Shown here: piece after piece, positions 1-64,000 of the stretch
How positions within the stretch are numbered: position 1 is the stretch's first letter
Layout of the letters: every line of letters begins with the position of its first letter
Assembly: GCA_026705025.1 (NCBI GenBank)
Contig: JAPPBN010000045.1
Coordinates: forward strand, 162,166-226,165
DNA from: Chloroflexota bacterium
Lineage (GTDB): Bacteria > Chloroflexota > Dehalococcoidia > Bin125
Direction of reading: 5' to 3'
DNA length: 64,000 nucleotides
Notes under the pieces: generated by a model
What the model was told of the DNA's origin: nothing
Database searches by the model: none
What the model saw: the letters and a program-made list of their open reading frames with translations, nothing else
Position numbers and translations under genes: made by a program

Positions 1-162
1 GATTCCGTCCGCGTCGCTCACGTGAGCCGGGATGTCTTGTTGCTGTTCAAGCGTCAGGGCGACCAGCGCGGCGTCGGCCTTGGCCAACTCAGCCGCCTCG
101 GCGACGTGGGGTTGGCGCTCCGGTCTTGAATCGACGTGGTACACCTTGAACTTCGACATCGA
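1..162 (-). CDS. Hypothetical protein, 5' part only (gene runs off the window start); N-terminus MSKFKVYHVDSRPERQ...
   Basis: Minus-strand ATG at 160-162 preceded by GAAGGAG Shine-Dalgarno at the right spacing. Reading frame stays open to position 1. Not in the ORF track because it is truncated. No family recognised. Confidence 0.4.
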
Positions 163-187
163 GATCTCCTTCAGCGCTGAACTGCGG

Positions 188-547
188 TTACAACCAGGTT
201 TGAATGCGGGAGCGGGGGACTGGCGGGATGACCGCCTTCAGCCGCCGACCGTCAGCAGTGAGCGTAAACGACATCTGCTTTCCAGGCTCCAGTTCCGGAT
301 GCAGGATGCGGTTGATCAGGCGAAACGACTCGAATCGAATCAGAGAGAGCCGCACCTGCTGCTGATTGGCGGTCGGGCGAGAGACGAGCACCGCGTCAAC
401 CAGTTCGTCGAAGGAAGCTTGCTCAACGAGCAACAGGTGTTGAACGATGAGTTGCTCGACGACGTCGAGCTCGATCTCAATCGGTTCCGGCCGCAGCCGC
501 TGCTTGAGTGCGGCGCGGAACCTCGTCAGGCGGCCTTTCAGCGTCAC
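188..547 (-). CDS. Hypothetical protein (119 aa), immediately downstream of the CoA-transferase gene
   Basis: Minus-strand ORF with GTG start 2 nt after the upstream gene's stop. High GC3 consistent with coding. No motif recognised. The overlapping plus-strand ORF 32..559 is low-complexity and judged spurious. Confidence 0.45.
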   Translation of the reverse strand: MTLKGRLTRFRAALKQRLRPEPIEIELDVVEQLIVQHLLLVEQASFDELVDAVLVSRPTANQQQVRLSLIRFESFRLINRILHPELEPGKQMSFTLTADGRRLKAVIPPVPRSRIQTWL

Positions 548-548
548 G

Positions 549-1802
549 CTACGCGCTGAGGTAGGCGCCGATGTCGGGGCCGCCCTCGGTCAGTACGACG
601 CCCGACTCGGCCAGTGCGGCGGTCTGCTCGGCGGTGATGCCCAGCCACTCATCGAGCACAGCGCAGGTGTCCTGGCCGAACAAGGGCGCGTAGCCGTAGA
701 CCCGGCCTGGAGTGCGCGAGAGCTTGAGCGGGGAGGCGGCCATCGTGACGTCACCGGCGACCGGATGGTGCACGGTCGTGATCATTTCTCTGGCTGCAAT
801 CTGTTCTTGCTGAACGGCCTGGCCGATCGTATTCAGCGGTCCAATCGGGATGTTGTATTGCTCCAGGGTGGTCACCCAGTGGTTGGTCGTCTGTCCGCGC
901 GTGGCCTCGAACAGCAGCGGCTCCAGCTCCGCATGATTCTCAGTTCGCTTGAACGACGTGTCGAAGCGTGGATCACCGACCAGCTCCGGTAGTCCCAACT
1001 CCGCGCAGAACAACTCCCACTGGTTGTCGACGCCCCACGAGAGCGCGACGACCATCCAGCCGTCGGCGGTGGGGAATGCCTGGAACGGCGTTGCAGATGG
1101 ATGCCTGGTGCCCAGCGGGCCGGGCTCCTTGCCGGTTGAAAAGTAGCGCGCGACCGCGTTCTCGAGGATGGAGATCTGGCAATCCAACATGGAAATGTCG
1201 ACCGATTGGCCCATGCCGCTGAGATCGCGTTCGCGAAGCGCCGCGAGGATGCCGATCGCGGTGTAGAAGCCGCCGCAAATGTCCCCGATGGAAGTGCCTG
1301 GTCGTGCGGGAGGTTCGTCCGGATAGCCGGTGATGCTCATGACGCCGCCCATTCCCTGCACGATGATGTCCAGCGCGGGCTTGTTGCGAAGCGGTCCGGT
1401 TTGACCGAACCCGGAGGTGGAGGCAAACACCAGGCGAGGATTGCGTTCGAGCAACGCGTCGGGACCGATGCCGAGCTTGTCCATCACGCCGGGGGTGAAG
1501 TTTTCCATCACGACGTCGGCCTCGTCGACCAGGCGCAGGAAGAGGTTGCGGCCCTCGTCGGAGCGCAAATCAATCGAGATGCTGCGTTTCCCGCGATTAA
1601 CCGACTGGAAGTACATCGACTCGTTGTTGACGAACGGCCCGGTCGTCCGGGCGACGTCGCCATGGGGCGGTCGTTCGACCTTGACGACCTCGGCCCCAAG
1701 GTCGCAGAGGATCATCGCCGCGTACGGTCCGGCCAGCACCCACGTCAGATCGAGAACGCGGATCCCGGCCAGGGGGCCTGGAGGATTCACATTGTTGGTC
1801 AT
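549..1802 (-). CDS. Family III CoA-transferase (CaiB/BaiF family)
   Basis: Translation from MTNNVNPPGPLAGIRVLDLTWVLAGPYAAMILCDLGAEVVKVE... is the typical CaiB/BaiF N-terminal glycine-rich fold. ATG at 1802 preceded by AGGAGC. The longer track ORF start at 1946 is rejected. Confidence 0.85.
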   Translation of the reverse strand: MTNNVNPPGPLAGIRVLDLTWVLAGPYAAMILCDLGAEVVKVERPPHGDVARTTGPFVNNESMYFQSVNRGKRSISIDLRSDEGRNLFLRLVDEADVVMENFTPGVMDKLGIGPDALLERNPRLVFASTSGFGQTGPLRNKPALDIIVQGMGGVMSITGYPDEPPARPGTSIGDICGGFYTAIGILAALRERDLSGMGQSVDISMLDCQISILENAVARYFSTGKEPGPLGTRHPSATPFQAFPTADGWMVVALSWGVDNQWELFCAELGLPELVGDPRFDTSFKRTENHAELEPLLFEATRGQTTNHWVTTLEQYNIPIGPLNTIGQAVQQEQIAAREMITTVHHPVAGDVTMAASPLKLSRTPGRVYGYAPLFGQDTCAVLDEWLGITAEQTAALAESGVVLTEGGPDIGAYLSA

Positions 1803-1810
1803 TTGAGCTC

Positions 1811-2812
1811 CTAGACGTCTCCGATGCTGGGGTCGGAGAGTTCGATGTCGGTGACGACCCATTCGAGCGGTTCGGCATTGTTCAGGTGGGCGAGATTGAC
1901 GAAAAAGATGTCGGCCGTACGCATGTAAGAGGCGTCGACGTGACACGAGTCGTGGGGAGTGATCTGGCAGTTTGGCAGGTCCCAGAGCGGCGAGTCGGGC
2001 TGCAGCGGCTCGATTGGCGCGACGTCGAGGACTGCCCCGGCGATGGTATTGGATTCGAGCGCGACGGCCAGGGCTTCGTGGTCAAGCACACGGCCGCGAG
2101 CGACGTTGATCAACAGCGAGTGCGACTGCATGGCGGCGATCGCATCTCCATCGATGAGATTGAGCGTTTCGTCGGTCAGTGGGCAGCAGAGGACGACATA
2201 ATCACTGGCTGCGAGCAGCTCATGCAGACGGTCGGGCGAGAAGTGCATATCGAGCGCGTCGCTGTCGGGCATCCGCCGCTTGGTCGCGAGAGTTCTCATG
2301 CCGAAGGCCTTGGCAAGTCTGGCGCACGCCTCTCCGATGCCTCCATACCCAACGATGCCCAGGGTTGCTCCTGCGAGTTCCAGCGATTCAAGCGGCGTCC
2401 AGGCTCGGTCGGCCTGGTTGGCGGCGTGCTGGGGCAATCTCTTGGCGTGACTGAGGATGTAGGCGAAGACGTACTCGGCGATGGTCGAACCGTGGACGCC
2501 CGGGGAGTTGGTGACCGTGGCGCCGGAGTCGAGCAAGTGCGCGAACAGGGAGTGATCGACGCCCGTGCTCGCCGTCTGCATCCACTTTGGCGGCGACGAG
2601 CTCAGCAACTCGACAAACGCGCCAAACGCATCGGGGAGGTAGTACAGGTCCTCGGAGAAGAAGAATGCGTCGAGGCCGGCCGGATCGGCGGACCAAACGC
2701 CCTCTGCGTCCAGCAAGATGATGTTCGCGTCGGGGACGATTTCTGCGAGGCGTGCGCCGGCGCGGTTGTGGAACTCGGTGGTCACCCCGATACGTAGCGA
2801 CGTGCTGGGCAT
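1811..2812 (-). CDS. D-isomer-specific 2-hydroxyacid dehydrogenase (NAD-binding)
   Basis: GxGxxG NAD motif in LGIVGYGGIGEACARLAKAFGM and catalytic region typical of the D-2-hydroxyacid DH family. ATG at 2812 preceded by GGAGG. The N-terminal extension in the track ORF is rejected. Confidence 0.85.
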   Translation of the reverse strand: MPSTSLRIGVTTEFHNRAGARLAEIVPDANIILLDAEGVWSADPAGLDAFFFSEDLYYLPDAFGAFVELLSSSPPKWMQTASTGVDHSLFAHLLDSGATVTNSPGVHGSTIAEYVFAYILSHAKRLPQHAANQADRAWTPLESLELAGATLGIVGYGGIGEACARLAKAFGMRTLATKRRMPDSDALDMHFSPDRLHELLAASDYVVLCCPLTDETLNLIDGDAIAAMQSHSLLINVARGRVLDHEALAVALESNTIAGAVLDVAPIEPLQPDSPLWDLPNCQITPHDSCHVDASYMRTADIFFVNLAHLNNAEPLEWVVTDIELSDPSIGDV

Positions 2813-2876
2813 TGCGCCTCCGCGGTTGTACAGCCGACTCCGGCGGTCAAGTGCTAGCGGTAGGGTAGTGGCGTTC

Positions 2877-4205
2877 ATGAGCCAGACGCCCAGCCCGCAG
2901 AGACACCTGGCGATGAGGCGCCGCGAGCGCCTTCCGCGAGTGCTGTATTCGAGGCCAATGCGGAGGGTGTTCGCCGGGTGGTGGATCGCCGCCGCAGCGT
3001 CAATGGCGTCATTTGCGGCGGTCACGTTCTTCAATCCTGTGCTGGGCGCGATTACGCCCGAGCTGCAGGCCGAGTACGGCTGGAGCACCGCCTCAATCGC
3101 CTTGACGATGGTGATCGGCGGGATCGGCGGCGGGGTGATCGCGACCTTTGTCGGACCGATTGCTGATCGTCACGGCGCGCGCTGGTTGTTGTTTGGATCG
3201 GTCGGGCTGGTCGCCGGACTGCTCGTGGCGCTGGGCTTCATCTCTGAGCTGTGGCAGTTCCTGCTGTTCTGGGGCGTGGGACGCGGAATCACGGTGGCGG
3301 TGATCGACATCGCGGTGGTCGTGGTGATCGCCAACTGGTTCATTCAACGGCGTGGATCGGCGATGGGGATGACGATGATCGGGACGCGCGGCGGGATGAT
3401 GATCTTTCCGCTCGTGATCTCGGCGGGGTTATGGTTGGGCGGTCTGCGCGAAGCCTTCCTGCTGATGGCGATGCTGGTGTTGCTGGTCGGTTGGCTGCCG
3501 TCGCTGATCCTGCGTCGCCGGCCCGAAGATGTGGGGCTCCGACCGGATGGGCGACGGTCGGGCACCAGGGTCTCGGCGGCGGAGTCAGGGTCGCTGTTGT
3601 CGTCAGATCCGGACTGGACCGTGCGTGAGGCCATGCGCACGCGCGCATTCTGGCTGCTGCTGTTCGGGACGACGATCCTGATGGCGGTCAGCGGGTCCGT
3701 GAACTTCACTTTCGTCTCGCACATGACGCAGAACGGGATCGACGCCGATACGGCGCGGAGCGCACTGGCGTTGTGGGCTGGGATGGGAATCATTGGCGGC
3801 GTGCTTGGTGGCGAGCTTCGGCAACGGCTGGCCGTTCGCTACTCGCTGCCGCTCGTCATCCTGGTGACGACCAGTGCACTGGTCTGGTTTGTGCTCACCG
3901 ACAGCGTCTGGATGGCGTTCGTATTCGCGGTCTGGCACGGCCTCGCCTTCGGCGCGCAGCTGCCGCTCAACCGGATTTCGTTTCCGGACTATTTTGGCCG
4001 CTACTCGGTTGGACGGATCCGTTCGGTCACCGCGCCGCCGCAGTTGTTGATCAATGCGTTCGGGCCGTTCGTGTCGGGCCTGGTGATCGACAGCCGAGGT
4101 TCGTACGACTTGATCTACGTCGTCTTCATCGGCCTGCTCTTGAGCGCCGCGGTCAGCGTGCTGCTGGCGCGTCCACCTGAGGCGCCGGTTCGCACGGGGG
4201 CCTGA
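2877..4205 (+). CDS. MFS transporter
   Basis: About 12 predicted hydrophobic helices with MFS-like loops. The start is ambiguous: ATG candidates at 2877, 2912 and 2958. The track ORF start at 2718 overlaps the upstream gene and is rejected. Confidence 0.8.
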   Translation: MSQTPSPQRHLAMRRRERLPRVLYSRPMRRVFAGWWIAAAASMASFAAVTFFNPVLGAITPELQAEYGWSTASIALTMVIGGIGGGVIATFVGPIADRHGARWLLFGSVGLVAGLLVALGFISELWQFLLFWGVGRGITVAVIDIAVVVVIANWFIQRRGSAMGMTMIGTRGGMMIFPLVISAGLWLGGLREAFLLMAMLVLLVGWLPSLILRRRPEDVGLRPDGRRSGTRVSAAESGSLLSSDPDWTVREAMRTRAFWLLLFGTTILMAVSGSVNFTFVSHMTQNGIDADTARSALALWAGMGIIGGVLGGELRQRLAVRYSLPLVILVTTSALVWFVLTDSVWMAFVFAVWHGLAFGAQLPLNRISFPDYFGRYSVGRIRSVTAPPQLLINAFGPFVSGLVIDSRGSYDLIYVVFIGLLLSAAVSVLLARPPEAPVRTGA

Positions 4206-4221
4206 CGTGGGCGTCCGGAGA

Positions 4222-4255
4222 CCGAAGGGGCGGCCTTCGAAGGCCGCCCCTTTGG
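4222..4255. terminator. Bidirectional intrinsic terminator between convergent genes
   Basis: Near-perfect 34-nt GC-rich palindrome ccgaaggggcggccTTCGAAggccgcccctttgg, flanked by a T-run on the plus strand. It lies between the MFS gene stop at 4205 and the thiolase gene stop at 4276. Confidence 0.55.
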
Positions 4256-4275
4256 GTCTTCCACAGATGGTGACC

Positions 4276-5478
4276 TTATGCGTTTGAGAGGATAATCGTT
4301 CCGGCTGAGGCGAACATGCCGCCGGGGCCGTGGGCCATGCTGACGTTGACGTCGGGCACCTGGCGCTCGCCGCACTCGCCGCGCAGCTGACGGACCGACT
4401 CGACGATGGCGAACATGCCGTACATGCCGGTGTGGCAGTAGGAGAGTCCGCCGCCGTTGGTGTTCATCGGGAAGTCGCCGCCGGGGCCGGACTTGTAGAT
4501 GACCTCGCCGTTGGATCCGGTCCTGGTTTCGGCGAAGAAGGGACCGCCTTCACCCTTGGGCACGAAGCCGAGATCCTCGGCCGCCATCAACGGGGTGAAG
4601 GTGAAGGCGTCGTAGAACATGCAGTGGTCGATGTCCTGCGGACCCAGACCGGCGCTCTTGTAGGCGGCCTCGCCGGCAATCCGGTAGCCGTCGGCGGTTG
4701 TGTGGTCGCGCATTTGCGAGACCATCCAATGGGCCGCCGCCTCGCCCGCGCCCAGCACGTAAACGGGGTCCTTCGCGTAGTCCTTTGCCCGTTCCTCGGA
4801 GACGAGCACGAGCGCGCCGCCGCCGTCGGCGACGACGCAGCAGTCGAGCAGGTTAAACGGGTAGCAGATCATCCGCGAGTTGAGCACGTCCTGCGGCGTG
4901 ATCGGTCCGCCGCCGCGCTCAGGTGCCCGGCGGTGGCTGCCCATCATCGCCATCGGGTTGAGGTTGGCCCAGGCGCGGGTCGCCGCGGCGATGTGGGCGA
5001 GGTGTTCTTTGGTCGTGCCGTACTCGTGGAAGTGGCGCAGGACGGGAATCGAGAAGGTGGTGGGCGCGCCGCCAATGGCGAAGGGCGCCTCGTACTGTCC
5101 GCCCGGCGACGATGCCGAGCCGCCGCGCGGTGCGTCGACTCCGGAGCGTCCGCTCTCACCGTGCGTCACCAGAGCGACATCGCAGTAGCCGGCCATGATC
5201 GCGGCGACGGCGTGGCGGACGTGAATCATGAAGGAGCAGCCGCCGACGGAGGTGCCGTCGATGTAGCGCGGCTGGATGCCGAGATACTCGGCGACCTCGT
5301 TGGGGATAGCGCCGGCGCAGAGCAGACCGTCAACGTCGGCCAGCGAGATACCGGCGTCGTCGAGCGCGTTCTTGGCAGCCTGCGCATGTAGCGCGAGGCG
5401 GGACATATGGGGTAGCTGACCCAGATCATCGGTCTCGGCAGCGCCGACAATGGCGACCTTGTGTCGAATCTGATCCAT
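4276..5478 (-). CDS. Thiolase-like protein, SCP-x / lipid-transfer-protein type (non-specific lipid-transfer protein thiolase domain)
   Basis: 400 aa; thiolase fold with a Cys-containing N-terminal region and C-terminal GGGLSYCHTGMYGMFAIVE thiolase signature. Co-oriented with an adjacent DUF35 gene, the classic pairing. Confidence 0.85.
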   Translation of the reverse strand: MDQIRHKVAIVGAAETDDLGQLPHMSRLALHAQAAKNALDDAGISLADVDGLLCAGAIPNEVAEYLGIQPRYIDGTSVGGCSFMIHVRHAVAAIMAGYCDVALVTHGESGRSGVDAPRGGSASSPGGQYEAPFAIGGAPTTFSIPVLRHFHEYGTTKEHLAHIAAATRAWANLNPMAMMGSHRRAPERGGGPITPQDVLNSRMICYPFNLLDCCVVADGGGALVLVSEERAKDYAKDPVYVLGAGEAAAHWMVSQMRDHTTADGYRIAGEAAYKSAGLGPQDIDHCMFYDAFTFTPLMAAEDLGFVPKGEGGPFFAETRTGSNGEVIYKSGPGGDFPMNTNGGGLSYCHTGMYGMFAIVESVRQLRGECGERQVPDVNVSMAHGPGGMFASAGTIILSNA

Positions 5479-5517
5479 GAGTGATCTCCGTTTCGATTGA
5501 GCCTTGGTTGTCGGCGT

Positions 5518-5934
5518 CTAGACAGGCTTGAATTTGGGCAGCGTGACCTCGTCGGTCACATCGTCGAAGACAATCTCGACATCCATGTCGACGGTGGTCG
5601 AGTAGGGGTCGTCAATGATCAGGTTGGACATCATCCGCGGGCCCTCTTCGAGTTCGATCACGGCGATCACGTACGGAGGCGCGTTGTCCTCGCTGTTGTA
5701 GGGGGGGATCGGTTGGTGCGAGATGACGAAGGTATGCACCTTGCCCTTGCCCGAGGCCTGCATCCACTTGATGTCCCAGTTGAAGCACTTGGGCATGGGA
5801 CAGAACGGTCGCGGGTAGAAGTGCGGGCCGCAGTCGTCGCAGGTGGGCAGCATCAGCTTGTGTTCTTTGAGGCCGTCCCAGTAGGGCTGTGACTCAGGCG
5901 TTGCCACGGGCAGTCTGCCGGCGTAGTCAGCCAT
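5518..5934 (-). CDS. DUF35 family OB-fold/zinc-ribbon protein (thiolase partner)
   Basis: 138 aa. Cys4 rubredoxin-like ribbon CDDCG...CPMPKC followed by an OB-fold segment, as in ChsH2-DUF35/BbsA-type scaffolds. Sits immediately upstream of the SCP-x thiolase on the same strand. Confidence 0.85.
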   Translation of the reverse strand: MADYAGRLPVATPESQPYWDGLKEHKLMLPTCDDCGPHFYPRPFCPMPKCFNWDIKWMQASGKGKVHTFVISHQPIPPYNSEDNAPPYVIAVIELEEGPRMMSNLIIDDPYSTTVDMDVEIVFDDVTDEVTLPKFKPV

Positions 5935-5976
5935 TCTGTGCTCCTTCTCGTCTGTTCGAGGTTGTCCAACGCGATG

Positions 5977-6576
5977 CTACACGACACCCGGAGAGTCAGC
6001 CCGCGACGACTCGCGCTCAATCCAGCGTTGCAGTTGAGCCGCCTTGCGCTCGCTCCAGCCAGGCTGAAACTCTCGGCGTTGACGTGCGATCTCGGCCAGA
6101 ATCACCGCCGCTGCCACTGAGACGTTCAGCGACTGTACGAAGCCGGCCATCGGGACGATGACCGCGCCGTCCGCCAGCGCGACCATCTCCGCTGAGCAGC
6201 CTGCGTGCTCGTTTCCCAGGACGATGGCGCAGGGCCCGCCGAAGTCGACGCCGAGATAGTCGTGTGCGTCGTCCGTGAGTTCGGTGGCATAGACCTTGAT
6301 TCCCTCGTCGTGCAGAGCAGAGACGCAGTCCTCGGCCGAGGCAAAGCGGTCGATCTGCAGCCATTTCGGGACCTTGGCCGCGACTCCGCCCGAAATCTCG
6401 GGGAAGACCTGGTTGGTGTAGACCAGCGCGACCCGGCCGACGCCGAAGGCGTCGCAACTGCGCAGAATGGCGGAGGCGTTGTGGGCGTCATGGATGTTCT
6501 CGAGCACCACAACCAGGTCATCGTGGCGGCGCTCCAGCACTTCGCGCATACGAGCAAGGCGGCGTTCGGTGATCAC
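5977..6576 (-). CDS. tRNA/rRNA 2'-O-methyltransferase, SpoU/TrmH family
   Basis: Three SpoU motifs: LENIHDAHNASAILRSCDAFGV, LGNEHAGCS, VPMAGFVQSLNVSVAAAVILAE. The track start is GTG; an in-frame ATG at 6549 is also possible. Confidence 0.8.
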   Translation of the reverse strand: MITERRLARMREVLERRHDDLVVVLENIHDAHNASAILRSCDAFGVGRVALVYTNQVFPEISGGVAAKVPKWLQIDRFASAEDCVSALHDEGIKVYATELTDDAHDYLGVDFGGPCAIVLGNEHAGCSAEMVALADGAVIVPMAGFVQSLNVSVAAAVILAEIARQRREFQPGWSERKAAQLQRWIERESSRADSPGVV

Positions 6577-6697
6577 TTGGCGGGTCTAAGGACTCGGTAT
6601 GCCCCCCTCTGCCTTCGGCATCTCCCCCCGCGGAGCGGGGGGGAGAGGGGAGTGAGCGGATGCAGAGTTCCCCGCAGAGCGGGTGGAGATGGAGGCT
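6577..6697. repeat. GC-rich palindromic hairpin cluster (REP-like) in an intergenic region
   Basis: Tandem inverted repeats such as ctccccccgcGGAGcgggggggag and cccgcAGAgcggg, sharing CCCTCTsC / GGAGAGGG cores with the repeat cluster at 37580-37919. Confidence 0.4.
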
Positions 6698-8476
6698 TTA
6701 GACGGCGCACTCGCCTTCGCCGCGCTGGAGAATGTAGATGTCCTGGCGATCCCAGTCGATAAACATCGGCAGGGTGTCGGCGGAGAACTCCGGCGGCAGG
6801 GTGAGGTCGGTGAGCGTGTCCTGGATCGGACTGAGGCCGACCCGGTCCACCCAACTGCTGAACAGCTCTTGACCGTCCTGACGGTCGGAGTGATACAGGT
6901 CGATCACCCGTTCGACGGCGTCGGGAACGCGCTTGGCCGGGATGCGGACCTTCGGTACCAGCGTGCCCAGCCGCATCTCCTCGGTGCGGTAGGTGCCGGC
7001 GACGAACATGTGATAGGCGGGAATCTGACGGTTGCCGACCTTGATCGCGGCGCCGTGGAAGCCGATATCGGCGATGTGGTGCTGGCCGCAACTGTTGGGG
7101 CAGCCGCTCATGTGGATGCGCATCTTGCGGGTCAGCGGATCTTCGATCGCCATCGAGCGGACGCGCTCCTGCACGGCGCGGTTGAGGCCCATGGACGAGG
7201 TAATGCCGAGCTTGCAGCTGTCGGTGCCGGGGCAGGAGACGACATCCTCGATCTCCTGGGCGTCGGGAGCGCCCATGCCGAGGGCGTCGAGTTCCTTCCA
7301 GACCGCGTAGACAGCCTGGTTGGGAATCCAGCGCAGGACCACGTTCTGCTGCGGGGTGGTTCGTGCTCGCTCGCGGCCATACTTGCGCAGGATCTCGGCC
7401 AGGCCGCGGAACTGTTCCGGCGTCAGGTCGCCCTGATCGATCGAAGCCTCGACCGCGGAGTAGCCGTCCTGAACCTGTGGGCGGACGTTGGTGGCGAGGA
7501 ACTGCTCGAATCGCGCCGCATCGCCGTTGGGCGAGGGCAGCTCGACCGCAATCTCGCGCTCGTCGGAATCCTCGTCGTCGAGGTACAGCAACTCCTCGAG
7601 CGGCGGCGTCTCGGCTGACCAGCCCTTCTTCAGTTCTTCGTCGACCATCTCGCGGAAGGCCTCTTCGCCGACGCGGTGGACGAGGAACTTGAGGCGGGCC
7701 TTGAGGATGTTCTTGCGCAGCTCGTCGGCCGCGTTGAAGATGCGGATCACGGCCTCCGAGAGGGTGAGGAAGTCGGACATCGGCACGAAGTCGGTCAGCG
7801 TGACGGCTTCCTTGGGCATCGTTGAAAGGCCGCCGCCGACCATGACGCGGAAGCCGCGGACCTCTTGGCCGTCGATCACACGGACCTGTGAGAAGAAGGC
7901 GAGATCGTGGATGGCGGCGATGGCGGAGTCGGCCTCGCGGCCGGTGAAGTAGACCTTGAACTTGCGCGGCAGGAGCTGGGTGATCGAGTTGCGCACCCAG
8001 TAGCGGACGAACGCGCCGGCGTAGGGCGTAGGGTCGAAGACCTCGTCCTCGGAGATGCCGGCCCAGGGGTCGGCGGTGACGTTGCGTACGGTGTTGCCGC
8101 AGGCCTCGCGCGAAGACAGGCCGACCTTGCCCAGGACCCGGAGCATGTCCGGCATCTGGTCGAGCGGTACGAAGTGGACCTGGATGTTCTGGCGGGTGGT
8201 GATGTGTCCCTTGCGCAGCGGCGCGAAGGTCTCGCAGACCTCCGCGAGTCCGTCGAGCTGATCGGACGTGACACCGCCCATAGGCAGCTTGATCCGGTTC
8301 ATGTGCACGTCTGGCTGGCGCTGTCCGTAGACGCCCTGTCGCAGGCGGTAGAGCATAAACTCGACCTCTTCGCGCTGTTGCTCGCGGAAGGCGGTGGCTT
8401 CAGTCTCGAAGTCGTCGAGTTCGTCGTCCCAGATCGGGATCACGACTCCGGGAGTGTCGATTCTGGACTCGGTCAT
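6698..8476 (-). CDS. Ferredoxin-dependent sulfite/nitrite reductase hemoprotein (siroheme + 4Fe-4S)
   Basis: Cys cluster motifs ...VVSCPGTDSCKLG... and ...MSGCPNSCGQHHIADIGFHG... characteristic of the NirA/SirA family. About 590 aa. ATG at 8476 preceded by GGAGAA; the track TTG start at 8491 is rejected. Confidence 0.85.
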   Translation of the reverse strand: MTESRIDTPGVVIPIWDDELDDFETEATAFREQQREEVEFMLYRLRQGVYGQRQPDVHMNRIKLPMGGVTSDQLDGLAEVCETFAPLRKGHITTRQNIQVHFVPLDQMPDMLRVLGKVGLSSREACGNTVRNVTADPWAGISEDEVFDPTPYAGAFVRYWVRNSITQLLPRKFKVYFTGREADSAIAAIHDLAFFSQVRVIDGQEVRGFRVMVGGGLSTMPKEAVTLTDFVPMSDFLTLSEAVIRIFNAADELRKNILKARLKFLVHRVGEEAFREMVDEELKKGWSAETPPLEELLYLDDEDSDEREIAVELPSPNGDAARFEQFLATNVRPQVQDGYSAVEASIDQGDLTPEQFRGLAEILRKYGRERARTTPQQNVVLRWIPNQAVYAVWKELDALGMGAPDAQEIEDVVSCPGTDSCKLGITSSMGLNRAVQERVRSMAIEDPLTRKMRIHMSGCPNSCGQHHIADIGFHGAAIKVGNRQIPAYHMFVAGTYRTEEMRLGTLVPKVRIPAKRVPDAVERVIDLYHSDRQDGQELFSSWVDRVGLSPIQDTLTDLTLPPEFSADTLPMFIDWDRQDIYILQRGEGECAV

Positions 8477-8508
8477 ACCGTAGTTCTCCAACTATGTTTA
8501 TCTGGATT

Positions 8509-9756
8509 TCATCTTAGCAGCGAGGGATCGGTCTCCACCCGTCGAGGAACACGACCAACCGCTGCGCGAGCGCGCATCTGAGTCAGCGACTCACTACCTG
8601 CCGCGGTTCGTTGTCCGGCGGCCATGACCTGCTGCAGGAGCGGTTCGGCTTCTCCCAAGGGGGGCTCGTCGAATCGCGCGATCAGGTCGTGCTCCGGTAA
8701 TCGCCACACTTGCTTGCGATGACCGATGCCTGGCTTACCCGGAGATCGCTTGGCTACCGGTCGGCCGTCGTACTCGACCATCTTGTAGGCCGAGTCCAAC
8801 GTCGCCGCGTCGGGCGGGGCGACGATGCTGGTGCCGCAGGCGAAGATGTCGATTGGCGCGTTGGCGCTGAGCAGGTCGGCGATCTGGTACTCGTCGAGTC
8901 CGCCGCTGGCGACGATGCGGACATCGGACAAGCCGGCGGTGTCGAGCATGACTCGGGCTTGCCAGGCTTCCGTGCGCAAGTCCCCGGAGTCAATCCGGAT
9001 CGCGCCGACGGAGCCGGGACCGAACCTCCGCGCAGTCCTGACAGCGTTGGCAACTCCTGGCTGCGTGTCGTATGTGTCGACCAGCAGGGTCGTGCCGGGA
9101 TAGCGCGAGACGAACGCGTCGAATGCCTCCGCTTCATCGCCCTCGGCCAGGACGAAGCTGTGCGCCATCGTGCCGGTGATCGGGACTCCGAAGCGCCGGC
9201 CAGCCTCGACCGATGACGTTGCCTCAAAGCCGGCGATGTAGGTCGCACGCGACGCTTCGATCGCCGCTTCCGCGCCATGGGCGCGTCTCCCGCCGAACTC
9301 GATCACCGGGCGTCCTGCAGCGGCATCGACCGCGCGAGCGGCCTTGCTCGCCACCAGCGTCGGGAAGGCGATCTGGTTGATCATCGCCGTTTCGATGATC
9401 TGCGCCTCGGCCAGCGGCGCGATGACCTGGACCAAAGGTTCGTCCGGATAGACAATCGCGCCTTCCGGCGGCGCCCAGACGTCTCCGGTGAAGCGGAGTC
9501 GGCCTAGTTGGTCGATGAAGGCCTGGCTGAACTGTGGCAGCGAGCCAAGGAACTCCAGGTCGTCCTCGGAGAATCTCAATTGTTCGAGGAAGCTGAGCGC
9601 GCGATCGAGACCGGCCGCAATCAGGTAGTCCCACTGCTCCGGCAGTTCGCGCACGGTCAGCTCGAAGACAGCCTCCCTGGTCATGCCGCGCTCGTAGTAG
9701 AGCTGTGCCATGGTCAGCTCGTAGAGATCGACAAACAGCGCTGACGGCGTGTTCAC
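8509..9756 (-). CDS. pncB: Nicotinate phosphoribosyltransferase
   Basis: N-terminal LFVDLYELTMAQ and central GTMAHSF motifs diagnostic of NAPRTase; 415 aa. Confidence 0.9.
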   Translation of the reverse strand: MNTPSALFVDLYELTMAQLYYERGMTREAVFELTVRELPEQWDYLIAAGLDRALSFLEQLRFSEDDLEFLGSLPQFSQAFIDQLGRLRFTGDVWAPPEGAIVYPDEPLVQVIAPLAEAQIIETAMINQIAFPTLVASKAARAVDAAAGRPVIEFGGRRAHGAEAAIEASRATYIAGFEATSSVEAGRRFGVPITGTMAHSFVLAEGDEAEAFDAFVSRYPGTTLLVDTYDTQPGVANAVRTARRFGPGSVGAIRIDSGDLRTEAWQARVMLDTAGLSDVRIVASGGLDEYQIADLLSANAPIDIFACGTSIVAPPDAATLDSAYKMVEYDGRPVAKRSPGKPGIGHRKQVWRLPEHDLIARFDEPPLGEAEPLLQQVMAAGQRTAAGSESLTQMRARAAVGRVPRRVETDPSLLR

Positions 9757-9766
9757 TCTGTGAACG

Positions 9767-10354
9767 CTATTCGATCAACGCGCCGGACTCAGCCATCGTG
9801 GTCAGCGCGGCCTCGCCATCGCCAGGCTGCAGATTGACGGCGGCCATCCCAGCCCGGGGCGCGAGGACTTCGAATCCAAGGCGGCAAGCGTCGAGGACCG
9901 TCTCCTTCACGCAGTAGTCGGTAGCCAATCCAACGACAACGCACCGCTCAATCCCGGCTTCGAGCAGGATTTCCTCTAGTTCGGTCTGCTGTTGCGCGCC
10001 GCTCTGCGGATCGCGGGTCGTGAACCCTGAGTAGCCGTCGTTACCGTCAGCGCCCTTGCGCACCGTGGGGCCGGCGTTGAGAGCCAGGTCAGTGTGAAAC
10101 TCGGCTCCCCAGCTGTCACCGACGCAGTGGACTGGCCAGATGCCGCCGTCCTGCTCAAAGTGCGGCGTGTGCTTGGGATGCCAGTCCTGCGTGTAGACGA
10201 CAAGCGCGCCCGACTGCGAAGCGTCGGAGATTGCGCGGTTCGCGTAGGCAACCACATCGGCCGCGCCGCTCACGTAGAGCGAGCCGTCGGGATGCGCAAA
10301 GTCGTTCTGGATGTCAACGACAATCAGCGCGGTTTGCGAGTCGTAGGCGGGCAC
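9767..10354 (-). CDS. pncA: Nicotinamidase/pyrazinamidase (isochorismatase family)
   Basis: ALIVVDIQNDF...metal-binding HCV...catalytic Cys region ATDYCV typical of PncA. GTG start. Directly upstream of pncB (NAD salvage operon). Confidence 0.85.
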   Translation of the reverse strand: MPAYDSQTALIVVDIQNDFAHPDGSLYVSGAADVVAYANRAISDASQSGALVVYTQDWHPKHTPHFEQDGGIWPVHCVGDSWGAEFHTDLALNAGPTVRKGADGNDGYSGFTTRDPQSGAQQQTELEEILLEAGIERCVVVGLATDYCVKETVLDACRLGFEVLAPRAGMAAVNLQPGDGEAALTTMAESGALIE

Positions 10355-10378
10355 GGAATGGAGTCAGAGGGGAGAGGT

Positions 10379-10452
<74 letters not shown>

Positions 10453-10473
10453 TGGTGCGCAGGTGCGTTGTTG

Positions 10474-10548
10474 TGGAGCGGAAGAAGGGATTCGAACCCT
10501 CGACCTTCTCCTTGGCAAGGAGACGCGCTACCGCTGCGCCACTTCCGC
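10474..10548 (-). tRNA. tRNA-Gly (GCC)
   Basis: GCGGAAGTGGCGCAGCGGTAGCGCGTCTCCTTGCCAAGGAGAAGGTCGAGGGTTCGAATCCCTTCTTCCGCTCCA: anticodon stem TCTCC/GGAGA, loop TTGCCAA, encoded CCA. Confidence 0.88.
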
Positions 10549-10598
10549 TGGTGGGGACATTGTAACCACCGGGCGGCAATCGGTGGTAGTCCGAGTGT

Positions 10599-10686
10599 TG
10601 GTGCCGAGGAGAGGACTCGAACCTCCACGCCCGCAATGGGCACAGCGCCCTCAACGCTGCGTGTCTACCAGTTCCACCACCTCGGC
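10599..10686 (-). tRNA. tRNA-Leu (GAG), long variable arm
   Basis: 88 nt: GCCGAGGTGGTGGAACTGGTAGACACGCAGCGTTGAGGGCGCTGTGCCCATTGCGGGCGTGGAGGTTCGAGTCCTCTCCTCGGCACCA. Anticodon loop TTGAGGG; class II variable arm. Confidence 0.88.
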
Positions 10687-10704
10687 ATGGCTGGTGGGTT
10701 GCTC

Positions 10705-10781
10705 TGGCAGGGGTGGCAGGACTCGAACCCGCGACCTACGGTTTTGGAGACCGTTGCTCTGCCAAACTGAGCTACACCCCT
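10705..10781 (-). tRNA. tRNA-Trp (CCA)
   Basis: AGGGGTGTAGCTCAGTTTGGCAGAGCAACGGTCTCCAAAACCGTAGGTCGCGGGTTCGAGTCCTGCCACCCCTGCCA: anticodon loop CTCCAAA, T-loop TTCGAGT. Confidence 0.85.
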
Positions 10782-10885
10782 CCGTAAACACTGAGCATAG
10801 CAGCTAGTCGAGTCCTCTCGATGCCCGCCTGAAGGAACTGGCGGGCCTATTCTGCAAGCAGACATTGCAGAGGAGGATTCGCATC

Positions 10886-11209
10886 ATGCTGGACCTGAAC
10901 TCCGAGATTGAAGACGGCGTCCTTGTGCTGCACCCGACCGGCAGAATCGATGGCGCGACCGCGAAGGCCTACGAGGAGACTCTGCTTGATCGGATCGCCA
11001 ACGGCCACACGAAGATTGTGATGAACTGCGAGGCTGTGGAATACGTTTCTTCGGCCGGCCTCCGCGTGTTGCTGATGGCCTCACGGCGCGCCGAGAAGCT
11101 GGTTCTCTGTTCCGTGCGCGACACCGTCAACGACGTGTTCAAGTTCTCGGGATTCGCCGAGATCATTCCGATTCATGGCGATCGCGAAGCCGCCATGGAG
11201 GCGTTCTAG
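10886..11209 (+). CDS. STAS-domain anti-sigma-factor antagonist (SpoIIAA-like)
   Basis: 107 aa with the STAS/SpoIIAA pattern ...VLHPTGRIDGATAKAYEE...MNCEAVEYVSSAGLRVLL.... ATG at 10886 preceded by AGGAGG at 9-nt spacing; the track TTG start at 10865 is rejected. Confidence 0.8.
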   Translation: MLDLNSEIEDGVLVLHPTGRIDGATAKAYEETLLDRIANGHTKIVMNCEAVEYVSSAGLRVLLMASRRAEKLVLCSVRDTVNDVFKFSGFAEIIPIHGDREAAMEAF

Positions 11210-11217
11210 GCCATTCG

Positions 11218-11943
11218 TCAATCCGGATCGTCGGACAGCGCTGCCTGGAACCGTTCGGGATAGTCGCCGACGATTCCGGTCACGCCCAGCTCGATGCAGT
11301 GCCTGATATCTGCGCGTTCGTTGACCGTCCAGACGAATGCCGCCATGTCGTGGGTCCGGCAGGCGGCGACATTGCTGGCAGTGAGGCCGGATCCATGCAT
11401 GGAAATGCCGTCGAGCTGATGCTCGGCGGCGATTTGCCAGATGTCGGGCGTCGGCGCGATGCAGAGATGAGCGATGCGCCGGCCGCGCGGTGAGCGGCGG
11501 GACAGCTCGATCACGGTTGCGGAGTCGAAGCTCCAGAGCCAGATCCAGGGCAGCGCGCCGGCGCGATCGATTTCGGCGAGCACAGCATCACAGAGTGCGG
11601 GCACGTCAGCGTGCGGTGAGATCTTGAGTTCCGCAACGAACAGCATCTGTCCGTCGACCAGCTGCAGTGCGTCGCGAAGGGACGGCACCGGTTCGCCTTC
11701 GCCGGCCTCCAGGCGCTGGAGTTCGGCGTAGGTCCTGTCGGCGAGCGGTCCGGTTGCGTTTGTGGTCCGCTGTAGCTCGTCGTCGTGAAACAGCACCGGG
11801 ACGCCGTCTGCGCTGAGCTGTACGTCAACCTCGACTCCATCGCAGCGCATGTCGAGTGCCTGGCGAATGCCCATCAGCGTGTTTTCGGGCGCGTGCCCCA
11901 TCGTGGCTCGGTGTGCGATGACGAGCGGGGTATCGTGAGACAT
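11218..11943 (-). CDS. Glycerophosphodiester phosphodiesterase family protein
   Basis: GDPD signature VIAHRATMGHAPENT and downstream E/D/H residues. ATG at 11943 chosen so the protein starts about 8 aa before the HR motif; the long track N-terminus is rejected. Confidence 0.8.
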   Translation of the reverse strand: MSHDTPLVIAHRATMGHAPENTLMGIRQALDMRCDGVEVDVQLSADGVPVLFHDDELQRTTNATGPLADRTYAELQRLEAGEGEPVPSLRDALQLVDGQMLFVAELKISPHADVPALCDAVLAEIDRAGALPWIWLWSFDSATVIELSRRSPRGRRIAHLCIAPTPDIWQIAAEHQLDGISMHGSGLTASNVAACRTHDMAAFVWTVNERADIRHCIELGVTGIVGDYPERFQAALSDDPD

Positions 11944-11980
11944 CGGCGATCTCGTTTGCGGTTCTTCACTGGGGATAGCG

Positions 11981-12799
11981 ATGCGGAACGAGGATATCGC
12001 CGAGATCTTCAATGCCAGCGGGCGTGATTACGAGTCCTCGGCGAGCGAGCTGATCAATCTGTCCGCTTCGATGCTGGTCGAGCGGTTGCAGCTGTCGGCC
12101 AGCGACGACCTGGTTGACCTGGGCTGTGGCAGCGGCGCGCTGATTTCCCACTCCGAGCAGCGACTGACCAACGGGAGCGCGATCGGAATCGATTTGTCTC
12201 GCGTCCAGTTGGAACTGGCACGTGAGCGGTTCAGGCTGTCGCCGCTGGAACCGCGCTTCATCCAGGAAGACGCCTCGGCCAGCAGCCTGGACAATCGGTC
12301 GGTCGATGCGGTCGGCCTCGGGCTCGTGCTGCCCTACGTCGAGCGACCGCAGCAGTTGTTGAAGGAAGCGACCCGTTTGACGCGGCTCGGAGGTCGCGTC
12401 GCAGCTACCGTGATCGGCGCGCCATTCTTCGGAGCGCCGGGGACCCGATTTCTCGGTCTGCTGGAACGCCGCGGCGTCGCCTGGCCCGAAGTGGAGCTGC
12501 AGTTTGATCCTCGAGAGGCCGTCCGGCTTGCCCTGCTCTGCGACGTTGATGGCCGTCGCCTGGACGACGTCACGATTGAAGAGATCGAGCGGGAGTTCTG
12601 GTGGGACAGTTTCGACGAGTGGTGGCGAATGTTGCGGTTGTTCGGGTTTCTTCCCATTGGCCGTGACCGGGCGCTGGATGGGATCGCGCGAGATCTGCGC
12701 GAGGATGATCGCGTCGTCGATCCTGACGGCAAAGTCCGCTGCGCCGTCAAAATCTGGTTGCTTTCGGCGACTGTGAGTGAAGGAGATCCGTGGGTATGA
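11981..12799 (+). CDS. Class I SAM-dependent methyltransferase
   Basis: Motif I VDLGCGSGAL plus acidic motif II and post-I residues; 272 aa. Confidence 0.75.
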   Translation: MRNEDIAEIFNASGRDYESSASELINLSASMLVERLQLSASDDLVDLGCGSGALISHSEQRLTNGSAIGIDLSRVQLELARERFRLSPLEPRFIQEDASASSLDNRSVDAVGLGLVLPYVERPQQLLKEATRLTRLGGRVAATVIGAPFFGAPGTRFLGLLERRGVAWPEVELQFDPREAVRLALLCDVDGRRLDDVTIEEIEREFWWDSFDEWWRMLRLFGFLPIGRDRALDGIARDLREDDRVVDPDGKVRCAVKIWLLSATVSEGDPWV

Positions 12800-13806
12800 G
12801 TGCAGCCAAACGACGAATCTCCGTGAACCTGCCCTGGAATCCCGACTTCGTCGACACATTTGTCGCCCGAGCGCGACTCGCCGATGAGATCGGCGTCGAC
12901 ACGATCAGCGTGCTTGAGGGCTACGGACACGACGCCTTCACCGGCATGGCGCTCCTGGCTTACGAAACCGAGAAGGTGCGTATCGCGTCGGCGATTGTCA
13001 ACGTCTTCTCTCGTACTCCGGCGACCCTCGCTCAGAGCTTCGGCACGGTGGACCAGCTGTCAGGCGGACGGGTTGTGGTCGGGCTGGGCGCGAGCGCGCC
13101 GGGAGCGATTGAACGCTTCCACGGGGTCAAGTTCGAGCGTCCGTTTGCGCGGATTCAGGAGACGGTCGAGCTGATCCGCCTGTACTGGTCGCGCGAGCGA
13201 TTCAGTTACGAGGGTCCCACAATCCAGGTGGAGCGGGCCCTGGTCAGCGGCATGATTCCGGCCCAGCCGACTGCGCAGATCCATCTGGCAACCCTTAATC
13301 CCACGTCGGTGAAGATGACTGCTGAGATCGCCGACGGCTGGATGCCGACCTGGATTCCCAACGATCGCGTGGGGGAATCTGTTGCCCAGGTCAAGCAGTG
13401 GTCGGTTGAGGCCGGCCGTCCGGCAGACGCCGTGGAAGCACGATCTCCTGGATCGGCAACCGTGTTACTCGACTCCGATCGGCAGGGTGAGATCGACCGA
13501 GGTTTCGCCCAGGGACTGGCGTTTTTCGCCGTCAGAAACGGTCCCGGATACTTCCACCAGTTCGAGCGTCAGGGCTTCGCCGAGGAGGTGGCGGCGATGC
13601 GTGAGGCGTGGCAGTCGGACGGCGTTGGCGCGGCGACCGAGATTGCGATGGAGATTGCGCCGAGGTTCTCGAAGCGGGGATCGCTGGAAGCTTGCGCCGC
13701 GCATCTTGATGAGCAATCGACGCTCGGCGTCGACCTGCACCAGGTGTCGATCGACACAGACGACGATCAGCGCTGGGCGGACGCTCTCGCCGACCTGGTC
13801 GGCTAA
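12796..13806 (+). CDS. LLM-class (luciferase-like) flavin/F420-dependent oxidoreductase
   Basis: TIM-barrel LLM pattern (…VDTISVLEGYGHDAFTGMALLAYETEKVRIASAIVNV…). ATG at 12796 overlaps the upstream stop (ATGA) and is preceded by AGGAG. Confidence 0.8.
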   Translation: MSAAKRRISVNLPWNPDFVDTFVARARLADEIGVDTISVLEGYGHDAFTGMALLAYETEKVRIASAIVNVFSRTPATLAQSFGTVDQLSGGRVVVGLGASAPGAIERFHGVKFERPFARIQETVELIRLYWSRERFSYEGPTIQVERALVSGMIPAQPTAQIHLATLNPTSVKMTAEIADGWMPTWIPNDRVGESVAQVKQWSVEAGRPADAVEARSPGSATVLLDSDRQGEIDRGFAQGLAFFAVRNGPGYFHQFERQGFAEEVAAMREAWQSDGVGAATEIAMEIAPRFSKRGSLEACAAHLDEQSTLGVDLHQVSIDTDDDQRWADALADLVG

Positions 13807-13893
13807 CGCCTTGCCAAAGTTGTCGAGTAACGTTCACTGAGGAAACAACCCCGTCAGATTGAAAGCTCACCAGGAACATCGAAGGGACGACCA

Positions 13894-14424
13894 ATGGCAG
13901 ATACGAATCTGGCCGCTGCGCTGGCGAAGTTTACCGACCGCGTGCTGCGCTGGACGGCGCAGTCGATGGAGGACCTGAGTCAGGACGAGGTCCATTTCCG
14001 CACCTACGACGGACAGAACTGCATCGGGTTCGAGGCCTGGCACATCGCCCGCACCGCCGACAACCTGATCCACTTCGCCTTCGAGCGCGAACAACCGATC
14101 TGGATGTCTAGGAACCTGTTTGAGGAGTGGGGCCTGCCCAAGGTCGACCAGGGCACAGGCACCAGCTTTGACGAAGTATCCAGCTGGGTCTTCCCAGACG
14201 GAGCAACGATCGCCGGCTATCTGAACGATGTCGCCGACGTGATCGTGCCGCGCATCGCCGACATGACGCCCGAGTACCTCGACTCGATCACCCGTATCGT
14301 GCCGCAGGGCGAGCTGCCCAAGTGGGAGATCATCGGCCAGGTGATCATCAACCACTCGAACAACCACCTGGGGCAGATCAACGTGGGCCGCTCCATGCAG
14401 GGCAAAGAGGGACTCGGCTTCTAG
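13894..14424 (+). CDS. DinB/DinB_2 superfamily protein (four-helix-bundle metalloenzyme-like)
   Basis: 176 aa. The region …WHIARTADNLIHF… and C-terminal …NHSNNHLGQINVG… resemble the DinB_2 / mycothiol-dependent isomerase N-terminal-like family. Preceded by GAAGGGA. Confidence 0.7.
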   Translation: MADTNLAAALAKFTDRVLRWTAQSMEDLSQDEVHFRTYDGQNCIGFEAWHIARTADNLIHFAFEREQPIWMSRNLFEEWGLPKVDQGTGTSFDEVSSWVFPDGATIAGYLNDVADVIVPRIADMTPEYLDSITRIVPQGELPKWEIIGQVIINHSNNHLGQINVGRSMQGKEGLGF

Positions 14425-14445
14425 CCGCCACTCGTTGGACCGCTC

Positions 14446-15765
14446 ATGTCCCAGCCCGACGACGGCAATCTGATTCAGCCGATCTCCCTGACTGAGCAGG
14501 TGGCGGCAACTCGTTCCGGCGAACTGTCCTTGCACGATCACATCGCCAGGACGCTCGATCGGCTGGAACAGGTTAATCCGCTGATCCGCGCGATCCTGCC
14601 TGACATACGGATGCGCGAACGGTTGTCCTCTGAAGCGGCAGACATCGTGGACCGCTGGCCCGCGCCATCGTCGCGGCCATCCTTGTTCGGCGCGATGGTG
14701 GCGGTCAAGGACATCTTCAATGTCAGCCGGATGCCGACGCGCGCTGGTTCGGCAGTGCCGCCGGAGTCCTTCAGCGGGCGCGAGGCCGACGTCGTAGCTC
14801 GGCTCAAAGAGGCTGGCGCACTGGTGCTGGGCAAGGCCGTGACCACAGAGTTCGCTTACTTCGCTTCGGGGGCGACGGCCAATCCTCACAACAGGGAACA
14901 CACGCCGGGCGGCTCGAGCAGCGGCTCGGCGGCGGCCGTGGCCGCCGGAATCGCGCCGCTGGCGCTCGGATCGCAGACCGTGGGTTCGGTGATACGCCCG
15001 GCCACATTCTGCGGGGTGGTCGGATTCAAGCCGTCCTACGATCGGATTCCGACGGGCGGCTCGCTGTACTACTCGCCGTCGGTCGACACCATTGGCTACT
15101 TCGTCAGCTCCGTAGCGGACGCATTGTTGGTTGCGCCCGCACTCCTGCTTGGCTGGCGTGCTGGCGAAGACACCGACGCGGGATCTCCGCGCATTGGAAT
15201 CCCGATAGGGGCCTTTCTGGATCAGGCTTCGGGTGAGATGTTGGGGGCGCTTGACGCAGCTCGAGACCGCTTAATCGCCGCCGGCATCAGCGTTGAGCCC
15301 ACTCCCACGCTGCATGACATCGCCGACATCAATGCCCGGCACCGAAATCTGACGACCTACGAGTTCGCCGAGGTGCATCAGGAGCGCTACGCGAGGTACG
15401 GGTCGATGTTCCGCCCGCAGAGCGCTCAGCTGTATGAGGCGGGAGTGCAGATTTCGGCGGATGACGCCGAAGCCGGCAGAGCAAGCCGGATCGCGTTGCG
15501 CCAGCGACTGCACGAGCGGATGGATCGAGCCGGCATCGACGCCTGGCTGGCCCCGTCGGCGGTCGGAGCGGCGCCTCACGGTCTTGGATCGACTGGCGAT
15601 CCGGCCATGAACCTGCCCTGGACCCACGCGGGCATGCCCGTGATTAACCTGCCGTTTGGCGAGGTGGACGGGCTGCCGCTGGGGCTATCTCTCGTTGGGC
15701 GATTCGGACACGACGAAAGACTGCTGGGTCAGGCGTTAACGGTTGAGGCGGCGCTGTCAGCCTGA
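14446..15765 (+). CDS. Amidase (amidase-signature family)
   Basis: AS-family signature GGSSSGSAAAVAAG and the Ser-cisSer-Lys context; 439 aa. Confidence 0.85.
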   Translation: MSQPDDGNLIQPISLTEQVAATRSGELSLHDHIARTLDRLEQVNPLIRAILPDIRMRERLSSEAADIVDRWPAPSSRPSLFGAMVAVKDIFNVSRMPTRAGSAVPPESFSGREADVVARLKEAGALVLGKAVTTEFAYFASGATANPHNREHTPGGSSSGSAAAVAAGIAPLALGSQTVGSVIRPATFCGVVGFKPSYDRIPTGGSLYYSPSVDTIGYFVSSVADALLVAPALLLGWRAGEDTDAGSPRIGIPIGAFLDQASGEMLGALDAARDRLIAAGISVEPTPTLHDIADINARHRNLTTYEFAEVHQERYARYGSMFRPQSAQLYEAGVQISADDAEAGRASRIALRQRLHERMDRAGIDAWLAPSAVGAAPHGLGSTGDPAMNLPWTHAGMPVINLPFGEVDGLPLGLSLVGRFGHDERLLGQALTVEAALSA

Positions 15766-15775
15766 ACCGGGCAGG

Positions 15776-17044
15776 TCAGGAAGTGGCCGTGGGCTGAGTT
15801 TCGGTCGGGTCCGAGTCGGCGCCCTGTGATGGTCGGTTGCGGAATGTGAGCCAGAAGCTGAGCGCTGCCACGAGGAGCAACACGGCTGCTCCGCCGTAGA
15901 GTCCCTGCAGCGCGGCCAGGCTGGCGAACGACAGCCCAATCAGGGGCCCGAGGGCGCTGCCCAGGTCGAGGAATGTGGCGTAGGCGCTGAGCACGGCATT
16001 GCGACGGTCGGGCGGGGCGAGGTCGCCGGCGGTCGCGTGTAGGGTCACGGTGAGCGCGGTGGAGGCGACGAAGGCGGAGAGGACGGAGAGCAGCATCAAC
16101 CAGATCGAGTCGGTGGCTGCCAGGACGATCAGCCCGGCCGCGCCGGTCGCAAACCCGCCACTGATGACCAGGACCCGGCCGAAGCGATCGGAGAGGTAGC
16201 CAAACAGCGGTGAGAGCGGCAACCACTGCGAGCCGAGCAGGATGCCAGTGGCGGTGGTGACGCCGAGGGCGACCCCGAGGACGGCGATCTGTTGGCCGAA
16301 GTGCGCGCTCAGGTAGAAGCCGAGGGAGGCGGTGACGAGGCCGGAGAAGACGAGGCCGGTGACCAGGATGGCCCCGCAGGTGACCAGCAAGCGCCGGTCT
16401 GCGAGCACGACGCGGAGGTCAGCGCGTTCTGCGCTTCCCGGCACCGCCTGTTCGGGCAGCGCCATACGCCGACTGGTCAGCACCCAGGTTGCGGCCGTCA
16501 CCGCCATGACGGCGGCAAAGAGGGTCAGGGTCAACCGGTGTCCGAACAGATCGGTGAGGGCGGCGCCGAGCAGCACACCGCCGACCGAGCCCATCCGCAC
16601 GATCGCGGAGTAGGAGCCCATCAGCAGCCCGCGGTTGTGGTCGCCGGCCGCTGTCAGCACCGTCCAAAAGCCGCCGAGGCGGAGGGTAGACCAGCAGAAT
16701 CCCCAGCCCATTCTCGCCGCCAGGAGCAGCGCGAAGGCGGTGGACCAGCCGTAGCAGAGCGTGACCACGACGGACAGCACCAGGGCCGCGATGAACGGTC
16801 CGCGCTGGCCTAATCGCTGGAAGATCACCGCCGCTACCGAGTTGGTGACGAGCCGTACGAGTCGGTTGGCGGAGAGCAGGATGCCGACCGCCGGCAGCGA
16901 GAGCGCCCAGGCCTCGGGCTGCGAGGGCATCACGGCGTAGAGCATGGAGTCGCCGAGCAGCGTCGATGCAACCGCCAGCGCGACCGCGATCACCGGGAGC
17001 GGCACGCCGCGCACGGCTCGCTTCTCGCCGGCGAGGTCGCTCAT
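15776..17044 (-). CDS. MFS transporter
   Basis: 422 aa with about 12 hydrophobic helices; ATG start. Confidence 0.8.
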   Translation of the reverse strand: MSDLAGEKRAVRGVPLPVIAVALAVASTLLGDSMLYAVMPSQPEAWALSLPAVGILLSANRLVRLVTNSVAAVIFQRLGQRGPFIAALVLSVVVTLCYGWSTAFALLLAARMGWGFCWSTLRLGGFWTVLTAAGDHNRGLLMGSYSAIVRMGSVGGVLLGAALTDLFGHRLTLTLFAAVMAVTAATWVLTSRRMALPEQAVPGSAERADLRVVLADRRLLVTCGAILVTGLVFSGLVTASLGFYLSAHFGQQIAVLGVALGVTTATGILLGSQWLPLSPLFGYLSDRFGRVLVISGGFATGAAGLIVLAATDSIWLMLLSVLSAFVASTALTVTLHATAGDLAPPDRRNAVLSAYATFLDLGSALGPLIGLSFASLAALQGLYGGAAVLLLVAALSFWLTFRNRPSQGADSDPTETQPTATS

Positions 17045-17097
17045 CGCCGCAACGTATCAGCCACTGGCGCCATGAGCGGACCGATGCCACGGTCGCT

Positions 17098-17172
17098 TGG
17101 TCCCCCCGGAAGGATTCGAACCTCCGCGCGCGGTTTAGGAAACCGGTGCTCTATCCCCTGAGCTACGGGGGG
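17098..17172 (-). tRNA. tRNA-Arg (CCT), C1-G72 acceptor
   Basis: CCCCCCGTAGCTCAGGGGATAGAGCACCGGTTTCCTAAACCGCGCGCGGAGGTTCGAATCCTTCCGGGGGGACCA: D-arm GCTC/GAGC, anticodon loop TTCCTAA, T-loop TTCGAAT. One mismatch in the anticodon stem, hence lower confidence. Confidence 0.72.
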
Positions 17173-17265
17173 TGATTCTGAGTGTATGGCGAGTGGATCG
17201 TTGACCGACGTCCTGTGTTTCCTATTCTGGACACATAGTTCCTCGCGAGTCTCGGAGTCAGTTTC

Positions 17266-17517
17266 ATGCCGCTGTACGAGTATTACTGCCGCCCTTGCAA
17301 TGAGAAGTTCACCAAGCTGCGACCGATGAGCGCCGCGGCGGAGCCCTATGAGTGCCATTGCGGTCATATCGCGCAAAAAGTGCTGACGACAGCGATGGTG
17401 ACGGTTGCCAGGCAGTTCTCGGATGTGGAGGCGGCGGAAGCGATGCCGACGGGCGGCGGTTGCGCCTGTGGCCGCGGCTCCTGTGGCTGCGGCGGCGGCG
17501 CGGGCGCACTGAACTAA
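17266..17517 (+). CDS. FmdB-family zinc-ribbon putative regulatory protein with Gly/Cys-rich C-terminal tail
   Basis: N-terminal MPLYEYYCRPCNEKF...CHCG zinc ribbon typical of the FmdB family. C-terminal …GGGCACGRGSCGCGGGAG. GGAG-containing leader upstream. Confidence 0.8.
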   Translation: MPLYEYYCRPCNEKFTKLRPMSAAAEPYECHCGHIAQKVLTTAMVTVARQFSDVEAAEAMPTGGGCACGRGSCGCGGGAGALN

Positions 17518-17572
17518 CAGCGAATCGCCCCGACGTATTCGATCCTGTCCCCATGTTGTAGTGGTTGGCCAA

Positions 17573-19459
17573 ATGATGACTCGACGCCTTCAAATGTTCA
17601 GCGTGGGAGCTCTGGTGATCGGGCTTACGGTCGCCGCGGTCCTCTTGAGCGGCGCCATTCCGCTTGATTTCGCGGCCAGTGAGAATCACGGCACTGGCGA
17701 GATCGACGTGCGCATTCAGGCGCGGCAAACCCAGAGCGGGCGAGTCGAAGTCCGCGCACAATCCAGCGTCGCGGACAGTGAGTGGACGACCCACACTCCG
17801 AAGGCCCGGCTCCTACCGAGTGATGCTGAGCCCGGACGCTGGTACTCCAGCAGTTCGTTCGCAGTCAGCGTTGCTGATCCGGTTCCCGATGTCACCGATC
17901 CAGCCGGATACACCAAGTGGTTCGTCGAACAGGCGATCGCGCGATACGAACGCGACGGACGCGAGGCGATGCTCGCCTACTACAACTCCCCGCAGAGCGT
18001 CGACGGTCAGTGGTACATGTTCATCATGGACGAGGACGATGTCGTCGTTGCACACCGGAATCAAGACTTGATCGGTGTGCCGGGTGTGGATGTCAACGGA
18101 CCAGACGGTTATCCAGCCGGCCGGATGGTGATCGAGGTCGCCAGCGTTGAAGGCTCCTGGGTCGACTACCAGTTCCACAACCCGGAGACGGGTCGTGGCG
18201 AGATTAAGCACTCCTGGATTGTGCGCCAGGATGGCCTGATCTTCGGCTCCGGCTGGTACGAGTCTGCGCCGTCGAAGACGGACGACCCGGGGGGCTACAC
18301 GAAGTCATTCGTCGCACGTGCGATTGAGCTGTACGACGTGCTCGGCCGGGACGCATTGATTGAGTACTACAACACTGCCGAGAGCGTCGACGGACCCTGG
18401 TATGTCTTCGTGATCGGCGAGGACGGGCGCAACGTCGCCCACCAGGTTCGCGACTTCATTGGTCTGGTAGCTGCCGAAGTTGACATTGACGGCTACCCGG
18501 CCGGTGCGATGGTTGTCGCCGTGGCCAGCGAAGAAGGCGCGTGGGTCGATTACTGGTACACCAACCTGGAGACCAATCGCTCGGAGACCAAGCACTCCTG
18601 GGTGGTCAAGCACGACGGCCTAATCATCGGCTCCGGTTGGTACGAGGAAGGGCCCTCCACAGAGCATGCGCCGGGCGCCTACACCCAGTCGTACGTGCAG
18701 CGGGCGCTGGAGCTGTACCGGGTGTTGGGCCGCGATGCCACGTTCGAGTACTACAACTCCCAGGAAAGCATCGACGGCGAGTGGTACCTCTTCATCCACA
18801 ACGTGGACGGCACTCGTCTGGTCAACGGCGCACGCGCCGACCGGCCGGGCTGGCTGGGCAGCAACCTGCACGGCACCGGCGTCGATGTCACCGGCTACGA
18901 CTACACGGCCGACACGCTGTCGATCGAGACCAGCGGCTGGATCTCCTACGTCTTCCCGAATCCCGACGCAGAATTGCAGTACCAGCGCAAACACAGCTGG
19001 ATCTTGCGCCAGGGAGACCTGCTCTTCGGTTCGGGCTGGTACGACCGCAACTACGACCTTGCCGAGCAGGATCCTGCCGGATACGCCCGCGCTCTGGTGC
19101 AAGATGCAATCGACCGCTACGACGCCGATGGTCGCGAAGGGGTGATTGAGTATCACAACTCCCCGGAGAGCGTCGATGGCGAGTGGTACGTGAGCATCTA
19201 CGAACTCGACGGCACCCGGCTCGCGCATCCCTACTTACCGCTTGGAGAGAACGTGCTCGATGGCGGCCCCGATGTCACGGGCCGACACTTCCGCGAGGAG
19301 TTCATTGCGATCGAAGATCGCGGTTGGGTGAGCTATGTGTTCCTCAATCCGGACAGCGGCGAGCAGGAACAGAAGCACACCTGGGTCGTGCGGCATGGGG
19401 ACCTGTTCTTCGCGGCAGGCTGGTACGAGGCAGGCGCCTACGAGGCTCCAGAATCCTGA
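17573..19459 (+). CDS. Membrane-anchored extracytoplasmic protein with four tandem single-Cache (sCache_2-like) domains and no output domain
   Basis: N-terminal hydrophobic anchor (FSVGALVIGLTVAAVLLSGAI). Then four repeats of about 125 aa, each with the Cache pattern A..Y...G......YY......G.WY.F......G...AH......G.....G......(V/I).......G.WV.Y.F.NP..G.....KHSW(I/V).....L(I/F)FGSGWY (for example EGSWVDYQFHNPETGRGEIKHSWIVRQDGLIFGSGWYE). Start taken as the ATGATG at 17573; the track GTG at 17561 is rejected. Confidence 0.75.
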   Translation: MMTRRLQMFSVGALVIGLTVAAVLLSGAIPLDFAASENHGTGEIDVRIQARQTQSGRVEVRAQSSVADSEWTTHTPKARLLPSDAEPGRWYSSSSFAVSVADPVPDVTDPAGYTKWFVEQAIARYERDGREAMLAYYNSPQSVDGQWYMFIMDEDDVVVAHRNQDLIGVPGVDVNGPDGYPAGRMVIEVASVEGSWVDYQFHNPETGRGEIKHSWIVRQDGLIFGSGWYESAPSKTDDPGGYTKSFVARAIELYDVLGRDALIEYYNTAESVDGPWYVFVIGEDGRNVAHQVRDFIGLVAAEVDIDGYPAGAMVVAVASEEGAWVDYWYTNLETNRSETKHSWVVKHDGLIIGSGWYEEGPSTEHAPGAYTQSYVQRALELYRVLGRDATFEYYNSQESIDGEWYLFIHNVDGTRLVNGARADRPGWLGSNLHGTGVDVTGYDYTADTLSIETSGWISYVFPNPDAELQYQRKHSWILRQGDLLFGSGWYDRNYDLAEQDPAGYARALVQDAIDRYDADGREGVIEYHNSPESVDGEWYVSIYELDGTRLAHPYLPLGENVLDGGPDVTGRHFREEFIAIEDRGWVSYVFLNPDSGEQEQKHTWVVRHGDLFFAAGWYEAGAYEAPES

Positions 19460-20172
19460 CCCGGAGCAAACCAGCTACTCCGTCTCCGACGCCACAGGTA
19501 AATTGCTGATCCAGCGCCAGCCGCGACAACGAACGCCAGCGTCACGCCGCCGATCAGCAGCGTCGTGTCAAAGAAGAACCGCTGCGGGAAGAGTTGAATC
19601 AGGCCATCACGGGAGCTGAGCTGCCACAGATCGTTGGTGAAGAAGAGCAGGTGAAACTGCCGGAACGCGGAGTCGAATCCGCTGATCCCGATGATGCCCA
19701 GCACCACCACCAGCAGCGCGACCACTCCGCAGGCGGACAGCGTCGATCTGGCCAGCGCCGTCGGCGCTTCTCGGCGTCGCCGACAAACGATCACAGCGAC
19801 GAAGGCGATGATGAACCCGAGAGCGGCCCAGCCGGCGTCGAATGTGCGAGCCATCAACCGCTTCACGTCGATCATGTGCAGGATCTCGCGCTCCGTGTAG
19901 AAGGGCTCTCCTGCCACATCGACGTCCAGACGCTCTTCGTCATTGGTCAGATAGTCGCGAGTCTCTTCTGCGACCCGCAGTACTTCCGCCTGTGACAGAC
20001 CGGTCCGGCCGGTAGCGTCATAACGCTCAAAGCCGCGCTCCCACCAGGACGCCGACGTTGTTGCGTATCGCACCGAGAAGGCGACCGGCAGGGTGAAGAG
20101 AGCGATGGCCAATGCAACTTCGGCCAGCATGCGGCCGATGCGGAGCGAGGCGTGTCGAGCGATAGGATTCAT
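19438..20172 (-). CDS. Integral membrane protein (DUF1461/TIGR01906-like)
   Basis: Two terminal hydrophobic helices flanking a soluble segment (…GEPFYTEREILHMIDVKRLM…). ATG at 20172. The family assignment is from memory of the pattern and is tentative. Confidence 0.55.
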   Translation of the reverse strand: MNPIARHASLRIGRMLAEVALAIALFTLPVAFSVRYATTSASWWERGFERYDATGRTGLSQAEVLRVAEETRDYLTNDEERLDVDVAGEPFYTEREILHMIDVKRLMARTFDAGWAALGFIIAFVAVIVCRRRREAPTALARSTLSACGVVALLVVVLGIIGISGFDSAFRQFHLLFFTNDLWQLSSRDGLIQLFPQRFFFDTTLLIGGVTLAFVVAAGAGSAIYLWRRRRSSWFAPGQDSGAS

Positions 20173-20208
20173 ATGTCGAGTAGAGCGTACTGAGCCTCGG
20201 AGTCTCCG

Positions 20209-21129
20209 ATGATGAAGCAACTGTCCGGAATCATCGAGGCCGCCGGACTGCAGGACGAATCGACCCTGGTCGTTTCCCGTTCCTCGAGTGAGCCGCCGGT
20301 CACGACCGGCGTGCTGCTGCTGCTGATCGATGACGAATCAGGCCTGCCCAACGCGTTACGCCATTATCCGCGGGGGCACGGGCTGCGGATCGTGGACGAC
20401 AACGACGCCATTAGCCGGACCACCGTCGATGAAGTCGTGGGCGGCGTCTGCCCGGGCATCACCGCGGCGATCCTTGACCCGATCGAGCTGTCCGATGTCA
20501 GGGACGCGCCCGACGGTGTTCGAGGGGTGATGGATCGTCTGCGCGACCCGGTCGACGGCTGTCCCTGGGACAACGCCCAGACCCACGAGAGCTTGCGCCC
20601 TCACCTGCTGGAGGAGACGTATGAGGTGCTTGAGGCCATTGCTTCAGGCGACTCGACGGAGCTCTGCGAGGAACTGGGCGATCTGATGATGCAGGTGGTG
20701 CTCCACGCCAAGCTGGCGGAGCAGGCGGGCGACTTCACGCTTGACGACGTGTCGGAGGGCATTCGAGCCAAACTGGTGCGGCGGCATCCGCATGTCTTCG
20801 GCGACGGCATGGCGGACACGCCGAAGCTGGTCGAGGGCGCCTGGGAACGGCTCAAGGCGCGCGAACGCCCGAATCGAGAATCCGTCCTGGACGGCGTCCC
20901 CAGGACGCTGCCGGCTCTGGCCCGGGCCCAGTCGATCCTCGGTCGGGCGGAACGCAATGGGTATGGTCGCAAGTCAAGCAAGTCGAAGGAGCTCGGTGAG
21001 CGCTTGCTCAATCTGGTGCAGGAGGCGCGGGACGCCGACCTGGCGGCAGAAGACGTACTTCGCGACGCCCTGGATGCGTTCGAACGGGGCATCCGCCAAC
21101 AGGAAGCGCAGCAGCGTCCGGAGTCCTAG
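20209..21129 (+). CDS. mazG: MazG-family nucleoside triphosphate pyrophosphohydrolase (actinobacterial-type with N-terminal extension)
   Basis: MazG core …GCPWDNAQTHESLRPHLLEETYEVLEAI… followed by EELGDLMMQVVLHA, preceded by an N-terminal extension of about 110 aa. The stop overlaps the convergent uvrD stop region. Confidence 0.8.
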   Translation: MMKQLSGIIEAAGLQDESTLVVSRSSSEPPVTTGVLLLLIDDESGLPNALRHYPRGHGLRIVDDNDAISRTTVDEVVGGVCPGITAAILDPIELSDVRDAPDGVRGVMDRLRDPVDGCPWDNAQTHESLRPHLLEETYEVLEAIASGDSTELCEELGDLMMQVVLHAKLAEQAGDFTLDDVSEGIRAKLVRRHPHVFGDGMADTPKLVEGAWERLKARERPNRESVLDGVPRTLPALARAQSILGRAERNGYGRKSSKSKELGERLLNLVQEARDADLAAEDVLRDALDAFERGIRQQEAQQRPES

Positions 21130-23408
21130 GCCCGTGTGAGATTGGCCATCGAGGCAAGCAGTCGCTTGACCCCGGTTTCGGCGAATCGCACTGTTACTTC
21201 GGCGTCGCGACCGATGGTTCGCAGTGAGATCACGACTCCGTGTCCGAAGATCTCGTGCGACACTTCGTCGCCTTCTTTGAGGCCCACCGATGGCGCGGCC
21301 TCCGGTTCCGGATCGAATGAATCGAAGTCGTCCCAGCGCACAGTGCGATTGCGCGCTGGGCGGACATCGGCGCCGACCTGGGCCTGCTGTCGCTGATGGC
21401 GCTGCACCAGGTCCTCGGGGATGTCGGCGAGGAACCTCGACGGTGGATTGTGTCCGGAACGCCCCTGGTATGAACGCCGGAAGGCGTGCAGCAAATGGAG
21501 CTCCCGCATGGCGCGAGTCATGCCGACGTAGCAGAGCCGTCGTTCTTCCTGTAGCTGGACCGGATCGTCAATCGAAAGCTGATGCGGCAGCAGGTACTCC
21601 TCCATGCCGACCATGAATACGACCGGAAACTCCAGTCCCTTGGCCTGATGCAGCGTGATCAGTGTGACGGCATCGGGAGGACCGTCCGGTAGGTCATCGA
21701 CGTCGGCGACCAGGGCGACGTCCTCGAGGAATGCATCCAGCGCCGCGCCCGGTGCGATCTCGGAGTAGTTCTCGGTCACCGTGATCAGTTCCTGGACATT
21801 CTCCCAGCGGCTCTCGGCTTCGGTCTCGCTGTCCGACTGACGGACCAGCCATTCGCGGTAGCGAGTCTTGACCAGGAGCGCCCGAAGCGCGTCCGAGAGC
21901 GGCTCCTTCGAGGCTTGCAGGCGGGCGTCCTCAATCAGCGAGACGAACTCGCGAAGCGAACCGGCCGCTCGGCGAGAGACTTCCGGCGGGGTCAGGTAGC
22001 CGCCAAGGGCGTCGCTGTCGAGTCCGGCCGCGGCCTGGGCCGCCTGGTACGGCGATCGGGCATGGGTGGACGCCCAATCGGTCAGCATCTCAATCGACTT
22101 CGCGCCGACCCCGCGGGTCGGCACATTGACGACTCGGGCGAACGCAACGGCGTCCGCCGGATTGCGCACGAGTCGCAGATAGGCCAAAAGGTCCCGCACT
22201 TCACGGCGGTCGTAGAAGCGCGTGGCACCGATCAGACGATAGGGAATCCCGTGCTGGACGAGCGATTCCTCGATGGCCCGCGACTGCGCGTTGGTGCGAT
22301 AGAGCACGGCGGCGTCACCGGGCCGAAGGACGCCTTCGCGCACGCCTCTCTCGACATGACTGGAGATGTACTCCGCTTCGTCGGACTCGCTGTACGCCTC
22401 ATGCAGACACGGCAGTGCTCCGCCGCGGTTATCCGTGACCAACCGCCGCTTGATCCGGTCGGCGGCGCGGTCGATCACGGCATTGGCGGCGTCAAGGATT
22501 TGCTGTGTGGATCGGTAGTTGTTGTTGAGCTGGACCTCCGTCGCGTCCTGGTGATCGCGCAAGAAGTAGTTCAGGTTGCGAATGTCGGCCGAACGCCAGG
22601 AATAGATCGATTGATCCGGGTCGCCGACGACGGTCAGATTTCCGCTGCCGCCCGACCACGCGCGCGCCAGCTGGTACTGAACCGTCGACGTGTCCTGGAA
22701 CTCGTCAACTAGGACATGGTCGAATCGCTCTTCATAGCTGCGCCGAATGTGCTCGTGGTGGAACATCTCAAGCGTCTTCAGCAAGAGGTCGTCGAAGTCG
22801 AGCGCCGCAGCGTCTCGGAGCGAAGCTTCGTAGCGTTCCCAGACTCGCGCCGCGATCTCATCGAAGTAGGAGCCGGTTGATGAACTGAAGGCAGTGAGTG
22901 CGTCGCCTTCCGATTTCGCTTTCGAGATCCTGCTCAGCAATGCCCGCGGGGCGTACTGCTTCGGATCTATCTGCAGGTCCTTGAGTGCGCTACGCACGAC
23001 CTGCATCTGATCGTCACTGTCAAAGATGACGAAGTTGCGGGGCACACCGACCTCCTGGCCCTGCGATCGCAGCATGCGCACACAGATGCGATGGAAGGTT
23101 CCCAGCCAGACCCGATTGCTGTCGTCGTCCCCGATCAGCGACTCGAGCCTCGATCGCATTTCACGAGCAGCGCGATTAGTGAACGTCACCGCCAGAATCC
23201 GCCATGGCGGAGTGCCTTGCTCGATCAGCCAGGCGATTCGATGTGTAATCACCCTGGTCTTGCCCGAGCCGGGACCGGCGATCACCAGCAACGGGCCGTG
23301 CGGATAGGTCACCGCGTCGCGTTGTGCGTCATTCAGTTGGTCGAGATCGAGCGCGCTGGGCGAACGGGTGGTTCCGGTGCTCGGAAAATCGCTCATCGTT
23401 GCGAGCAT
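21126..23408 (-). CDS. uvrD: ATP-dependent DNA helicase UvrD/PcrA (SF1)
   Basis: Walker A AGPGSGKTRV, motifs Ia–VI (…VTFTNRAAREM…, …VDEFQDTS…, …YRSTQQIL…, …TLHQAKGLEFPVVF…); 760 aa. Confidence 0.9.
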   Translation of the reverse strand: MLATMSDFPSTGTTRSPSALDLDQLNDAQRDAVTYPHGPLLVIAGPGSGKTRVITHRIAWLIEQGTPPWRILAVTFTNRAAREMRSRLESLIGDDDSNRVWLGTFHRICVRMLRSQGQEVGVPRNFVIFDSDDQMQVVRSALKDLQIDPKQYAPRALLSRISKAKSEGDALTAFSSSTGSYFDEIAARVWERYEASLRDAAALDFDDLLLKTLEMFHHEHIRRSYEERFDHVLVDEFQDTSTVQYQLARAWSGGSGNLTVVGDPDQSIYSWRSADIRNLNYFLRDHQDATEVQLNNNYRSTQQILDAANAVIDRAADRIKRRLVTDNRGGALPCLHEAYSESDEAEYISSHVERGVREGVLRPGDAAVLYRTNAQSRAIEESLVQHGIPYRLIGATRFYDRREVRDLLAYLRLVRNPADAVAFARVVNVPTRGVGAKSIEMLTDWASTHARSPYQAAQAAAGLDSDALGGYLTPPEVSRRAAGSLREFVSLIEDARLQASKEPLSDALRALLVKTRYREWLVRQSDSETEAESRWENVQELITVTENYSEIAPGAALDAFLEDVALVADVDDLPDGPPDAVTLITLHQAKGLEFPVVFMVGMEEYLLPHQLSIDDPVQLQEERRLCYVGMTRAMRELHLLHAFRRSYQGRSGHNPPSRFLADIPEDLVQRHQRQQAQVGADVRPARNRTVRWDDFDSFDPEPEAAPSVGLKEGDEVSHEIFGHGVVISLRTIGRDAEVTVRFAETGVKRLLASMANLTRA

Positions 23409-23460
23409 ACCGGCGGAATCGACCTATAGTGGCGACAGCGGGGTGCAGCAGAGGCGATCC

Positions 23461-24063
23461 ATGCTCGACGGAGTCGGCATTTCCTGGCCGGGTGGTTCTC
23501 CCGAGAACACCGGCCTGATTCTCGCACTGATCGTTGGCGCATATTTTGTAGTGCTGTGGTTCTCAGCGGTCGTCTGGACCGCGAGGGACATTCACCAGCG
23601 CACCGTTGAGCCGATGGCGCAACTGGTGTTCACGCTGATCGTGCTGATCTTCAATTTCCCCGGACTGGTCGTCTATCGCGTGCTGCGACCGCCGTTGACC
23701 CTGCAGGAAGCCGAGGAGCACCGACTGGAGTCCAGCGCCTTGATGCGTGAACTGGAGCAAAGTCCTCCCTGCTCACGCTGCGGTTACCCGATCGCCGCCG
23801 ACTATCTCGCCTGTCCAAAATGCACTATTCAGCTTCGCCTGGCATGCGATCAGTGTGATCGGGTATTGGACCCGGATTGGCGAATTTGCCCGTGGTGCGT
23901 CGCGGAGATCCGCATTCCGTCTGATGACGCTCCCCCGCCGCCGAGCGCCCCGGCCGGAACCCCGCCGCGTGATATCGTCGCCGAAGCCAGCCGACCTCAG
24001 GCTTCTCAGAGCGCATCCGGAGCGACCAGTGTCCAGTCTTCGCGAGTCCCGACTTTCGATTGA
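23461..24063 (+). CDS. Membrane protein with C-terminal double zinc ribbon
   Basis: Two N-terminal TM helices, then CSRCGYPI...CPKC and CDQCDRVL...CPWC ribbons, then a Pro/Ser-rich tail. ATG at 23461 preceded by AGAGG; the longer track ORF start at 23368 overlaps uvrD. Confidence 0.65.
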   Translation: MLDGVGISWPGGSPENTGLILALIVGAYFVVLWFSAVVWTARDIHQRTVEPMAQLVFTLIVLIFNFPGLVVYRVLRPPLTLQEAEEHRLESSALMRELEQSPPCSRCGYPIAADYLACPKCTIQLRLACDQCDRVLDPDWRICPWCVAEIRIPSDDAPPPPSAPAGTPPRDIVAEASRPQASQSASGATSVQSSRVPTFD

Positions 24064-24871
24064 CGGGGTGGCCGGAGTCGTGACCAGCGCCGGCGACTCC
24101 GACAGTGCCGAAGCTGTCGTTTGCCTGCATAGCGTGCCCGGTTCCGGGCGCGAGTTCCAGTGGCTGCTGCCGGAGACTGCGAAGCTCGCGCGCTCGATCG
24201 CCTTCGACCTGCCGGGATTCGGGAGGGCCGACAAGCCACGTGACTTCCCTTACTCAATCGAGGGTTATCAGCAATGGCTCGCTCCGGCGATTGACGAGTT
24301 GGGGATTAGACGTGCGCACCTTGTCTTGCACAGCTTTCACAGCCAGACGGGGCTGATGTGGGCGGCGATGAACCCTGACCGGTGCGCCTCGGTCACACTG
24401 CTCGACGGCGGGATCCTCGAGGACTATCCGGGCAACCTGGTCGCCAACATCTGGCGCAAGAAGTACGCCGGCGAGATTCTGCAGTTCATCACCACCCGCC
24501 CAATGTTCAAGCTGTTCATGCGGCTGGGCAATCCTCGCGGCCTCAACCCGGAGTGGTTGGATGAGCTCATCACTGAAGACGACCGAGCCACGCGCCGCGT
24601 GACGCTGGAGCTCTACCGCAACACCAACTTCGACGACGCGAAGATCCTGCGCCAGGCACTCGCGCCGCGCGACGTTCCAGCCCTCGTCATCTTCGGCAGG
24701 AACGATCCGTTTATCAGCTGGCGCTATGCCGAGCGCCAGCGGGAGACGTTCGCGGACGCCGATATCCACGTATGGGACGACTGCGGCCACTTCCCCCACG
24801 TCCAGCATCCGGAGCGGACGGCGGAGACAGTGACCGCGTTCCTGCAGACCGTGGTCGGGTCGGCTGGCTAG
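24029..24871 (+). CDS. Alpha/beta-hydrolase fold protein
   Basis: HSVPGSG oxyanion region, nucleophile elbow LHSFHSQTG (G-x-S/H-x-G variant), C-terminal …DDCGHFPHVQ… His region. There is no in-frame ATG after the upstream stop, so the start is GTG at 24029 (GGAG 9 nt upstream) or GTG at 24068. The track start at 23747 is rejected. Confidence 0.72.
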   Translation: MSSLRESRLSIDGVAGVVTSAGDSDSAEAVVCLHSVPGSGREFQWLLPETAKLARSIAFDLPGFGRADKPRDFPYSIEGYQQWLAPAIDELGIRRAHLVLHSFHSQTGLMWAAMNPDRCASVTLLDGGILEDYPGNLVANIWRKKYAGEILQFITTRPMFKLFMRLGNPRGLNPEWLDELITEDDRATRRVTLELYRNTNFDDAKILRQALAPRDVPALVIFGRNDPFISWRYAERQRETFADADIHVWDDCGHFPHVQHPERTAETVTAFLQTVVGSAG

Positions 24872-26205
24872 TCGGTCGCTCCCAACTCGACAGCGAGGTT
24901 GGCCGTCTTCTTCATCTGTTCGAAGCGTTCCATCTGCTCGCGAGCGCGTTCTTCGGCGCCTTCGTGGTGGAAGTCGGACTCGCTTTGCGTTTCGCTGGCG
25001 ACGACATCGAAGCCGTACGGACCGTAGGTCGGGATGTCGTCGTCGGAGAGTTCCGCCATCATCTCGTTGCGCTCGGTCTTGCGCTTGAACGCTTCCTCGA
25101 TGTACGGCGCGAGCTCTTCCTGCTTCTTCGCCTCTCGTTCTGCCTCGAACTCCTTGAATTCGGGCATCACATCGCGGGCAAAGATCTCGAGTGACTCGCA
25201 GATGTGTTCGTGGCGGTTGTTGCCGGCTTGCTGGATGAAGACCGACTGGTCGACGCCGCAGTCGGAGAAGATGCGCAGATGCTCGCGCAGCTCGTCAGGC
25301 GTGCCGATGCCGCCCTCGCCGCCCTGCGGCGCCCAGGTGTCGCGCACATGCTCCCAGGCCTTCCAGATGTTGGTCCGGCCCGGCTTGTGCATGCCGGCGG
25401 CGTAGTGGTGACCCAGCGCATATTGGAAGAAGCGGAAGCCGTCGCCGCCGCGGGCCTCGGCCTCGGCCGCGTCCGGGTGAACCGAGAACGACGAAACCAT
25501 CGCGATGTTCGCGTTGACCGAGTGTCCAATCGGCACGCACTCGGTCTTGATCGTTTCGTAGTAGTCGTTGACCCAGTGTTCGGCCTCAGCCGGGTCGATG
25601 AATGCGAAGGTCAGGGCGCCGATTCCGAGCTTGGCCGCGAGGTGGATGGTGTCGCGGTTGGAGCAGGCGACCCAGAGCGGCGGGTGCGGCTTCTGCACCG
25701 GCTTGGGCACGACGTTGCGCGTGGGCATGGAGAAGTACCGGCCCTCGTATCCGGGATACGGGTTCATGGCCAGCATGTTGGCGACCTGCTCGACGGTCTC
25801 GAGCCACATCGAGCGGCGTTCCTCGGGGTTAATCCGATAGCCCTCGAGCTCGGCTCGCGAGGCGGACTCGCCGGTGCCGAAGTCGACTCGGCCGTTGGAG
25901 ACGAGGTCGAGCGTGGCAATCCGCTCGGCCACGCGCGCGGGGTGGTTGTAGCCCGGCGGCATGAGCACGATGCCGTGGCCCAGGCGGATGTTCTTCGTCC
26001 GCTGCGACGCAGCGGCGAGGAAGACCTCGGGCGCGGAGGAGTGGGAATACTCCTCGAGGAAATGGTGCTCGACCTCCCAGGCGTGGTCAATGCCCAGGTT
26101 GTCCGCGAGTTCGACCTGGTCCAGCGCGTCCTGGAAGAGTTGCTGTTCCTGTCCCTCGCTCCATGGCTTGGGCAGTTGGTGTTCGTAGAAGATGCCGAAT
26201 TTCAT
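24868..26205 (-). CDS. LLM-class flavin/F420-dependent oxidoreductase (long form, 445 aa)
   Basis: Luciferase-like monooxygenase barrel (MKFGIFYEHQLP…GIDHAWEVEHHF…) with a long acidic C-terminal extension. Confidence 0.8.
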   Translation of the reverse strand: MKFGIFYEHQLPKPWSEGQEQQLFQDALDQVELADNLGIDHAWEVEHHFLEEYSHSSAPEVFLAAASQRTKNIRLGHGIVLMPPGYNHPARVAERIATLDLVSNGRVDFGTGESASRAELEGYRINPEERRSMWLETVEQVANMLAMNPYPGYEGRYFSMPTRNVVPKPVQKPHPPLWVACSNRDTIHLAAKLGIGALTFAFIDPAEAEHWVNDYYETIKTECVPIGHSVNANIAMVSSFSVHPDAAEAEARGGDGFRFFQYALGHHYAAGMHKPGRTNIWKAWEHVRDTWAPQGGEGGIGTPDELREHLRIFSDCGVDQSVFIQQAGNNRHEHICESLEIFARDVMPEFKEFEAEREAKKQEELAPYIEEAFKRKTERNEMMAELSDDDIPTYGPYGFDVVASETQSESDFHHEGAEERAREQMERFEQMKKTANLAVELGATD

Positions 26206-26239
26206 ACGCGACTCCGTTTCGTGTCGGGTTGGATTGAGT

Positions 26240-26923
26240 CTACGAGACGACGACGATTTCTCGGCCCTGGAGGATCACCGTGGCCTCCGGATCGATCAGC
26301 GGCGGGAAGGGATCGCCCGGCTCGTCGGAGGGCGGTATGCCCTTGAGCGCCGACTCGGCGTCCGTGTACCAGAGTTCGGCGACGCCGTCCCAGGGCCCGC
26401 CCTCGACGCCGTGATTGGCGTGCGAAGTGGTGTAGCGCAGGCAGCGGCCATCGGCGCGGGCGATGCTGTTGGCGACCCTTGGCGAATGGCCGTCGCTCCA
26501 GGCTGCGAACAGTTCTTCGCGCGTGACGCCCTCGCCCATCTTGACGAATGCCACCCACTTGCAGGCGTCATCCGGCGGCTCCGAGTCGACGATGATGTTC
26601 TCGGTCGTGAACAAGCCGTCTGTTGTCGGCTCGATCAGATCGCCGAAGCCATCGACCCCGCGCAACGCGCCTCGCTGTTCGCCAAAGGCCTGGTTGAAAT
26701 GTTCGAAGTCGCGGAACCAGAGTTCGGCGACTCCGTCGTAGGGCATCTCGTCGGTCGCCGGCGGTCCGCCGAGCGATCCGGGATTTTCGAAGAAGGTGAC
26801 GCAGTAGCGGACGGGCTTGGCCAGGTTGGCGACGTGCGGTGCGTGGATGCACTGCCAGAACTCGTAGAAGGTGTCGCGGTCGACGCCTTCTTTCTTCGTG
26901 ACGGGAACGATCCATTTCAACAT
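26240..26923 (-). CDS. Tandem EthD/Dabb-like domain protein
   Basis: Two repeats of the EthD-like pattern (…DGVAELWFRDFE… and …DGVAELWYTDAE…); 227 aa. Co-oriented with the downstream LLM gene. Confidence 0.7.
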   Translation of the reverse strand: MLKWIVPVTKKEGVDRDTFYEFWQCIHAPHVANLAKPVRYCVTFFENPGSLGGPPATDEMPYDGVAELWFRDFEHFNQAFGEQRGALRGVDGFGDLIEPTTDGLFTTENIIVDSEPPDDACKWVAFVKMGEGVTREELFAAWSDGHSPRVANSIARADGRCLRYTTSHANHGVEGGPWDGVAELWYTDAESALKGIPPSDEPGDPFPPLIDPEATVILQGREIVVVS

Positions 26924-27565
26924 CTTGCGCTCGCTTTCAGTGGCGCCGGTCCAGTCGGCTCTGGGCGGATTCTAGTGCCTGTTCGGCGCGGCTGATTTTG
27001 AGTTTTCAGGTTTGAGCAGAATTTTTTCTTCGGACCCGCGCCGGCCCTGATCTCCAGTGTTTTACCGGAGATCGTACGTTTCGGGTTTCAGGTTTTTTCA
27101 GGCTTCTTCAGGAATTTCAGATCCGATTTGTTCGGGTCTGTTCGATCCTGTTCGGTGCTGTCCGGTCGCCGGCGGCCGGATCCTGTCCGGTTCGGGCTTG
27201 TCGGGACCCATGCTGGAAGGGAGCGAGGTCGCGCCGGCGATCATTGAATTGCCGCTGATCGCGTGTTCGGATCGTTCGATCGTGTTCGGTCCTGTTCGGT
27301 CTCGTTCGGCACGGGGCAGTTCGATGCGGACGGGTGTCGGCAGGATATGTCGGTTGTGGCAGGGGTCGGGACGGTTGACGATCTCGCGGCGGGGCACTGG
27401 TCTGTCCTCTCACACACTCTGGCTCAGCTTCAAGAGGTTCGTGCAGAATCAATCAACATGCGCTGCGGTCGTGGGACCATCATATACGCACATACGTGCT
27501 TGTCCAGACGTGTCGTATTCGGCGCTTCTGAAGCGCCGGGGCAGTCCACGGGGGAAGGGTTTGGA
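26924..27565. repeat. 640-bp non-coding region with 10-bp-phased degenerate direct repeats (TTCAGG and YTGTTCGG families), AT-richer than its surroundings
   Basis: Three 10-bp-spaced repeat arrays: three TTCAGG units about 27085-27115; YTGTTCGG/TCCGG units from about 27125 to about 27215; and gtGTTCGGat cGTTCGatcg tGTTCGGtcc tGTTCGGtct cGTTCGGcac at about 27261-27310. The only ORFs here are low-complexity and overlapping. Confidence 0.5.
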
Positions 27566-28930
27566 CTAGCGAACCGCCACAAGCTGTTGGCTCACTTCAC
27601 GAGCTCGCTGAGCCTGGCTGCGGGCGATCTCTGCGCAGGCGCCGGTGTATGTTGCCGGGTCCAGCAACTGATCGAGTTCAGCTTCGGACAAGTGCTGGCG
27701 AACCTCTCGGTCGGCGATCAGCAGGTCGCGGAAGGCGACCTCCTGCACGGCGGCGTCCTGCGCGTGTTCGTAGACGACGTCGTGGGCGCGCTGGCGACCC
27801 ACTTTCTCGCCCAGCGCCAGCATGATGCGCTCGCTCATGATCAGCCCGCCGGAGAGTTCGAGATTGGCTCGCATCCGTTCGGGTCGTACGTCGATGCCGT
27901 CGAACAGCAGGATCATCCGCGCGAGGATGTCGCCGACCAGTTCAATGGATCCTTGAACGACGCGCTCGACCATGACGCTGGTCGATCCGTCGGCTTCATG
28001 TTCGGTGCGCATCGCGTCGAGCGCCAGCGGGAACAGGGTCGTGACCTGGGCTGCGGCCGCGCGGATGTCCTGAGAGAGCTTCGGGTTGCGCTTCTGCGGC
28101 ATCGTGCTGCTGCCGACGGTGCCCGGCGGGACCGGTTCCTCGATTTCGCCGAATTCGGGCTTCATCAGGGTGTAGGTCTCGTCGGCGATCTTGCGGCACG
28201 TTGCGGCAAGCATCGCAAGGATCGCGGCATATTCGGCGTGGTGGTCGTGGCTGGTGCGGCCAGGCACGGGCATGGGCAGGAGGTCCAGATGCTTCGCCAT
28301 GCCGGCCTGGACATCCAGTCCGGGCGCGCCGAACGATGCCAGACTGCCCGCTGCGCCGCCCAGCATGGCAACGAAGACGCGCGGCTCGGCATCGTGTAGG
28401 CGTTCGACATGACGGCAAAGCTCGTCGATCCAGGCGCCCACCTTGTAGCCGAATGTGGACGGAACGGCGTGCTGGCCGTGTGTCCGGCCGGCGCAGGGGT
28501 CGTCGGCATGTCGCTCGGCGATTGGCGCGAGCAGTGACAACACCTGACCGATCTGGCCGAGGATGATCGAATGAGCCTGGCGCAGTTGCAGGATGTCGCC
28601 CGTCTGGGTGATGTTCTGGGTCGTCGCACCCCAATGGACATAACCGCCGACTTCTCCGCCGAGTATCCGGTCGAGCTCCCAGATCAACGGCACCAGTGGG
28701 TGCGCCGTCACGGCCAGGCCGGCCTCGATGTTGTCGACGTCGAGTAACTCGAGCCGGCAGTGATTGGCAATCTCAACCGCAGCGTCGGCGGGAATCACGT
28801 CGAGTTCCGCCTCGGCGCGGGCCAACGCTGCCTCAACGTCGAGCCAGGCCTGCCAGCGAGCTTCGCGGGTGAACAACTGACGGATTCCCGGATCGGGGAC
28901 TCGGGCGGCGGTCGGTCGGTGCTGCATCAT
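27566..28930 (-). CDS. Fumarate-lyase superfamily enzyme (3-carboxy-cis,cis-muconate cycloisomerase / adenylosuccinate-lyase-like)
   Basis: Signature GSSTMPQKRNP (class II fumarase/aspartase family loop) and the surrounding fold; 454 aa. Exact substrate cannot be assigned. Confidence 0.8.
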   Translation of the reverse strand: MMQHRPTAARVPDPGIRQLFTREARWQAWLDVEAALARAEAELDVIPADAAVEIANHCRLELLDVDNIEAGLAVTAHPLVPLIWELDRILGGEVGGYVHWGATTQNITQTGDILQLRQAHSIILGQIGQVLSLLAPIAERHADDPCAGRTHGQHAVPSTFGYKVGAWIDELCRHVERLHDAEPRVFVAMLGGAAGSLASFGAPGLDVQAGMAKHLDLLPMPVPGRTSHDHHAEYAAILAMLAATCRKIADETYTLMKPEFGEIEEPVPPGTVGSSTMPQKRNPKLSQDIRAAAAQVTTLFPLALDAMRTEHEADGSTSVMVERVVQGSIELVGDILARMILLFDGIDVRPERMRANLELSGGLIMSERIMLALGEKVGRQRAHDVVYEHAQDAAVQEVAFRDLLIADREVRQHLSEAELDQLLDPATYTGACAEIARSQAQRAREVSQQLVAVR

Positions 28931-28987
28931 CGGCTCCCTCTTGCGCGGCAGGTAGGATCGGACTGCAAGCTAACGAAGGATTTGACT

Positions 28988-30202
28988 ATGGTTGCTCCGC
29001 TTGAGGGAATTCGCGTGATCGAGGCGGCGAACTGGCTGGCAGCGCCGTCGGCGGCGGCCCTGATGGCCGACCTCGGCGCCGATGTCGTCAAGATCGAGAA
29101 TCCCGTGGGAGACGCCTGGCGCACGACGCTGATGCGCGGTCGCAAACCGGATTTCGATCCCGAGACTGACGTCGACGCAGCGTACGAACTGGACAATCGC
29201 GGCAAACGGGGCGTGGCGTTGTCGCTTGAGGCGCCGGGCGCGAGCGACGTGGTCAAACGCATGGTCGCCGAGGCGGACATCTTCATCACCAACCTCACAG
29301 CGCCGCGAATCGCCCGGTACGACCTGTCCTGGGAGTCGCTGAAGCAAGTCAATCCCAGACTGATCTACGTCGTCTTGACCGGGTATGGCACGCGCGGACC
29401 CGACAACGCCATGACCGCCTTCGACTACTCCGCGTTCTGGTCGAGGTCAGGGATCATGAGCTTGATCGGCGAACCGGACGGTCCGCCGATGCCCTGCCGT
29501 CCTGGTCAGGGCGACCACGCGACGGCACTCAATCTGCTGTCGGGAACATTGGCCGCTCTACGCCTTCGCGATCTGACCGGTGAGGGGCAATTCGTCGAAG
29601 TGACGCTGCAGCGCACGGGCGCATGGACGATTGGGGCCGATGTTGCGACGTCGCTCATCCTGGAAGATCAACCGCCGCGAATCGATCGGGTGCAGCCCGG
29701 CAATCCGATGTTCAACTCCTACGAGACGGCGGACGGCCGCTGGCTGATGTTGGTGATGCCGACGGGCGATCGCTACTGGCATCCGCTCTGCCGGGCATTG
29801 GAACAGCCGGAGTGGAGCGAGGACGAACGCTTTTCGTCGTTGATGGGACGGATGGAACACACTTCCGAACTGACCGGGGCCATGCGCGAAGTGTTCAGCT
29901 CAAAGACGCTCGCGGAGTGGACGCCGCTGCTTAATGTCGAAGGACTGACCTGGGCGCCGGTGGCGGAGTTGCCGGAGGTGATTGACGACCCGCAGATGGA
30001 AGCGATGAACGCCTGGACCGAGATCAATGGCCCAGAAGGGCCGTTCCGGACGTTGAACACGCCATTCGACATTGCCGGAGCGGACGTCGGGCCGCGCGGA
30101 CCGGCTCCGAAGACGGGTCAACACACGCATGAGGTGTTGCAAGAGTTGGGACTGTCGGACGACGAGTTGGCGGAACTGGCCGCCAGTGGTGCGCTCGGCT
30201 GA
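28988..30202 (+). CDS. Family III CoA-transferase (CaiB/BaiF family)
   Basis: MVAPLEGIRVIEAANWLAAPSAAALMADLGADVVKIENP… CaiB fold. ATG at 28988 preceded by GAAGGA; the track start at 28760 is rejected. Confidence 0.85.
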   Translation: MVAPLEGIRVIEAANWLAAPSAAALMADLGADVVKIENPVGDAWRTTLMRGRKPDFDPETDVDAAYELDNRGKRGVALSLEAPGASDVVKRMVAEADIFITNLTAPRIARYDLSWESLKQVNPRLIYVVLTGYGTRGPDNAMTAFDYSAFWSRSGIMSLIGEPDGPPMPCRPGQGDHATALNLLSGTLAALRLRDLTGEGQFVEVTLQRTGAWTIGADVATSLILEDQPPRIDRVQPGNPMFNSYETADGRWLMLVMPTGDRYWHPLCRALEQPEWSEDERFSSLMGRMEHTSELTGAMREVFSSKTLAEWTPLLNVEGLTWAPVAELPEVIDDPQMEAMNAWTEINGPEGPFRTLNTPFDIAGADVGPRGPAPKTGQHTHEVLQELGLSDDELAELAASGALG

Positions 30203-30233
30203 ACAATGACAGGTTGCGGCCGGATGGTGGATC

Positions 30234-31382
30234 GTGAGTGAAGAACTCGACCTCATCGTCAATGCGGTCCGTCGTTTCGTCCGGCGCGAGATCTGGCTCG
30301 AGGAGAAGCGAATCGATTCGAACGCTCCGCGGCTCCCGGTCGATACCCACGCGAAGCTGCTGAATCGCGCTGCCGAATTGGACATCGCCCCGCTGATGGC
30401 GCCCCGCGGGTCGGTCGACGGACCGCAAATCGACCTACCCGACGCTGATCGATTGCGGATCGCGGAGGAGTTGTCCCAGCACCGTGCGGGCGTGATCAAC
30501 CCTGCGTACGGACTGTTCGATCCGGATCCGCCGCCACAGCTGTACGCAGCCACCGAGGACCAACAGGAGCGTTTTCTCCTTCCAATGCTTCGGCGCGAAG
30601 TTACGTGCTTCCGAGGCCTCGACGATCCTGATCTCGCCTTGCTGCCGGTCGACGGAGTCCGCATCCGTGCACAGAAACATCCGAAGGGATGGATGCTCGA
30701 CGGCACGAAGTTGTTCGTGGCCGACGCCTCAGACGCGGCCTTCGGCATCGTGTACGCAAACACGGAGGAGGTCCCGGGAGAGCGCGATGGGGTATCGGCA
30801 GTCGTCGTTGAAACCGATCGCGTGGGATTCCAGCGTTGGCGTCCCTGGCCGACCATCGCGGTGGGGCGGGACACCATGGAGATCAATCTGTCGGCCGTGA
30901 AAGTGCCGGAGTCGAATCTGCTGGGCGAGCCGGGCCGTGGTCCGGCGTTCGCGAACGATCTGGTGCTGCGCCGACGGCTGTTCACGGCTGCGCATCTGAC
31001 CGGAATTGCCTCAGCGGCTCAGGACATGTGCCGCGGCGTCGTATGGTCGCGGCGAGAGCACGGCGCGCCACTGGCCCAGGGCGAGCGGGCGCGCCTGGCG
31101 CTCGCCGACAATGAAATCGAGGTCGCTGCTGCTCGTGTCCTGTATCTGTCTGCAGCGGATCGGACGGAAGAATTGGCCCTGGCGGCGACGGCGAACGCGG
31201 TCGGGATGGCCACGGTGGTGGTTGACCGTGCCATGGACCTGCACGGCGTCGCCGGAGGTTCGGCTGATTTGCCCCTGGAACGCTGGGCACGGGAACTGGG
31301 CTGGCAACGACTCAGTCTCGGCGGAACAGTTCAGGCAAAGCTGACCATTGCGCAGCGCCTGATCTCGACCTTCAAGAAGTGA
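30234..31382 (+). CDS. Acyl-CoA dehydrogenase family protein (apparently lacking the canonical YEGT catalytic glutamate)
   Basis: ACAD N-terminal helical domain (LDLIVNAVRRFVRREI…), middle beta domain and C-terminal helical domain. Where YEGT is expected the sequence reads QRLSLGGTVQAKL. GTG start. Confidence 0.72.
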   Translation: MSEELDLIVNAVRRFVRREIWLEEKRIDSNAPRLPVDTHAKLLNRAAELDIAPLMAPRGSVDGPQIDLPDADRLRIAEELSQHRAGVINPAYGLFDPDPPPQLYAATEDQQERFLLPMLRREVTCFRGLDDPDLALLPVDGVRIRAQKHPKGWMLDGTKLFVADASDAAFGIVYANTEEVPGERDGVSAVVVETDRVGFQRWRPWPTIAVGRDTMEINLSAVKVPESNLLGEPGRGPAFANDLVLRRRLFTAAHLTGIASAAQDMCRGVVWSRREHGAPLAQGERARLALADNEIEVAAARVLYLSAADRTEELALAATANAVGMATVVVDRAMDLHGVAGGSADLPLERWARELGWQRLSLGGTVQAKLTIAQRLISTFKK

Positions 31383-32565
31383 TATCCGGCAGCGGATCAA
31401 GCGCGGCCGACGCGATGACCTCCAAGCCGCGCGGCGTGATGGGCGGGTTGTGCAGCGGGCCCCGGACGTCGCGGTAGTAGCGCTCCAGCGGCTGCGATCG
31501 ATGCAGGGAGATTCCGCCGACCAGCCTCATGCAGCGATCGACGATGTCGACCGCGGTATCGCCGGTGTGCAACTTGGCCGCGGCAACGCGCGGGCCGAGT
31601 TTGAATCTGGACTCGGCGTCGAGTTGGTCCCAGGCTGAAGCCGTCTCATGCAGGAGCGCCCGGGCCGACATGATTCGCAGATCGATTTCGCCTACTTGCG
31701 CGCGAACGGTTGGCAGACCGCCGATCACGCCCGGCGCTCCGCCGAGGCGGCGGTTGCGGGCGAACTCGACGGTGTAATCGCGCGCTGCCTCGGCCACTCC
31801 GAGCGACGCGGCGGAGACCAGCAGGGCGAACCAGGCAAAGTCCCCGTGCCGTTGTCCGGCTTTCGCCGGATCTTGCCGGACCAGGAATTCGTCGTCCGTG
31901 ATGGGCACGTCCTCGAACCAGACGTCGTGAGAGCCGGTTGAGCGCAAGCCGACCACGTCCCAGGTTTCTTCGATCCGCAGACCTGGTGAATCGCGGTGCA
32001 CGGCGACACGCGCGAGCATTCCGGAACCGTCCTCAACCGCGCAATAGGTCAGAAACCAGGTGAGATCGGGCGCGAGGGTCGTGAACGACTTGCGTCCGTT
32101 GATCAGCCAACAACCCGGACCGTCGGGAGTGAGCGCGGTCTGAGGGCGGCCGCCGCCCTGGGGTGACCCGAGTTCGGGCTCGGAAGCGACCTGGTTGCAG
32201 AGCGCGCCCTCTTCAATGATGGAAAGGAAGATCCGTTCGCGCAACGGCTCCGGCCACGAGCGATTCGAGCGCTCGGAGCCGACCGACATCAGGTGCATGC
32301 CACAGGCGAAGGCGAGAGCCATATCGACCTTGGCCAGCGCGGTTTGCGCCGCGACCAGGTCGGCCAGCGAGCACTCTTCGCCGCCGTATTCGCGTGGAAT
32401 CGGCGCGGCGATCCAGCCGATGTCGCGCAGCAACTGGAACGACGCGAACGGGAAGCTGGCGTCGCGGTCGTGACTTTCCGCGTACCCGGCGAGGGTCGGC
32501 AGATGCGGATCGAGCCGCTCGATCAATGCTCGCCCGGCGTCGTTGGTTGGCGGAACGGGCGGCAT
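31372..32565 (-). CDS. Acyl-CoA dehydrogenase-fold flavoprotein (SfnB/DszC-like ACAD type 2 candidate)
   Basis: 397 aa with ACAD-like three-domain organisation and no YEGT glutamate (…LERYYRDVRGPLHNPP…). Convergent with, and overlapping the end of, the preceding ACAD gene. Confidence 0.68.
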   Translation of the reverse strand: MPPVPPTNDAGRALIERLDPHLPTLAGYAESHDRDASFPFASFQLLRDIGWIAAPIPREYGGEECSLADLVAAQTALAKVDMALAFACGMHLMSVGSERSNRSWPEPLRERIFLSIIEEGALCNQVASEPELGSPQGGGRPQTALTPDGPGCWLINGRKSFTTLAPDLTWFLTYCAVEDGSGMLARVAVHRDSPGLRIEETWDVVGLRSTGSHDVWFEDVPITDDEFLVRQDPAKAGQRHGDFAWFALLVSAASLGVAEAARDYTVEFARNRRLGGAPGVIGGLPTVRAQVGEIDLRIMSARALLHETASAWDQLDAESRFKLGPRVAAAKLHTGDTAVDIVDRCMRLVGGISLHRSQPLERYYRDVRGPLHNPPITPRGLEVIASAALDPLPDITS

Positions 32566-32586
32566 TGGCGATTCGAGAATCGGGTT

Positions 32587-32904
32587 TTAGAGAACGTCGC
32601 GCAGGCGCTTCAGCGCCCGCACGCGAACCTTGCCGCGGTCCAGTGCGGGGCGCGCGGCGATGGTGATGGCTTCACCAGTGGCGGGATTGCGTCCCTGTCG
32701 TTCGGGCCGCGCCGACTGCGAGACGATGTCGACCTTGATCAAACCGGCGACGGTGGCAGAACCCGGCCCGCCGACTGACAGATCTTCGATCACAGCATCC
32801 GCCAGCGCATCCAGCACCTCGTTCACATCCTGGCTGCGGATTCCTGTCTTTGCTTCGATCGCCTTGGCCATCTGAGCCTTGGTCTTCGGCTTGGAGTCTG
32901 TCAT
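32587..32904 (-). CDS. hup: HU-family nucleoid-associated DNA-binding protein with Lys-rich N-terminal extension
   Basis: …KAQMAKAIEAKTGIRSQDVNEVLDALADAVIEDL…RPERQGRNPATGEAITIAARPALDRGKVRVR… matches the HU/IHF fold, including the arm motif R-x-G-R-N-P-x-T-G. ATG at 32904 preceded by GGAAAGAGAG. Confidence 0.85.
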   Translation of the reverse strand: MTDSKPKTKAQMAKAIEAKTGIRSQDVNEVLDALADAVIEDLSVGGPGSATVAGLIKVDIVSQSARPERQGRNPATGEAITIAARPALDRGKVRVRALKRLRDVL

Positions 32905-33029
32905 AGTCACTCTCTTTCCATTTGGGCTAGTCAACGATGCGGGCCTTCACTGCTTACGTAGTGTTATCGGCAAGTTCGCATGGGGCAATAGCGTTCGGCA
33001 CCTTTCGATGGGTGAGTTAACGTCCAGCC

Positions 33030-33692
33030 ATGCACTCTATTCGAACCACCCCGATCACTGAAGAACTGGCGAGATATCTCGAAGACACCTCGACGCGAGA
33101 GGACGATGTCTGGCGACGACTGAGAGCGGAGACCGCGGAACTGCCAGCCGGAGGCATGCAGATTGGTCCGGATCAGGCCCGCCTGTTGAGCTGGCTGGCG
33201 AAGCTGGTTGGCGCACGGCGCACTCTTGAGATTGGCACCTTCACCGGAGCGTCGGCGCTGGCTGTTGTTCAGGCGATGCCGGAGGATGGTCGGATGGTCG
33301 CCTGTGATGTGAGCGAGGAGTGGACTTCGATTGCTCGGAAGTACTGGATTGAGGCCGGGGTCCGCCACAAGATTGACCTTCGTCTGGGCCCGGCGTTGGA
33401 CACGTTGGCCGCGCTGGGCCGAGAGGGAGGTGGGTTGTTCGATTTCGCCTTCATCGACGCGGACAAGGAGCCGATCTGGAGCTACTACGAGGGTGCGCTG
33501 GCCTTGCTGCGACCGGGAGGCCTGATCGCTGTTGACAACACACTCTGGGGCGGTCAGGTTGCCGACCCGACTGTTCGCGATCCTGACAAGGAGGCGATCC
33601 ACGCCTTCAATCGGCGGATCATCGACGATCCACGAGTCGACGCGGTGCAACTGACGGTTGGAGACGGGCTGACGTTGTTGAGGAAGCTCTAG
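33030..33692 (+). CDS. Class I SAM-dependent O-methyltransferase (family 3, caffeoyl-CoA OMT-like)
   Basis: LEIGTFTGASAL motif I, DFAFIDADK metal/acidic motif and the length and organisation typical of cation-dependent OMTs. Confidence 0.85.
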   Translation: MHSIRTTPITEELARYLEDTSTREDDVWRRLRAETAELPAGGMQIGPDQARLLSWLAKLVGARRTLEIGTFTGASALAVVQAMPEDGRMVACDVSEEWTSIARKYWIEAGVRHKIDLRLGPALDTLAALGREGGGLFDFAFIDADKEPIWSYYEGALALLRPGGLIAVDNTLWGGQVADPTVRDPDKEAIHAFNRRIIDDPRVDAVQLTVGDGLTLLRKL

Positions 33693-33699
33693 AGCGCGT

Positions 33700-34578
33700 T
33701 CAGACGAGTGCGGCAGTTGGCACGTTGTCAGCGACGAGCTCGATCGCGCGCGCGAGCTTACGTTCGCCGATGAACGCCGAGCCACCGTAGAGCGGTCCGA
33801 TTGCTTCGACCGCCTCGAGCGTGGTGAGCGATGTGGTGATCAGGGCAAACGACTCGCGTTCGGCGCGCTGGGCGACGTAGGGCAGCGTCGGTTCGCCGCC
33901 GGCGAGGATCAGGCAGAGCGGCTCGTAGTCCAACGCTCCCAGCGCGATATCGATTCGGTCGTGGCGGGTAATCAGTGTCTTGTCCGGATACTTGCGGAAG
34001 TAGTCCATGCCCTCGTGCGCGCTGACCGGACCGATCACGAGGTCCCGTGAGGCCTCGTCGAAGAGCTCCTCGTCGCCCGACAGCTCGCCCTCAATCGAGG
34101 GAGCAATGTCGCGAACCGTCGGCGCGGCCAAGTGACGGTCCTGTGGAATCGATGCCGCGGCATGGCCGCCCAGATCGGTGATGCGCTGCAGCGCGGCCGG
34201 ACCTCCGTGCTCGGGTACGCCGTTGACGACGACCGCGTCGGGTTGGGTCGAGAGGGCGCGCGAGACGGTGTCGTCGTCGGCTTCGCCGTGGCGGACTACC
34301 AGCACGGTGCGATCCGCTTCAATCGCCTCGGCCTCCAGCGCTTCGACGACCGTGTGGTCGGTGTCGGATGGAATCTCGGAGGCAGAGACTGGTTCCGAGG
34401 CTCCGCGCACGCCATTGACCCTGGCGAGCTGCAGGGCGTCGGCGGCTGCCGAGTCTCCGTCGTCGATTCTGACGAGCCGGACGGTTGCGCCGGTCGCTCG
34501 CAGCGCAGATGCAATTCCCGTGGCGACGACCGATTTACCGTCGCCGGCCAGCGTTGATGTGACAAGAATGCGGGTCAC
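33700..34578 (-). CDS. Stand-alone phosphotransacetylase N-terminal-like protein (BioD-like P-loop + DRTGG domain)
   Basis: N-terminal MTRILVTSTLAGDGKSVVATGIASAL (BioD/CobQ-like P-loop), central DRTGG-like region (…LITRHDRIDIALGAL…) and no PTA_PTB catalytic domain; 292 aa. Confidence 0.65.
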   Translation of the reverse strand: MTRILVTSTLAGDGKSVVATGIASALRATGATVRLVRIDDGDSAAADALQLARVNGVRGASEPVSASEIPSDTDHTVVEALEAEAIEADRTVLVVRHGEADDDTVSRALSTQPDAVVVNGVPEHGGPAALQRITDLGGHAAASIPQDRHLAAPTVRDIAPSIEGELSGDEELFDEASRDLVIGPVSAHEGMDYFRKYPDKTLITRHDRIDIALGALDYEPLCLILAGGEPTLPYVAQRAERESFALITTSLTTLEAVEAIGPLYGGSAFIGERKLARAIELVADNVPTAALV

Positions 34579-34758
34579 GAGGCGCTCCGGTTCATCTGAT
34601 TGCAGTTCGCGTGCTGCCTAGCCAAGACTAAACGGCGAGCGCGCTAGGGTCTGTTCGCTCCTCGCGACAAGCGGCGAGGCCAGCGCCTGGCGCTGGACGC
34701 GATGATGCGCGGCTAGACTGAAGCCCCCGAACGAGCAGCGAGCGGCGGAGAGTTTGGG

Positions 34759-34989
34759 ATGGCGGAAGAGCAGGGCAGCAGCGGAGATCTGTGGCCGCCT
34801 CCGGCGCCAGACTCGCCTGCCACCCGCCGACGTCGGCCGCCGCCGGAACGGCATGCTCACTGGATCGACCATGAGAATCGGGCCGACGAGCCGCGCGAAG
34901 ATGCGCCTCGCTTGCTCTGGTGGATCCTCGGCGCGCTGCTGATCTTCGGAGTGTTCTCGGTGCTCATCAGAATGTTCCTGGTCCTGTAG
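34759..34989 (+). CDS. Candidate small tail-anchored membrane protein (76 aa)
   Basis: ATG preceded by GGCGGAGAG. Pro/Arg-rich soluble part, then a single C-terminal hydrophobic helix LLWWILGALLIFGVFSVLIRMFLVL. No homology recognised. Confidence 0.3.
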   Translation: MAEEQGSSGDLWPPPAPDSPATRRRRPPPERHAHWIDHENRADEPREDAPRLLWWILGALLIFGVFSVLIRMFLVL

Positions 34990-35098
34990 ACCGCCAATCA
35001 ACAACCTTCGGTATCTTGACTGGCAATCCCTGCGAACCGTGCGGGTGCGTTCGGCACGTCGGTCGGATCGGTCACAGTTTCCGGATCGGAGCATCGAA

Positions 35099-37579
35099 AT
35101 GGCAAGTGAGGCGTCGGACACCCTGCTGGGCGGAGTGCGTGTGATTGATCTGGCGACATCACGGGCCGAGATGACAGGGCGTGTGCTCGCCGACATGGGA
35201 GCAGAGGTGATCAAGGTTGAGCCGCCCTGGGGGACGCCCTCACGCCAGTTAGCCCCATTCAGCGAAGAGGATCCAGAGCGTTCGCTCTACTGGGCGGCTA
35301 TGGGGCTGGGCAAGCGCAGCGTGATCATCGACCTGGACGACGAACAGGGCCGCGCCGGTTTCCGAGCCTTGCTTGGCACTGCCGACGTGCTGATCGAGTC
35401 GTTTGACCCGGGGACGATGGCCGGCTGGGGATTGAGCTACGACGACGTCAAGGATGCCCATCCGGACCTGATCTATGTCTCGGTCACGCCGTACGGCCAG
35501 GACGGTCCTCATGCAGACCGGCCGGCGACGGACCTGACCATCGAGTCGGCCGGGGGCCTGGTCGGTCTACAGGGCGACGGCGATCGTCCGCCGGTGCCGG
35601 TGGGTCTTCCTCAGGCTCCGATTCATGCGGGCGTTCAGGCCGCGGCGGACACGTCGATTGCGCTGCGTGAGCGAGGCCTGTCCGGCCTGGGACAGCATCT
35701 GGACGTGTCGATGCAGGCTGCCGTGGTCTGGACCCTGATGCACGCAACAGGGTTCCCGCCAAACACCGGGGACGATCCGCCGGGCACCTGCGCTCAGCGG
35801 AACATCGGCGGCGACAACATGGGTGGCGCAGTCATGGGGATACATCCCTGTCTCGACGGCTACATCGTGTTCAGCATCGTGCCGGGTGGGCTGGGGCTGC
35901 GGCACTCGACATTGGTCCTGAAGTGGATCGAGGAAGAGGGCGAGCTGATCGGTGAGCTTGAGGGCGCCGACATCGATGAGTGGGCGAAGAATGTCGCTCG
36001 GCTGGTGACGGAGGATCCGGCCGAAGTGGGCCGGCAGGTTCTGATCGCGTCCGACAACATGCATCAGTTCGTCGCCAAGCGGACGATGGCGGAGTGTTTC
36101 TCGCGGGCCGTCCGAGACGGCTTCATGATGGCGCCGCTCTACACGATGGAGGACATTGCCAACGATCAGCACCTGGCTGCTCGGAACTACTGGGTAGACA
36201 TTGACGGGCACCGGTACCCGGGGCCGTTCGCCAAGCTGTCCGAGACCCCCCTGGTGATAGATCGGGCGGCGCCGGCGCTCGGTCAGGACCAACATCTGCT
36301 GACGGAGCTGAACGGCGCTCCGAAACGCGCACGGCGGGCGCCGGTGTCGTCCAACGGCGTGCGCGGTGAAGACGGCGGCGCGCTTTCAGGCGTCAAGATC
36401 GCCGACTTCGCCTGGGTTGGTGTCGGTCCGCTGATCTCGAAGTCGATGGCGGACCACGGCGCGCAGGTGATTCACATCGAGTCGGCGACGCGTCCCGACG
36501 TACTGCGTCTTGGGCCTCCGTTCAAGGACAATGAACCGGGCATGGACCGGGCGCAGTTCATGGCCAACTTCAACTCGTCGAAGCTCGGTGTCGCCTTGCG
36601 GCTCGATACCAGGGAGGGGCTGGAGTACGCCCGGCAGTTGATCGACTGGGCCGATGTGGTGGTCGAGTCGTTCACGCCGGGCACGATGAAGCGGTTCGGA
36701 TTCGACTACGCCACATTGAGCAACGAACGTCCTGAGCTGATCATGCTTAGCACCTGCCTGCGCGGGCAGACCGGACCCGAATCGAGCTACCCGGGATTCG
36801 GTCTGCAGGGGGCCTGCCTCTCCGGCCTGCACCGAATCACCGGTTGGCCCGATCGGCAACCATCGGGGACCTGGGGTGCGTACACCGACTTCATCAACCC
36901 GCGCTTCGGCTCTGGTGCGCTGGCGGCCGCGATCCGTTATCGGGACCGAACCGGCCGAGGCCAGTACATCGATCTGGCACAGACCGAGGCCGGTATCCAC
37001 TTCGCCGCGCCACTGCTGCTCGACTACCTGGAGAACGGCCGGATCGCCGAAGCGGTCGGACATGGATCCATGTACGCGGCGCCGAATGGCGTCTTCCGGG
37101 TGGGCGACGGCGAGCGCTACGTCGCGATCGCGACAGAGACGGCGGAGCAGTGGCATGCGCTGAGAACCGCGACCGGCCTTGAGAACTGGTCGGGCTCGGA
37201 GTACGACGACCTGTCGGCGAGAATCGCCGCGAAGGCAGAGATTGAAGCCGTGATTGCCGAGTGGTGCGCCCCGCAGACGGCTGAGGCGGTGGTCGAGCGG
37301 CTGACCGCGGCCGGAGTGCCCGCGTCGCTCGTCGAGTGGCCGTCCGACCTCTACGAGGATCCGCAACTCACGCATCGTGATTTCTTCGTCACGCTCGACC
37401 ACTCGGTGATGGGGCCGACGCCGTACGACGGACTGGTCACCCGCTTCTCGGGAGGGACGGCGCGTCTGCGCCGTGCCGCGCCGGCGATTGGCGAGCACAC
37501 GCACTATGTGCTCTCGGAGATCCTGTCCGTGCCGGATGAGGAGATCACGGAGGCGTTGGTCGCCGGGGCTCTGCAGTAG
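35099..37579 (+). CDS. Tandem-fused double family III CoA-transferase (two CaiB/BaiF domains in one 827-aa chain)
   Basis: First CaiB domain MASEASDTLLGGVRVIDLATSRAEMTGRVLADMGAEVIKVEPP…; second domain restarts at …LSGVKIADFAWVGVGPLISKSMADHGAQVIHIES…. ATG at 35099; the track start at 35039 is rejected. The antisense ORF 36386..37738 is rejected. Confidence 0.8.
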   Translation: MASEASDTLLGGVRVIDLATSRAEMTGRVLADMGAEVIKVEPPWGTPSRQLAPFSEEDPERSLYWAAMGLGKRSVIIDLDDEQGRAGFRALLGTADVLIESFDPGTMAGWGLSYDDVKDAHPDLIYVSVTPYGQDGPHADRPATDLTIESAGGLVGLQGDGDRPPVPVGLPQAPIHAGVQAAADTSIALRERGLSGLGQHLDVSMQAAVVWTLMHATGFPPNTGDDPPGTCAQRNIGGDNMGGAVMGIHPCLDGYIVFSIVPGGLGLRHSTLVLKWIEEEGELIGELEGADIDEWAKNVARLVTEDPAEVGRQVLIASDNMHQFVAKRTMAECFSRAVRDGFMMAPLYTMEDIANDQHLAARNYWVDIDGHRYPGPFAKLSETPLVIDRAAPALGQDQHLLTELNGAPKRARRAPVSSNGVRGEDGGALSGVKIADFAWVGVGPLISKSMADHGAQVIHIESATRPDVLRLGPPFKDNEPGMDRAQFMANFNSSKLGVALRLDTREGLEYARQLIDWADVVVESFTPGTMKRFGFDYATLSNERPELIMLSTCLRGQTGPESSYPGFGLQGACLSGLHRITGWPDRQPSGTWGAYTDFINPRFGSGALAAAIRYRDRTGRGQYIDLAQTEAGIHFAAPLLLDYLENGRIAEAVGHGSMYAAPNGVFRVGDGERYVAIATETAEQWHALRTATGLENWSGSEYDDLSARIAAKAEIEAVIAEWCAPQTAEAVVERLTAAGVPASLVEWPSDLYEDPQLTHRDFFVTLDHSVMGPTPYDGLVTRFSGGTARLRRAAPAIGEHTHYVLSEILSVPDEEITEALVAGALQ

Positions 37580-37919
37580 GAATCGGTAGAACCCTCGCCG
37601 GAGCACTCTCCCAAAGAGACCCTCGGCTCCGGCCCGCTCGCTTAACCCCCTCTCCCTCTGGGAGAGGGCCGGGGTGAGGGTCCAACCGTTGTTCGCTATC
37701 TGGTCGTGAAGCATCCTCTGTCCCCGAGGGGCCCTCACCCCCCGCCTTCGCGGGGGCAGGCTCTAACCCCCCGCATCAAGTGCGGGGCAGGCTTCTGCCT
37801 CAGGGAGAGGGGACCGGAGTGGGCGCCATCCGTTGGCGAGTTAGGGGTGCGACCACGGTGAATCTCGTGACCATCATCTAAACTGCCTGCGTAGAGACGC
37901 ACAGGGAAGGACTTGTGAG
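37580..37919. repeat. 340-bp intergenic region with at least three GC-rich palindromic hairpins (REP-like cluster)
   Basis: Hairpins ccctctcc-ctctg-ggagaggg, ccccccgcc-ttc-gcgggggca, ccccgca-tcaag-tgcgggg, plus cagggagagggg; related cores to the 6577-6697 cluster. Lies upstream of the thiolase gene start at 37920. Confidence 0.4.
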
Positions 37920-39101
37920 ATGGGCAACCGCACGATGCGCGGCGAAGTGGCGATCATCGGCGTCGGTGAGACGACGTATTACAAGCGGGGACGATCACCC
38001 GATTCCGAATTCAAGCTGGTGATCGAGGCGATCCTCAAGGCCAGCGCCGACGCTGGAATCGACCCGCGTGAGATTGACGGCTTTGCCTCGTACTCCAACG
38101 ACCGCAATGACCCCTCGCGGATTGCGGCGGCGCTGGACATCGCGGACCTGCGCTTCTCCAACATGGAGTGGGGCGGCGGCGGTGGCGGCGGCTCAGCGGC
38201 CTGCGCTCACGCCGCTTCAGCAGTCGCCACTGGTCTCGCCGACACAGTGGTTGTCTTCCGAGGTCTGGCGCAGGGTCAGTTTGGACGTTTCGGGCAGGGC
38301 GCTCGCGTGCCGTACGTGCGCGGCGACCAGGCCTATACGGCGCCGTACGGACTGATGTCGCCGGCGCAGTCCTTCGCCATGCGCGTCCACCGGCTGTACG
38401 AGGACCACGGGATCACTCAGGACACGCTCAAGGCGTGCTCACTGGCGTCGTACCACCACGCACAGAACAACCCGCGCGCGGTGATGTATGGTCGTCCGCT
38501 GACTCCCGAGGACTACGACGCCTCGCGCTGGATCGTGGAGCCCTTCCACCTATTTGACTGCTGCCAGGAGAACGACGGCGCAGCGGCGATGATCTTCGTC
38601 TCGGCCGACCGGGCCAAGGATTACGCCAAGACGCCGGTTTACTTCCTCGGCGGGGCGGTCGGCTCGGGCAACCGCGCCGGCTCGGGTTCGCACAACGCGA
38701 CCGACTACGCCACTTCCAACTTCAAGACGGTCGCGCCGCGCATGTACGACATGGCGCAGGTCAAGCCGGAAGAGGTCGACGTGGCGCAGGTCTACGAGAA
38801 CTTCACCGGCGGTGTCGTGATGAGCATCATCGAGCACGGCCTGACGAGCTACGAAGAGGCCAACGACTTCATTACGTTCGACAACCTGATCGCGCCGAGC
38901 GGCAAGATGCCGATCAACACGAGCGGCGGCAACCTGGCCGAGTGCTACATGCACGGTCTCGAGCTGAACATCGAGGCCGTCCGCCAGGTGCGGGGCGAAT
39001 CCTGCAACCAGGTCGATGACGTCAATGTGTCGCTGGTCGCTTCAGGTCCGATGGTGACGCCGGTGTCCGACATGATCGTCGGTTCAGAGGCGGTGCTCTA
39101 A
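37920..39101 (+). CDS. Thiolase-like protein, SCP-x / lipid-transfer-protein type (second copy)
   Basis: 393 aa; thiolase fold with C-terminal NTSGGNLAECYMHGLE signature. Paralogous to 4276..5478. Immediately followed by a DUF35 gene. Confidence 0.85.
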   Translation: MGNRTMRGEVAIIGVGETTYYKRGRSPDSEFKLVIEAILKASADAGIDPREIDGFASYSNDRNDPSRIAAALDIADLRFSNMEWGGGGGGGSAACAHAASAVATGLADTVVVFRGLAQGQFGRFGQGARVPYVRGDQAYTAPYGLMSPAQSFAMRVHRLYEDHGITQDTLKACSLASYHHAQNNPRAVMYGRPLTPEDYDASRWIVEPFHLFDCCQENDGAAAMIFVSADRAKDYAKTPVYFLGGAVGSGNRAGSGSHNATDYATSNFKTVAPRMYDMAQVKPEEVDVAQVYENFTGGVVMSIIEHGLTSYEEANDFITFDNLIAPSGKMPINTSGGNLAECYMHGLELNIEAVRQVRGESCNQVDDVNVSLVASGPMVTPVSDMIVGSEAVL

Positions 39102-39559
39102 TGGCGAATCCTGGAAGGTACTACCTGGGCGAGGGCATGCCCGCGCCCGCCCCGTCGGTCGACGGACTCGACACCGAGTACTGGGAAGGCATCAAGCAGC
39201 ACAAGCTGTTCGTCCAGCACTGTCACACATGCGACCGACCCCAGTTTGGCCCCGAGTGGGTCTGCCACATCTGTCACAGCTTCGATATGGGCTGGCGTGA
39301 GGTAGAGGGCAACGGACGCATCTACTCCTGGGAGCGCGTCTGGCACCCGGTCCATCCCGCGCTGCAAGACTCCTGCCCCTACCTCGTCGTCCTGGTCGAG
39401 CTGCCGAACCACGAGAACGTCCGAATGGTCGGCAACCTCGTCGGCGACCCGATGCAGACGGTCGAGATCGGCGCGGAAGTTCGTCCTGTCTTCGAGGATC
39501 ACGAGGGGACCGACGAGACCGAACCGTTCACCCTGGTTCACTGGGAAGTTGTCGGGTAG
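39101..39559 (+). CDS. DUF35 family OB-fold/zinc-ribbon protein (second copy)
   Basis: CHTCDRPQFGPEWVCHICHS zinc ribbon plus OB segment; 152 aa. Its start overlaps the thiolase stop (TAATG). Confidence 0.85.
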   Translation: MANPGRYYLGEGMPAPAPSVDGLDTEYWEGIKQHKLFVQHCHTCDRPQFGPEWVCHICHSFDMGWREVEGNGRIYSWERVWHPVHPALQDSCPYLVVLVELPNHENVRMVGNLVGDPMQTVEIGAEVRPVFEDHEGTDETEPFTLVHWEVVG

Positions 39560-39579
39560 CCCGAACGCGGCTCTCCGAG

Positions 39580-42465
39580 TTACCCCGTATTGCGGAGGCC
39601 GGCGGCGACGCCGTTGACGCTGCGCAGGATTGCTTCGAGGGTGTCGGCGTACTCCGGATCGTCCTCAGGCAGATCGCGGATGCGGCTGAGCAGTTCCACC
39701 TGGAGGAAGCTCAGCGCGTCGACGTATGGATTGCGCAGTGCGATCGAGCGCTGCAGGACTGGCGATCCGTCGAGCAGTCGATCCTGATCGGCCAGCAGAT
39801 TCACCATCGCGACGGTCCGATTGAACTCCTCGCTCAGACGGCCAAAGGTGCGGACGTCGCTGTCGCCGTCACCGAGGGTGCGGGCGTAATGTTCGGCGAC
39901 GTCGAAGTCGGCCTTGGCCAGCACCATTTCGACGTTTGAGAGCAGCGTGTTGAAGAACGGCCAGCGGGCGCGCATGTCGCGCAGCAGCTCCTCGCCGGCC
40001 TGCCCATGCCGGTGGATGTATTGCTCGATCGCCGTGCCCACGCCCATCCATCCGGTGATCACGTGCCGGGTCTGCATCCAGGCGAAAACCCACGGGATTG
40101 CGCGCAACGAGGTCAGCGACGCGTCCGAGCCAGGCCGGAAGGTGGGTCGTGAGCCGATGGCGAGGTTGCCCAGCATGCCAATCGGTGTGACACGCTGGAA
40201 ATAGGCATGCAAGTCGTCATCGTCGACGACCTGCGATCGGTACGCCTGCTGGGCGGTTGCTGCCAGTTCGTCCATCGCGGCGTGGTAGCGCTCGCGCTCG
40301 GCATCGGGCGTGTCGTTGTGGTCGTGGTCGAAGCGTTTGACGACGGCTGCGGCCAGTGTTTGTTCGAGGTTCCACTTCGCCAGGCCAGGCATGCCGTAGG
40401 TGAACTGGATCATCTCGCCTTGCTCGGTGAGCTTGATCCCGCCCTCGGTCGTGTGCGGAGGCAAGGCGAGGATGGCGTCGTGCGACGGTCCGCCGCCGCG
40501 GCTGACAGTACCGCCGCGGCCGTGGAAGAACATCAGATCCACGTCGAACTCGCGAGCGACCTCGTGCATCGCGTCTTGCGCTCGGTACAGGCCCCAGAGG
40601 GACGGCAGCACGCCGGCGTCCTTGGCCGAATCGGAGTAGCCGACCATGACTTCCTGCAGGTTGTTGTGGGCCTTGAGATGTCGCTGATACGCGCCGTGAC
40701 TGAAGAGTGAGCGCAGAACGGACGGAGCCCGGTCGAGGTCGGCGACGCGCTCGAACAGGGGGGCAATCCGGATGCGGCCGGCCGGCGCGCCGAGGTGGAT
40801 GTCGTTGAGGCCAGCCTGCCTGGCGACGAGCAGAGGCGCCAGCACGTCGGCGGCGTGCTCCGCCATCGAGACGATGCATGTCTGCACGGCCTCATCTCCG
40901 CAGATTCGCTGGATACGTCGAGCCGTGCGGAACCGGCGCAAGGTGTCGTCGTCGTCGTGGGTTGACATCGCATGACCGACCGGGAAGTAGTCGCGGTCGA
41001 GCTCACCGGCGAGGAACGCTTCTTGCTGATCCTTGTCCAGCTCGAGATAGCTTCCCCCAGGCGGCTGGATGTCCAGCCCCTTGAGCACTTCGTCGGCGGC
41101 GGCGTGGAATCGATCGGCGTGATCCCGGATGTCGAGCGTGGCCAGATGGAAGCCAAACGTCTTGGCCCGGTCGATCAGAGGCTGGACGACCTGGTCGGCA
41201 CCTGAGTGCGCGCCGTGATGCCGCAAACTGTCCGCGATCGCTTGCAAGTCGTCGACGAAGTCGCGGGCCGAGTCATAGGGGACCCCATCGGGCTCGTTGG
41301 CGGTCAGTCTCGCATCGTGGATCTGTGCTGCTCGAGTGTCCAGCAGCGCATAGTCGGCCTCCAGCGTCGCCTGCAGGCGGGCTGTCATGTAGCGGATCTT
41401 GTGGCGGTAGCGCTCTGCCTGGTTTCTGTTCTGCAGTCGTTCTTCGACCCTCGGCATCCGGCGGGCGTCTCGCTGGAGTGAGGCGTCCAGGTCCTGCGAC
41501 GTCGCGACGCGCCGCACCGAGTGGGGCAGCATCGCGTCCATGGATCTGACCGCATCGAGGTGCATGCGCAGCACGCGGGCGCGCATGGTCAGCGCGGTCT
41601 GCCAGGTCAGGTCGGGGGTCACATTGGGGTTGCCGTCGGCGTCACCGCCCATCCAGGATCCCAGCACGATGGGCGCGGGCGCATCGACTGCGGTGACGCC
41701 GGTGGCCTGGCGAAACCGGCGTGTGACCTCGGGCACCGCGTCCCAGAGCGTGGTCTCGAAGGTGCGCAAGAGCAGACGCGACTCTTCGAGCACGGTCGGT
41801 CGGCGATGGCGCAGGTGGTCCGCCTGCCAGAGACCTTCAATGTGGGTCCTGAGCGCCAAATCGATGTCGTCGAGTTCGGCAGGGATGGCGTGTTCTCGCT
41901 CCAGCAACAGGCGATGAACGTCCTGCAGGGTGCCCAGCATGGTCAGGCGCTGCGACTCCGTTGGGTGGGCGGTGAACACCGGTTGTAAGTGAATCCCTGC
42001 GGCCTGCTGGCGAATCGTTGCTTCGTCGTATCCCTGAGAGAGCAATTGCTCAACCACGGCCGCAATGGAGCGCGGCGCGGCGCTGGTGTCGGAAGAGCGC
42101 ACCCGGCGGCGTCGAATGCGGTGTGTCTCCTCGGCCGTATTGGTGAGCAGGAAATAGGTCAGGAAGGCGTTGCCGACCTCGGCCGCCAGCCACAGCGGCC
42201 AACTCTGAACGAGGTTGACGATTTCGGCGGTCAGCTGCGGCTCAGGTTCCTGGCGGACGCCGCGTCGGCGCTGGGCCAGGCCGCGAAGCTGTTCAACGGC
42301 ATTGAACACCTCCTCGCCGTCGACCACCCGGATGGTGTTGCCGAGCAGACTGCTGAGCAACCTGACATCGGCGGCCAGAGGCGCATCGACCAGGGCGCGG
42401 TCGTGGTTCGGACCCGGCACGGTCGGGCTGGTGACTCGAACGCTTCCCTCAGAAGAGTCGGCCAT
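39580..42465 (-). CDS. ppc: Phosphoenolpyruvate carboxylase
   Basis: 961 aa; motifs QPVFTAHPTE, …GYSDSAKDAG…, C-terminal …GLRNTG typical of PEPC. Confidence 0.92.
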   Translation of the reverse strand: MADSSEGSVRVTSPTVPGPNHDRALVDAPLAADVRLLSSLLGNTIRVVDGEEVFNAVEQLRGLAQRRRGVRQEPEPQLTAEIVNLVQSWPLWLAAEVGNAFLTYFLLTNTAEETHRIRRRRVRSSDTSAAPRSIAAVVEQLLSQGYDEATIRQQAAGIHLQPVFTAHPTESQRLTMLGTLQDVHRLLLEREHAIPAELDDIDLALRTHIEGLWQADHLRHRRPTVLEESRLLLRTFETTLWDAVPEVTRRFRQATGVTAVDAPAPIVLGSWMGGDADGNPNVTPDLTWQTALTMRARVLRMHLDAVRSMDAMLPHSVRRVATSQDLDASLQRDARRMPRVEERLQNRNQAERYRHKIRYMTARLQATLEADYALLDTRAAQIHDARLTANEPDGVPYDSARDFVDDLQAIADSLRHHGAHSGADQVVQPLIDRAKTFGFHLATLDIRDHADRFHAAADEVLKGLDIQPPGGSYLELDKDQQEAFLAGELDRDYFPVGHAMSTHDDDDTLRRFRTARRIQRICGDEAVQTCIVSMAEHAADVLAPLLVARQAGLNDIHLGAPAGRIRIAPLFERVADLDRAPSVLRSLFSHGAYQRHLKAHNNLQEVMVGYSDSAKDAGVLPSLWGLYRAQDAMHEVAREFDVDLMFFHGRGGTVSRGGGPSHDAILALPPHTTEGGIKLTEQGEMIQFTYGMPGLAKWNLEQTLAAAVVKRFDHDHNDTPDAERERYHAAMDELAATAQQAYRSQVVDDDDLHAYFQRVTPIGMLGNLAIGSRPTFRPGSDASLTSLRAIPWVFAWMQTRHVITGWMGVGTAIEQYIHRHGQAGEELLRDMRARWPFFNTLLSNVEMVLAKADFDVAEHYARTLGDGDSDVRTFGRLSEEFNRTVAMVNLLADQDRLLDGSPVLQRSIALRNPYVDALSFLQVELLSRIRDLPEDDPEYADTLEAILRSVNGVAAGLRNTG

Positions 42466-42555
42466 CGTTCACCTCCCGTCACATCGACCGCTTTCGGTCG
42501 AAATCCGGCGCGTCGCCTACGATGATTGCACGTTTGCAGTGAGGGAGGGGTAACG

Positions 42556-44526
42556 ATGAGTGAGGAGTCGGGTACACAGCGGGTGGCTCCGTACGGGGCC
42601 TGGGAGTCTCCAATAGCGACAGAGATGCTGACCGCCGGAGCACTCCGCTTTGACGAACTCGACGTGGACGGTGACGACCTCTACTGGGTCGAGTCGCGGC
42701 CGGACGAGCAAGGACGGTATGCCGCGATGCGCTATTCGTCCAACGGTGAGATCTCAGAAGTGACGACTTCGGAGCACAGCGCGCGGACGCTCGTCCACGA
42801 GTACGGCGGCGGCTCGTTGGCAGTCTCCGGCGGGATTGGATACTACTCCAACTTCGCCGATCAGCGCCTGTACCGCCGGGCGGTTGACGGCTCGGAGCCG
42901 CCGACCACGCTGACGCCTGATCTTCCCATTCGCTATGCGGACGCCACGGTCGACGATGCGCGCGGGCGACTGATTTGTGTCGCCGAGGACCACAGGCGGG
43001 AAGGTCTGGAGGCCGAGAACTATCTGGCCTCGATTCCGACTGACGGTAGCGGCGCCGATGCGGACGACATCATTCGTCTGCACGAGGGGTTCGACTTCTG
43101 TTCGTCGCCGCGGTTGAGTCCCGACGGGCGGCGGTTGGCCTGGATTTGCTGGAATCATCCCAACATGCCCTGGGACGCCACAGAGCTGTGGCTGGCCGAG
43201 GTCGCAACCAACGGTTCGCTGCTCGCGCCGCGGCGAATTGCGGGCAACGCCAACGGCGACGTTTCGATCACTGAGCCGCAGTGGGGTCCCGACGGCACGC
43301 TGTACTGCATCTCCGATGCTTCCGGCTGGTGGAACATCCAGCGCTGGGACGGAAGCCAGCTCGTGCCCGTGCTCTCGATGGAGGCTGAGTTTGGTCAGCC
43401 ACAGTGGGAGTTCTCGATGTCCACCTACGCCGTGATGGACGAGTGTTGCCTGGTCGCGCAATACGGCAACGCCGACGGTCGGCGGATCGGCCTGATCGAC
43501 ATGGACGCAGGAGAGCTGAGAGAACTGGAAACGCCGTTCAACAGCTTCGGTTACTTCACTGCAGCTGTCGGGCCACGAGTCATCTGCGCCGCCGCCGGGC
43601 CGGAGACCGGGGCGGCAATCGTCGCGATCAACGTTGACAACGGTGAGATTGAGACGCTTCGCGCTTCGGCAGCGCCGGAGATTGATGCCGACTACTTCTC
43701 GGGCGCTGAAGCCATCGAGTATCCAACGACGGACGGAACGACGTCCCACGCGTACTACTACGCGCCGCGAAATCCTGAGTTCCAGGCTCCAGACGGTGAA
43801 CTCCCGCCGTTGGTGACGTTCATCCACGGCGGTCCGACCAGCGCGACCAGTCCCGGTTTCAACCTGGCGATTCAATACTGGACCACGCGGGGGTTCGCCG
43901 TGGTCGACGTCGACTATCGAGGCTCCACCGGCTACGGCACCGCATACCGGCGGGCGCTGAACGGACGCTGGGGAATCGTTGACCGGGAGGACTGCGAGGC
44001 CGCTGCGAAGTTCCTGGTCGAGCGCGGCGATGTCGATGGCTCGCGCCTCGCCATACGTGGCGGGTCGGCCGGCGGCTACACCACCCTGTGCGCGCTGACC
44101 TTTGGCGACGTGTTTACCGCCGGCGCGTCGTACTACGGCGTATCCGACGCGGCTGCGCTGGCCGAGGATACGCACAAGTTCGAGTCGCGCTATCTCGATT
44201 CGCTGATCGGTCCGTATCCCGAGCGGGCGGAGCTGTATCAACAGCGGTCGCCCATACACGCGGTTGACCGGTTGTCCTGCCCGATCATCTTTCTGCAGGG
44301 GCTGGAAGACAAGATTGTGCCGCCCAATCAGGCGGAGCGAATGGTCGATGCGTTGCGGGAGAAGGGGTTGCCGGTTGCGTACCTCGCCTTTGAGGGGGAA
44401 CAGCACGGATTTCGGCAGGCGGCCAACATCCAGCGAGCGACCGAGGCTGAGCTGGACTTCTACGGTCGCATCTTCGGATTCTCACCGGCCGGCGACATCG
44501 AGCCGGTTCGCATCGAGAACCTGTAG
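42556..44526 (+). CDS. S9-family serine peptidase (prolyl-oligopeptidase / acylaminoacyl-peptidase type) with N-terminal beta-propeller
   Basis: Propeller region with repeated WxxDG segments. C-terminal alpha/beta-hydrolase with nucleophile GGSAGGY, Asp, and His in EGEQHGF. ATG at 42556 preceded by GGGAGGGG; the track start at 42526 is rejected. Confidence 0.85.
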   Translation: MSEESGTQRVAPYGAWESPIATEMLTAGALRFDELDVDGDDLYWVESRPDEQGRYAAMRYSSNGEISEVTTSEHSARTLVHEYGGGSLAVSGGIGYYSNFADQRLYRRAVDGSEPPTTLTPDLPIRYADATVDDARGRLICVAEDHRREGLEAENYLASIPTDGSGADADDIIRLHEGFDFCSSPRLSPDGRRLAWICWNHPNMPWDATELWLAEVATNGSLLAPRRIAGNANGDVSITEPQWGPDGTLYCISDASGWWNIQRWDGSQLVPVLSMEAEFGQPQWEFSMSTYAVMDECCLVAQYGNADGRRIGLIDMDAGELRELETPFNSFGYFTAAVGPRVICAAAGPETGAAIVAINVDNGEIETLRASAAPEIDADYFSGAEAIEYPTTDGTTSHAYYYAPRNPEFQAPDGELPPLVTFIHGGPTSATSPGFNLAIQYWTTRGFAVVDVDYRGSTGYGTAYRRALNGRWGIVDREDCEAAAKFLVERGDVDGSRLAIRGGSAGGYTTLCALTFGDVFTAGASYYGVSDAAALAEDTHKFESRYLDSLIGPYPERAELYQQRSPIHAVDRLSCPIIFLQGLEDKIVPPNQAERMVDALREKGLPVAYLAFEGEQHGFRQAANIQRATEAELDFYGRIFGFSPAGDIEPVRIENL

Positions 44527-45951
44527 ATGACCGAAATCTACGAGCTCTCGGCCCGAGAGTTACGAGCCGGGTACGAGGCTCGCACATTCTCGCCGGAGGA
44601 GGTCGTGGTAGCGATGTTCGAGCGCATCGATGCGCTCGAACCGTCGCTGAATGTGTTCATCAGTCAGACTCGGGACCTGGCGCTTGAGCAGGCGCGCGAC
44701 GCCGCTCTGGCGTGGCGCTTGCGAGACGGGAAGCAACTGCCTCCGTTGCTCGGCGTCCCGATCACGATCAAGGATCTCGTTGACGTTCAGGACGTTCCAA
44801 CGACGATGGGATCGCTGGTCACCGACCACCGGCCGGCACCGAGCGACGAGTTGTTTGTCGAGCGGCTGCGTGAGGCAGGCGCCGTCTTCCTCGGCAAGAC
44901 CAACACGTCCGAGTTCGGGCTGGCGGCGCAGACCATGAATCGACTGGGGCCGCCGACGGCGAATCCATGGAATCTTGAGCGGACCGCCGGTGGTTCGAGT
45001 GGCGGTGCTGCAGCGGCGTGCGCCGCCGGCTATGGGCCGCTGCATCACGGTACCGATGGCGGCGGGTCGGTCAGAGTCCCGGCGGCATTTTGCGGTGTGG
45101 TTGGTCTGAAGCCGACCGGTCGCCGGATTCCCCGGCGAACGCGCGGGGCCGGGATGTCGCAGATCTCCACTGACGGTGTGCTGGCTCGAACGGTGGCCGA
45201 CGCGGCCCTGATGGTTGATGTGATGGCCGGCTCGGAGGAATGGAACCCCCATGTCAAGAACACCCGTTCCGAGCCGGCTATCGCCACAGTATCCGAACGA
45301 GGGTTCGATGTACAGGGGCTGCGGGTTGCGTGGACGACACAGCTCGGTTGGCCGACTCCCTGTGAACGGCTGATTGCGGAGCGAGCCAAGGTCGCGGGGG
45401 AGATGTTGCAAGCCGCCGGCGCCGAGGTGGTCGAGGCGACACCAGAGATCTCTGATCCGAATGAGATTTTCCCGACGCTCTCGGCCGTCGGCGCGGCTGC
45501 CAACTACGGCGAGATGTGCGTCGGACGGGAACAGGAACTGAATGACTACACGCTCGGCAGTCTTCGACGCGGGCGCTCGTTGACCGGGATTCGGGTCGCG
45601 GAGGCCTATGCGGCGCTCGATCGGCTGTCCCGAGCGATGGACGCCTGGTTCGATGATTTCGACGTGCTGCTGACGCCGACCAGCGCGATCGCCGCCCATC
45701 CGCACGGAGCGGTCATTGACGAGATTGCCGCGACGTCGGTCACGCCCTGGACGATCTCAATCCTGTACACGCCCCTGGCCAACCTCATTCAGGCGCCTGC
45801 AATTGCGATGCCGGCGGGGCTTGACGGCGACGGACTGCCAGTATCGGTCCAGCTGATTGCCCGGGAAGGCAACGACGACCTCGTCCTCCGTTGCGCGGCC
45901 GTCCTGGAAGAGGCGGGCTTGAACAACGCTAGTCCTCTAGCACCAGTGTGA
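44527..45951 (+). CDS. Amidase (amidase-signature family)
   Basis: Signature GGSSGGAAAACAAG and Lys/Ser/Ser context; 474 aa. ATG immediately after the peptidase stop codon. Confidence 0.85.
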   Translation: MTEIYELSARELRAGYEARTFSPEEVVVAMFERIDALEPSLNVFISQTRDLALEQARDAALAWRLRDGKQLPPLLGVPITIKDLVDVQDVPTTMGSLVTDHRPAPSDELFVERLREAGAVFLGKTNTSEFGLAAQTMNRLGPPTANPWNLERTAGGSSGGAAAACAAGYGPLHHGTDGGGSVRVPAAFCGVVGLKPTGRRIPRRTRGAGMSQISTDGVLARTVADAALMVDVMAGSEEWNPHVKNTRSEPAIATVSERGFDVQGLRVAWTTQLGWPTPCERLIAERAKVAGEMLQAAGAEVVEATPEISDPNEIFPTLSAVGAAANYGEMCVGREQELNDYTLGSLRRGRSLTGIRVAEAYAALDRLSRAMDAWFDDFDVLLTPTSAIAAHPHGAVIDEIAATSVTPWTISILYTPLANLIQAPAIAMPAGLDGDGLPVSVQLIAREGNDDLVLRCAAVLEEAGLNNASPLAPV

Positions 45952-46705
45952 CCGGGGCGTGGTCGGATGGTTTGTCGCCGTCGCCCTCCATCCGTCGCTC
46001 TTCAACGTCGATCTCGACTGCAGCAGCGCGCTCCACGAGCGGCGCGCTAATCAGGTGATGGTCAATCCGTAGTCCGTTGCCTTGCATGACGCCGCCGGTG
46101 CGGTAGTCCCACCAGGTGTAGACGCCTGCAGATTCGTCGAACATCCGCAATGCGTCCGTGAGGCCCCAATCGATCAATGCGTTGAGTCGCTCTCGTTCCG
46201 GCGTCGAGCAGAGGATTCGTTCGTGCCAGAACTCGGGATCGTTCACGTCGCGGTCATCGAAGGTGATGTTGTAGTCGCCGGTGAGCACCAGGTCGGCAGA
46301 CACATCTTGCCCGTCGAGCCATGAGCGGAGGCGGTCGAACCATTCCAGCTTGTAGTGATACATTTCATGGCCGACCTCGCGGCCGTTGGGGCAGTACAGG
46401 CTGACCACGCGCACGCCGTTGACTTCAGCTGCGATGCCGCGGGAATGTTCGTCCTCGGGCCAGGGCACTGCTTCCTCGACCCAATCCGGATAGTCGAGGG
46501 AGAGAATCGCGACGCCGTTGTAGGACTTCTGTCCATGTAGAACGACGTTGTAGCCGAGCGCGTCGAAGCCGTCGAAGGGGAATTGCTCCTCGGTGCACTT
46601 GAGTTCTTGCAGGCAGAGCACGTCGGGCTGGTGCTGGTCGAGCCAGTTGAGGACGCGGTCTTCGCGCGCCCTGATCGAGTTCACGTTCCAGGTCGTGATT
46701 TTCAC
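45929..46705 (-). CDS. xth: Exodeoxyribonuclease III (AP endonuclease, Xth family)
   Basis: MKITTWNVNSIRAR…LCLQELK…; catalytic …DHHLIS…, …SDHAPV…; 258 aa. Confidence 0.9.
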   Translation of the reverse strand: MKITTWNVNSIRAREDRVLNWLDQHQPDVLCLQELKCTEEQFPFDGFDALGYNVVLHGQKSYNGVAILSLDYPDWVEEAVPWPEDEHSRGIAAEVNGVRVVSLYCPNGREVGHEMYHYKLEWFDRLRSWLDGQDVSADLVLTGDYNITFDDRDVNDPEFWHERILCSTPERERLNALIDWGLTDALRMFDESAGVYTWWDYRTGGVMQGNGLRIDHHLISAPLVERAAAVEIDVEERRMEGDGDKPSDHAPVTLVLED

Positions 46706-47484
46706 GTGGCGCTCCTCTCGTGAACCCTCTCATACGCATGATGAAGGATGATGCCGGCGGCCACATTGACGTTGAGCGATTCGACGCCTTCGCCGATCGG
46801 CACGGCGATACGCGCATCGATCAGGTCGTCAAACTGCTTCGCGACACCTGCACCTTCATTGCCGAAGATCCACACGATCTTTGACGGCAGCTTCTGTTCC
46901 CGCAGCGGTGCGCCTCGCTGGTCGGCCGCCCAGACGGCCGCGCCCTGTTGACGGAGTTCGGTGACGTCAGTGAGCAGGTCCACTGAGCGACTAATCCGGA
47001 CGTTGAACCATGCGCCGGTAGCCGCACGCGTGACCCTGGGGTGGGTGGGATCGGCACTACCCGGCCCGACCAGCACCGAGTCGACGCCGAATGCTGCGGC
47101 GGAGCGGATGATCCCTCCGACGTTGCCGGCGTCCTGGATGGCGTCCAGTGCGACGACTTGCCAGCGGTCGGACGATCGGATCTGGAGCTCGCCGAGCTGA
47201 TCGCGAATCAGCGCGAAGTGCCCCTGCGGCGTCCGCGTGTCCGAGAGTCGCTCGGCGTCTGCCTGACTTAGCGCTGTGAGCGGTAGATCGGCGTTCTGCC
47301 AGAGTTCGGGAGTCGTTGACAGGATCTCTACGATCGGCGCGCCGGCATCGATTGCGTCGTGGACGAGCTTCTCGCCATCGATCAGAAAGAGTCGCTGTGC
47401 GCGTCGCTCGCGAGCGGTCCTGAGCTTCTGTAGTTGGCGCAGGCGGGCGCGCGTGAGGGGCTGGACCGCGTCCTGGTCGCTCAC
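46702..47484 (-). CDS. RNA 2'-O-methyltransferase, SpoU/TrmH family (RlmB-like, with N-terminal substrate-binding domain)
   Basis: Motifs DAIQDAGNVGGIIRSAAAFG, IFGNEGAGV, ESLNVNVAAGIILH. Its stop overlaps the xth start by 4 nt. Confidence 0.85.
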   Translation of the reverse strand: MSDQDAVQPLTRARLRQLQKLRTARERRAQRLFLIDGEKLVHDAIDAGAPIVEILSTTPELWQNADLPLTALSQADAERLSDTRTPQGHFALIRDQLGELQIRSSDRWQVVALDAIQDAGNVGGIIRSAAAFGVDSVLVGPGSADPTHPRVTRAATGAWFNVRISRSVDLLTDVTELRQQGAAVWAADQRGAPLREQKLPSKIVWIFGNEGAGVAKQFDDLIDARIAVPIGEGVESLNVNVAAGIILHHAYERVHERSAT

Positions 47485-47509
47485 GACGCCCGCCGCTGGC
47501 CTCTCCGGT

Positions 47510-48361
47510 TTAGCCGCCGTTGAACTCAGCCTTCACCTCGTTGTAGCGGTCGAGGAGGGGAATCACTGTGTCGGCCTCAGCGGGAGGCAGGCCGAAGATG
47601 ATTCGCTGGAAGCCGATGTCGATCAGATCCTGGACCTGCTTTGGGTCGGGTCCGACGCCGAAGACGGTGCGGTTGATTGTTTCGAAGTCGCGATCGGCAC
47701 GGTCTGCGGCGGCGCGCAGCTGTTCCATGTCGGCCCGCATGTCTCCGCGCAAGGCGATCGGGAGCCAGCCGTCGCAGTAATCGACGACGCGATCGAATGC
47801 CCATTTGGATTGCGCCCCAAGCAGGATGTCGGGGCCGTTCTCCTGGGCCGGCTTGGGGTAGCTCCAGACCGGGTCGAAGTCGATGAATTCGCCGTGGAAC
47901 TCGGGCTCATCCTGGGTCCAGAGCTCGCGCCAGGCCAGCACAATCTCGCGGGTCACCTTCCAGCGGTCCTTGAAGTTCCAGCCGTGGTTCTCGAGCTCTT
48001 CCGCGTTCCAGCCCGCGCCGATGCCGAGAATCAGGCGTCCGCCGGAGATCATGTCAAGCGAGGCCGCGGACTTCGCCGAGACAATCACGTCGTGCTCTGG
48101 AACCAACAGGATGCCGGTTCCAACCTTGATCGTCTCCGTGGCAGCGGCGGCGGCCATCAACGAGACGAAGGGGTCGTGCGTGTGCCAGTACTCCTGGGGC
48201 AGGTCGCCGCCACCCGGCCAGGGCGAGATCCTCGAGGTGGGGATATGCGTGTGCTCAGGGAACCAGAGCGACTCGAAACCGCGCGCTTCCACTTCTCGCC
48301 CCAGTTCGGGCGGCTGGATCGCGTAGTCGGTCGGGAACATCGATACGCCGAAGTCGGTCAT
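47510..48361 (-). CDS. LLM-class F420-dependent oxidoreductase
   Basis: 283 aa luciferase-like barrel (…GFESLWFPEHTHIP…GRLILGIGAGW…) resembling the F420-dependent subgroup. Confidence 0.8.
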   Translation of the reverse strand: MTDFGVSMFPTDYAIQPPELGREVEARGFESLWFPEHTHIPTSRISPWPGGGDLPQEYWHTHDPFVSLMAAAAATETIKVGTGILLVPEHDVIVSAKSAASLDMISGGRLILGIGAGWNAEELENHGWNFKDRWKVTREIVLAWRELWTQDEPEFHGEFIDFDPVWSYPKPAQENGPDILLGAQSKWAFDRVVDYCDGWLPIALRGDMRADMEQLRAAADRADRDFETINRTVFGVGPDPKQVQDLIDIGFQRIIFGLPPAEADTVIPLLDRYNEVKAEFNGG

Positions 48362-48431
48362 CCTGTGTCCTGTCTGCTTGTGTCGGATCGTTCGCGATTG
48401 AGGATATCGCCTGCCTCGGTCTGCCCGGGAT

Positions 48432-48968
48432 TCAGATGGTCAACCCGCCGAGGCCGAGCAGGCCGCGGGCGTGTTCGATCTCGCCGACGTGTCGGAAGCC
48501 GTGGTAGAGGAGCATGCCCGTGAGGGCCTGCCAGATGGTCATCGGCGGGGTTGGGCGGATGACGATCTCTTCAGAGAGGTCATTCTCGGTCAGGGTCGAG
48601 ACCCATTCGCGCGTGACGACCCACACTCCCTGCTGGTAGGTGAGCCAGGCGTCAACGTCATTGAGCTGGACGGCGTCGGCTTCCTCTTTGGTCATGCCGG
48701 TGCCCTGTGAGGTTCGGTGCAGGCCGAAATGCTGATCCCATTCGCCGTCGAGCCAAACCGTTGGACGGCGATGGACAACCCAGTTCACGATGTTGTCCTC
48801 TGTCCGGACGTAGTGCCAGAGCGAGAAGAAGGCGCTGACGCCGTCGCTGGCGGGACGGGCGTTCCAGTGGTCGGCGGTCATGTCCGGGACGGCGCGGTCG
48901 AGCATGGCGTGCATGCCGTCGAGGCCTTCCTGGATCACTTCCAGTTGCGAGAGGGGCATCGGACTCAT
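48432..48968 (-). CDS. DinB/DinB_2 superfamily protein (second copy)
   Basis: …FFSLWHYVRTEDNIVNW… and C-terminal …MLLYHGFRHVGEIEHARG… His-rich motifs. Similar in pattern to 13894..14424. Confidence 0.72.
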   Translation of the reverse strand: MSPMPLSQLEVIQEGLDGMHAMLDRAVPDMTADHWNARPASDGVSAFFSLWHYVRTEDNIVNWVVHRRPTVWLDGEWDQHFGLHRTSQGTGMTKEEADAVQLNDVDAWLTYQQGVWVVTREWVSTLTENDLSEEIVIRPTPPMTIWQALTGMLLYHGFRHVGEIEHARGLLGLGGLTI

Positions 48969-49034
48969 CCTCCACCTGATTCGGTCGCCCGTTGATCATA
49001 AGCTGAGCAAAGCGTCCAGCGCGAGGAGAGTGCC

Positions 49035-49340
49035 ATGGCCAGCGGAGTCCAGCCCGACGAATACCGCGAGATGCTGCGGCACGGGACGATGTCGGTGGGT
49101 TTGTACACACCGCATGAAGTGGACAAGCAGAGTCCACATAATCAGGACGAGGTGTACATCGTGGCGTCGGGCACGGGCGTGTTCGCGCTGGGAGAGCAGC
49201 GCATGGCGTGTGGTCCGGGCGATACCTTTTTCGTCGGCGCGGGCGCTCGGCACCGGTTCGAGGAATTCAGCGACGACCTAGCGGTCTGGGTCGTGTTCTA
49301 CGGGCCCGAGGGCGGGGAACACGGTTCTGGGGCGGAATGA
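49035..49340 (+). CDS. Cupin-domain protein
   Basis: 101 aa; two-motif cupin pattern (…PHNQDEVYIVASGTG… and …GPGDTFFVGAGARH…). Confidence 0.7.
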   Translation: MASGVQPDEYREMLRHGTMSVGLYTPHEVDKQSPHNQDEVYIVASGTGVFALGEQRMACGPGDTFFVGAGARHRFEEFSDDLAVWVVFYGPEGGEHGSGAE

Positions 49341-49816
49341 TGGCCGAGGACACATCCGGAGCGCGATTGGCTTACGACATCGCGTTCTGGCGACTTCGTG
49401 AGCAGATCGCGTACGGCAGATCGCTTGACTCGAAGCTCGGCAGCGCGTTTGCTCTCAGCGCGGCGATGATTGCCCTCCTGGGATCGGCGTTGATCTTTGC
49501 TGCGCCGGTGGAACAAGTTGGCGTTGAAGCGGCGGTGGTTTCAGCGGCGAGTGTGTTCATTGCCAACATCGTCGTTTCGACTGCGGCGCTGCTAATCGGT
49601 CATATGAGCGTAGGTCCGGCTTCTGAAGAAATCGTGAACGAGGTCGCAATCGGTGACGATGAAGTTCCTTGGCAACGGACAGCCGAGTATCTGGCGGTCG
49701 CAGAGCAGCGCAACGAGCGGGTACTGCGGATCAAGTCTTGGTTGGTCGGCGCGGCGTTGCTGCTGACGGCTGCTACGACAATCGCTATTGCAGCGGCCGC
49801 GATTCTTGCTGTCTAG
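49337..49816 (+). CDS. Hypothetical membrane protein (2-3 TM)
   Basis: ATG overlapping the cupin stop (ATGA); hydrophobic helices AFALSAAMIALLGSALIFAAPV, VVSAASVFIANIVVSTAALLIG and a C-terminal helix. The upstream part of the track ORF (start 49208) is Arg-rich junk. Confidence 0.5.
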   Translation: MMAEDTSGARLAYDIAFWRLREQIAYGRSLDSKLGSAFALSAAMIALLGSALIFAAPVEQVGVEAAVVSAASVFIANIVVSTAALLIGHMSVGPASEEIVNEVAIGDDEVPWQRTAEYLAVAEQRNERVLRIKSWLVGAALLLTAATTIAIAAAAILAV

Positions 49817-49958
49817 CCTTCCGCTCCCGCCACCAATCGCGCACAATGAAGTACAGAGTCCAAGGCGGCTCGACGCCCATCAACCGGACGGTTTCCCGCT
49901 CCGTTTCAGGTGGGTGCGCCTTGGGCTTCTGGTTGTCCGTGGGTTTGGCGGTTGCCAT
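49785..49958 (-). CDS. Candidate small ORF (57 aa): MATAKPTDNQKPKAHPPETERETVRLMGVEPPWTLYFIVRDWWRERKARQQESRPLQ
   Basis: Minus-strand ATG at 49958 with a strong GGCGGAGG Shine-Dalgarno 7 nt upstream, about 50 nt downstream of the PPOX gene stop. Overlaps by about 30 nt the 3' end of the convergent membrane gene. No homology recognised. Confidence 0.2.
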   Translation of the reverse strand: MATAKPTDNQKPKAHPPETERETVRLMGVEPPWTLYFIVRDWWRERKARQQESRPLQ

Positions 49959-50008
49959 ATCGGTACCTCCGCCTGACTGTACGTCCATGTTACCCAGACG
50001 CGGCCGCC

Positions 50009-50488
50009 TCAGTAGACGCCGCCGAGCTTTTCGTGATCCCAGCTGTAGACGCGGGTGGGGTTGATGCGCACGACGGCTCGCTTGGAGGCCTGACGGACTC
50101 GTTGTTCGTCGTCCATGGGAGTTGAGGAGCGGCCCTGGGCGTTGGGGTTTCGCTTTTCTCCAGTGGCGTCCTGGACGGCCATGACGAGCTGCGGGTCGTT
50201 CTCGATCACGTCGGCTTCGCCTTCGATCACGAGGCCCTTGATCTTCGAATACTCGACGCCCGACTCGAGCATCACCGTGATCCGTGGGTCGCGCTTGAGG
50301 TTGAGCACCTTTTGCGCCTTGGCGTAGGTGGTGAAGTGGATCTTGTCGTCGATCACGCCGTACCACATGGCGACCATGTGGGGGAATCCGTTATTGCCGT
50401 TCGAGGCGACCTGCAGTGTCCAGCCGGTCTCGATGAATTCTTTAGCTTCCTCGTCGGTCATGGCGATCATGTTGCGTCGACTGGGCAT
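50009..50488 (-). CDS. Pyridoxamine 5'-phosphate oxidase-family (PPOX-class, probable F420/FMN-binding) protein
   Basis: 159 aa split-barrel pattern (…GWTLQVASNGNNGFPHMVAMWYGV…VMLESG…). Confidence 0.8.
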   Translation of the reverse strand: MPSRRNMIAMTDEEAKEFIETGWTLQVASNGNNGFPHMVAMWYGVIDDKIHFTTYAKAQKVLNLKRDPRITVMLESGVEYSKIKGLVIEGEADVIENDPQLVMAVQDATGEKRNPNAQGRSSTPMDDEQRVRQASKRAVVRINPTRVYSWDHEKLGGVY

Positions 50489-50523
50489 GGGTGCTCCGAT
50501 TCAGATCTTGCGGTGTTGGCAGT

Positions 50524-51912
50524 CTAGGGGCGGGTCATCTCTTCAGGCTTGACCCACTCGGCGAACTGTTCTTCGGTGAGGAGGCCGAGTTCGAGGCCGG
50601 CGGAGAGGAGGGTGCCGTTGTCGGCGTGCGCCTTCTTGGCGATGGCGGCGGCGTTGTCGTAGCCGATGTGCGGGTTGAGCGCGGTGACCAGCATGAGCGA
50701 GGAGCGCATCAACTCGTCGATTCGGCCGTAGTTGGGTTCGATCCCGACGACGCAGTTGTCGGTGAAGGAGACGGCGGCGTCGCCGAGCAGCTTGATGCTC
50801 TGCAGGTTGTTGAAGGCCATCACCGGCTTGAACACATTGAGCTCGAAGTGGCCGTTGGAGCCGCCGACCGAGACCGCGACGGCGTTGCCCATCACCTGGG
50901 CGCAGACCATCGTCAGCGCTTCGGACTGAGTTGGGTTGACCTTGCCGGGCATGATCGAAGAGCCGGGCTCGTTGGCCGGGAGCACCAGCTCCCCGAGACC
51001 GGCACGAGGACCGGAGCCGAGCATGCGCACGTCGTTGGCGATCTTCATCAGCGAGACGGCGATCGTGTTGAGCACGCCGGCCAGCTCGACCTGGGCGTCG
51101 TGGGCGGCGAGCGCCTCGAACTTGTTCGGCGCGGTGACGAACGGCAGGCCGGTGAACTCGGCGATCTCCTCGGCGACTTTGACGGCGTAGTCGGGGTGCG
51201 AGTTGATCCCGGTGCCGACGGCGGTGCCGCCCAGGGCCAGTTCGTAGAGGCGTGGCAGCGTCTGCTCGGCGCGCTTGATGCCGTAGGCGACCTGCTGGAC
51301 GTAGCCGCTGAACTCCTGACCCAGCGTCAGCGGGACCGCGTCCATAACGTGCGTGCGTCCGATCTTGACGATCTCAGCCCATGCGTCGGCCTTGGCCTGC
51401 AGCGCGTCGTGGAGGTAACGCAGGCTGGGGATCAGGTGTTGGACGGTTTGCTCCGCCGTGGCGATTGCCATGGCGCCGGGGAAGACGTCGTTGGACGACT
51501 GCGACATGTTGACGTGGTCGTTGGGGTGGACCGGCGACTTCGAGCCGATTTCGCCGCCGAGCAGTTCGATGGCGCGATTCGAGATCACCTCATTGGCGTT
51601 CATGTTCGACTGTGTGCCTGAGCCCGTCTGCCAGACGACGAGCGGAAAGTGATCGTCGAGATCGCCGTCGATGACCTGTTGTCCGGCGGAGCGGATGGCG
51701 TCAGCGAGCTCGGAGTCCAGACGGCCGAGCTTCTGGTTGGCGCTAGCCGAGGCGTGCTTGACGATGCCCATGGCTCGGAGGATCGAACGGGGCATGCGCT
51801 CTCCGCCGATCTTGAAATTCTCCAGTGATCGCTGGGTCTGCGCGCCCCAATAGCGGTCGGCGGGAACCTCGATGGTTCCCATCGTGTCGGATTCGACTCG
51901 GATCTGGCTCAT
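50524..51912 (-). CDS. fumC: Fumarate hydratase class II
   Basis: Signature [11 protein letters not shown] and the class II fumarase fold; 462 aa. Confidence 0.92.
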
Positions 51913-51954
51913 GTTCAGTCCTCAGCGGGGTCTGGGCGTTCTCGTTGTTCGATC

Positions 51955-52005
51955 TTGGACGATTTTGTGCGATTTTGGACGATTCGGGACGGTTGTTGGA
52001 CGACT
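51955..52005. promoter_or_regulatory. Three direct repeats TTGGACGAYT spaced about 20-21 bp apart, upstream of fumC
   Basis: ttggacgatt at about 51955, ttggacgatt at about 51975, ttggacgact at about 51996. They lie in the 114-bp gap between the mdh stop and the fumC start, in phase with two helical turns; a candidate operator array. Confidence 0.35.
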
Positions 52006-52026
52006 TCGGCCGGTGGATGTCCGGGA

Positions 52027-52974
52027 TTATCCGCCGTTGTGTTGGCTGAGACGGGCCATGTCGTCAACCAGACCCTGGACGGCGTCGGCGGAGTGATTGA
52101 GCTGAGACTGCTCCTCGTCAGTGAGGCTGATTTCGAGGATCTGCTCGATGCCGTTCCGGCCCAGCACGACAGGCACGCCGATGAAGAGACCGTCGACACC
52201 GTACTCACCGTTGAGCAGCGCGGCGCAGGGTAGGATGCGGCGCTTGTCGAGCGCGATCGCGTCGACCATCTGGGCGACGGCGGCGGACGGCGCGTAGAAG
52301 GCGGAACCCGTCTTGAGCAGGTTGACGATCTCCGCGCCGCCGTCGCGGGTTCGCTGAATGATCTGGTTGAGCTGGTCCTGAGGCAGCAGTTTGGTGATCG
52401 GGATGCCGGCGGCGGTGGTGTAGGAGGCGAGCGGGACCATGGTGTCGCCGTGGCCGCCGAGGACGAAGGCGTTGATGTCTTCGACGGAGACGTTGATCGC
52501 CTCGGCGAGGAAGGAGCGGTAACGGGCGGTGTCGAGAATGCCGGCCATGCCGACGACGCGCGAGCTGTCGATGCCGGCGGCGTCGTAGGCGACGTGGCAC
52601 ATGGCGTCGAGCGGATTGGAGACGACGACGATTGTCGCGTCCGGTGATTCGGCGATCGCGGCGCGTGTGACGGAATCGACGATGCCCATGTTGATCTGCA
52701 GCAGGTCGTCGCGCGACATGCCCGGTTTACGGGCGACGCCGGAGGTAATCACGACGATGTCGGAGCCGGCGGTCGGGCCATAGTCGGTCGCGCCGGTGAT
52801 GCAGGAGTCGACGCCAATGACGGGGGAGGCTTCGTACATGTCGAGCGCTTTGCCCTGGGGCAGGCCGTCGACGATGTCGACCAGGACGATGTCGGCGTAA
52901 CCGCGCTCGGCGAGTCGTTGGGCGGTGGTCGCGCCGACGTTTCCGGCTCCAATGACGGTCACCTTCGTTCGCAT
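52027..52974 (-). CDS. mdh: Malate dehydrogenase (LDH-like type)
   Basis: N-terminal [12 protein letters not shown] Rossmann motif and the catalytic region …NPLDAM… / …GGHGDTMVP… typical of LDH-like MDH; 315 aa. Preceded by GAAAGG. Confidence 0.92.
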
Positions 52975-53096
52975 GAGTCCGGACCTTTCAGGACACGGGC
53001 AGCCACACCCGCGGGATACATGTCGGGGTCAGTTCAATTGTTATCCGATGGCAGGCTTTGGGTCTGCCACGTGAATGGCGGAGGAGGTGGGCCGAA

Positions 53097-55364
53097 CTAC
53101 TGCGACGCTGCGATCTTGTTCAGGGCGCTGCCGGCCTGGAACCAGGTGATTTGCTCGTCGGTGTAGCTGTGGTTGACTGAGACCTCGTTGCTGGAGCCGT
53201 CCTCGTGGTCGATGCGTAGCGTGAGCGGTTGGCCGGGTGCGAAATCGGCCAGACCGAGGATGCTCAGGCGGTCGAGCTGGCCGACGAGATCGTAGTGCGC
53301 CGGGTCGCTGAAGGTGAGGGCGAGGATGCCCTGCTTCTTCAGGTTGGTCTCGGCGATGCGGGCGAAGGAGCGGGCGATCACGACGTAGCCGCCGCTCCAG
53401 CGAATCTCCATTGAGGCGTGCTCACGGCTGGAACCTTCGCCATAATTCTCGTCGCCGACGGCGACCCAGCGGATGCCGGCGTCCTTGTAGGCGCGGGCGA
53501 CATCGCTGATCGGCTGGCCGGACTGACCGCTGATCTGATTGAGCGTGGTGCCGGTCTCGCCCGTGAAGGCATTGACGCCGCCGCTGAACAGGTTGCCGGA
53601 AATGTTCTCGAGATGACCTCGGAATCGGAGCCAGGAGCCGGCTGGCGAGATGTGGTCGGTCGTCGTTTTGCCCTGTGTCTTGAGCAGCAGCGACATAAAG
53701 GTGTAGTCGTTGCCGTCCCAGGTGTTGAACGGGGTCAGCCGCTGCAGGCGGTCGCTCTCGGGGCTGACGATCACATCGACGTCGCTGCCGTCCTCGGGCG
53801 GAGCGATGAAGCCTTCGTCGCCGACGTCGAATCCGTCGGCCGGCAGCTCGTCACCCGAGGGCGCGGAGAAGCGGAATTCACCGTCGGCGGTGGCAATGGC
53901 GTCGCTGCGCGGATCGAAGCCCATCTCGCCGGCGAAGGCCGTGGCGACGACCAGCTCGGGCGACCCGATGAAGGCGAGCGTGTTGCGATTGGCGTCGTTG
54001 CGGCCGGGGAAGTTGCGATTGAAGGAGGTAACAATCGTGTTCTGTTCGTCGCCCTCGATGTCCTCACGCTTCCATTGGCCGATGCAGGGTCCGCAGGCAT
54101 TGGCCAGGACGGTCGCGCCGGCCGACTCGAAGGCCTCGATCTGACCGTCGCGCTGGGTCGTGGCGCGAATCTGTTCGGAGCCGGGAGTCACGAGCAGCGG
54201 TGAGCGGAGCTCGAGCCCGGCATCGGCCGCTTGCCGGGCGATGTCCGCGGCTCGGCTCATGTCCTCGTAGGAGGAGTTGGTGCAGGAGCCGATCAGGGCA
54301 TTGGTCACGTTGAGCGGGTACGCTTCGGACTCCATGAATCCGCGAATTTCGGCGACCGTGTTGCGCAGGTCGGGCGTGTGCGGTCCGACCCAGGCCGGCT
54401 CAAGCTCGCTGAGGTTGATCTCAATCACACGGTCGAAGATCTCGTGGCGCGCATCGGCGACGCCGTCGTCGGCGCGTAGATGCTCGGCGTTGGCTTCAGC
54501 CAGCTCTGCGATTTCGGCGCGATCCGTGCTGCGCAGGTAGTCTGCTGTTCGCGAGTCGAAGGGAAAGAGCGAGGTCGTCGCGCCGATTTCGGCGCCCATA
54601 TTGGTCACCGTGCCGCGGCCGGTGGCGCTCATCGAGTCGAGACCGGGACCGAAGTACTCGACGATTGCGCCGGTGCCGCCCTTGACCGTGAGCTCGTCGG
54701 CGACGCGCAGGATGACGTCCTTGGGCGCGGTCCATCCGTCGAGTTCGCCGGTCAGGTAGACGCCGATCAGCCTGGGCATGGTTACGCCCCAGCCGAGGCC
54801 GGCCATCACGTCGACCGCGTCGGCGCCGCCGACCCCGATCGCGATCATGCCCATGCCGCCGGCGTTGGGCGTGTGCGAGTCGGTGCCGATCATCATGCCG
54901 CCGGGGAACGCGTAGTTCTCGAACACGACCTGGTGGATGATGCCCGAGCCGGGCTTCCAGAAGCCCGCGCCATAGCGGGCGGCGGCGCTGCGCAGGAACT
55001 CGTAGACCTCTTCGTTTTCGCTGACAGCGACCTGGAGATCGGCATCGGCGCCGATTCGCGCCTGGATCAAGTGGTCGCAGTGGACGGTGGTCGGCACGAC
55101 GACGCGCTGCAGTCCCGCCAGTTCGAACTGGAGCAGCGCCATCTGTGCTGTGGCGTCTTGCAAGGCGACCCGATCGGGCTGCAGCGCTGCGTGGTCGACG
55201 CCGCGTTCGATCGGTTGATTGGCCGGGTCGGTGAAGTGGCCGAACAGGATCTTTTCGGCCAGGGTCAGCGGCCGGTCGATCCTTCGTCGGGCCACGTCGA
55301 TGCCGTCACGCAGCTTGGAGTACGCGGCGTCAATGCGCTGGAGGGCGTCGGGTTCAATAGCCAT
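53097..55364 (-). CDS. acn: Aconitate hydratase (compact, about 755 aa form)
   Basis: Aconitase family Cys ligands and motifs (…GSCTNSSYEDM…, …ANACGPCIGQW…, …NRNFPGRNDANRNTLAFIGSPELVVATAFAGE…, C-terminal swivel domain). Confidence 0.9.
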   Translation of the reverse strand: MAIEPDALQRIDAAYSKLRDGIDVARRRIDRPLTLAEKILFGHFTDPANQPIERGVDHAALQPDRVALQDATAQMALLQFELAGLQRVVVPTTVHCDHLIQARIGADADLQVAVSENEEVYEFLRSAAARYGAGFWKPGSGIIHQVVFENYAFPGGMMIGTDSHTPNAGGMGMIAIGVGGADAVDVMAGLGWGVTMPRLIGVYLTGELDGWTAPKDVILRVADELTVKGGTGAIVEYFGPGLDSMSATGRGTVTNMGAEIGATTSLFPFDSRTADYLRSTDRAEIAELAEANAEHLRADDGVADARHEIFDRVIEINLSELEPAWVGPHTPDLRNTVAEIRGFMESEAYPLNVTNALIGSCTNSSYEDMSRAADIARQAADAGLELRSPLLVTPGSEQIRATTQRDGQIEAFESAGATVLANACGPCIGQWKREDIEGDEQNTIVTSFNRNFPGRNDANRNTLAFIGSPELVVATAFAGEMGFDPRSDAIATADGEFRFSAPSGDELPADGFDVGDEGFIAPPEDGSDVDVIVSPESDRLQRLTPFNTWDGNDYTFMSLLLKTQGKTTTDHISPAGSWLRFRGHLENISGNLFSGGVNAFTGETGTTLNQISGQSGQPISDVARAYKDAGIRWVAVGDENYGEGSSREHASMEIRWSGGYVVIARSFARIAETNLKKQGILALTFSDPAHYDLVGQLDRLSILGLADFAPGQPLTLRIDHEDGSSNEVSVNHSYTDEQITWFQAGSALNKIAASQ

Positions 55365-55418
55365 GGCGGGATCCAGTTCGGTGCTGACGATCAGACAGCG
55401 AGTCCGGCGAAGCGTTGC

Positions 55419-57005
55419 TCAGAGGGGAATGTTCCCATGCTTCTTGGGCGGCGAGGTGTCGACTTTGTCTGCGAGCATATCGAGCGCGCGGAAGATCGCG
55501 GTGCGCGTGTCGCGGGGATGGATCACATCGTCGATGAATCCCAGTTCGGCCGCCTGGTAGGGGCGATAGAACTCTGCCTCGTACTCGGAGATGGCCAGCG
55601 CACGTTCGGCGTCCGGGTCGTCTGCGGCGGCGATTCGGCGGCGATGGATGATGTTGACCGCGCCGTCCGAGCCGGTCACGGCGATCTGCGCGGTGGGCCA
55701 CGCGAGGTTGATGTCGGATCGCAGGTGTTTGCTGCTCATCACGACGTATGCGCCGCCGATTGACTTACGCAGGGTGACGGCGACTTTGGGCACGGTCGCC
55801 TCGGCGTAGGCGTAGAGCAGCTTGGCGCCATGCGCGATGATCCCGCCGTACTCCTGTTGGGTGCCGGGCAGGAATCCGGGGACGTCGACCAGGGTGACGA
55901 TGGGGATGTTGAAGCAGTCGCAGAACCGGACAAAGCGCGCCGCCTTGCGCGAGGCGTCGATGTCGAGCACGCCGGCGAGCGTGTCGGGGTCGTTGGCGAC
56001 GATGCCGACGCCGTAGCCGCCCATATGGCCGAAGCCGATCGCGACGTTGCGTGCCCACTGGGCCTGGATCTCCATGAACTCGCCGTTGTCGACGATCTCG
56101 CGGATCACGCGTCGGATGTCGTAGGGGCGGGTGGAGTCAGCCGGAACGATGTCGACAAGATTGTCGAGCTTGCGCTCGGGGGAGTCGCCGGTGTCGGTCC
56201 AGCGGGGATCTTCCATGTTGTTCTGCGGCAGGAACGTGAGCAGCTGGCGAACGCTGTTGAGCGTGGCCTCCTCGCCTGGAATGCAGAAGTGGGCGACGCC
56301 GGTCCTGGTGGCGTGGGTCATCGCGCCGCCGAGTTCTTCGTGGGTTACTTCTTCACCCGAGACGGCGCGGATCACGTCGGGACCGGTGATGTACATCTGT
56401 CCGGTGCCCTGAACCATGAAGATGAAGTCCATGATCGCGGGCGAGTAGACGCCGCCACCGGCGGCGGGGCCGGCGCAGACGGCAATCTGAGGGACGAGCC
56501 CGGACGAGAGCGTGTTGCGCAGGAAAATCTCGCCGTAGCCGCGCAGCGAGGTCACGCCTTCCTGGATGCGGGCGCCGCCACCGTCGTTGATCGCGACGAT
56601 TGGCGCCCCAACCTTCATGGAGAGGTCCTGGATCTTGGCGATTTTCTCGGCTGCGGCCTCGGAGACGGAGCCTCCGTAGAGCGTGAAGTCCTGGGCATAG
56701 GCGAAGACCGTACGGCCGTCGACCGTGCCGTGTCCAACGACGACGGCGTCGCCTTCGGGGCGGTTGTTCTCGAGTCCGAATCCCGAGCCTCGGTGTTTGA
56801 CGAACGGGTCGATTTCGGTGAACGAGCCCGCGTCAAAGAGGATGTCCAGCCGCTCACGGGCGCTGAGTTTGCCGCGTCCGTGTTGACGTTCCATCGCGGC
56901 GGTTCTGGCCTCGCTGGCGTTGCCGTTGAGGCGTCGCTGAGCGACCTCTTCAAGCAGGAAATCGATGCCGCGCTGCGTGGAATTCTGTGCGGGTTCAGAG
57001 ACCAT
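55419..57005 (-). CDS. Acyl-CoA carboxylase carboxyltransferase subunit (propionyl-CoA carboxylase beta / AccD-like)
   Basis: 528 aa; crotonase-like double domain with typical motifs (…RLDILFDAGSFTE…, …GGGVYSPAIMDFIFMV…, …GGAYVVMSSKHL…). Confidence 0.88.
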   Translation of the reverse strand: MVSEPAQNSTQRGIDFLLEEVAQRRLNGNASEARTAAMERQHGRGKLSARERLDILFDAGSFTEIDPFVKHRGSGFGLENNRPEGDAVVVGHGTVDGRTVFAYAQDFTLYGGSVSEAAAEKIAKIQDLSMKVGAPIVAINDGGGARIQEGVTSLRGYGEIFLRNTLSSGLVPQIAVCAGPAAGGGVYSPAIMDFIFMVQGTGQMYITGPDVIRAVSGEEVTHEELGGAMTHATRTGVAHFCIPGEEATLNSVRQLLTFLPQNNMEDPRWTDTGDSPERKLDNLVDIVPADSTRPYDIRRVIREIVDNGEFMEIQAQWARNVAIGFGHMGGYGVGIVANDPDTLAGVLDIDASRKAARFVRFCDCFNIPIVTLVDVPGFLPGTQQEYGGIIAHGAKLLYAYAEATVPKVAVTLRKSIGGAYVVMSSKHLRSDINLAWPTAQIAVTGSDGAVNIIHRRRIAAADDPDAERALAISEYEAEFYRPYQAAELGFIDDVIHPRDTRTAIFRALDMLADKVDTSPPKKHGNIPL

Positions 57006-57123
57006 GGTTCACCTGACGCTGGGTGCGCACTGGCAAGAAAAATCGCCGCTTCGCAGGAATCGAGGCTACTACAGGCCCAACCCGCCCACAATCAAACGCG
57101 AACAGGATTGGTGACCTGGAGGG

Positions 57124-57786
57124 TTAGCCGGGAGGCTCGGTCGGACCCTGTTCCTCGGCCGCTTCTTCCTGCTCGACAGGAGGCGGAGGAATGATCAGCG
57201 CCTGGCCAATCTGAATGTTGGCCGCCTGTGCCTCTGTCAACCCGTTGTAGTTCATCAGGTCGACCCAGGTATAGCCAAAGGCGGCAGCGATTTGAGCGAG
57301 CGTGTCGCCTTCCTGGACGATGTAGATTTCACCGGGCGGTCGCTGCGGACCCTCCGGCTCTTCGCTGTCGGCGGTGGCTGGCGAGGCGACGCCGCAGCCG
57401 CCTTCGCGGATCGGGATGCGCAATTCCTGACCGACGCTGAGCGTGTCAACGTCGACGATGTTGTTGAGTCGCTGGATTTCTTCAACGGTGAGACAGAACT
57501 GGGTGGCGATCGTGGCCAGGGTGTCACCGGGTTGCACGACATAAATTGTCTCGGTGATCGGCGCTTCCTCAAAGACGACGTCGTCGCGAAAGAGGTACGG
57601 CGCAGGCAGCGGATCAGGCAGTGCCTCGACGGGAATGTCTTCTTCAACAGCCGTGTTCTCGGCGGCAGGCACGGTTTCCGGAACTTCGGACACGGTTTCG
57701 GCTCCGCTGGTGCAACCAGTGGTGATCCCGCCGGAGAGAAGCACCGACAGCCCGATCAATGCGCCGATGATGCGGAGGAGCTTCAC
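57124..57786 (-). CDS. Lipoprotein with two LysM peptidoglycan-binding domains
   Basis: Lipobox …LSGGITTGC…; two LysM repeats YVVQPGDTLATIATQF… and YIVQEGDTLAQIAAAFG…. Start taken as the GTG at 57786, which overlaps the upstream stop (GTGA). The ATG at 57834 has no SD, so the start is uncertain. Confidence 0.68.
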   Translation of the reverse strand: MKLLRIIGALIGLSVLLSGGITTGCTSGAETVSEVPETVPAAENTAVEEDIPVEALPDPLPAPYLFRDDVVFEEAPITETIYVVQPGDTLATIATQFCLTVEEIQRLNNIVDVDTLSVGQELRIPIREGGCGVASPATADSEEPEGPQRPPGEIYIVQEGDTLAQIAAAFGYTWVDLMNYNGLTEAQAANIQIGQALIIPPPPVEQEEAAEEQGPTEPPG

Positions 57787-59288
57787 TCCTCTAGTGTCGC
57801 ACGTGAAGATGATTGCGGTTCCTCTTCCCCGCATGAGATGGACGGTGAGATGGGGCTGCCGGCGCGTTGCAGCAGGCAGGCGAGGATGCCGTGATTCAGC
57901 CTGGAGATGTCGCCGAAGACGGCGAAGTCGACGTTGTCCAGGTTGTCCAACGGCGTGTGCAGGATCGCCCCCGGGGGAAAGACGAAGACGACCGGGATGC
58001 CGACACGAGAAAAACTGGCGTGGTCGGAGCCGAGGTTCAAGGGCAGGCTCCCTGGTCCGGCTGTGATCTGCAGGTCGGCGGCGACCGCATTGCTGATCTC
58101 GCTGATCTCGACGGAGGCAAGAATGCGGTACGGCGGCCGTCCGTCGCCAATCGCGTCAAGGTTGACCATGGCAGTCACCTCGGACAATCGGTCTTCAAGG
58201 CGGAGTTGCCTGACGTATTGGCGGGAGCCATGCAGGCCAAGTTCCTCGGCCCCGAACCCGATAAAACAGATGTCGCTCGAACTCGGGTGATTGGCCCAGA
58301 TTGCGGCCAGAGCCAGCGTCAGCGCAGTGCCGGATCCGTTGTCGTTGGCGCCGTCGACCTCAGGCACGGTGTCGTAGTGGCCACCCACGACCACGCGGCA
58401 AGCGCCACCGGGCTTGCGCGCGATTACGTTCTGTGATTCACCAGCGCTCGGCGATGAAGCCGGAATGGAGGCGATTTCCCCCAAGCGGGCGCGGATCTCA
58501 TCTCCTGCCTCCTTGCCGACGTGGAGAATCGGAATCGAGACCGTATCGTCGCCCAGAGAGCCGCCGATTGATTCGTTCAGCGTCGGGTTAGTGACAATCA
58601 GTGCGATCGCGCCGGCAGCCTCGGCATGCGTCGCCTTGACGCGAAACTCGATCACTCCGCGATCGACAATCGCGATCCTGCCGGCCACGTCGGCCAAGGC
58701 GAAGTCGTCCACAGTGCCGACTCCCGCAACGTGAACAAGTTCACCCTCGGTCGGTTCATTCGAGGAACCCGAGAAGCGGACCGCGAAGTTGCTGGAACCG
58801 TCGGCCAGGTCGATCCTCGCGATCTCCGCCTCAGCGGTGTAGGTGAACTGCTGGATCTCCACCTCGTATCCGAGGCCGCGGAAGACCTCCGCCATGTATG
58901 CGGCAGCGGCTTGTTCTTGTTCAGTGCCCGAGGCTCGTGGTCCCAGTTCTCCCGCGAGGTGATTGAGATAGCCGACTGCGACCTCGACGTCGAACTCTGG
59001 CTCCGGCGGGCCGCCGGGACTGCGGGGCCGCGACTCAGGCTGGACTTGCGGCTCGTCCGAGGGCGATTGGGACTCTTCCCGTTCCGCTTGCTGTTGTTCC
59101 AGTACCGGCTGTTCTTGCCCCGGTGCCGACACACCTGTCTGCTGCTGTTGCTGTGGTTGCTGTTGTGTAGCTGATTGTTGGGATTGCCGGTCGGCCGGTG
59201 CAGCAACCGGCCGCGTCTCGCCCTCGCTGCTGCAGCTGGCAAGGAGGATCGAAACGGTGAGGCAGTAGATCAGGAATCGAATCAGCAC
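57783..59288 (-). CDS. M28-family aminopeptidase lipoprotein with PA domain and a Gln-rich linker
   Basis: Lipobox …ILLASC…; Q-rich low-complexity linker; M28 zinc-ligand motifs (…VVVGGHYDTV…, …NDNGSGTA…, …GFGAEELGLHGS…, …DHASF…). Start uncertain: GTG at 59288, or the track ATG at 59477. Confidence 0.72.
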   Translation of the reverse strand: MLIRFLIYCLTVSILLASCSSEGETRPVAAPADRQSQQSATQQQPQQQQQTGVSAPGQEQPVLEQQQAEREESQSPSDEPQVQPESRPRSPGGPPEPEFDVEVAVGYLNHLAGELGPRASGTEQEQAAAAYMAEVFRGLGYEVEIQQFTYTAEAEIARIDLADGSSNFAVRFSGSSNEPTEGELVHVAGVGTVDDFALADVAGRIAIVDRGVIEFRVKATHAEAAGAIALIVTNPTLNESIGGSLGDDTVSIPILHVGKEAGDEIRARLGEIASIPASSPSAGESQNVIARKPGGACRVVVGGHYDTVPEVDGANDNGSGTALTLALAAIWANHPSSSDICFIGFGAEELGLHGSRQYVRQLRLEDRLSEVTAMVNLDAIGDGRPPYRILASVEISEISNAVAADLQITAGPGSLPLNLGSDHASFSRVGIPVVFVFPPGAILHTPLDNLDNVDFAVFGDISRLNHGILACLLQRAGSPISPSISCGEEEPQSSSRATLEE

Positions 59289-59305
59289 GGGCGTGCCGGG
59301 TCGGG

Positions 59306-59707
59306 CTAGCGGTTGCGGCGGAAGAAGCGTTTCAGCGGACTCTGCTTTGACTGTTCGTAGCTGATGTATCGATCGCGCCAATAGCCGCCGCGCGGTTGAC
59401 CGGCTTGTCGATTTCCGCCTCGCGACGTCCAGAACAGGCCGATCACGAACACCACGATGCCAACCACCGCGAGCCACAGGCCTCCACCTCGAAGCACGAG
59501 GCCAATGATCAGCAGTGCCGCCCCAAGGAGCAGCAGGTGGTTAGCGGTGAGCGCTGGCGCTTTGCCCACGACCGCCGAACCGAATCGTTGGATGGCCAGT
59601 CTGATCGGCCCCGGTCTGCGCGACTGTCTCCGTCGCCAGTCAAAGTCCTCGATGTTCGACAGGACTTCCTCAACGTCGCGTTCGAGTCGGTCTGAACCGT
59701 CCGACAT
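59306..59707 (-). CDS. Hypothetical small membrane protein (2 TM)
   Basis: ATG at 59707 preceded by a strong GGAGGAG SD; hydrophobic hairpin LLLLGAALLIIGLVL…WLAVVGIVVFVIGLFW. The upstream part of the track ORF is rejected. Confidence 0.5.
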   Translation of the reverse strand: MSDGSDRLERDVEEVLSNIEDFDWRRRQSRRPGPIRLAIQRFGSAVVGKAPALTANHLLLLGAALLIIGLVLRGGGLWLAVVGIVVFVIGLFWTSRGGNRQAGQPRGGYWRDRYISYEQSKQSPLKRFFRRNR

Positions 59708-59738
59708 GGTCGCTCCTCCGCTGCCCGTTGCCACCAGT

Positions 59739-61346
59739 TTAGCGCGGTTCGAGACGTCCCCACCCGCCGCCGCCCGGGGTTTCAACGCGGATCACGTCGC
59801 CAGGCTCCACATTGATCGTGATCTTGCCGGGCAGCTTGCGGCGCACCGGCCGTCCGCTGGCGGAAGTCGTTTCCAGGCTGTTGCGACCTGGTCCTCCGGG
59901 CTCGCCGCCCTGTGATCCCCAGGGCTGCTGGGTTCGTCGCTCAGTGATGAGCGTCAGTTGAGCGGATCCAAGGAACTGGGTCCGGCGAATCAAGCCGTGT
60001 CCCCCACGATGCCGGCCGCTCCCGCCGGATCTCGGCCGGATGCTGTTCTCGACGACGCGGAGGGGATAGGCCAGTTCGAGGGCCTCGGCCGGCGTGTTCA
60101 GTGTGTTGGTCATGTGTGAGTGCGCGGCGTCGAGGCCCTGTCCCTCCGGACCGCCGCCCAGTCCGCCGCCCGACGTTTCGTAGTACGCCCAGGGCTGACC
60201 GTTGCGAGGGTCGATCCCGCCCGCCGTGAGATTGTTCATCGTTCCCGACGAGGCCGCCGGCATCCGCTGCGGCAGCAACTGATTAAACGCACCCCAGACG
60301 GTGTCGACGATGCGCTGCGAAGTCTCGACATTGCCGGCTGCAACCGCAACCGGTGATTGAGCGGCCACAACGGATCGCTCGGGCAGGGAGAAGGTGATCG
60401 GCCGGAAGAGTCCGGAGTTCATCGGGGTGTCGGGCGGCAGCAGGCAGCGGATCACGTAGTAGCAGGCCGACCGGGTGACAGGGGCCACGGCGTTGATCGA
60501 GGCGGCCCGTTGCGGGGCACTGCCGGAGAAATTGAAGTGGGCGCGATCCTCCGACAGGATCAGCTTGAGTCTGATGGGAACCGGTTCGGGCGAATGTCCG
60601 TCGTCGTCCAACGAGTCACTGAATTCCCACGTCCCGTGCGGCAACTGCGTCAGCGCTGCACGCGTCAGCCGCTCTCCGTAGTCAAGTAATGCCTTAGTCG
60701 TCCCCAGATAGCTGTCGTCTCCGTAGTCGCGATGCAGGTCGGCGATCCGGCGTTCGCCCAATCGTTGCGCGGCGATCTGGGCATTGAAATCGCCGCGCCG
60801 TTCGTCGGGTGTTCGCACGTTGCGCAGGATCAGGTCCATCGCCTCTTCGACGAGGTCGCCGGCGCGATAGAGGCGGATCGGCGGGATCACGATCCCTTCC
60901 TGGATCAACTCGCGTGCGACCGGCATCGAGCCGGGCGCCATGCCGCCGATGTCGGCCTGATGAGCACGGCTGGCGACGTACCCGATCGGCTCGTCGCCGT
61001 CCGCCGTGTCGTGGGCGAAGACCGGCGAGACCATGGTCACGTCGGGTAAGTGGGTGCCGCCGAGGAACGGGTCGTTGAGGATGGCCAGGTCGCCGGGCCG
61101 CCAGGGCGCCAGACGCTCGACGGCACGAACCGACTCCTGCATGGCGCCCAGGTGGACGGGGATGTGAGCAGCCTGCGCGAGCAACTGGCCTTCCCGATCG
61201 AAGACCGCGCAGGAAAAGTCGGCGCGTTCCTTGATGTTTGGCGAGAGCGCAGTATGGCGAAGCGCGGCCCCCATCTCTTCGGCGATCGAACTGACCAATG
61301 AGTCGAGAATGGCGAGCCGCGCAGGGTCAATGTTGACATCTGTCAT
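59739..61346 (-). CDS. Hydantoinase B / oxoprolinase family protein
   Basis: HyuB family pattern (…DPFLGGTHLPDVT…, …ASRAHQADIGG…). ATG at 61346 preceded by GAAGG; the N-terminal extension in the track ORF is rejected. Confidence 0.85.
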   Translation of the reverse strand: MTDVNIDPARLAILDSLVSSIAEEMGAALRHTALSPNIKERADFSCAVFDREGQLLAQAAHIPVHLGAMQESVRAVERLAPWRPGDLAILNDPFLGGTHLPDVTMVSPVFAHDTADGDEPIGYVASRAHQADIGGMAPGSMPVARELIQEGIVIPPIRLYRAGDLVEEAMDLILRNVRTPDERRGDFNAQIAAQRLGERRIADLHRDYGDDSYLGTTKALLDYGERLTRAALTQLPHGTWEFSDSLDDDGHSPEPVPIRLKLILSEDRAHFNFSGSAPQRAASINAVAPVTRSACYYVIRCLLPPDTPMNSGLFRPITFSLPERSVVAAQSPVAVAAGNVETSQRIVDTVWGAFNQLLPQRMPAASSGTMNNLTAGGIDPRNGQPWAYYETSGGGLGGGPEGQGLDAAHSHMTNTLNTPAEALELAYPLRVVENSIRPRSGGSGRHRGGHGLIRRTQFLGSAQLTLITERRTQQPWGSQGGEPGGPGRNSLETTSASGRPVRRKLPGKITINVEPGDVIRVETPGGGGWGRLEPR

Positions 61347-61357
61347 GTTGCCGACCT

Positions 61358-63376
61358 TCAGGACTCGCGTCTGAGCAGCAAGCTGCCGGAGGGAAGCGAG
61401 GACGCTGCCCAGCCGGGAGGAACTGTCACCGTCGTGTCGAGCTGGGTGATCACCGCTGGTCCGGAAACGGATCCAGAGATTGACTCGCGCGGCAAAATCC
61501 GAGTCTCGAGTGGACGCTGCCACGTGACGACCGCCGTGCGTGGTTCACTCGACGTCCCCTCGTGCGACGCGGCGACCGCTCCCTCGTAACCCGGATGCCG
61601 AGCCTTGGCTCGCGCCGTCACGACCTCAACAGGCGTGTCGAGCGAGGAGAATCCGAAACGCTCGCTGTGCGCATCATGGAACGCACTGCGTACCAACTCC
61701 GCCTGATGCCCAGCGTTCAGCGACACGGTGAGTTCGTGAGATTGACCGCGATAGCGAAGGTCGGCGGCATACTCAACGCTGACCCCCTCGTCGTAGCCAT
61801 CTTCCGCAATCGCCTGACGGACTTGCGCGTCGATACTGGCAAGCGCGCTGTCGAGGGGTTCAACGGCGCCTGTTGCATCAGGCTGGATGGTGAGGTGCAG
61901 CCCCTGTTCCGAGTCCCGAGTGATGTCCGAAATCAACATACCGGCGGCTGACAACACACCCGGAGACGACGGGATCAACGCCTGAGGGATTCCCACCACA
62001 TCGGCCAGATCGCACGCGTGCAGCGGACCGGCGCCGCCGAAAGCGACGAGCGTGAAGTTGGCCGGATCGTAACCACGCTCGACCGAGATCACTCGCAAGG
62101 CGCGCGCCATATTGGCGTTGACGACATCGATCACGGCCTGCGCCGCGGCCTCGACCGAACCGAACGGCTCGGCGATCGTGTCGATCGCCTGGCGCGCCCG
62201 TGCAACGTCCAATGAGACGGTGCCGCCGAGCTGTTGTTCCGGCCTCAGCCGCCCAAGCACCGTGTGGGCGTCGGTCACGGTGGGCAGCGAGCCGACTCCA
62301 TACGCGGCGGGACCAGGATCAGCCCCGGCGGATTGTGGGCCTACCCGCAAGGCGCCCCCCGGATCGAACCAGGCGATCGAGCCGCCGCCCGCGCCGACCG
62401 TGTGCAAGTCGACGGCCGGCGTGCGAATCGGCATGTCGTCGACGACCAGGTCGGTGCGCTCCAGCAACCGGCCCGGGCACAGCGCAACGTCGGCGGAGGT
62501 GCCCCCCATGTCGAATGTGATTGCCTGCGGGAAGCCATCGGATTCGGCGGCCGCAAACGCCCCGGCGACGCCGCCGGCCGGCCCGGAGAGAACGGTGCGG
62601 ACGGCGTTGCGTCCGGCCGAGCCGGCCGTCAGCGAGCCGCCGTTGGATTGCATGATTCGCAGTCGCACGCCGTTCGCGCCGTCGCGATTGAGTTGTGCTT
62701 CCAGGGCGTCGAGATAGTTGGCCATCACCGGAGCGAGGTACGCGTTGGCCGTCGTGGTGCTCATCCGCTCGAACTCGCGGTGCTGGGGGAGCACTTCGTA
62801 CGAGGCAGAGACGTTGAACCCGCGATTCCGGGCTCGGACTGCGGCCAGCTCTTCGTGCGCGGAGTTGATGAAGCTAAAGAGGAAGCAGATCGCGACGCTG
62901 CGCACGCCCGTCCGCTCGATTCGATCGAGCACCGTATCAAGCTGCTCCAGGTCCAGTGCAGTGACCAGTTCTCCGTCGGCGGCAATTCGTTCGTCCACCT
63001 CGAAGCGCCAGCGCTGTGGAACCAACGGTTCGTGTCGTTGAGGATGCAGCGCATAAAGATCTGGCCGGGCCTGGCGTCCAATCACGAGCGTGTCGCGGAA
63101 CCCGCTGGTGGTGATCAGCGCCGTGGGCGCGCCGGTTCGGGTGAGCAGTGTGTTCGTGGCCACCGTCGATCCATGCACGACCTCCTCGGGCGACCAGCCG
63201 AACTCGGTCAGTCCGGCGATGATCGCGCGGCCGGGATCATCGGGCGTGGATGGCCGCTTGGCGATGCTGATCTCGCCGTTTCGGAGGAAGACGAAATCGG
63301 TGAAGGTGCCGCCGACATCGACGCCAAGCAGCAGATCGTGCTGTGGCGACGCTTGGTCAGGTTCGTTGGTTGGCAT
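61358..63376 (-). CDS. Hydantoinase A / oxoprolinase family protein
   Basis: N-terminal LLLGVDVGGTFTDFVF (ASKHA fold) and the HyuA family organisation; 672 aa. Forms a pair with the downstream HyuB gene. Confidence 0.88.
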   Translation of the reverse strand: MPTNEPDQASPQHDLLLGVDVGGTFTDFVFLRNGEISIAKRPSTPDDPGRAIIAGLTEFGWSPEEVVHGSTVATNTLLTRTGAPTALITTSGFRDTLVIGRQARPDLYALHPQRHEPLVPQRWRFEVDERIAADGELVTALDLEQLDTVLDRIERTGVRSVAICFLFSFINSAHEELAAVRARNRGFNVSASYEVLPQHREFERMSTTTANAYLAPVMANYLDALEAQLNRDGANGVRLRIMQSNGGSLTAGSAGRNAVRTVLSGPAGGVAGAFAAAESDGFPQAITFDMGGTSADVALCPGRLLERTDLVVDDMPIRTPAVDLHTVGAGGGSIAWFDPGGALRVGPQSAGADPGPAAYGVGSLPTVTDAHTVLGRLRPEQQLGGTVSLDVARARQAIDTIAEPFGSVEAAAQAVIDVVNANMARALRVISVERGYDPANFTLVAFGGAGPLHACDLADVVGIPQALIPSSPGVLSAAGMLISDITRDSEQGLHLTIQPDATGAVEPLDSALASIDAQVRQAIAEDGYDEGVSVEYAADLRYRGQSHELTVSLNAGHQAELVRSAFHDAHSERFGFSSLDTPVEVVTARAKARHPGYEGAVAASHEGTSSEPRTAVVTWQRPLETRILPRESISGSVSGPAVITQLDTTVTVPPGWAASSLPSGSLLLRRES

Positions 63377-63494
63377 GCTCGTGCCAGTCTACGAGGCGTG
63401 TGCGATTTGCTTGACTGCCTGTACATGCCCTCATAGCGTCAGTTGATAGGCTCTCTGACGACCGGCGAAACACGCTTGAGATGGATGGATTGCG

Positions 63495-64000
63495 ATGTCT
63501 GATGCTGCCGAAATCGTGCTGCAAACGAAGAGTCGGTCGGTGCTGGGCAAACGAGTCAAGCAACTGCGCCGTGACGGCCTCGTCCCTGGGAACCTCTACG
63601 GTCGTGGCCGCGACTCCCGCGCCATCCAGGCCGATCTGACCGAGATTGAACGGGTCTTCGGCACGGTCGACCGTAACGCTGTAGTAGATATGTCCATTGA
63701 TGGCGCCAGCGCGACGATTCCGGTCGTCTTGCGCGAAATCCAGCGGCACCCGGTCAGCCGCAGCCTGTTGCACCTGGACTTCTACGAAGTGGATCTCACG
63801 CGTGCGATTCACTCCGAAGCTCGTCTGGTCCTGATTGGCGACTCGGAGGCCGTGGCGATGGGCGGTACGGTCGTGCAATCGCTCGACACGATCACGCTTG
63901 AGGCGTTGCCGACAGAGATGCCATCCGTGCTCGAGGTCGACATTTCGGTGCTCACCGAGTTCGGACATTCCGTCCTCGTTCGCGACATGACCTTGCCCGA
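63495..64000 (+). CDS. rplY: 50S ribosomal protein L25 / general stress protein Ctc (3' end beyond the window)
   Basis: MSDAAEIVLQTKSRSVLGKRVKQLRRDGLVPGNLYGRGRDSRAIQADLTEIERVF… matches the L25/Ctc N-terminal domain. Reading frame stays open to the window end, which is why it is absent from the ORF track. The antisense ORF 63357..63968 is rejected. Confidence 0.85.
   Translation, partial: MSDAAEIVLQTKSRSVLGKRVKQLRRDGLVPGNLYGRGRDSRAIQADLTEIERVFGTVDRNAVVDMSIDGASATIPVVLREIQRHPVSRSLLHLDFYEVDLTRAIHSEARLVLIGDSEAVAMGGTVVQSLDTITLEALPTEMPSVLEVDISVLTEFGHSVLVRDMTLP

What the first reader, a model, noticed from the sequence alone, without database searches (positions are those of the whole stretch)
4276..5934. 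Two paralogous SCP-x thiolase + DUF35 gene pairs among CoA-transferase, ACAD-fold and lyase genes: candidate retro-aldol/thiolytic side-chain cleavage modules
Established knowledge: thiolase-like SCP-x proteins paired with DUF35 OB-fold/zinc-ribbon proteins form complexes that cleave C-C bonds of CoA thioesters. Examples are Ltp2 with the ChsH2 DUF35 domain acting as a retro-aldolase in steroid side-chain degradation, and BbsAB benzoylsuccinyl-CoA thiolase. This window has two such pairs (4276-5934 on the minus strand and 37920-39559 on the plus strand). It also has four family III CoA-transferase genes (one a double fusion), two acyl-CoA-dehydrogenase-fold proteins that both appear to lack the YEGT catalytic glutamate, a fumarate-lyase superfamily enzyme and a 2-hydroxyacid dehydrogenase. 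There is no AMP-forming CoA ligase, so activation seems to be by CoA transfer. The substrate (branched/alicyclic acid, steroid-like or aromatic side chain) is unknown and could be a new pathway.
Basis: partly seen in the sequence, partly recalled or inferred. Interest (0 to 1): 0.55.

Follow-up and report, generated by a model that had tools for sequence, protein, structure and literature searches.

The report
Two cysteine-less thiolase-like lyase gene pairs
Two gene pairs labelled "acetyl-CoA acetyltransferase/thiolase" in a sponge-associated Dehalococcoidia genome encode thiolase-fold proteins that lack the catalytic cysteine, so with their zinc-ribbon partner and neighbouring CoA-transferases they most likely split beta-hydroxyacyl-CoA compounds by a retro-aldol reaction; this is a useful re-annotation of two widespread uncharacterised subfamilies, not a new kind of system.

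Summary
Both SCP-x-thiolase + DUF35 pairs are real. They are old paralogs (about 32% identity) from two subfamilies. T1 (4276-5478) groups with the uncharacterised Sphaerobacter protein 4u4e. T2 (37920-39101) groups with the steroid aldolase Ltp2.

Neither has the thiolase nucleophile: Gly80 and Gly88 align with the catalytic Cys of true thiolases. T2 keeps both Ltp2 catalytic tyrosines (Tyr292, Tyr343). T1 has Tyr289 in a YDAF motif, as in IpfD, plus thiolase-type His349 and His383. T1's Cys81 sits one residue after the nucleophile position and varies among relatives.

Both DUF35 proteins are closest to the DUF35 domains of the Sal and Ltp2 aldolase complexes. A DUF35 gene lies directly upstream of T1 in 80 of 80 related genomes, and many relatives are DUF35::T1 fusions. 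The nearest proteobacterial T1 relatives sit in ACAD-MaoC hydratase-DUF35-T1-aldehyde dehydrogenase operons, the Scd/Shy/Sal/Sad logic.

Only two short modules are conserved: DUF35-T1 | MFS | 2-hydroxyacid DH-CoA-transferase, and a fused BbsEF-like CoA-transferase-T2-DUF35. The idea of one pathway spanning the window is not supported. The substrates are unknown. Interest is moderate.

The parts
5518..5934 (-). DUF35_1: stand-alone Zn-ribbon (Cys4) + OB-fold subunit, partner of T1
   Evidence: Pfam zf-ChsH2 and OB_ChsH2_C. Sequence. Best PDB relatives are the DUF35 domains of the Sal and Ltp2 aldolase complexes (9myr_B 1.4e-22, 6ok1_B 6e-17). A DUF35 gene lies directly upstream of the T1 homolog in 80 of 80 genome loci. 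Many homologs are DUF35::thiolase fusions of 550-586 aa.
4276..5478 (-). T1: SCP-x-thiolase-fold protein without the nucleophilic Cys (Gly80; Tyr289 in YDAF; His349; His383); predicted retro-aldolase of the 4u4e subfamily
   Evidence: Pfam Thiolase_C_1. PDB 4u4e at 4.6e-124. Multiple alignments. Column counts. AF2 model with pLDDT 80. Foldseek ranking 4u4e > Sal > Ltp2 > thiolases.
2877..4205 (+). MFS transporter, convergent with T1 (start uncertain, 2718-2913); a syntenic member of module 1
   Evidence: Pfam MFS_1. The same position and orientation are seen in Dehalococcoidia loci L010 and L017-L020. Candidate start codons.
1811..2812 (-). D-isomer-specific 2-hydroxyacid dehydrogenase, first gene of a two-gene unit with the CoA-transferase
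   Evidence: Pfam 2-Hacid_dh_C 3.3e-53. 49% identical syntenic ortholog in L010. Present in L017-L020. ATG at 2812 preceded by GGAGG.
549..1802 (-). Family III CoA-transferase of module 1 (CoAT_549); nearest named families act on dicarboxylates
   Evidence: Pfam CoA_transf_3 2.4e-131. NCBIfam hits to CoA:oxalate, succinyl-CoA:mesaconate and succinate-glutarate CoA-transferases, all below cut-off. 70% identical syntenic ortholog in L010, and 38-42% identical to both halves of the double CoA-transferase in the alphaproteobacterial T1 operon.
35099..37579 (+). dCoAT: fusion of two family III CoA-transferase domains. The N half is degenerate (Pro174 in place of the catalytic Asp) and the C half keeps Asp597. 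The halves resemble the two subunits of benzylsuccinate CoA-transferase.
   Evidence: Pfam, two stretches. PDB: C half to 9fn0_B at 2e-64, N half to 9fn0_A at 4e-43; the alignment to 4ed9 shows Asp177 opposite Pro174 and Asp597. The dCoAT-T2-DUF35 order is kept in L001-L006 and L015. In L015 the N half is 48% and the C half 62% identical.
37920..39101 (+). T2: Ltp2-type thiolase-fold aldolase candidate (Gly88 at the nucleophile position; Tyr292 in YENF; Tyr343)
   Evidence: Pfam. PDB 6ok1_A (TcLtp2) at 8e-73. Residues invariant in 120 homologs. Multiple alignments. Catalytic roles of the Ltp2 residues from PMC12329534.
39101..39559 (+). DUF35_2: stand-alone Zn-ribbon (Cys4) + OB-fold partner of T2, translationally coupled (ATGA overlap)
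   Evidence: Pfam. Sequence. PDB 9myr_B at 3.9e-18 and 6ok1_B at 1.4e-16. The partner gene is conserved in Chloroflexi, Gamma- and Betaproteobacteria and Acidobacteriota.

Best explanation
Each pair encodes a two-subunit enzyme: a thiolase-fold catalytic subunit plus a small zinc-ribbon/OB-fold DUF35 subunit. By analogy with the solved complexes, the DUF35 subunit binds the catalytic dimer and shapes its substrate cleft.

Both catalytic subunits have lost the thiolase nucleophile, so they cannot form the acyl-enzyme needed for thiolysis. The most likely reaction is retro-aldol cleavage of a 3-hydroxyacyl-CoA into a carbonyl compound (aldehyde, ketone or 2-oxoacid) plus a short acyl-CoA.

- In T2 the base and acid would be Tyr292 and Tyr343, as in Ltp2.
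- In T1 the base would be Tyr289. His349, perhaps with His383 or Cys81, would stabilise or protonate the enolate.

Each pair is coupled to a family III CoA-transferase: CoAT_549 for T1, and the fused BbsEF-like dCoAT for T2. The transferase would load the free acid onto CoA without ATP. The acyl-CoA released by the lyase could then be re-used as the CoA donor.

Module 1 also has an MFS importer and a D-2-hydroxyacid dehydrogenase. This fits a hydroxy- or oxo-dicarboxylic acid substrate.

Shown here: the gene content, the missing Cys, the conserved residues, the partner genes and the synteny. Inferred: complex formation, the aldolase reaction, CoA recycling and the substrate class. The two modules are independent. 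They are part of the expanded organic-acid catabolic repertoire of SAR202-like Dehalococcoidia, not a single pathway.
For: 1. No nucleophile. In L-INS-i alignments with PDB sequences, the catalytic Cys of true thiolases (7yvy and 6esq 'AAC-AS', BbsB 'SAC-SA') aligns with T1 Gly80 and T2 Gly88. Ltp2 and Sal have Gly at the same position. The pairwise HMMER alignments agree.

2. Cys81 is not a family feature.
- Among T1 homologs it is Cys 116, Ser 4, Gly 1.
- In 80 genome loci it is Cys 77, Gly 4.
- In the 96 nearest 50%-cluster representatives, position 80 is Gly 90 and Cys 0, while position 81 is Ala 38, Ser 21, Cys 11.
- Tyr289 and His349 are invariant in the close sets.

3. T2 residues. Tyr292 and Tyr343 are invariant or nearly so in 121 sequences. 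They correspond to the Ltp2 catalytic Tyr294 and Tyr344 (PMC12329534).

4. IpfD. The genetically validated side-chain-removing IpfD also lacks the Cys and carries the same YDAF motif as T1.

5. DUF35 partners. Both are closest to the DUF35 domains of the aldolase complexes. The archaeal thiolase DUF35 scores lower, and BbsA is not hit at E <= 0.01.

6. Fold. The T1 model ranks 4u4e > Sal > Ltp2 > thiolases > BbsB.

7. Context of T1. The closest non-Chloroflexi T1 relatives (61-64% identity) lie in operons of MaoC hydratase-DUF35-T1-aldehyde dehydrogenase-SDR-ACAD-double CoA-transferase. An aldehyde dehydrogenase directly after the lyase is the Scd/Shy/Sal/Sad logic. DUF35 is upstream in 80 of 80 loci, and DUF35::T1 fusions exist.

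8. Conserved modules. DUF35-T1 | MFS | 2HADH-CoAT recurs in L010 and L017-L020. dCoAT-T2-DUF35 recurs in L015. CoA-transferase-T2-DUF35 recurs in Delftia and Variovorax catabolic clusters.
Against: - There are no biochemical data for either subfamily. The nearest structure to T1 (4u4e) has no assigned function.
- T1 keeps two histidines (His349, His383) that the true thiolase BbsB also has and the characterised aldolases lack.
- Cys81 is about 95% conserved among close relatives, so a shifted nucleophile cannot be excluded from sequence alone. The AF2 model places the helix start at Ser82, which does not decide the register.
- In the Bradyrhizobium-type loci an SDR follows T1 directly. The alphaproteobacterial operon also holds a full beta-oxidation set (ACAD, hydratase, SDR), which would equally suit a thiolase.
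- The window has no hydratase next to either pair, so the origin of a 3-hydroxyacyl-CoA substrate is unexplained.
- The CoA-transferases next to T2 in different phyla are not orthologous, at about 30% identity.
Confidence: 0.6

Rival explanations
1. T1, and less plausibly T2, is a genuine DUF35-dependent thiolase like BbsAB. It would cleave a 3-oxoacyl-CoA thiolytically at the end of a modified beta-oxidation, using Cys81 as a nucleophile shifted by one residue and His349/His383 as in BbsB.
For: - Cys81 is conserved in about 95% of close homologs.
- T1 shares His349 and His383 with BbsB.
- An SDR lies directly downstream of T1 homologs in many Bradyrhizobium-type loci, and ACAD + hydratase + SDR occur in L012, L013 and L022.
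- The halves of dCoAT have the BbsE/BbsF subunits as their best PDB matches.
Against: - Four independent alignments and two multiple alignments place the canonical Cys on Gly80 without gaps.
- Position 81 is Ala, Ser or Thr in most of the wider clade, and Gly or Ser in some close orthologs, including one in a MaoC-DUF35-T1 operon.
- The His of the thiolase HD(A/C)F motif is replaced by the aldolase-type Tyr.
- T2 has no Cys anywhere near the site, only a run of glycines.
- The DUF35 partners resemble the aldolase partners, not BbsA.
Confidence: 0.17
2. The pairs act in the synthetic or transfer direction. They would be condensing or acyl-transfer complexes such as the archaeal thiolase/HMG-CoA synthase/DUF35 complex or PhlABC/MucABC.
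For: DUF35 proteins scaffold such complexes. 6esq_E and PhlB appear as weaker PDB hits of DUF35_1. PhlC and archaeal thiolases are distant structural neighbours of T1.
Against: - No HMG-CoA synthase or KAS III-like (PhlA) gene is in the window or in any related locus examined.
- Those systems need the nucleophilic Cys (archaeal Cys85, PhlC Cys88), which is missing here.
- The neighbours are catabolic: transporters, CoA-transferases and oxygenases.
Confidence: 0.06
3. One reading: the two pairs, the CoA-transferases, the two Glu-less ACAD-fold proteins, the ADSL-like lyase and the 2-hydroxyacid dehydrogenase together form one new pathway for a branched, alicyclic, steroid-like or aromatic acid.
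For: All these gene types occur within 40 kb. SAR202-type genomes are proposed to degrade alicyclic and sterol-like DOM through CoA-transferases (PMC5395668).
Against: - The genes are interrupted by unrelated housekeeping genes and lie on both strands.
- Only the two short modules recur in relatives. T2 orthologs elsewhere have entirely different neighbours.
- ACAD2 is a flavin-monooxygenase-type protein.
- No steroid ring-degradation, hydratase or aldehyde dehydrogenase genes are present.
Confidence: 0.08
4. The proteins catalyse some other Cys-independent reaction on CoA esters, for example decarboxylation (as reported weakly for TbSLP), or are largely non-catalytic.
For: Cys-less SCP2-thiolase-like proteins such as TbSLP have no settled function. 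TbSLP is a structural neighbour of T1.
Against: Active-site residues are strictly conserved across hundreds of sequences. The pairing with DUF35 is obligatory. The operon context with hydratase and aldehyde dehydrogenase points to a defined lyase step.
Confidence: 0.09

Closest known systems
Ltp2-ChsH2(DUF35) steroid side-chain aldolase (Thermomonospora curvata, PDB 6ok1)
   Same: T2 matches it at 8e-73, about 37-38% identity. It shares Gly at the nucleophile position, the Tyr of the YDHF motif (here YENF) and the second catalytic Tyr (Tyr343). Its partner has the DUF35 fold.
   Different: - The DUF35 partner is a separate protein, not the C-terminal domain of a MaoC hydratase.
- Asn294 replaces His296.
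- There are no igr-type neighbours (cyp125, fadE28/29, chsH1/2) and no steroid genes in the window.
- The pair is coupled to a fused family III CoA-transferase.
- T1 has His349 in place of the second Tyr.
Sal-Shy(DUF35) bile-acid aldolase (Comamonas testosteroni, PDB 9myr) and the Scd/Shy/Sal/Sad pathway
   Same: It is the second-best sequence and fold relative of T1. Both DUF35 proteins have Shy-DUF35 as their best PDB match. Proteobacterial T1 operons have ACAD, MaoC hydratase, DUF35, the T1 lyase and an aldehyde dehydrogenase in the same logic.
   Different: The catalytic Cys304 of Sal (YDCY) is Ala291 in T1 and Asn294 in T2. Sal Gln352 is His349 in T1 and Tyr343 in T2. No hydratase gene is fused or adjacent in the window.
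PDB 4u4e, putative thiolase of Sphaerobacter thermophilus (structural genomics, function unknown)
   Same: It is the closest solved relative of T1 (4.6e-124, 51-57% identity, TM about 0.82-0.90). It has the same G-x-S, YDxF, His, His constellation.
   Different: 4u4e has Ser where T1 has Cys81, and YDSF instead of YDAF. It has no functional annotation to transfer.
IpfD/IpfE of the ibuprofen pathway (pIBU218, Rhizorhabdus wittichii)
   Same: It is a Cys-less thiolase-like protein plus a DUF35 protein that removes an acyl-CoA side chain. It has the same YDAF motif as T1 and the Ltp2-type Tyr, as in T2. T2 orthologs in Delftia and Variovorax also sit beside Rieske oxygenase genes.
   Different: It is only 30-33% identical to T1 and T2. 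Activation there is by an AMP-forming ligase (IpfF). There is no ring-hydroxylating dioxygenase in this window.
BbsAB benzoylsuccinyl-CoA thiolase with BbsEF CoA-transferase (anaerobic toluene pathway)
   Same: It combines a thiolase-fold subunit, a Zn-finger DUF35 subunit and a two-subunit family III CoA-transferase. The two halves of dCoAT have the two BbsEF subunits as their best PDB matches. T1 shares His349 and His383 with BbsB.
   Different: BbsB has the nucleophilic Cys and HDAF, whereas T1 and T2 have Gly and Tyr. BbsA is not detectably close to either DUF35 protein. No BbsG, BbsH or BbsCD equivalents flank the pairs.

Membership tests
Thiolase (SCP-x/SCP2 or archaeal type) | Nucleophilic Cys in the CxS motif at the N-terminus of helix N-alpha-3 | tested here: not met
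   Gly80 (T1) and Gly88 (T2) align with the Cys of 7yvy, 6esq and BbsB. In the 96 nearest representatives the position is Gly 90, Cys 0.
Thiolase (SCP-x/SCP2 or archaeal type) | His of the HD(C/A)F motif and an acid/base Cys (HDCF or CxG) | tested here: not met
   T1 has YDAF and AHGPGG. T2 has YENF and VASGP.
Thiolase (SCP-x/SCP2 or archaeal type) | Catalytic His of the GHP motif | tested here: inconclusive
   T1 keeps His349, invariant in close homologs. T2 has Tyr343 instead.
Ltp2-type aldolase | Thiolase fold with Gly at the nucleophile position and the catalytic base Tyr (Tyr294 of YDHF) | tested here: met
   T2 Tyr292 and T1 Tyr289 are invariant. Roles taken from PMC12329534.
Ltp2-type aldolase | Second catalytic Tyr (Tyr344, general acid) | tested here: inconclusive
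   Met for T2 (Tyr343 in 120 of 121). Not met for T1 (His349).
Ltp2-type aldolase | DUF35 supplied by the C-terminal domain of the MaoC hydratase ChsH2, within the igr-type steroid side-chain operon | tested here: not met
   Both DUF35 proteins are stand-alone (138 and 152 aa). There are no MaoC, cyp125 or fadE28/29-type genes in the window.
Ltp2-type aldolase | Retro-aldol activity on 17-hydroxy-3-oxo-4-pregnene-20-carboxyl-CoA | not testable with these tools
   Needs an enzyme assay.
Sal-type aldolase | Tyr302/Cys304 dyad in YDCY | tested here: not met
   The Tyr is present, but the Cys is replaced by Ala291 (T1) or Asn294 (T2).
BbsAB-type thiolase system | Cys-containing BbsB plus Zn-finger BbsA, with BbsEF CoA-transferase and BbsG/H/CD beta-oxidation genes | tested here: not met
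   There is no Cys. BbsA is not among the PDB hits of either DUF35 protein. Only the CoA-transferase resemblance holds. No hydratase or SDR is in the window.
Archaeal thiolase/HMG-CoA synthase/DUF35 complex; PhlABC-type acyltransferase | Third subunit (HMG-CoA synthase or KAS III-like PhlA) encoded alongside | tested here: not met
   No such gene is in the window or in any related locus inspected.
DUF35-scaffolded thiolase-fold complex (general) | Adjacent, co-oriented genes for a Thiolase_C_1 protein and a zf-ChsH2 + OB_ChsH2_C protein; physical association | tested here: met
   Adjacency in the window. 80 of 80 loci have DUF35 upstream. Natural fusions exist. The physical complex itself was not tested.

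The most novel reading that the evidence does not exclude
The T1/4u4e clade may be a third catalytic class of thiolase-fold retro-aldolase. It has hundreds of genome loci and is currently annotated as acetyl-CoA acetyltransferase. Its constellation would be Tyr plus His, Gly at the nucleophile position, and an obligatory DUF35 partner, distinct from Ltp2 (Tyr/Tyr) and Sal (Tyr/Cys). In marine and sponge Dehalococcoidia it would work with a family III CoA-transferase as an ATP-free, CoA-recycling 'transferase + lyase' pair. That pair would cleave imported beta-hydroxy (di)carboxylic acids from dissolved organic matter into a 2-oxoacid or aldehyde plus acetyl-CoA. This would be a thiolase-fold analogue of the malyl-/citramalyl-CoA lyase step.
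Probability: 0.25. Interest if true: 0.6.

Novelty: new variant of a known kind. Interest (0 to 1): 0.4.

Why it matters
Public databases call these proteins 'thiolase' or 'acetyl-CoA acetyltransferase'. The missing nucleophile shows that label is very likely wrong for two large subfamilies: at least 595 genome loci for T1 alone, and 6,227 proteins at E <= 0.001 for T2.

If they are aldolases, metabolic reconstructions of SAR202-like Dehalococcoidia and many Proteobacteria would change. They would gain an ATP-independent C-C cleavage route for hydroxy-acids and lose spurious acetoacetyl-CoA thiolases.

The T1 residue set (Tyr/His) would also extend the short list of catalytic solutions known for thiolase-fold aldolases, which are of interest as biocatalysts.

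It does not by itself reveal a new pathway or substrate.

Tried and rejected
- **DddD.** I asked whether the double CoA-transferase is DddD-like (DMSP lyase/CoA-transferase), as suggested by the SAR202 literature. None of its 120 best homologs carries such a name and no sequence test was possible, so the idea was dropped.
- **Double CoA-transferase orthology.** The window's double CoA-transferase is only 26% identical to the alphaproteobacterial one in the T1 operon. The betaproteobacterial CoA-transferases next to T2 are about 30% identical to either half. The association therefore holds at family level only.
- **Plasmid hits of T1.** These are below 52% identity and have the order thiolase->DUF35. 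They belong to another subfamily and were not used for inference.
- **Promoter and terminator scans** around both pairs gave nothing above the shuffled expectation.
- **Rfam** found only tRNAs.
- **Literature.** A search for SAR202 + CoA transferase + thiolase returned nothing. The BbsAB structure paper is not in the library, so BbsB catalytic roles were not taken from it.
- **AF2 secondary structure.** The helix starts at Ser82, which did not decide whether residue 80 or 81 is the elbow position. The decision rests on alignments and on variability of the column.
- **A single integrated pathway** across the window was rejected for lack of conserved synteny.


Full report
**Source and gene map**

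The window is about 64% G+C. It comes from a sponge-associated Dehalococcoidia (Chloroflexota) MAG. The T2 protein is encoded on many sponge-metagenome contigs, including GCA_009835345.1. The T1 region is 98% identical to chromosome OZ242948.1, 'MAG: Dehalococcoidia bacterium'.

I called genes by third-position G+C and scanned essentially every ORF against Pfam. The window is a typical SAR202-like mix. It holds several luciferase-like monooxygenases, two amidases, two DinB proteins, MFS transporters and CaiB-type CoA-transferases. These are interleaved with housekeeping genes:
- sulfite reductase, NAD salvage genes and tRNAs;
- UvrD/PcrA and HU;
- PEP carboxylase, fumarase, malate dehydrogenase and aconitase.

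The literature already describes the expansion of CaiB/BaiF transferases, FMN monooxygenases and MFS transporters in SAR202 and its sponge symbionts (PMC5395668, PMC6306507).

**Check of the observation**

Both pairs exist at the stated coordinates.
- Pair 1 (minus strand): DUF35_1 at 5518-5934, then T1 at 4276-5478.
- Pair 2 (plus strand): T2 at 37920-39101, then DUF35_2 at 39101-39559 with an ATGA overlap.
- Both DUF35 proteins have a four-cysteine zinc ribbon.
- The pairs are only distantly related: 32% identity between T1 and T2, and 31% between the DUF35 proteins. The gene order is opposite in the two pairs.

The accessory claims are mostly right.
- There are three CoA_transf_3 genes carrying four domains, not four genes.
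- Both ACAD-fold proteins lack the YEGT glutamate (LGGT and HNPP). ACAD1 also lacks the alternative IVD-type base.
- No AMP-forming ligase was found.
- ACAD2 is closest to 5gj7, nitrososynthases, SfnB and DszC. It is therefore a flavin-monooxygenase-type member of the fold.

**The two subfamilies**

T1's best solved relative is 4u4e, a structural-genomics 'putative thiolase' from Sphaerobacter (4.6e-124). It is followed by the Sal aldolase (9myr_A), the Ltp2 aldolase (6ok1_A), BbsB and the archaeal thiolases. An AlphaFold model of T1 (pLDDT 80, pTM 0.86) gives the same order by Foldseek: 4u4e, then Sal, Ltp2, archaeal thiolases, TbSLP and BbsB.

T2's best relative is Ltp2 (8e-73), well ahead of all others.

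NCBIfam places T1 just below the cut-off of PRK06158. It places T2 nearest PRK07855 'lipid-transfer protein'. Public records call them 'thiolase' and 'acetyl-CoA acetyltransferase'.

**Active sites**

I rebuilt the PDB sequences from the HMMER alignments and aligned them with T1, T2 and their homologs.

| Protein | Nucleophile site (canonical, +1, +2) | HDxF-type motif | GHP-type position | CxG-type position |
|---|---|---|---|---|
| 7yvy (thiolase) | C-A-S | HDAF | His | Gln |
| 6esq (archaeal thiolase, partial sequence) | C-A-S | HDCF | not covered | not covered |
| BbsB (thiolase, partial sequence) | C-S-A | HDAF | His | His |
| T1 | G80-C81-S82 | Y289-D-A-F | His349 | His383 |
| 4u4e | G-S-S | YDSF | His | His |
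| T2 | G88-G-G | Y292-E-N-F | Tyr343 | Ala |
| Ltp2 | G-G-A | YDHF | Tyr344 | Ala in this alignment |
| Sal | G89-A-S | YDCY | Gln352 | Ser |
| IpfD | G-S-T | YDAF | Tyr | Thr |

The catalytic Cys of true thiolases therefore aligns with T1 Gly80 and T2 Gly88, the position where Ltp2 and Sal also have Gly. The numbering of Sal Gly89, Tyr302, Gln347 and Gln352 was verified against the printed alignment and PMC12329534.

T1's Cys81 lies one residue after the canonical position. Its variability argues against a catalytic role:
- Cys 116, Ser 4, Gly 1 among 121 homologs;
- Cys 77, Gly 4 in 80 genome loci;
- in the 96 nearest 50%-cluster representatives, the canonical position is Gly 90, Ser 4 and Cys 0, while the +1 position is Ala 38, Ser 21, Cys 11, Thr 7.

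That is the pattern of a small packing residue, not a nucleophile.

According to PMC12329534, Ltp2 uses Tyr294 as base and Tyr344 as acid, and Sal uses Tyr302 and Cys304. T2 therefore has the full Ltp2 pair. These residues are invariant or nearly so (120-121 of 121 sequences). T1 has the base Tyr, but a thiolase-type His where the acid would be.

IpfD of the ibuprofen plasmid pIBU218 is required for ibuprofen growth. With IpfE it is thought to release propionyl-CoA (PMC9195938). It is also Cys-less and carries the same YDAF motif as T1.

**DUF35 partners and pairing**

Both DUF35 proteins match the DUF35 domains of Shy (9myr_B) and ChsH2 (6ok1_B) best. The archaeal thiolase/HMGCS DUF35 is weaker. 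PhlB is marginal. BbsA is not detected.

For T1, a genome-wide scan found at least 595 related loci. In the 80 best, a DUF35 gene lies on the same strand upstream of the T1 homolog, about 0.5 kb from the T1 start in 78 of them. Dozens of homologs are single DUF35::thiolase-like polypeptides in the same order. This is strong indirect evidence for a physical complex.

For T2, the downstream DUF35 gene is kept in Chloroflexi, Gammaproteobacteria, Acidobacteriota and Betaproteobacteria, with 4-bp overlaps.

**Neighbourhoods**

*Module 1.* In the window's own lineage (L017-L020) and in a 71%-identical Dehalococcoidia relative (L010), the order is DUF35-T1, a convergent MFS transporter, then 2-hydroxyacid dehydrogenase and CoA-transferase. 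The CoA-transferase is 70% identical, and the dehydrogenase and transporter 49%. The genes upstream of DUF35_1 in the window (SpoU methylase, sulfite reductase) are not conserved.

The closest non-Chloroflexi T1 relatives (61-64% identity: Chelatococcus, other Pseudomonadota) lie in an operon of CoA-transferase | MaoC hydratase-DUF35-T1-aldehyde dehydrogenase-SDR-ACAD-double CoA-transferase. ACAD, MaoC hydratase, DUF35, lyase and aldehyde dehydrogenase are the enzyme set of the Scd/Shy/Sal/Sad bile-acid side-chain route. An aldehyde dehydrogenase directly after the lyase is what an aldehyde-releasing aldolase predicts.

More distant T1 relatives (about 52% identity, Bradyrhizobium and allies) have an SDR directly downstream and AMP-ligases nearby. 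This keeps a thiolase reading alive.

*Module 2.* The double CoA-transferase, T2 and DUF35_2 are adjacent and co-oriented in the window. The same holds in all close contigs and in a 75%-identical relative (L015).
- The C half of the fusion has one subunit of benzylsuccinate CoA-transferase (9fn0_B, 2e-64) as its best PDB match. The N half matches the other subunit (9fn0_A, 4e-43).
- In the alignment to 4ed9, the catalytic Asp is kept in the C half (Asp597). It is replaced by Pro174 in the N half.
- The N half also evolves faster: 48% against 62% identity in L015.

The fusion is therefore a pseudo-heterodimer with probably one active site.

T2 orthologs at 62% identity occur on Delftia, Variovorax and Cupriavidus replicons. 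In Delftia and Variovorax the clusters comprise a Rieske oxygenase, its reductase, a FadR regulator, a TTT binding protein, a CoA-transferase, T2, DUF35, an FAD oxidoreductase and a nitroreductase. In Delftia the cluster lies next to IS1071. Those CoA-transferases are not orthologous to dCoAT.

In sponge gammaproteobacteria, the T2 pair sits near a MaoC hydratase and an ADP-forming acyl-CoA synthetase.

T2-DUF35 thus behaves as a conserved cassette combined with different CoA-activating and oxygenating enzymes.

**Interpretation**

The best-supported reading is that both pairs are DUF35-scaffolded, Cys-less thiolase-fold lyases that cleave 3-hydroxyacyl-CoA esters by a retro-aldol mechanism. 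Each would be fed by a family III CoA-transferase.

*Shown:* gene presence, loss of the nucleophile, conservation of the aldolase-type Tyr (plus Tyr or His), obligate DUF35 pairing and the two conserved modules.

*Inferred:* the complex, the reaction, recycling of the released acyl-CoA as CoA donor, and the substrate class.

For module 1, three things suggest a hydroxy- or oxo-dicarboxylic acid whose cleavage yields a 2-oxoacid:
- the nearest named families of the CoA-transferase act on dicarboxylates (oxalate, mesaconate, glutarate; all below cut-off);
- a D-2-hydroxyacid dehydrogenase is in the module;
- an MFS importer is in the module.

This remains speculative. Neither pair has a hydratase next to it in the window, so the substrate may already be a hydroxy-acid, or the hydratase may be encoded elsewhere.

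The main rival is that T1 is a real thiolase with Cys81 as a shifted nucleophile. In its favour are the 95% conservation of Cys81 among close relatives, the two BbsB-like histidines and the SDR-containing contexts. Against it are the gapless alignments, the Gly and Ser exceptions, and the Ala/Ser/Thr majority at that position in the wider clade.

**Comparison with known systems and novelty**

DUF35 + thiolase-like pairs are a known kind (Ltp2, Sal, IpfDE, BbsAB, the archaeal thiolase/HMGCS complex, PhlABC).
- T2 is a new, widespread member of the Ltp2-like branch, about 37-38% identical to TcLtp2. It has a stand-alone DUF35 and a YENF motif.
- T1 belongs to a large uncharacterised branch represented by 4u4e. 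Its predicted catalytic set (Tyr + His) differs from both characterised aldolase types.

I therefore rate the finding as a new variant of a known kind, of moderate interest. Its practical value is mainly correcting the 'acetyl-CoA acetyltransferase' annotation and pointing to a testable Tyr/His aldolase class. The larger claim of a new multi-gene pathway across the window is not supported.

Noticed in passing
window 35099-37579: The 826-aa double CoA-transferase is a pseudo-heterodimer. The N half has Pro174 where family III enzymes have the catalytic Asp, and the C half keeps Asp597. The halves best match the two different subunits of benzylsuccinate CoA-transferase (9fn0_A, 9fn0_B). The N half diverges faster in relatives (48% against 62% identity).
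   Followed up: partly
window 28988-31382 and 27566-28930: A CoA-transferase (28988-30202) is followed after 32 bp by an ACAD-fold protein lacking both known catalytic-base positions (LGGT in place of YEGT; Arg at the IVD-type site). This recalls CoA-transferase + desulfinase (Act/Acd) pairs, though its NCBIfam score to the desulfinase is far below cut-off. An ADSL/XcbD/CMLE-like lyase is transcribed divergently. The arrangement is conserved in close contigs L001-L004.
   Followed up: partly
window 31372-32565: The second 'acyl-CoA dehydrogenase' matches PDB 5gj7/5z8t at 1e-76, and is also related to nitrososynthases, SfnB and DszC. It is an ACAD-fold flavin monooxygenase-type protein, probably mis-annotated as an acyl-CoA dehydrogenase.
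   Followed up: partly
window 37580-37919: The spacer between the double CoA-transferase and T2 is 340 bp here but 72-152 bp in relatives (L003, L004, L015). The extra roughly 190 bp is G+C-rich and full of short palindromes and repeats (for example CCCTCTCCC-TCT-GGGAGAGGG). It looks like a small REP/MITE-like insertion, and no second copy occurs in the window.
   Followed up: partly
L097 (Delftia plasmid NZ_CP065697) and L098 (Variovorax CP063167): T2 orthologs at 62% identity lie in a conserved cluster: Rieske oxygenase, VanB-type reductase, FadR regulator, TTT binding protein, CoA-transferase, T2, DUF35, FAD oxidoreductase and nitroreductase. In Delftia it is next to IS1071 on a conjugative plasmid. 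It looks like an uncharacterised xenobiotic or aromatic-acid catabolic cassette.
   Followed up: no
L008/L009 (1397-2729) and L016 (2365-3534, 16282-17169): PhyH (phytanoyl-CoA dioxygenase family) genes recur within 8 kb of T2 orthologs in sponge gammaproteobacteria and in an Acidobacteriota MAG. A carboxylesterase, a formyltransferase and an ADP-forming acyl-CoA synthetase also recur in the gammaproteobacterial loci.
   Followed up: no
window 10382-10781 and 17101-17172: A cluster of four tRNA genes and one further tRNA gene, all on the minus strand. They separate the pair-1 region from the rest of the window.
   Followed up: no
window 39580-42465 and 50524-57005: Central-metabolism genes: PEP carboxylase directly convergent on DUF35_2, then class II fumarase, malate dehydrogenase, aconitase and a carboxyltransferase (propionyl-/acetyl-CoA carboxylase beta type). 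PEP carboxylase and the S9 peptidase also follow the T2 pair in the 75%-identical relative L015, so this synteny reflects lineage, not function.
   Followed up: partly
window 59739-63376: Hydantoinase B and hydantoinase A genes (oxoprolinase / acetone-carboxylase family), apparently overlapping in the long ORF calls (59739-61523 and 61358-63376). The start of the downstream gene needs refining.
   Followed up: no
window 12790-13806, 24868-26205, 47510-48361; 13894-14424, 48432-48968; 14446-15765, 44527-45951: Three luciferase-like monooxygenases, two DinB-family proteins and two amidases, plus an EthD protein (26240-26923). This is the paralog expansion described for SAR202 genomes.
   Followed up: no

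What the first reader, a model, noticed from the sequence alone, without database searches (positions are those of the whole stretch)
26924..27565. 640-bp non-coding island with 10-bp-phased degenerate direct repeats
In an otherwise tightly packed genome this long gap is AT-richer and low-complexity. It carries arrays of short repeats (TTCAGG ×3; then YTGTTCGG/TCCGG units; then GTTCGG ×5) whose unit spacing is almost exactly 10 bp, one helical turn. Helically phased repeats put identical motifs on one DNA face, typical of cooperative protein-binding arrays, strongly bent DNA or nucleoid-protein nucleation sites. The region lies upstream of the EthD-LLM operon and could also encode a structured 5' leader or small RNA. 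I cannot tell which of these from sequence alone.
Basis: seen in the sequence. Interest (0 to 1): 0.55.

Follow-up and report, generated by a model that had tools for sequence, protein, structure and literature searches.

The report
Clade-specific non-coding insert with 10-nt repeats
The 640-bp gap is a real, non-coding, roughly 590-bp insertion that only a few related sponge-type Chloroflexota carry between two operon genes; its 10-base repeats are slippage-prone mini-arrays that recur in another gene spacer of the same clade, and no specific protein-binding role could be shown.

Summary
Lag-10 self-similarity has z=5.5, and the gap holds the strongest period-10 segment in the 64 kb.

The gap is not an old intergenic region. 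In 27 of the 29 related loci compared, the lyase stop lies about 10-60 bp (typically about 31 bp) from the EthD start. Only the window and five related lineages carry a 496-642 bp insert (window 26988-27580).

The insert is non-coding. Substitutions spread evenly over the three codon phases, and indels are 1, 10, 20, 35 and 144 nt long.

Read on the operon-sense (minus) strand, the repeats are units (C/T)CGAACAnnn and CCTGAAAnnn. Units are gained and lost by repeat-mediated events. The same CGAACA unit has expanded in the mdh-fumC spacer of the clade, again in sense orientation. Sense RNA across the arrays is exceptionally unstructured and shows no covariation.

The EthD-proximal part (27000-27120, phased A-tracts) is the most conserved stretch and has the highest predicted DNA bend in the window.

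Best reading (confidence 0.4): slippage-generated C/A-rich arrays inside a transcribed intercistronic leader. Helically phased protein binding remains a live rival. Nothing matched Rfam, Pfam or NCBIfam. This is moderately interesting and is a new variant of a known kind.

The parts
26988..27580 (-). Clade-specific insertion of about 593 bp that split the ancestral lyase-EthD junction. It is bounded on both sides by a direct repeat of the target, GCC(G)AACAG(C).
   Evidence: Alignments with insert-free relatives and with insert-bearing lineages L005, L169-L173 and L177.
27566..27580 (-). New lyase C-terminal tail (VAVR plus stop) supplied by the insertion. It replaces the ancestral ...ESAQS/N stop.
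   Evidence: The tail L(V/A/L)(A/V)VR marks all insert-bearing lineages.
27479..27506 (-). Promoter-like element TGGACA-16-TATGAT enclosing the palindrome GCACGTATGTGC (27488-27499). The -10-like TAnnnT is kept in all six lineages; the -35 is not.
   Evidence: (10/12 match) and alignment columns 118-143.
27395..27412 (-). Invariant block TGAGAGGACAGACCnGTG, a Shine-Dalgarno plus GTG start that opens a 51-102 codon ORF (27098-27397) with no codon-level constraint.
   Evidence: invariant columns; matches the RBS pattern of fumC and other genes; no codon-phase or synonymous/non-synonymous signal; one hit only, from the same clade.
27265..27323 (-). Array 2: five to six units of (C/T)CGAACnnnn at a 9-10 nt period.
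   Evidence: There is a one-unit (10-nt) indel between lineages, and the array is fused with array 1 in L173.
27130..27195 (-). Array 1: CGAAC/CGGAC units at a 10 nt period. It is paralogous to array 2 (71% over 56 nt, 134-bp offset).
   Evidence: L005 has a 35-nt deletion here between ACAGGATC repeats.
27078..27122 (-). CCTGAAA(n) array with phased A-runs. Its TGA triplets fall in all three reading frames. It is the most conserved part of the insert (alignment A2 columns 521-540 invariant among the four lineages compared).
   Evidence: Predicted bend is above the 99th percentile.
27049..27073 (-). Inverted repeat GATCTCC-N11-GGAGATC. The 3' arm and loop (AAAACACTGGAGATC) are invariant. Changes in the 5' arm are not compensated.
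   Evidence: (I11).
27000..27039 (.). A/T-tract segment with the highest predicted intrinsic DNA bend of the whole 64-kb window.
   Evidence: 29.6 degrees at 27017, against a window mean of 7.6, sd 4.3 and a 99.9th percentile of 25.3. The wedge parameters were recalled from memory.
26959..26987 (-). Relic of the ancestral lyase 3' end (GCCGAACAGGCACTAGAATCCGCCCAGAG). It is no longer translated but is still strongly conserved.
51934..52012 (-). Second locus of the same phenomenon: 10-nt periodic, U-poor repeats in the mdh-fumC intercistronic spacer. Orthologues L174 and L176 carry 4-5 CCGAACAnnn units here.

Best explanation
The island is a clade-restricted insertion of about 590 bp of non-coding DNA into the tight lyase-EthD junction of a conserved gene string (lyase, EthD, luciferase-like monooxygenase, all on the minus strand).

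Its '10-bp phased repeats' are degenerate minisatellite arrays. Read in the operon sense, the units are (C/T)CGAACAnnn and CCTGAAAnnn. They grow and shrink by slipped-strand or unequal recombination between units. I infer that the island is transcribed with the operon, or from its own weak promoter. The arrays would then make a C/A-rich, U-poor, almost structure-free stretch of mRNA.

The most likely role is generic rather than sequence-specific: an unstructured intercistronic leader or spacer that ribosomes can load on and translate through. It has a conserved RBS plus GTG, an unconstrained ORF, and stops in all three frames within the CCTGAA array. The EthD-proximal, A-tract-phased part may add intrinsic DNA curvature in front of EthD.

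**Shown:** insertion status, non-coding status, repeat-mediated unit turnover, recurrence of the unit at mdh-fumC, and lack of predicted RNA structure.

**Inferred:** transcription, translation of the short ORF, and any benefit of the arrays.
For: **Insertion**
- 27 of 29 related loci compared have a lyase-EthD junction of about 10-60 bp, typically about 31 bp.
- Six lineages (window, L005, L177, L169/170, L171/172, L173) carry 496-642 bp with a shared architecture.

**Non-coding**
- Variable columns are even over the three codon phases in every ungapped block (for example 18/17/17), whereas the flanking genes give 0.09/0.04/0.53.
- Synonymous/non-synonymous counts are alike in all three frames.
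- Indels are 1, 10, 20, 35 and 144 nt long.
- There are no Pfam or NCBIfam hits, and only one same-clade hit among 1.84 billion proteins.

**Slippage**
- The L005 35-nt deletion lies between ACAGGATC repeats.
- There is a one-unit 10-nt indel in array 2.
- L173 lacks 144 nt between the two arrays.
- Arrays 1 and 2 are paralogous.

**Recurrence**
- The mdh-fumC spacer is 54, 102, 114 or 134 nt long in different lineages. It carries one to five CGAACA units, always in sense orientation and directly upstream of the fumC RBS.

**Unstructured sense RNA**
- 80-nt MFE is -9 to -12 kcal/mol over 27261-27420 and -7 to -10 in the mdh-fumC arrays. The window-wide mean is -27, sd 5.7, and the 99th percentile is -14.
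- The antisense strand is ordinary, at -15 to -32.

**Other**
- The RBS-like 18-mer is invariant and matches the RBS of confident genes.
- Period 10 is the only non-multiple-of-three period that recurs in the window (3 of the 4 such periodic segments found at the 0.6 threshold; the fourth has period 8) and the only one found in 365 kb of relatives.
- Known analogue: C/A-rich ACA elements upstream of the SD enhance translation (PMC3879156).
Against: - There are no expression data, so transcription through the island is an inference from gene order.
- The island arrays lie 170-400 nt upstream of the EthD start, too far for a classical enhancer or standby site for EthD.
- ACA is not enriched beyond base composition.
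- In L169, L171 and L173 the first 100 nt after the RBS fold about as well as average sequence.
- The same core motif arising at two loci, and cores being more conserved than spacers, hint at sequence-specific recognition, which a generic-spacer model does not need.
- The insert evolves at only 0.5-0.9 times the third-codon-position rate. That is mild constraint the model explains only for some blocks.
Confidence: 0.4

Rival explanations
1. DNA-level regulatory array. On the plus strand the units read TGTTCGG-N3/4, like the 10-11-bp direct-repeat operators of winged-helix (OmpR/PhoB-type) response regulators. A protein would polymerise along one face of the helix and, together with the curved A-tract segment, control an EthD-LLM promoter created or displaced by the insertion.
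For: - The period is exactly 9-10 bp over up to five consecutive units.
- Cores are more conserved than spacers (9/67 against 24/65 variable, p=0.002).
- Two indels are 10 and 20 bp, whole helical turns.
- The EthD-proximal 230 bp are the best conserved part and hold the strongest predicted bend in the window.
- TGTT-type hexamer direct repeats are typical of this regulator family (my own knowledge).
Against: - Unit number is not conserved: two arrays in most lineages, one in L173, and a 3.5-unit deletion in L005.
- The mdh-fumC arrays range from one to five units.
- There are no other phased sites in the 64-kb window or in about 530 kb of related loci.
- No convincing -35/-10 sits next to the arrays (and inspection).
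- The CGAAC and CTGAA sub-arrays are 4 nt out of phase.
- The core/spacer contrast is also expected from neutral unit homogenisation.
Confidence: 0.2
2. Purely neutral DNA. A tolerated insertion of unknown origin in which slippage makes and breaks short arrays. Conservation would reflect limited divergence time and concerted evolution, with no function at all.
For: - Presence or absence varies among closely related lineages, and the flanks are mosaic.
- All larger indels are repeat-mediated.
- Overall divergence is close to the third-codon-position rate against L171 (0.273 against 0.31).
- Metagenomes hold many unrelated 10-bp CCGAAC-containing minisatellites.
Against: - There are invariant blocks of 15-20 nt across six lineages whose third-codon positions differ at more than 50% of sites: the RBS-GTG block, CCTGAAAAAACCTGAAACC, and AAAACACTGGAGATC.
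- About 500-640 bp has been retained in all six lineages despite the usual deletion bias of bacteria.
- The same unit occurs at two loci in the same orientation.
Confidence: 0.2
3. Sequence-specific RNA platform. The 10-nt spaced YC/CGAACA units in the sense transcript would be bound by an oligomeric RNA-binding protein, for example as a Rho-utilisation site or a protein sponge, to set polarity or translation of the downstream cistron.
For: - Sense RNA is C-rich (37%) over G (24%), U-poor (11%) and nearly structure-free over about 80-150 nt.
- Arrays are in sense orientation at both loci.
- Regularly spaced C residues and C>G composition are the classical rut description (my own knowledge).
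Against: - G is not strongly depleted.
- The spacing is 10 nt, not the 11-13 nt usually quoted for rut sites.
- GGA motifs (CsrA-type) are not conserved.
- Copy number is variable.
- No candidate protein was examined.
Confidence: 0.1
4. A small protein gene. The conserved RBS plus GTG at 27397 would start a real 51-102 aa, fast-evolving, disordered protein. One MAG annotation calls it as a gene (P0180).
For: - The RBS-GTG block is invariant and typical of genes in this genome.
- The ORF is open in all six lineages.
- RNA around the start is unstructured in the window lineage.
Against: - There is no codon-phase bias (14/14/16) and no synonymous excess over the other frames.
- 1-nt and 10-nt indels put the C-terminal halves in different frames between lineages.
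- ORFs stay open in two or three sense frames simply because T is rare and the CCTGAA array stops every frame.
- There is no homologue outside the clade.
Confidence: 0.05
5. Remnant of a small mobile element (MITE-like) that transposed into the lyase 3' end and made a target-site duplication.
For: - A 9-12-bp direct repeat GCCGAACAG(C) flanks the insert.
- Other spacers of related genomes carry palindromic insertions.
Against: - There are no terminal inverted repeats.
- No second copy occurs in the window, in about 600 kb of clade loci, or in plasmid or viral collections.
- The flanking repeat is itself the array unit, so it may be the seed of the repeats rather than a duplication made by a transposase.
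Confidence: 0.05

Closest known systems
Bacterial intergenic minisatellites / VNTR arrays made by slipped-strand mispairing
   Same: Head-to-tail short units. Unit gain and loss and inter-array deletions between lineages. Deletion end-points sit in repeats.
   Different: The units are degenerate. Copy number is stable within the population sampled (seven contigs compared base by base, out of 22 found, have identical inserts). The same unit recurs at two loci, and the orientation relative to transcription is fixed.
C/A-rich and ACA translational enhancer elements upstream of Shine-Dalgarno sequences (GcvB targets; Yang et al. 2014, PMC3879156)
   Same: The RNA is C/A-rich and unstructured with repeated ACA-containing units. 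In the mdh-fumC spacer the arrays sit directly upstream of the RBS.
   Different: The island arrays are 170-400 nt from the EthD RBS. ACA is not enriched beyond composition. The organism is a distant phylum, and no activity data exist.
Direct-repeat operators of OmpR/PhoB-family response regulators (for example PhoP, ArcA and PHO boxes with 10-11-bp units)
   Same: Hexamer direct repeats (TGTTCG on the plus strand) at a 10-bp period, up to five in a row.
   Different: Copy number is not conserved. No regulon-like distribution, promoter geometry or cognate regulator was identified.
Phased A-tract curved DNA upstream of bacterial promoters
   Same: A3-A6 runs occur every 10 bp in 27000-27122. 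This is the highest predicted bend of the window, and it lies upstream of the EthD start.
   Different: No promoter has been mapped. The curvature is predicted only. The CGAAC arrays themselves are not strongly curved.
Rho-utilisation (rut) sites
   Same: C>G composition, little structure, regularly spaced C-containing motifs over about 80 nt, located in an untranslated intercistronic stretch.
   Different: The period is 10 nt rather than 11-13. G depletion is only moderate. Rho dependence is untested.

Membership tests
Tandem-repeat (minisatellite/VNTR) array | Head-to-tail copies of a short unit, beyond chance | tested here: met
   TRF finds period-10 arrays. Lag-10 z=5.5, the top segment of the 64 kb. 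Phased pairs number 5 against 0.46 expected.
Tandem-repeat (minisatellite/VNTR) array | Copy-number change between lineages through repeat-mediated events | tested here: met
   Indels of 10, 35 and 144 nt have end-points in repeat units. The mdh-fumC spacer is 54-134 nt long.
Tandem-repeat (minisatellite/VNTR) array | Hypervariability within a population | tested here: not met
   The seven contigs compared (of 22 found carrying the same EthD protein, from several samples) have an identical insert.
OmpR/PhoB-type direct-repeat operator | Hexamer direct repeats at 10-11-bp centre-to-centre spacing | tested here: met
   GTTCG spacing is 10, 10 and 9, 10, 10, 10.
OmpR/PhoB-type direct-repeat operator | Defined position relative to a promoter, and conserved site number in orthologues | tested here: not met
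   No adjacent -35/-10. Unit number differs between lineages.
OmpR/PhoB-type direct-repeat operator | Further sites elsewhere (a regulon) and a cognate regulator | tested here: inconclusive
   None found in 64 kb plus about 530 kb of clade loci. Whole genomes and regulators were not searched.
Phased A-tract curved DNA | A-tracts in phase with the helix and predicted curvature far above background | tested here: met
   27000-27120 reaches 24-30 degrees against a window mean of 7.6, sd 4.3. A phased-A6 control gives 35 degrees. The parameters were recalled from memory, so the ranking is more trustworthy than the absolute values.
Phased A-tract curved DNA | Anomalous gel mobility, and a location upstream of a mapped promoter | not testable with these tools
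   Needs gel assays and transcription-start mapping.
Structured RNA (Rfam family, riboswitch or leader) | Match to a covariance model, or covariation-supported structure | tested here: not met
   No Rfam match of note at E<=10. The RNAalifold covariation term is -0.69 kcal/mol. The arrays are predicted unpaired.
Protein-coding gene or pseudogene of a resident gene | Codon-phase substitution bias, indels in multiples of three, homologues, and a gene at this site in relatives | tested here: not met
   (no phase bias). Indels of 1, 10, 20 and 35 nt. (no family). Relatives have only a short junction, about 10-60 bp and typically about 31 bp.
MITE / small non-autonomous transposon | Terminal inverted repeats and multiple genomic copies | tested here: not met
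   No TIR at the boundaries. It is single-copy in all the sequence held.
MITE / small non-autonomous transposon | Target-site duplication | tested here: inconclusive
   A direct repeat GCCGAACAG(C) sits at both edges, but it equals the array unit.
C/A-rich (ACA) translational enhancer | C/A-rich unstructured element just upstream of the SD of the regulated gene | tested here: inconclusive
   Met for mdh-fumC. Not met for the island arrays relative to EthD (170-400 nt away). ACA is not enriched beyond composition.
Rho-utilisation site | C>G, unstructured, about 80 nt, regularly spaced C | tested here: inconclusive
   C is 37% against G 24%. MFE is above the 99th percentile. The period is 10 nt, not 11-13. 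Rho dependence is not testable here.

The most novel reading that the evidence does not exclude
The (C/T)CGAACAnnn arrays would be recognition platforms for a clade-specific oligomeric nucleic-acid-binding protein, acting on double-stranded DNA or on the sense transcript. This protein would set expression of the downstream cistron. The arrays would then expand under selection in intercistronic spacers (lyase-EthD, mdh-fumC and presumably others), making an undescribed cis-regulatory repeat class in uncultivated sponge-type Dehalococcoidia.
Probability: 0.15. Interest if true: 0.6.

Novelty: new variant of a known kind. Interest (0 to 1): 0.35.

Why it matters
If the arrays are only slippage products in a tolerated insertion, the result is a tidy natural history. 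It shows how a tight operon junction in an uncultivated Chloroflexota lineage acquired and kept about 600 bp of non-coding DNA, and how 10-nt units turn over.

It matters more if the recurrence of the same unit, in the same orientation, at two unrelated spacers reflects recognition by a factor. That would define a cis-element class for a clade with no genetics, and it could be tested directly with existing sponge metatranscriptomes and closed MAG genomes.

Practically, the finding also flags spurious ORF calls. Public annotations of related assemblies call a 168-aa ORF on the strand opposite the operon (L171/L172) and a 102-aa sense ORF (L177), but the region shows no coding signature.

Tried and rejected
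- **Metagenome scan.** None was orthologous.
- **Viral and plasmid searches.** A viral-contig scan for the invariant 22-mer and blastn against plasmids found nothing.
- **RNA structure.** Rfam at E<=10 gave nothing relevant. RNAalifold gave no covariation.
- **Protein families.** Pfam and NCBIfam on the three long ORFs gave nothing. phmmer against 1.84 billion proteins found only a same-clade ORF.
- **Coding hypotheses.** Rejected by codon-phase and indel tests. This includes a possible short ORF in the relic lyase frame.
- **Hairpin after the lyase stop as a terminator.** There is no U-run, it is not conserved, and its changes are not compensated.
- **GATC clustering.** There are 10 GATC sites in 360 bp, but GATC is generally frequent (9 per kb), other windows reach the same count, and the sites are not conserved between lineages.
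- **CsrA-type GGA motifs.** Not conserved.
- **T-poor composition as a marker.** Not unusual in this genome.
- **Monophyly of insert-bearing lineages.** Not recovered. The flanks are mosaic, so the order of events, such as whether one array or two is ancestral, cannot be set.
- **More of the same genome.** Another 10 kb had no further array. One look-up failed.
- **Literature.** Searches found no description of such repeats in Chloroflexota.
Full report
**Observation**

The gap 26924-27565 is bounded by two minus-strand genes. EthD is at 26240-26923 and a Lyase_1/ADSL_C gene is at 27566-28930. A luciferase-like monooxygenase follows EthD. GC drops to 0.54-0.60 in the gap.

- GTTCG(G) at 27130, 27140 and 27150 (27160 as GTCCGG) and at 27190.
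- GTTCG(G) at 27265, 27274, 27284, 27294 and 27304, and at 27319.
- TTCAGG at 27087, 27097 and 27107 (27117 as TTCAGA).

The statistics support the periodicity:
- Lag-10 self-match has z=5.5 against dinucleotide shuffles.
- 27086-27325 is the strongest lag-10 segment of the 64 kb.
- All phased GTTCG-N5-GTTCG pairs (5 found, 0.46 expected) and TTCAG-N5-TTCAG pairs (2 found, 0.04 expected) in the window lie here.

Read in the sense of the flanking genes, the units are CCGAAC and CCTGAA.

**What the region is**

A scan of species-representative genomes with the EthD protein returned 30 orthologous loci, all from Chloroflexota/Dehalococcoidia MAGs. Several record names suggest sponge metagenomes; that is my inference.

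Of the 29 that could be compared, 27 have the lyase reading frame ending about 10-60 bp (typically about 31 bp) before the EthD start. The exceptions are L005, which carries the insert, and L029, whose upstream gene is only 46% identical.

Only L005 (95.3% identical to the window over 12.7 kb) shared the long gap. I then used the altered lyase C-terminus (…L-V/A/L-A/V-V-R instead of …ESAQS/N) as a marker among cluster members and homologues. This recovered four more insert-bearing lineages:
- L169/170, with a 612-bp gap.
- L171/172, with a 633-bp gap.
- L173, with a 496-bp gap.
- L177, with a 640-bp gap.

The island is therefore a derived insertion of about 593 bp (window 26988-27580).
- It replaced the last codons of the lyase.
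- It left the ancestral 3' end (GCCGAAC…CTAGAATCCGCCCAGAG) stranded next to EthD.
- Both edges carry GCC(G)AACAG(C) as a direct repeat.
- No other copy exists in the window, in about 600 kb of clade loci, or in the plasmid or viral collections.
- There are no terminal inverted repeats.

A neighbour-joining tree of the flanks does not unite the insert-bearing lineages, and the identities of the two flanks are discordant. Recombination has therefore moved alleles around the island.

**Coding or not**

Long ORFs exist on both strands (99-172 aa), and two public annotations of related assemblies call one. Several tests argue against coding:
- Across four to five lineages, variable columns are spread evenly over the three phases in every ungapped block. 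The flanking genes give 0.09/0.04/0.53.
- Synonymous/non-synonymous counts are the same in all frames.
- Indels are 1, 10, 20, 35 and 144 nt long.
- Pfam and NCBIfam are silent.
- phmmer against 1.84 billion representative proteins finds only the same ORF in a sister lineage.

The ORFs stay open because the sense strand is T-poor, and because the CCTGAA array supplies TGA in all three frames. The region is non-coding in the evolutionary sense.

**Anatomy in the sense direction** (alignments)
- New lyase tail and stop.
- A variable stretch.
- A palindrome GCACGTATGTGC, with a -10-like TAnnnT kept in all six lineages and a poor -35.
- A variable stretch with a 20-nt indel.
- An invariant TGAGAGGACAGACCnGTG, which looks exactly like the RBS and start of confident genes here.
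- About 300 nt of T-poor sequence holding two paralogous CGAAC arrays.
- The CCTGAAA array, which is the best conserved block.
- An inverted repeat GATCTCC-N11-GGAGATC, whose loop and 3' arm are invariant and whose 5' arm changes are uncompensated.
- An A-run segment.
- The relic lyase end, still conserved but with no coding signature.
- The EthD RBS.

**Dynamics of the repeats**

Every larger indel is repeat-mediated:
- L005 lost 35 nt between two ACAGGATC repeats.
- Array 2 differs by exactly one 10-nt unit between lineages.
- L173 lacks the 144 nt between arrays 2 and 1, so it has a single array.
- The two arrays are 71% identical over 56 nt.

Within the window's own population the insert is invariant: the seven contigs I compared, of the 22 that carry the identical EthD protein, have identical inserts. 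This is not a contingency locus.

**A second locus**

At the 0.6 self-match threshold the window holds four periodic segments whose period is not a multiple of three. Three have period 10: the two island arrays and 51934-52012. The fourth has period 8 (61080-61129). In 365 kb of relatives, period 10 is the only such period found.

The segment 51934-52012 is the mdh-fumC intercistronic spacer. In relatives this spacer is 54, 102, 114 or 134 nt long. L174 and L176 carry four to five units of the same CCGAACAnnn repeat, in sense orientation, directly upstream of the conserved fumC RBS. The short form has a single TCGAACAAG.

The unit is therefore a recurrent, expandable feature of co-directional spacers in this clade.

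**RNA and DNA properties**

- Sense RNA over the arrays is extraordinarily unstructured. 80-nt MFE is -9 to -12 kcal/mol in the island and -7 to -10 at mdh-fumC. The window mean is -27, sd 5.7, and the 99th percentile is -14.
- The antisense strand folds normally.
- RNAalifold finds no covariation and Rfam finds nothing.
- A wedge-model curvature calculation puts the highest bend of the window at about 27017. It puts the CCTGAA array above the 99th percentile and the CGAAC arrays only moderately high. The parameters were recalled from memory.

**Constraint**

- The insert diverges at 0.066, 0.236 and 0.273 from L005, L169 and L171. Third codon positions diverge at 0.126, 0.375 and 0.31.
- Pentamer cores vary less than spacers (9/67 against 24/65, Fisher p=0.002), and both vary less than the rest of the insert (46%).
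- Caveat: unit homogenisation would give the same contrast without selection.

**Interpretation**

I rank first (0.4) a slippage-generated, C/A-rich, structure-free intercistronic leader that is transcribed with the gene string.
- It may be translated from the conserved RBS-GTG up to the three-frame stops.
- The curved, conserved EthD-proximal part may act on EthD expression.
- The closest analogues are intergenic minisatellites and C/A-rich ACA translational enhancers (PMC3879156). However, ACA is not enriched beyond composition, and the island arrays are far from the EthD RBS.

The rivals:
It is supported by the period and core conservation. It is weakened by variable unit number, the absence of other sites and the lack of promoter geometry.
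- Pure neutrality (0.2). It is weakened by invariant 15-20-nt blocks and by retention in six lineages.
- A sequence-specific RNA platform or rut site (0.1).
- A small protein gene (0.05).
- A MITE remnant (0.05).

**Verdict**

This is a real feature, correctly seen and reasonably interpreted in part. It is a clade-specific non-coding insertion carrying unstable 10-nt arrays of a unit that recurs elsewhere in the clade. It belongs to no curated family, and its function is unproven. Interest is 0.35.

Noticed in passing
window 51934-52012; L174:467-600, L176:499-600, L175:547-600: The mdh-fumC intercistronic spacer carries 10-nt periodic, U-poor repeats. Its length is 54, 102, 114 or 134 nt in different lineages. 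L174 and L176 hold 4-5 CCGAACAnnn units directly upstream of the fumC RBS.
   Followed up: yes
L175:1990-2088, L176:1990-2277, L180:1790-1886 (the fumC-PNPOx spacer; 35 bp in the window at 50489-50523): In some relatives this spacer has grown to 97-288 bp through G/C-rich palindromic, REP- or MITE-like insertions (…GGGGGAGATGCCGAAGGCAGA…). Spacers in this clade seem generally prone to small insertions.
   Followed up: no
L001, L007 against window 24868-28930: The flanks are mosaic. The L007 lyase is 95.8% identical to the window's but its EthD only 86%. L001 is the reverse (EthD 95%, lyase 88.9%). Insert-bearing lineages are not monophyletic in a tree of the flanks, which suggests homologous recombination with breakpoints near the island.
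   Followed up: partly
L171:4425-4931 (minus strand of the locus), L172:4425-4931 and L177:1501-1809: Public gene calls of related assemblies place a 168-aa ORF (on the strand opposite the operon) or a 102-aa ORF (sense) inside the island. Neither shows any coding signature, so they are probably false gene calls.
   Followed up: yes
L163 and L168 (contig ends 530 and 511 bp upstream of EthD; about window 27434-27453): Two independent short-read assemblies break inside the island, upstream of array 2. The repeats may be hampering assembly.
   Followed up: no
window 27040-27400: There are ten GATC sites in 360 bp (window mean 3.25 per 360 bp, sd 1.9). GATC is generally frequent in this genome (9 per kb) and the sites are not conserved in the other lineages (4-10 per island).
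   Followed up: yes
window 61080-61129: This is the only other non-coding-type tandem periodicity in the window: period 8, unit GCCAGGCC, about 3.6 copies.
   Followed up: no

What the first reader, a model, noticed from the sequence alone, without database searches (positions are those of the whole stretch)
35099..37579. Single-chain tandem fusion of two family III CoA-transferase domains
Family III CoA-transferases (CaiB/BaiF/Frc) are obligate interlocked homodimers. Here two complete CaiB-like domains are fused in one 827-aa polypeptide (MASEASDTLLGGVRVIDL… and …LSGVKIADFAWVGVGPLISKS…), which would give a covalent pseudo-heterodimer with two non-identical active sites. Such fusions exist sporadically in Actinobacteria but are functionally uncharacterised. 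Upstream are a stand-alone Pta-N-terminal/DRTGG protein and a small tail-anchored ORF.
Basis: partly seen in the sequence, partly recalled or inferred. Interest (0 to 1): 0.5.

Follow-up and report, generated by a model that had tools for sequence, protein, structure and literature searches.

The report
Single-chain CoA-transferase with one active site
This is a real 826-residue enzyme from a Chloroflexota metagenome-assembled genome in which the two different subunits of a heteromeric family III CoA-transferase are fused into one chain, but only the second half keeps the catalytic aspartate, so it is an uncharacterised member of an already known kind of enzyme.

Summary
Window 35099-37579 (+) is one uninterrupted 826-codon ORF with two full-length family III CoA-transferase domains joined by a variable ~30-residue linker. 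It is conserved as a single gene in more than 100 homologues and 80 genomic loci.

- The organism is a Chloroflexota/Dehalococcoidia MAG, not an actinobacterium.
- The halves are not duplicates. They are ~25% identical to each other, but each is ~39% identical to its cognate subunit of split gene pairs, and the best PDB matches are the two chains of benzylsuccinate CoA-transferase BbsEF.
- Only the C-terminal half has the catalytic Asp (Asp597, aligned with E. coli Frc Asp169 and with BbsEF Asp178, which carries a CoA adduct in PDB 9fol). The N-terminal half has Pro174 there and never Asp or Glu in 114 close homologues, yet it is as conserved as the catalytic half. One active site per chain is therefore expected, not two.
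- Such fusions are neither rare nor wholly uncharacterised. About 127 of the top 150 distinct 50%-identity clusters are fused, and DddD is a characterised tandem fusion.

The gene sits upstream of an Ltp2-type retro-aldolase-like gene and a DUF35 gene. Split pairs in Betaproteobacteria have the same gene order. The substrate is unknown. Interest is modest.

The parts
35099..37579 (+). Whole gene: 826-aa fused family III CoA-transferase (stop codon included)
   Evidence: Uninterrupted ORF; two PF02515 domains; conserved as one ORF in 114 homologues and 80 loci.
35088..35091 (+). GGAG Shine-Dalgarno-like motif 7 nt before the ATG at 35099
   Evidence: Read directly from the sequence. Homologues begin at the equivalent Met and are 822-826 aa.
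35126..36289 (+). N-terminal domain (aa 10-397): non-catalytic pseudo-subunit, similar to BbsEF chain A and EbN1 subunit 1
   Evidence: PF02515 full length. Best PDB sequence hit 9fn0_A, E 1.5e-39. 39% identical to EbN1 subunit 1 versus 25% to its own C-half. Its large domain has 27% invariant columns.
35618..35620 (+). Codon for Pro174, the position where the catalytic Asp would be in the N-terminal domain
   Evidence: Aligns with Frc Asp169, YfdE and CaiB Asp in two MAFFT alignments and with the Asp of 4ed9 in a HMMER alignment. Ala54/Ser45/Gly9/Pro3/Gln2, never Asp or Glu, in 114 homologues.
36290..36382 (+). Inter-domain linker (aa 398-428), variable and predicted flexible
   Evidence: 0% invariant columns and entropy 2.16 bits over aa 398-427. 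pLDDT 60-75.
36383..37501 (+). C-terminal domain (aa 429-801): catalytic subunit-like, similar to BbsEF chain B and EbN1 subunit 2
   Evidence: PF02515 full length. 9fn0_B E 2e-64. Foldseek TM 0.93-0.94, rmsd 1.8-2.1 A to 9fn0_B/D. 39% identical to EbN1 subunit 2.
36887..36889 (+). Codon for Asp597, the predicted catalytic nucleophile
   Evidence: Aligns with E. coli Frc Asp169 and with Asp178 of BbsEF chain B, the residue carrying the CoA adduct in PDB 9fol (title). Invariant in 114 of 114 close homologues and present in 126 of 127 diverse fused representatives.
37920..39101 (+). Downstream partner: thiolase-fold, Ltp2-type retro-aldolase-like protein (393 aa)
   Evidence: PDB 6ok1_A (Ltp2) E 8e-73 versus BbsB 7pxp_C 2e-15. 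Tyr at both Ltp2 catalytic positions Tyr294 and Tyr344, motif YENF in place of YDHF (residue roles from PMC12329534). Conserved synteny.
39101..39559 (+). Downstream partner: stand-alone DUF35 (Zn-ribbon plus OB-fold) protein (152 aa)
   Evidence: Pfam zf-ChsH2 and OB_ChsH2_C. PDB 9myr_B and 6ok1_B ChsH2(DUF35). Conserved synteny, and found after split CoA-transferase pairs in Variovorax and Paraburkholderia.

Best explanation
The gene encodes a single-chain version of a heteromeric (BbsEF- or phthalate-type) family III CoA-transferase. The C-terminal domain is the catalytic subunit. Its Asp597 would attack the donor acyl-CoA, forming the aspartyl mixed-anhydride and Asp-CoA thioester intermediates typical of the family, and then pass CoA to an incoming carboxylate. 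The N-terminal domain is a conserved pseudo-subunit without a nucleophile. It supplies the other half of the dimer-type fold and probably part of the substrate pocket, so there is one active site per chain. A flexible ~30-residue linker replaces the intergenic gap of an ancestral two-gene pair and fixes the 1:1 stoichiometry.

Shown here: the architecture, the Asp asymmetry and its conservation, the cognate relationship to split subunit pairs, and the conserved gene order. Inferred: that the enzyme activates an as yet unknown organic acid, probably a substituted dicarboxylate or a bulky alicyclic acid. The CoA donor would be succinyl-CoA or the short acyl-CoA released by the downstream Ltp2-type aldolase/DUF35 enzyme. 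This would form an ATP-independent CoA-recycling loop like BbsEF/BbsAB in benzylsuccinate beta-oxidation.
For: Two full PF02515 domains in one ORF. Asp597 aligns with Frc Asp169 and BbsEF Asp178, while the N-half has Pro174. Asp597 is present in 114 of 114 close homologues and position 174 is never acidic. Among 127 diverse fused representatives, 126 have the C-domain Asp and 12 have Asp or Glu at the N-domain position. Split pairs in A. aromaticum EbN1 and P. caribensis show the same pattern, with subunit 1 lacking Asp and subunit 2 having it. Each half is ~39% identical to its cognate EbN1 subunit but 25% to the other half. The N-half large domain is as constrained as the C-half large domain (27% versus 28% invariant columns), and the linker is unconstrained. 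The AlphaFold model has pLDDT 90.4 and pTM 0.93, and its best structural matches are BbsEF chains. The order CoAT-N, CoAT-C, thiolase-like, DUF35 is conserved in all close Dehalococcoidia loci and with split pairs in Variovorax and Paraburkholderia. The EbN1 pair lies with UbiD, UbiX and TAXI-TRAP genes, the gene set of the experimentally shown succinyl-CoA:o-phthalate CoA-transferase pathway (PMC13040137).
Against: There are no biochemical data for any member of this subfamily. Model coordinates could not be inspected, so the threading of the two halves and the location of conserved N-half residues relative to Asp597 are inferred. The N-half keeps an invariant polar helix face (Gln172, His176, Gln180, Asp184) that a purely structural role does not obviously require. 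The pathway link rests on synteny only. In this window a 340-nt gap with an inserted palindromic element separates the gene from the Ltp2-like gene. Hydratase and dehydrogenase genes are not adjacent. More distant fused homologues (52-62% identity) have unrelated neighbours.
Confidence: 0.72

Rival explanations
1. One reading: a covalent pseudo-heterodimer with two different, functional CoA-transferase active sites, one per domain.
For: Both domains are full-length PF02515 matches and both are under strong constraint. About 10% of diverse fused relatives (12 of 127) do carry Asp or Glu at the N-domain position, so two-site fusions may exist elsewhere.
Against: The N-domain has Pro174 at the nucleophile position, and no Asp or Glu occurs there in 114 of 114 close homologues. 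It also lacks the Gly-Pro of the first Rossmann-helix motif that all catalytic-type domains retain. Its closest relatives (BbsEF chain A, subunit 1 of the split pairs) lack the Asp too.
Confidence: 0.06
2. It is a DddD-type DMSP CoA-transferase/lyase that makes dimethyl sulfide and 3-hydroxypropionyl-CoA from DMSP.
For: The architecture and size are the same: DddD has two CaiB domains at 1-416 and 439-821 (PMC7174347). Some SAR202 Chloroflexi CaiB-type proteins have best Swiss-Prot hits to DddD (PMC5395668). From memory only, DddD's active-site Asp602 also lies in the C-terminal domain.
Against: No ddd-type neighbours (BCCT transporter, alcohol or methylmalonate-semialdehyde dehydrogenases, LysR regulator) lie within about 10 kb. 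The conserved partners are an Ltp2-like enzyme and DUF35. The best characterised relatives by sequence and structure are BbsEF and the EbN1 pair. No DddD sequence could be obtained, so there is no direct comparison.
Confidence: 0.07
3. It is bifunctional: the nucleophile-less N-terminal domain has acquired a second activity on the CoA-thioester product, such as lyase, isomerase or racemase chemistry, as the family III fold does in alpha-methylacyl-CoA racemase and as DddD combines transferase and lyase steps.
For: There is an invariant polar stripe (Gln172, His176, Gln180, Asp184) on the helix that normally follows the catalytic Asp, with Asp184 specific to this subfamily. Asp145/Glu149 are conserved nearby. 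Conservation of the N large domain equals that of the catalytic domain.
Against: The same level of conservation is expected for an obligate structural and pocket-forming partner. Loss of the Gly-Pro motif argues against a normal CoA site. BbsEF chain A and subunit 1 of the split pairs lack His176 and Asp184, and they are not known to be catalytic.
Confidence: 0.12
4. It is an artefact: two adjacent genes mis-joined by a sequencing or assembly error.
For: Split two-gene versions exist in Proteobacteria, in one case separated by only 18 nt in the same frame.
Against: The ORF is continuous here and in 80 independently assembled loci, including complete chromosomes. The linker is translated and length-conserved in 114 homologues.
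Confidence: 0.01

Closest known systems
Succinyl-CoA:(R)-benzylsuccinate CoA-transferase BbsEF (PDB 9fn0, 9fol)
   Same: It is a family III enzyme built from two divergent subunits of which only one carries the catalytic Asp (Asp178, CoA adduct in 9fol). The window's N-half matches chain A (E 1.5e-39) and the C-half matches chain B (E 2e-64; model TM 0.93-0.94). Asp597 aligns with Asp178. The gene is accompanied by a thiolase-fold protein and a DUF35 protein, as with BbsB and BbsA.
   Different: BbsEF has two separate polypeptides, whereas here there is one chain with a linker. Identity is only 26-34%. No bss or other bbs genes are nearby. The thiolase-fold partner resembles the aldolase Ltp2 far more than the thiolase BbsB (E 8e-73 versus 2e-15). 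The host is an uncultured Chloroflexota MAG, not an anaerobic toluene degrader.
Two-gene CoA-transferase of the Aromatoleum aromaticum EbN1 plasmid phthalate cluster (succinyl-CoA:o-phthalate CoA-transferase)
   Same: It is the closest identifiable relative in annotated records: 37.6% identity over both halves in the same order, ~39% per half, with the same Asp asymmetry (subunit 1 has Tyr, subunit 2 has Asp).
   Different: The genes are split, overlapping by 4 nt. They are linked to UbiD/UbiX decarboxylase and TAXI-TRAP genes, not to an Ltp2-like/DUF35 pair. That this exact gene pair is the characterised enzyme is inferred from cluster content plus the review, and was not shown here.
DddD, the DMSP CoA-transferase/lyase of Marinomonas, Endozoicomonas and others
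   Same: It is the characterised precedent for a single polypeptide of ~830 aa with two tandem CaiB-type domains (1-416 and 439-821 versus 10-397 and 429-801 here).
   Different: The genomic context is different (no ddd operon genes). Sequence relatedness was not testable here. DddD also performs a lyase step, for which there is no evidence in this protein.
Homodimeric family III CoA-transferases (Frc/YfdW, YfdE, CaiB, SUGCT)
   Same: Same fold and the same catalytic Asp position in the C-terminal domain. Foldseek TM 0.8-0.92 per domain.
   Different: Those are homodimers with two equivalent active sites. This protein is a fused pseudo-heterodimer with one. Identity is 20-29%.

Membership tests
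Family III CoA-transferase (Pfam PF02515; CaiB/BaiF/Frc) | Full-length CoA_transf_3 domain | tested here: met
   Both halves match the profile end to end: aa 10-397 on profile 1-365, and aa 429-801 on profile 1-366.
Family III CoA-transferase (Pfam PF02515; CaiB/BaiF/Frc) | Catalytic Asp equivalent to Frc Asp169, in the C-terminal domain | tested here: met
   Asp597 aligns with Frc, YfdE and CaiB Asp and with BbsEF Asp178. It is invariant in 114 close homologues.
Family III CoA-transferase (Pfam PF02515; CaiB/BaiF/Frc) | Catalytic Asp equivalent to Frc Asp169, in the N-terminal domain | tested here: not met
   Pro174 occupies this position, and it is never Asp or Glu in 114 homologues.
Family III CoA-transferase (Pfam PF02515; CaiB/BaiF/Frc) | Interlocked ring-like dimer assembly | tested here: inconclusive
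   The whole-chain AlphaFold model has pTM 0.93, and each half superposes on family III chains at TM 0.87-0.94.
Family III CoA-transferase (Pfam PF02515; CaiB/BaiF/Frc) | CoA-transfer activity through an aspartyl anhydride/thioester intermediate | not testable with these tools
   This needs enzymology.
Heteromeric BbsEF/phthalate-type family III CoA-transferase | Two divergent subunit types, of which only one has the nucleophile | tested here: met
   N-half and C-half are 25% identical to each other. Asp is present only in the C-half, and the pattern is the same in 9fn0 chains A/B and in the EbN1 and P. caribensis pairs.
Heteromeric BbsEF/phthalate-type family III CoA-transferase | Each half is more similar to its cognate subunit than to the other half | tested here: met
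   39% versus 23-25% (EbN1) and 32-34% versus 22-25% (P. caribensis). PDB E-values support the same pairing.
Heteromeric BbsEF/phthalate-type family III CoA-transferase | Subunits encoded as separate polypeptides | tested here: not met
   There is a single ORF with a ~30-residue linker. It is therefore a fused variant of this type, not a member in the strict sense.
Heteromeric BbsEF/phthalate-type family III CoA-transferase | Succinyl-CoA as CoA donor and a substituted dicarboxylate as acceptor | not testable with these tools
   There are only sub-threshold NCBIfam matches to succinate-glutarate and succinyl-CoA:mesaconate transferases (316 and 289 bits against cut-offs of 750 and 700).
bbs (benzylsuccinate beta-oxidation) operon | Co-located bbsG, bbsH, bbsCD and bbsAB genes, and bss genes | tested here: not met
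   The neighbours are an Ltp2-like protein, DUF35, PEP carboxylase, a DRTGG protein, an O-methyltransferase and ACADs. No SDR pair, hydratase or glycyl-radical genes lie within about 10 kb.
DddD DMSP CoA-transferase/lyase | Two tandem CaiB-type domains in one polypeptide of ~830 aa | tested here: met
   compared with the domain positions reported in PMC7174347.
DddD DMSP CoA-transferase/lyase | ddd operon context (BCCT-type DMSP transporter, dddB/dddC-type dehydrogenases, LysR regulator) | tested here: not met
   None of these families was found among the neighbours. The operon composition is taken from PMC10664990 and PMC7174347.
DddD DMSP CoA-transferase/lyase | Sequence orthology to Marinomonas DddD (A6W2K8) | not testable with these tools
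   No DddD sequence could be retrieved. There was no DddD-named hit, afdb50 was unavailable, and the primary paper is not held.

The most novel reading that the evidence does not exclude
The nucleophile-less N-terminal domain is not merely structural. Its subfamily-specific invariant polar helix face (Gln172, His176, Gln180, Asp184) would form a second, repurposed catalytic or substrate-handling site. That would make this abundant Dehalococcoidia enzyme a bifunctional CoA-transferase plus lyase or isomerase, which together with the Ltp2-type aldolase/DUF35 pair cleaves side chains from bulky alicyclic or sterol-like acids without spending ATP.
Probability: 0.1. Interest if true: 0.6.

Novelty: new member of a known kind. 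Interest (0 to 1): 0.3.

Why it matters
CaiB/BaiF-type CoA-transferases are one of the most expanded enzyme families in SAR202-type Dehalococcoidia, which are proposed to degrade recalcitrant marine organic matter (PMC5395668). This work makes three practical points.

- A large, widespread subfamily consists of single-chain versions of heteromeric enzymes with one active site. This corrects how such genes should be counted and annotated: one site, not two.
- It names the residue to mutate (Asp597).
- It identifies a conserved four-unit module (pseudo-subunit, catalytic subunit, Ltp2-like aldolase, DUF35) shared with Betaproteobacteria, which could guide substrate discovery.

It is also a clear example of a heteromer with a pseudoenzyme subunit being fixed by gene fusion. 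It does not reveal a new mechanism.

Tried and rejected
- **Misplaced catalytic Asp (my error, corrected).** I first took the 'PATDLTI' Asp145 of the N-half to be the catalytic residue and concluded that the C-half was the degenerate one. Counting along E. coli Frc showed that this column is Glu140 and that the true Asp169 column gives the opposite answer.
- **BbsAB-type thiolase as the downstream partner.** Rejected in favour of an Ltp2-type aldolase (6ok1 E 8e-73 versus 7pxp 2e-15; Tyr/Tyr retained).
- **Obtaining a DddD sequence.** This failed: there were no named hits, afdb50 was unavailable, Alcolombri 2014 is not held, and 'Asp602' could not be confirmed in the library.
- **Rv1866 as a two-domain mycobacterial homologue.** My recollection could not be verified. 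Only a fused hit on a Rhodococcus plasmid shows that actinobacterial examples exist.
- **BbsEF structure paper.** Not in the searchable library, so which chain is BbsE and which is BbsF is assumed, not shown.
- **Promoter/terminator scan.** Uninformative.
- **Neighbour clustering in distant fused loci.** It found no recurrent partner, so the pathway inference is limited to the close clade and the proteobacterial split pairs.
- **First literature query.** Too loose, and returned nothing useful.
Full report

Yes. The longest ORF is 35039-37579 (+). An ATG at 35099 is preceded by GGAG 7 nt upstream and gives 826 aa with no internal stop. Pfam finds CoA_transf_3 (PF02515) twice, each covering the whole profile: aa 10-397 and aa 429-801.

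The same single ORF of 820-826 aa is found in 114 full-length homologues at 55-99% identity. It is also found in 80 loci from GTDB species representatives, many of them complete chromosomes. A mis-join or frameshift is therefore excluded.

The window is 100% identical to VXQZ01000052.1, a Chloroflexi MAG (isolate SB0664_bin_20). The relatives are overwhelmingly Dehalococcoidia, not Actinobacteria.

**2. What are the two halves?**

They are not recent duplicates. They share only ~25% identity with each other.

The best solved-structure matches are the two different chains of succinyl-CoA:(R)-benzylsuccinate CoA-transferase BbsEF:
- The C-half matches 9fn0_B (E 2e-64).
- The N-half matches 9fn0_A (E 1.5e-39).

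In annotated plasmids the best matches are pairs of adjacent, separate CoA-transferase genes that align with the N-half and then the C-half, in that order:
- Aromatoleum aromaticum EbN1 plasmid 2 (37.6% identity).
- Variovorax sp. SRS16.
- Paraburkholderia caribensis.

Each half is ~39% identical to its cognate EbN1 subunit. The divergence of the two halves therefore predates the fusion, and the gene is a fused two-subunit enzyme.

The EbN1 pair lies among UbiD, UbiX and TAXI-TRAP genes. That matches the cluster for the experimentally demonstrated succinyl-CoA:o-phthalate CoA-transferase of that strain (PMC13040137).

**3. One active site or two?**

I aligned both halves with E. coli Frc, YfdE and CaiB, taken from the K-12 record. 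Counting along Frc puts the catalytic Asp169 in 'AALGDSNTG'.

- In that column the C-half has Asp597 ('GAYTDFINP').
- The N-half has Pro174 ('LPQAPIHAG').
- A second alignment method and the HMMER alignment to 4ed9 agree.
- Asp597 also aligns with Asp178 of BbsEF chain B. PDB entry 9fol is titled 'D178-CoA adduct'.

Conservation of the pattern:
- **Close homologues (114):** Asp597 is invariant. Position 174 is Ala, Ser, Gly, Pro or Gln and never acidic.
- **Diverse fused representatives (127, at 32-50% identity):** the C-domain Asp is present in all but one. The N-domain position is mostly Tyr, Phe or Trp, and 12 carry Asp or Glu.
- **Split pairs and BbsEF:** subunit 1 of the split pairs and BbsEF chain A lack the Asp, while subunit 2 and chain B have it.
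- **Gly-Pro motif:** the N-type domains of the window protein and of the EbN1 and P. caribensis pairs also lack the Gly-Pro at the start of the first Rossmann helix, which all catalytic-type domains keep. The N-domain of the Variovorax fusion keeps it.

The N-half is nevertheless not decaying. Its large domain has 27% invariant columns, against 28% for the catalytic one. The linker (aa 398-427) has none.

The conclusion is a conserved pseudo-subunit plus a catalytic subunit, with one active site per chain.

**4. Fold**

AlphaFold2, run with a 70-sequence alignment, gives pLDDT 90.4 and pTM 0.93 for the whole 826-residue chain. The linker at ~400-430 and a loop at ~230-250 have reduced confidence (pLDDT ~60-75), and only residues 1-4 and 241-244 fall below 50. 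Such a pTM implies a confidently predicted mutual arrangement of the halves.

Foldseek places the C-half on BbsEF chains B/D (TM 0.93-0.94, rmsd 1.8-2.1 A). The N-half matches chain A (TM 0.87), ahead of homodimeric family III enzymes. I could not access coordinates, so the ring threading itself was not inspected.

**5. Context**

Directly downstream are two genes:
- A 393-aa thiolase-fold protein (37920-39101).
- A 152-aa DUF35 Zn-ribbon/OB-fold protein (39101-39559).

The former matches the steroid side-chain retro-aldolase Ltp2 (6ok1_A, E 8e-73) far better than the thiolase BbsB (7pxp_C, 2e-15). It keeps Tyr at both Ltp2 catalytic positions, Tyr294 and Tyr344. Its motif is YENF in place of YDHF, with no Cys (residue roles from PMC12329534).

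The order DRTGG protein (minus strand), small TM ORF, fused CoA-transferase, Ltp2-like, DUF35 is conserved in nearly all loci at 69% identity or more, mostly followed by PEP carboxylase on the minus strand. Gaps between the fused gene and the Ltp2-like gene are as short as 62-65 nt.

In Variovorax and Paraburkholderia the split pair is followed by a thiolase-like gene and a DUF35 gene in the same order. Variovorax adds enoyl-CoA hydratase and MaoC genes. This four-unit module therefore spans phyla, which supports a functional link.

In more distant fused homologues (52-62% identity) the neighbours vary: ACAD, nitronate monooxygenase, luciferase-like monooxygenase, amidase and amidohydrolase.

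The wider window contains another luciferase-like monooxygenase, amidases, hydrolases, ACADs and two further family III genes. This is typical of the CaiB/BaiF expansion described for SAR202 Chloroflexi (PMC5395668).

**6. Mechanism proposed**

- **Established for the family:** the catalytic Asp attacks the donor acyl-CoA, forms mixed-anhydride and Asp-CoA thioester intermediates, and CoA is then passed to the acceptor carboxylate.
- **Shown here:** only Asp597 can play that role.
- **Inferred:** the N-domain completes the dimer-type fold and the pocket. The fusion fixes the 1:1 stoichiometry. The enzyme activates an unknown acid, using succinyl-CoA or the acyl-CoA released by the Ltp2-like/DUF35 enzyme, by analogy with BbsEF/BbsAB.

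**7. How common and how new?**

A full HMMER scan of 1.84 billion cluster representatives gave 5,639 hits at E of 1e-30 or better. Of the top 150, 127 are 750-900 aa, nearly all aligning with the query over its full length, down to 32% identity. Fused forms also occur in Variovorax (847 aa, 31% identical, same Asp asymmetry), Diaphorobacter, Bosea and Rhodococcus. The architecture is therefore abundant.

A characterised precedent exists. DddD, the DMSP CoA-transferase/lyase, has two CaiB domains at 1-416 and 439-821 (PMC7174347). I recall that its active-site residue is Asp602, but I could not confirm this.

Orthology to DddD could not be tested by sequence. The ddd operon context is absent.

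**8. Verdict**

- It is an uncharacterised member of a known kind: a family III CoA-transferase with a pseudo-subunit, in the fused format already known from DddD.
- What remains unexplained is the invariant polar face Gln172/His176/Gln180/Asp184 of the pseudo-domain. This leaves a small chance of a repurposed second site.

Noticed in passing
window 37920-39101 (+): The Ltp2-like thiolase-fold gene is 88-100% identical at protein level across loci where the adjacent fused CoA-transferase is only 69-88% identical and other neighbours 60-90%, which is unusually strong constraint. Its catalytic motif is YENF (Ltp2 has YDHF, Sal YDCY, SCP-2 thiolases HDCF), so it may be a distinct aldolase subtype.
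   Followed up: partly
window ~37585-37830: A G+C-rich, multiply palindromic ~250-nt element (core GGGAGAGGGCCGGGGTGAGGGT) is inserted between the fused gene and the Ltp2-like gene. It is absent from L006, L007 and L010 (gaps of 65-132 nt), and a related, larger element sits at the same place in L014. Only one copy of the core is in this window. It looks like a small mobile or REP-like insertion.
   Followed up: partly
window 34759-34989 (+): A 76-aa ORF with a hydrophobic C-terminal segment, ~110 nt upstream of the fused gene on the same strand, is conserved (65-98% by tblastn) in about 40 Dehalococcoidia loci. It is probably a real small membrane protein and may be co-transcribed. No Pfam family was tested.
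   Followed up: partly
window 35612-35650 (aa 172-184 of the fused protein): Gln172, His176, Gln180 and Asp184 (spacing i, i+4, i+8, i+12) are all invariant in close homologues. They lie on the helix that in canonical enzymes follows the catalytic Asp. Asp184 is Gly or Ala in almost all other family III sequences examined. The role is unknown.
   Followed up: partly
proteins P0127, P0128, P0162, P0169, P0170, P0237, P0242, P0246, P0259, P0262, P0264, P0270: About 10% of diverse fused representatives carry Asp or Glu at the N-domain nucleophile position and might be genuine two-site enzymes. P0259 appears to have the domain order reversed, with Asp in the first domain and Ala in the second.
   Followed up: no
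L086 (Variovorax sp. SRS16 plasmid 3) 3611-11980: One operon-like cluster holds a fused 847-aa CoA-transferase, an enoyl-CoA hydratase, a split CoA-transferase pair, a thiolase-like gene, a DUF35 gene and MaoC-type dehydratase genes. Fused and split forms therefore coexist side by side in a cultured, tractable organism.
   Followed up: partly
window 28760-30202 (+) and ~624-1778 (-): There are two further single-domain family III CoA-transferase genes in the same 64 kb. The first has an ~80-residue N-terminal extension in the longest ORF, which probably reflects a wrong start. It is followed by two acyl-CoA dehydrogenase genes (30234-31382 +, 31372-32565 -). This block is syntenic with the fused gene in the close clade.
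   Followed up: partly
window 33700-34578 (-): A stand-alone DRTGG plus AAA_26 (Pta N-terminal-like) protein without a phosphotransacetylase catalytic domain, transcribed divergently from the small TM ORF and the CoA-transferase, is conserved in about 40 loci. No NCBIfam match was found. Its function and any link to acyl-CoA metabolism are unknown.
   Followed up: no
window 32587-32934 (-): A 115-aa ORF whose sequence looks HU/IHF-like by eye lies between the ACAD genes and the O-methyltransferase (33030-33692). It is conserved in the close clade but was not tested against domain libraries.
   Followed up: no
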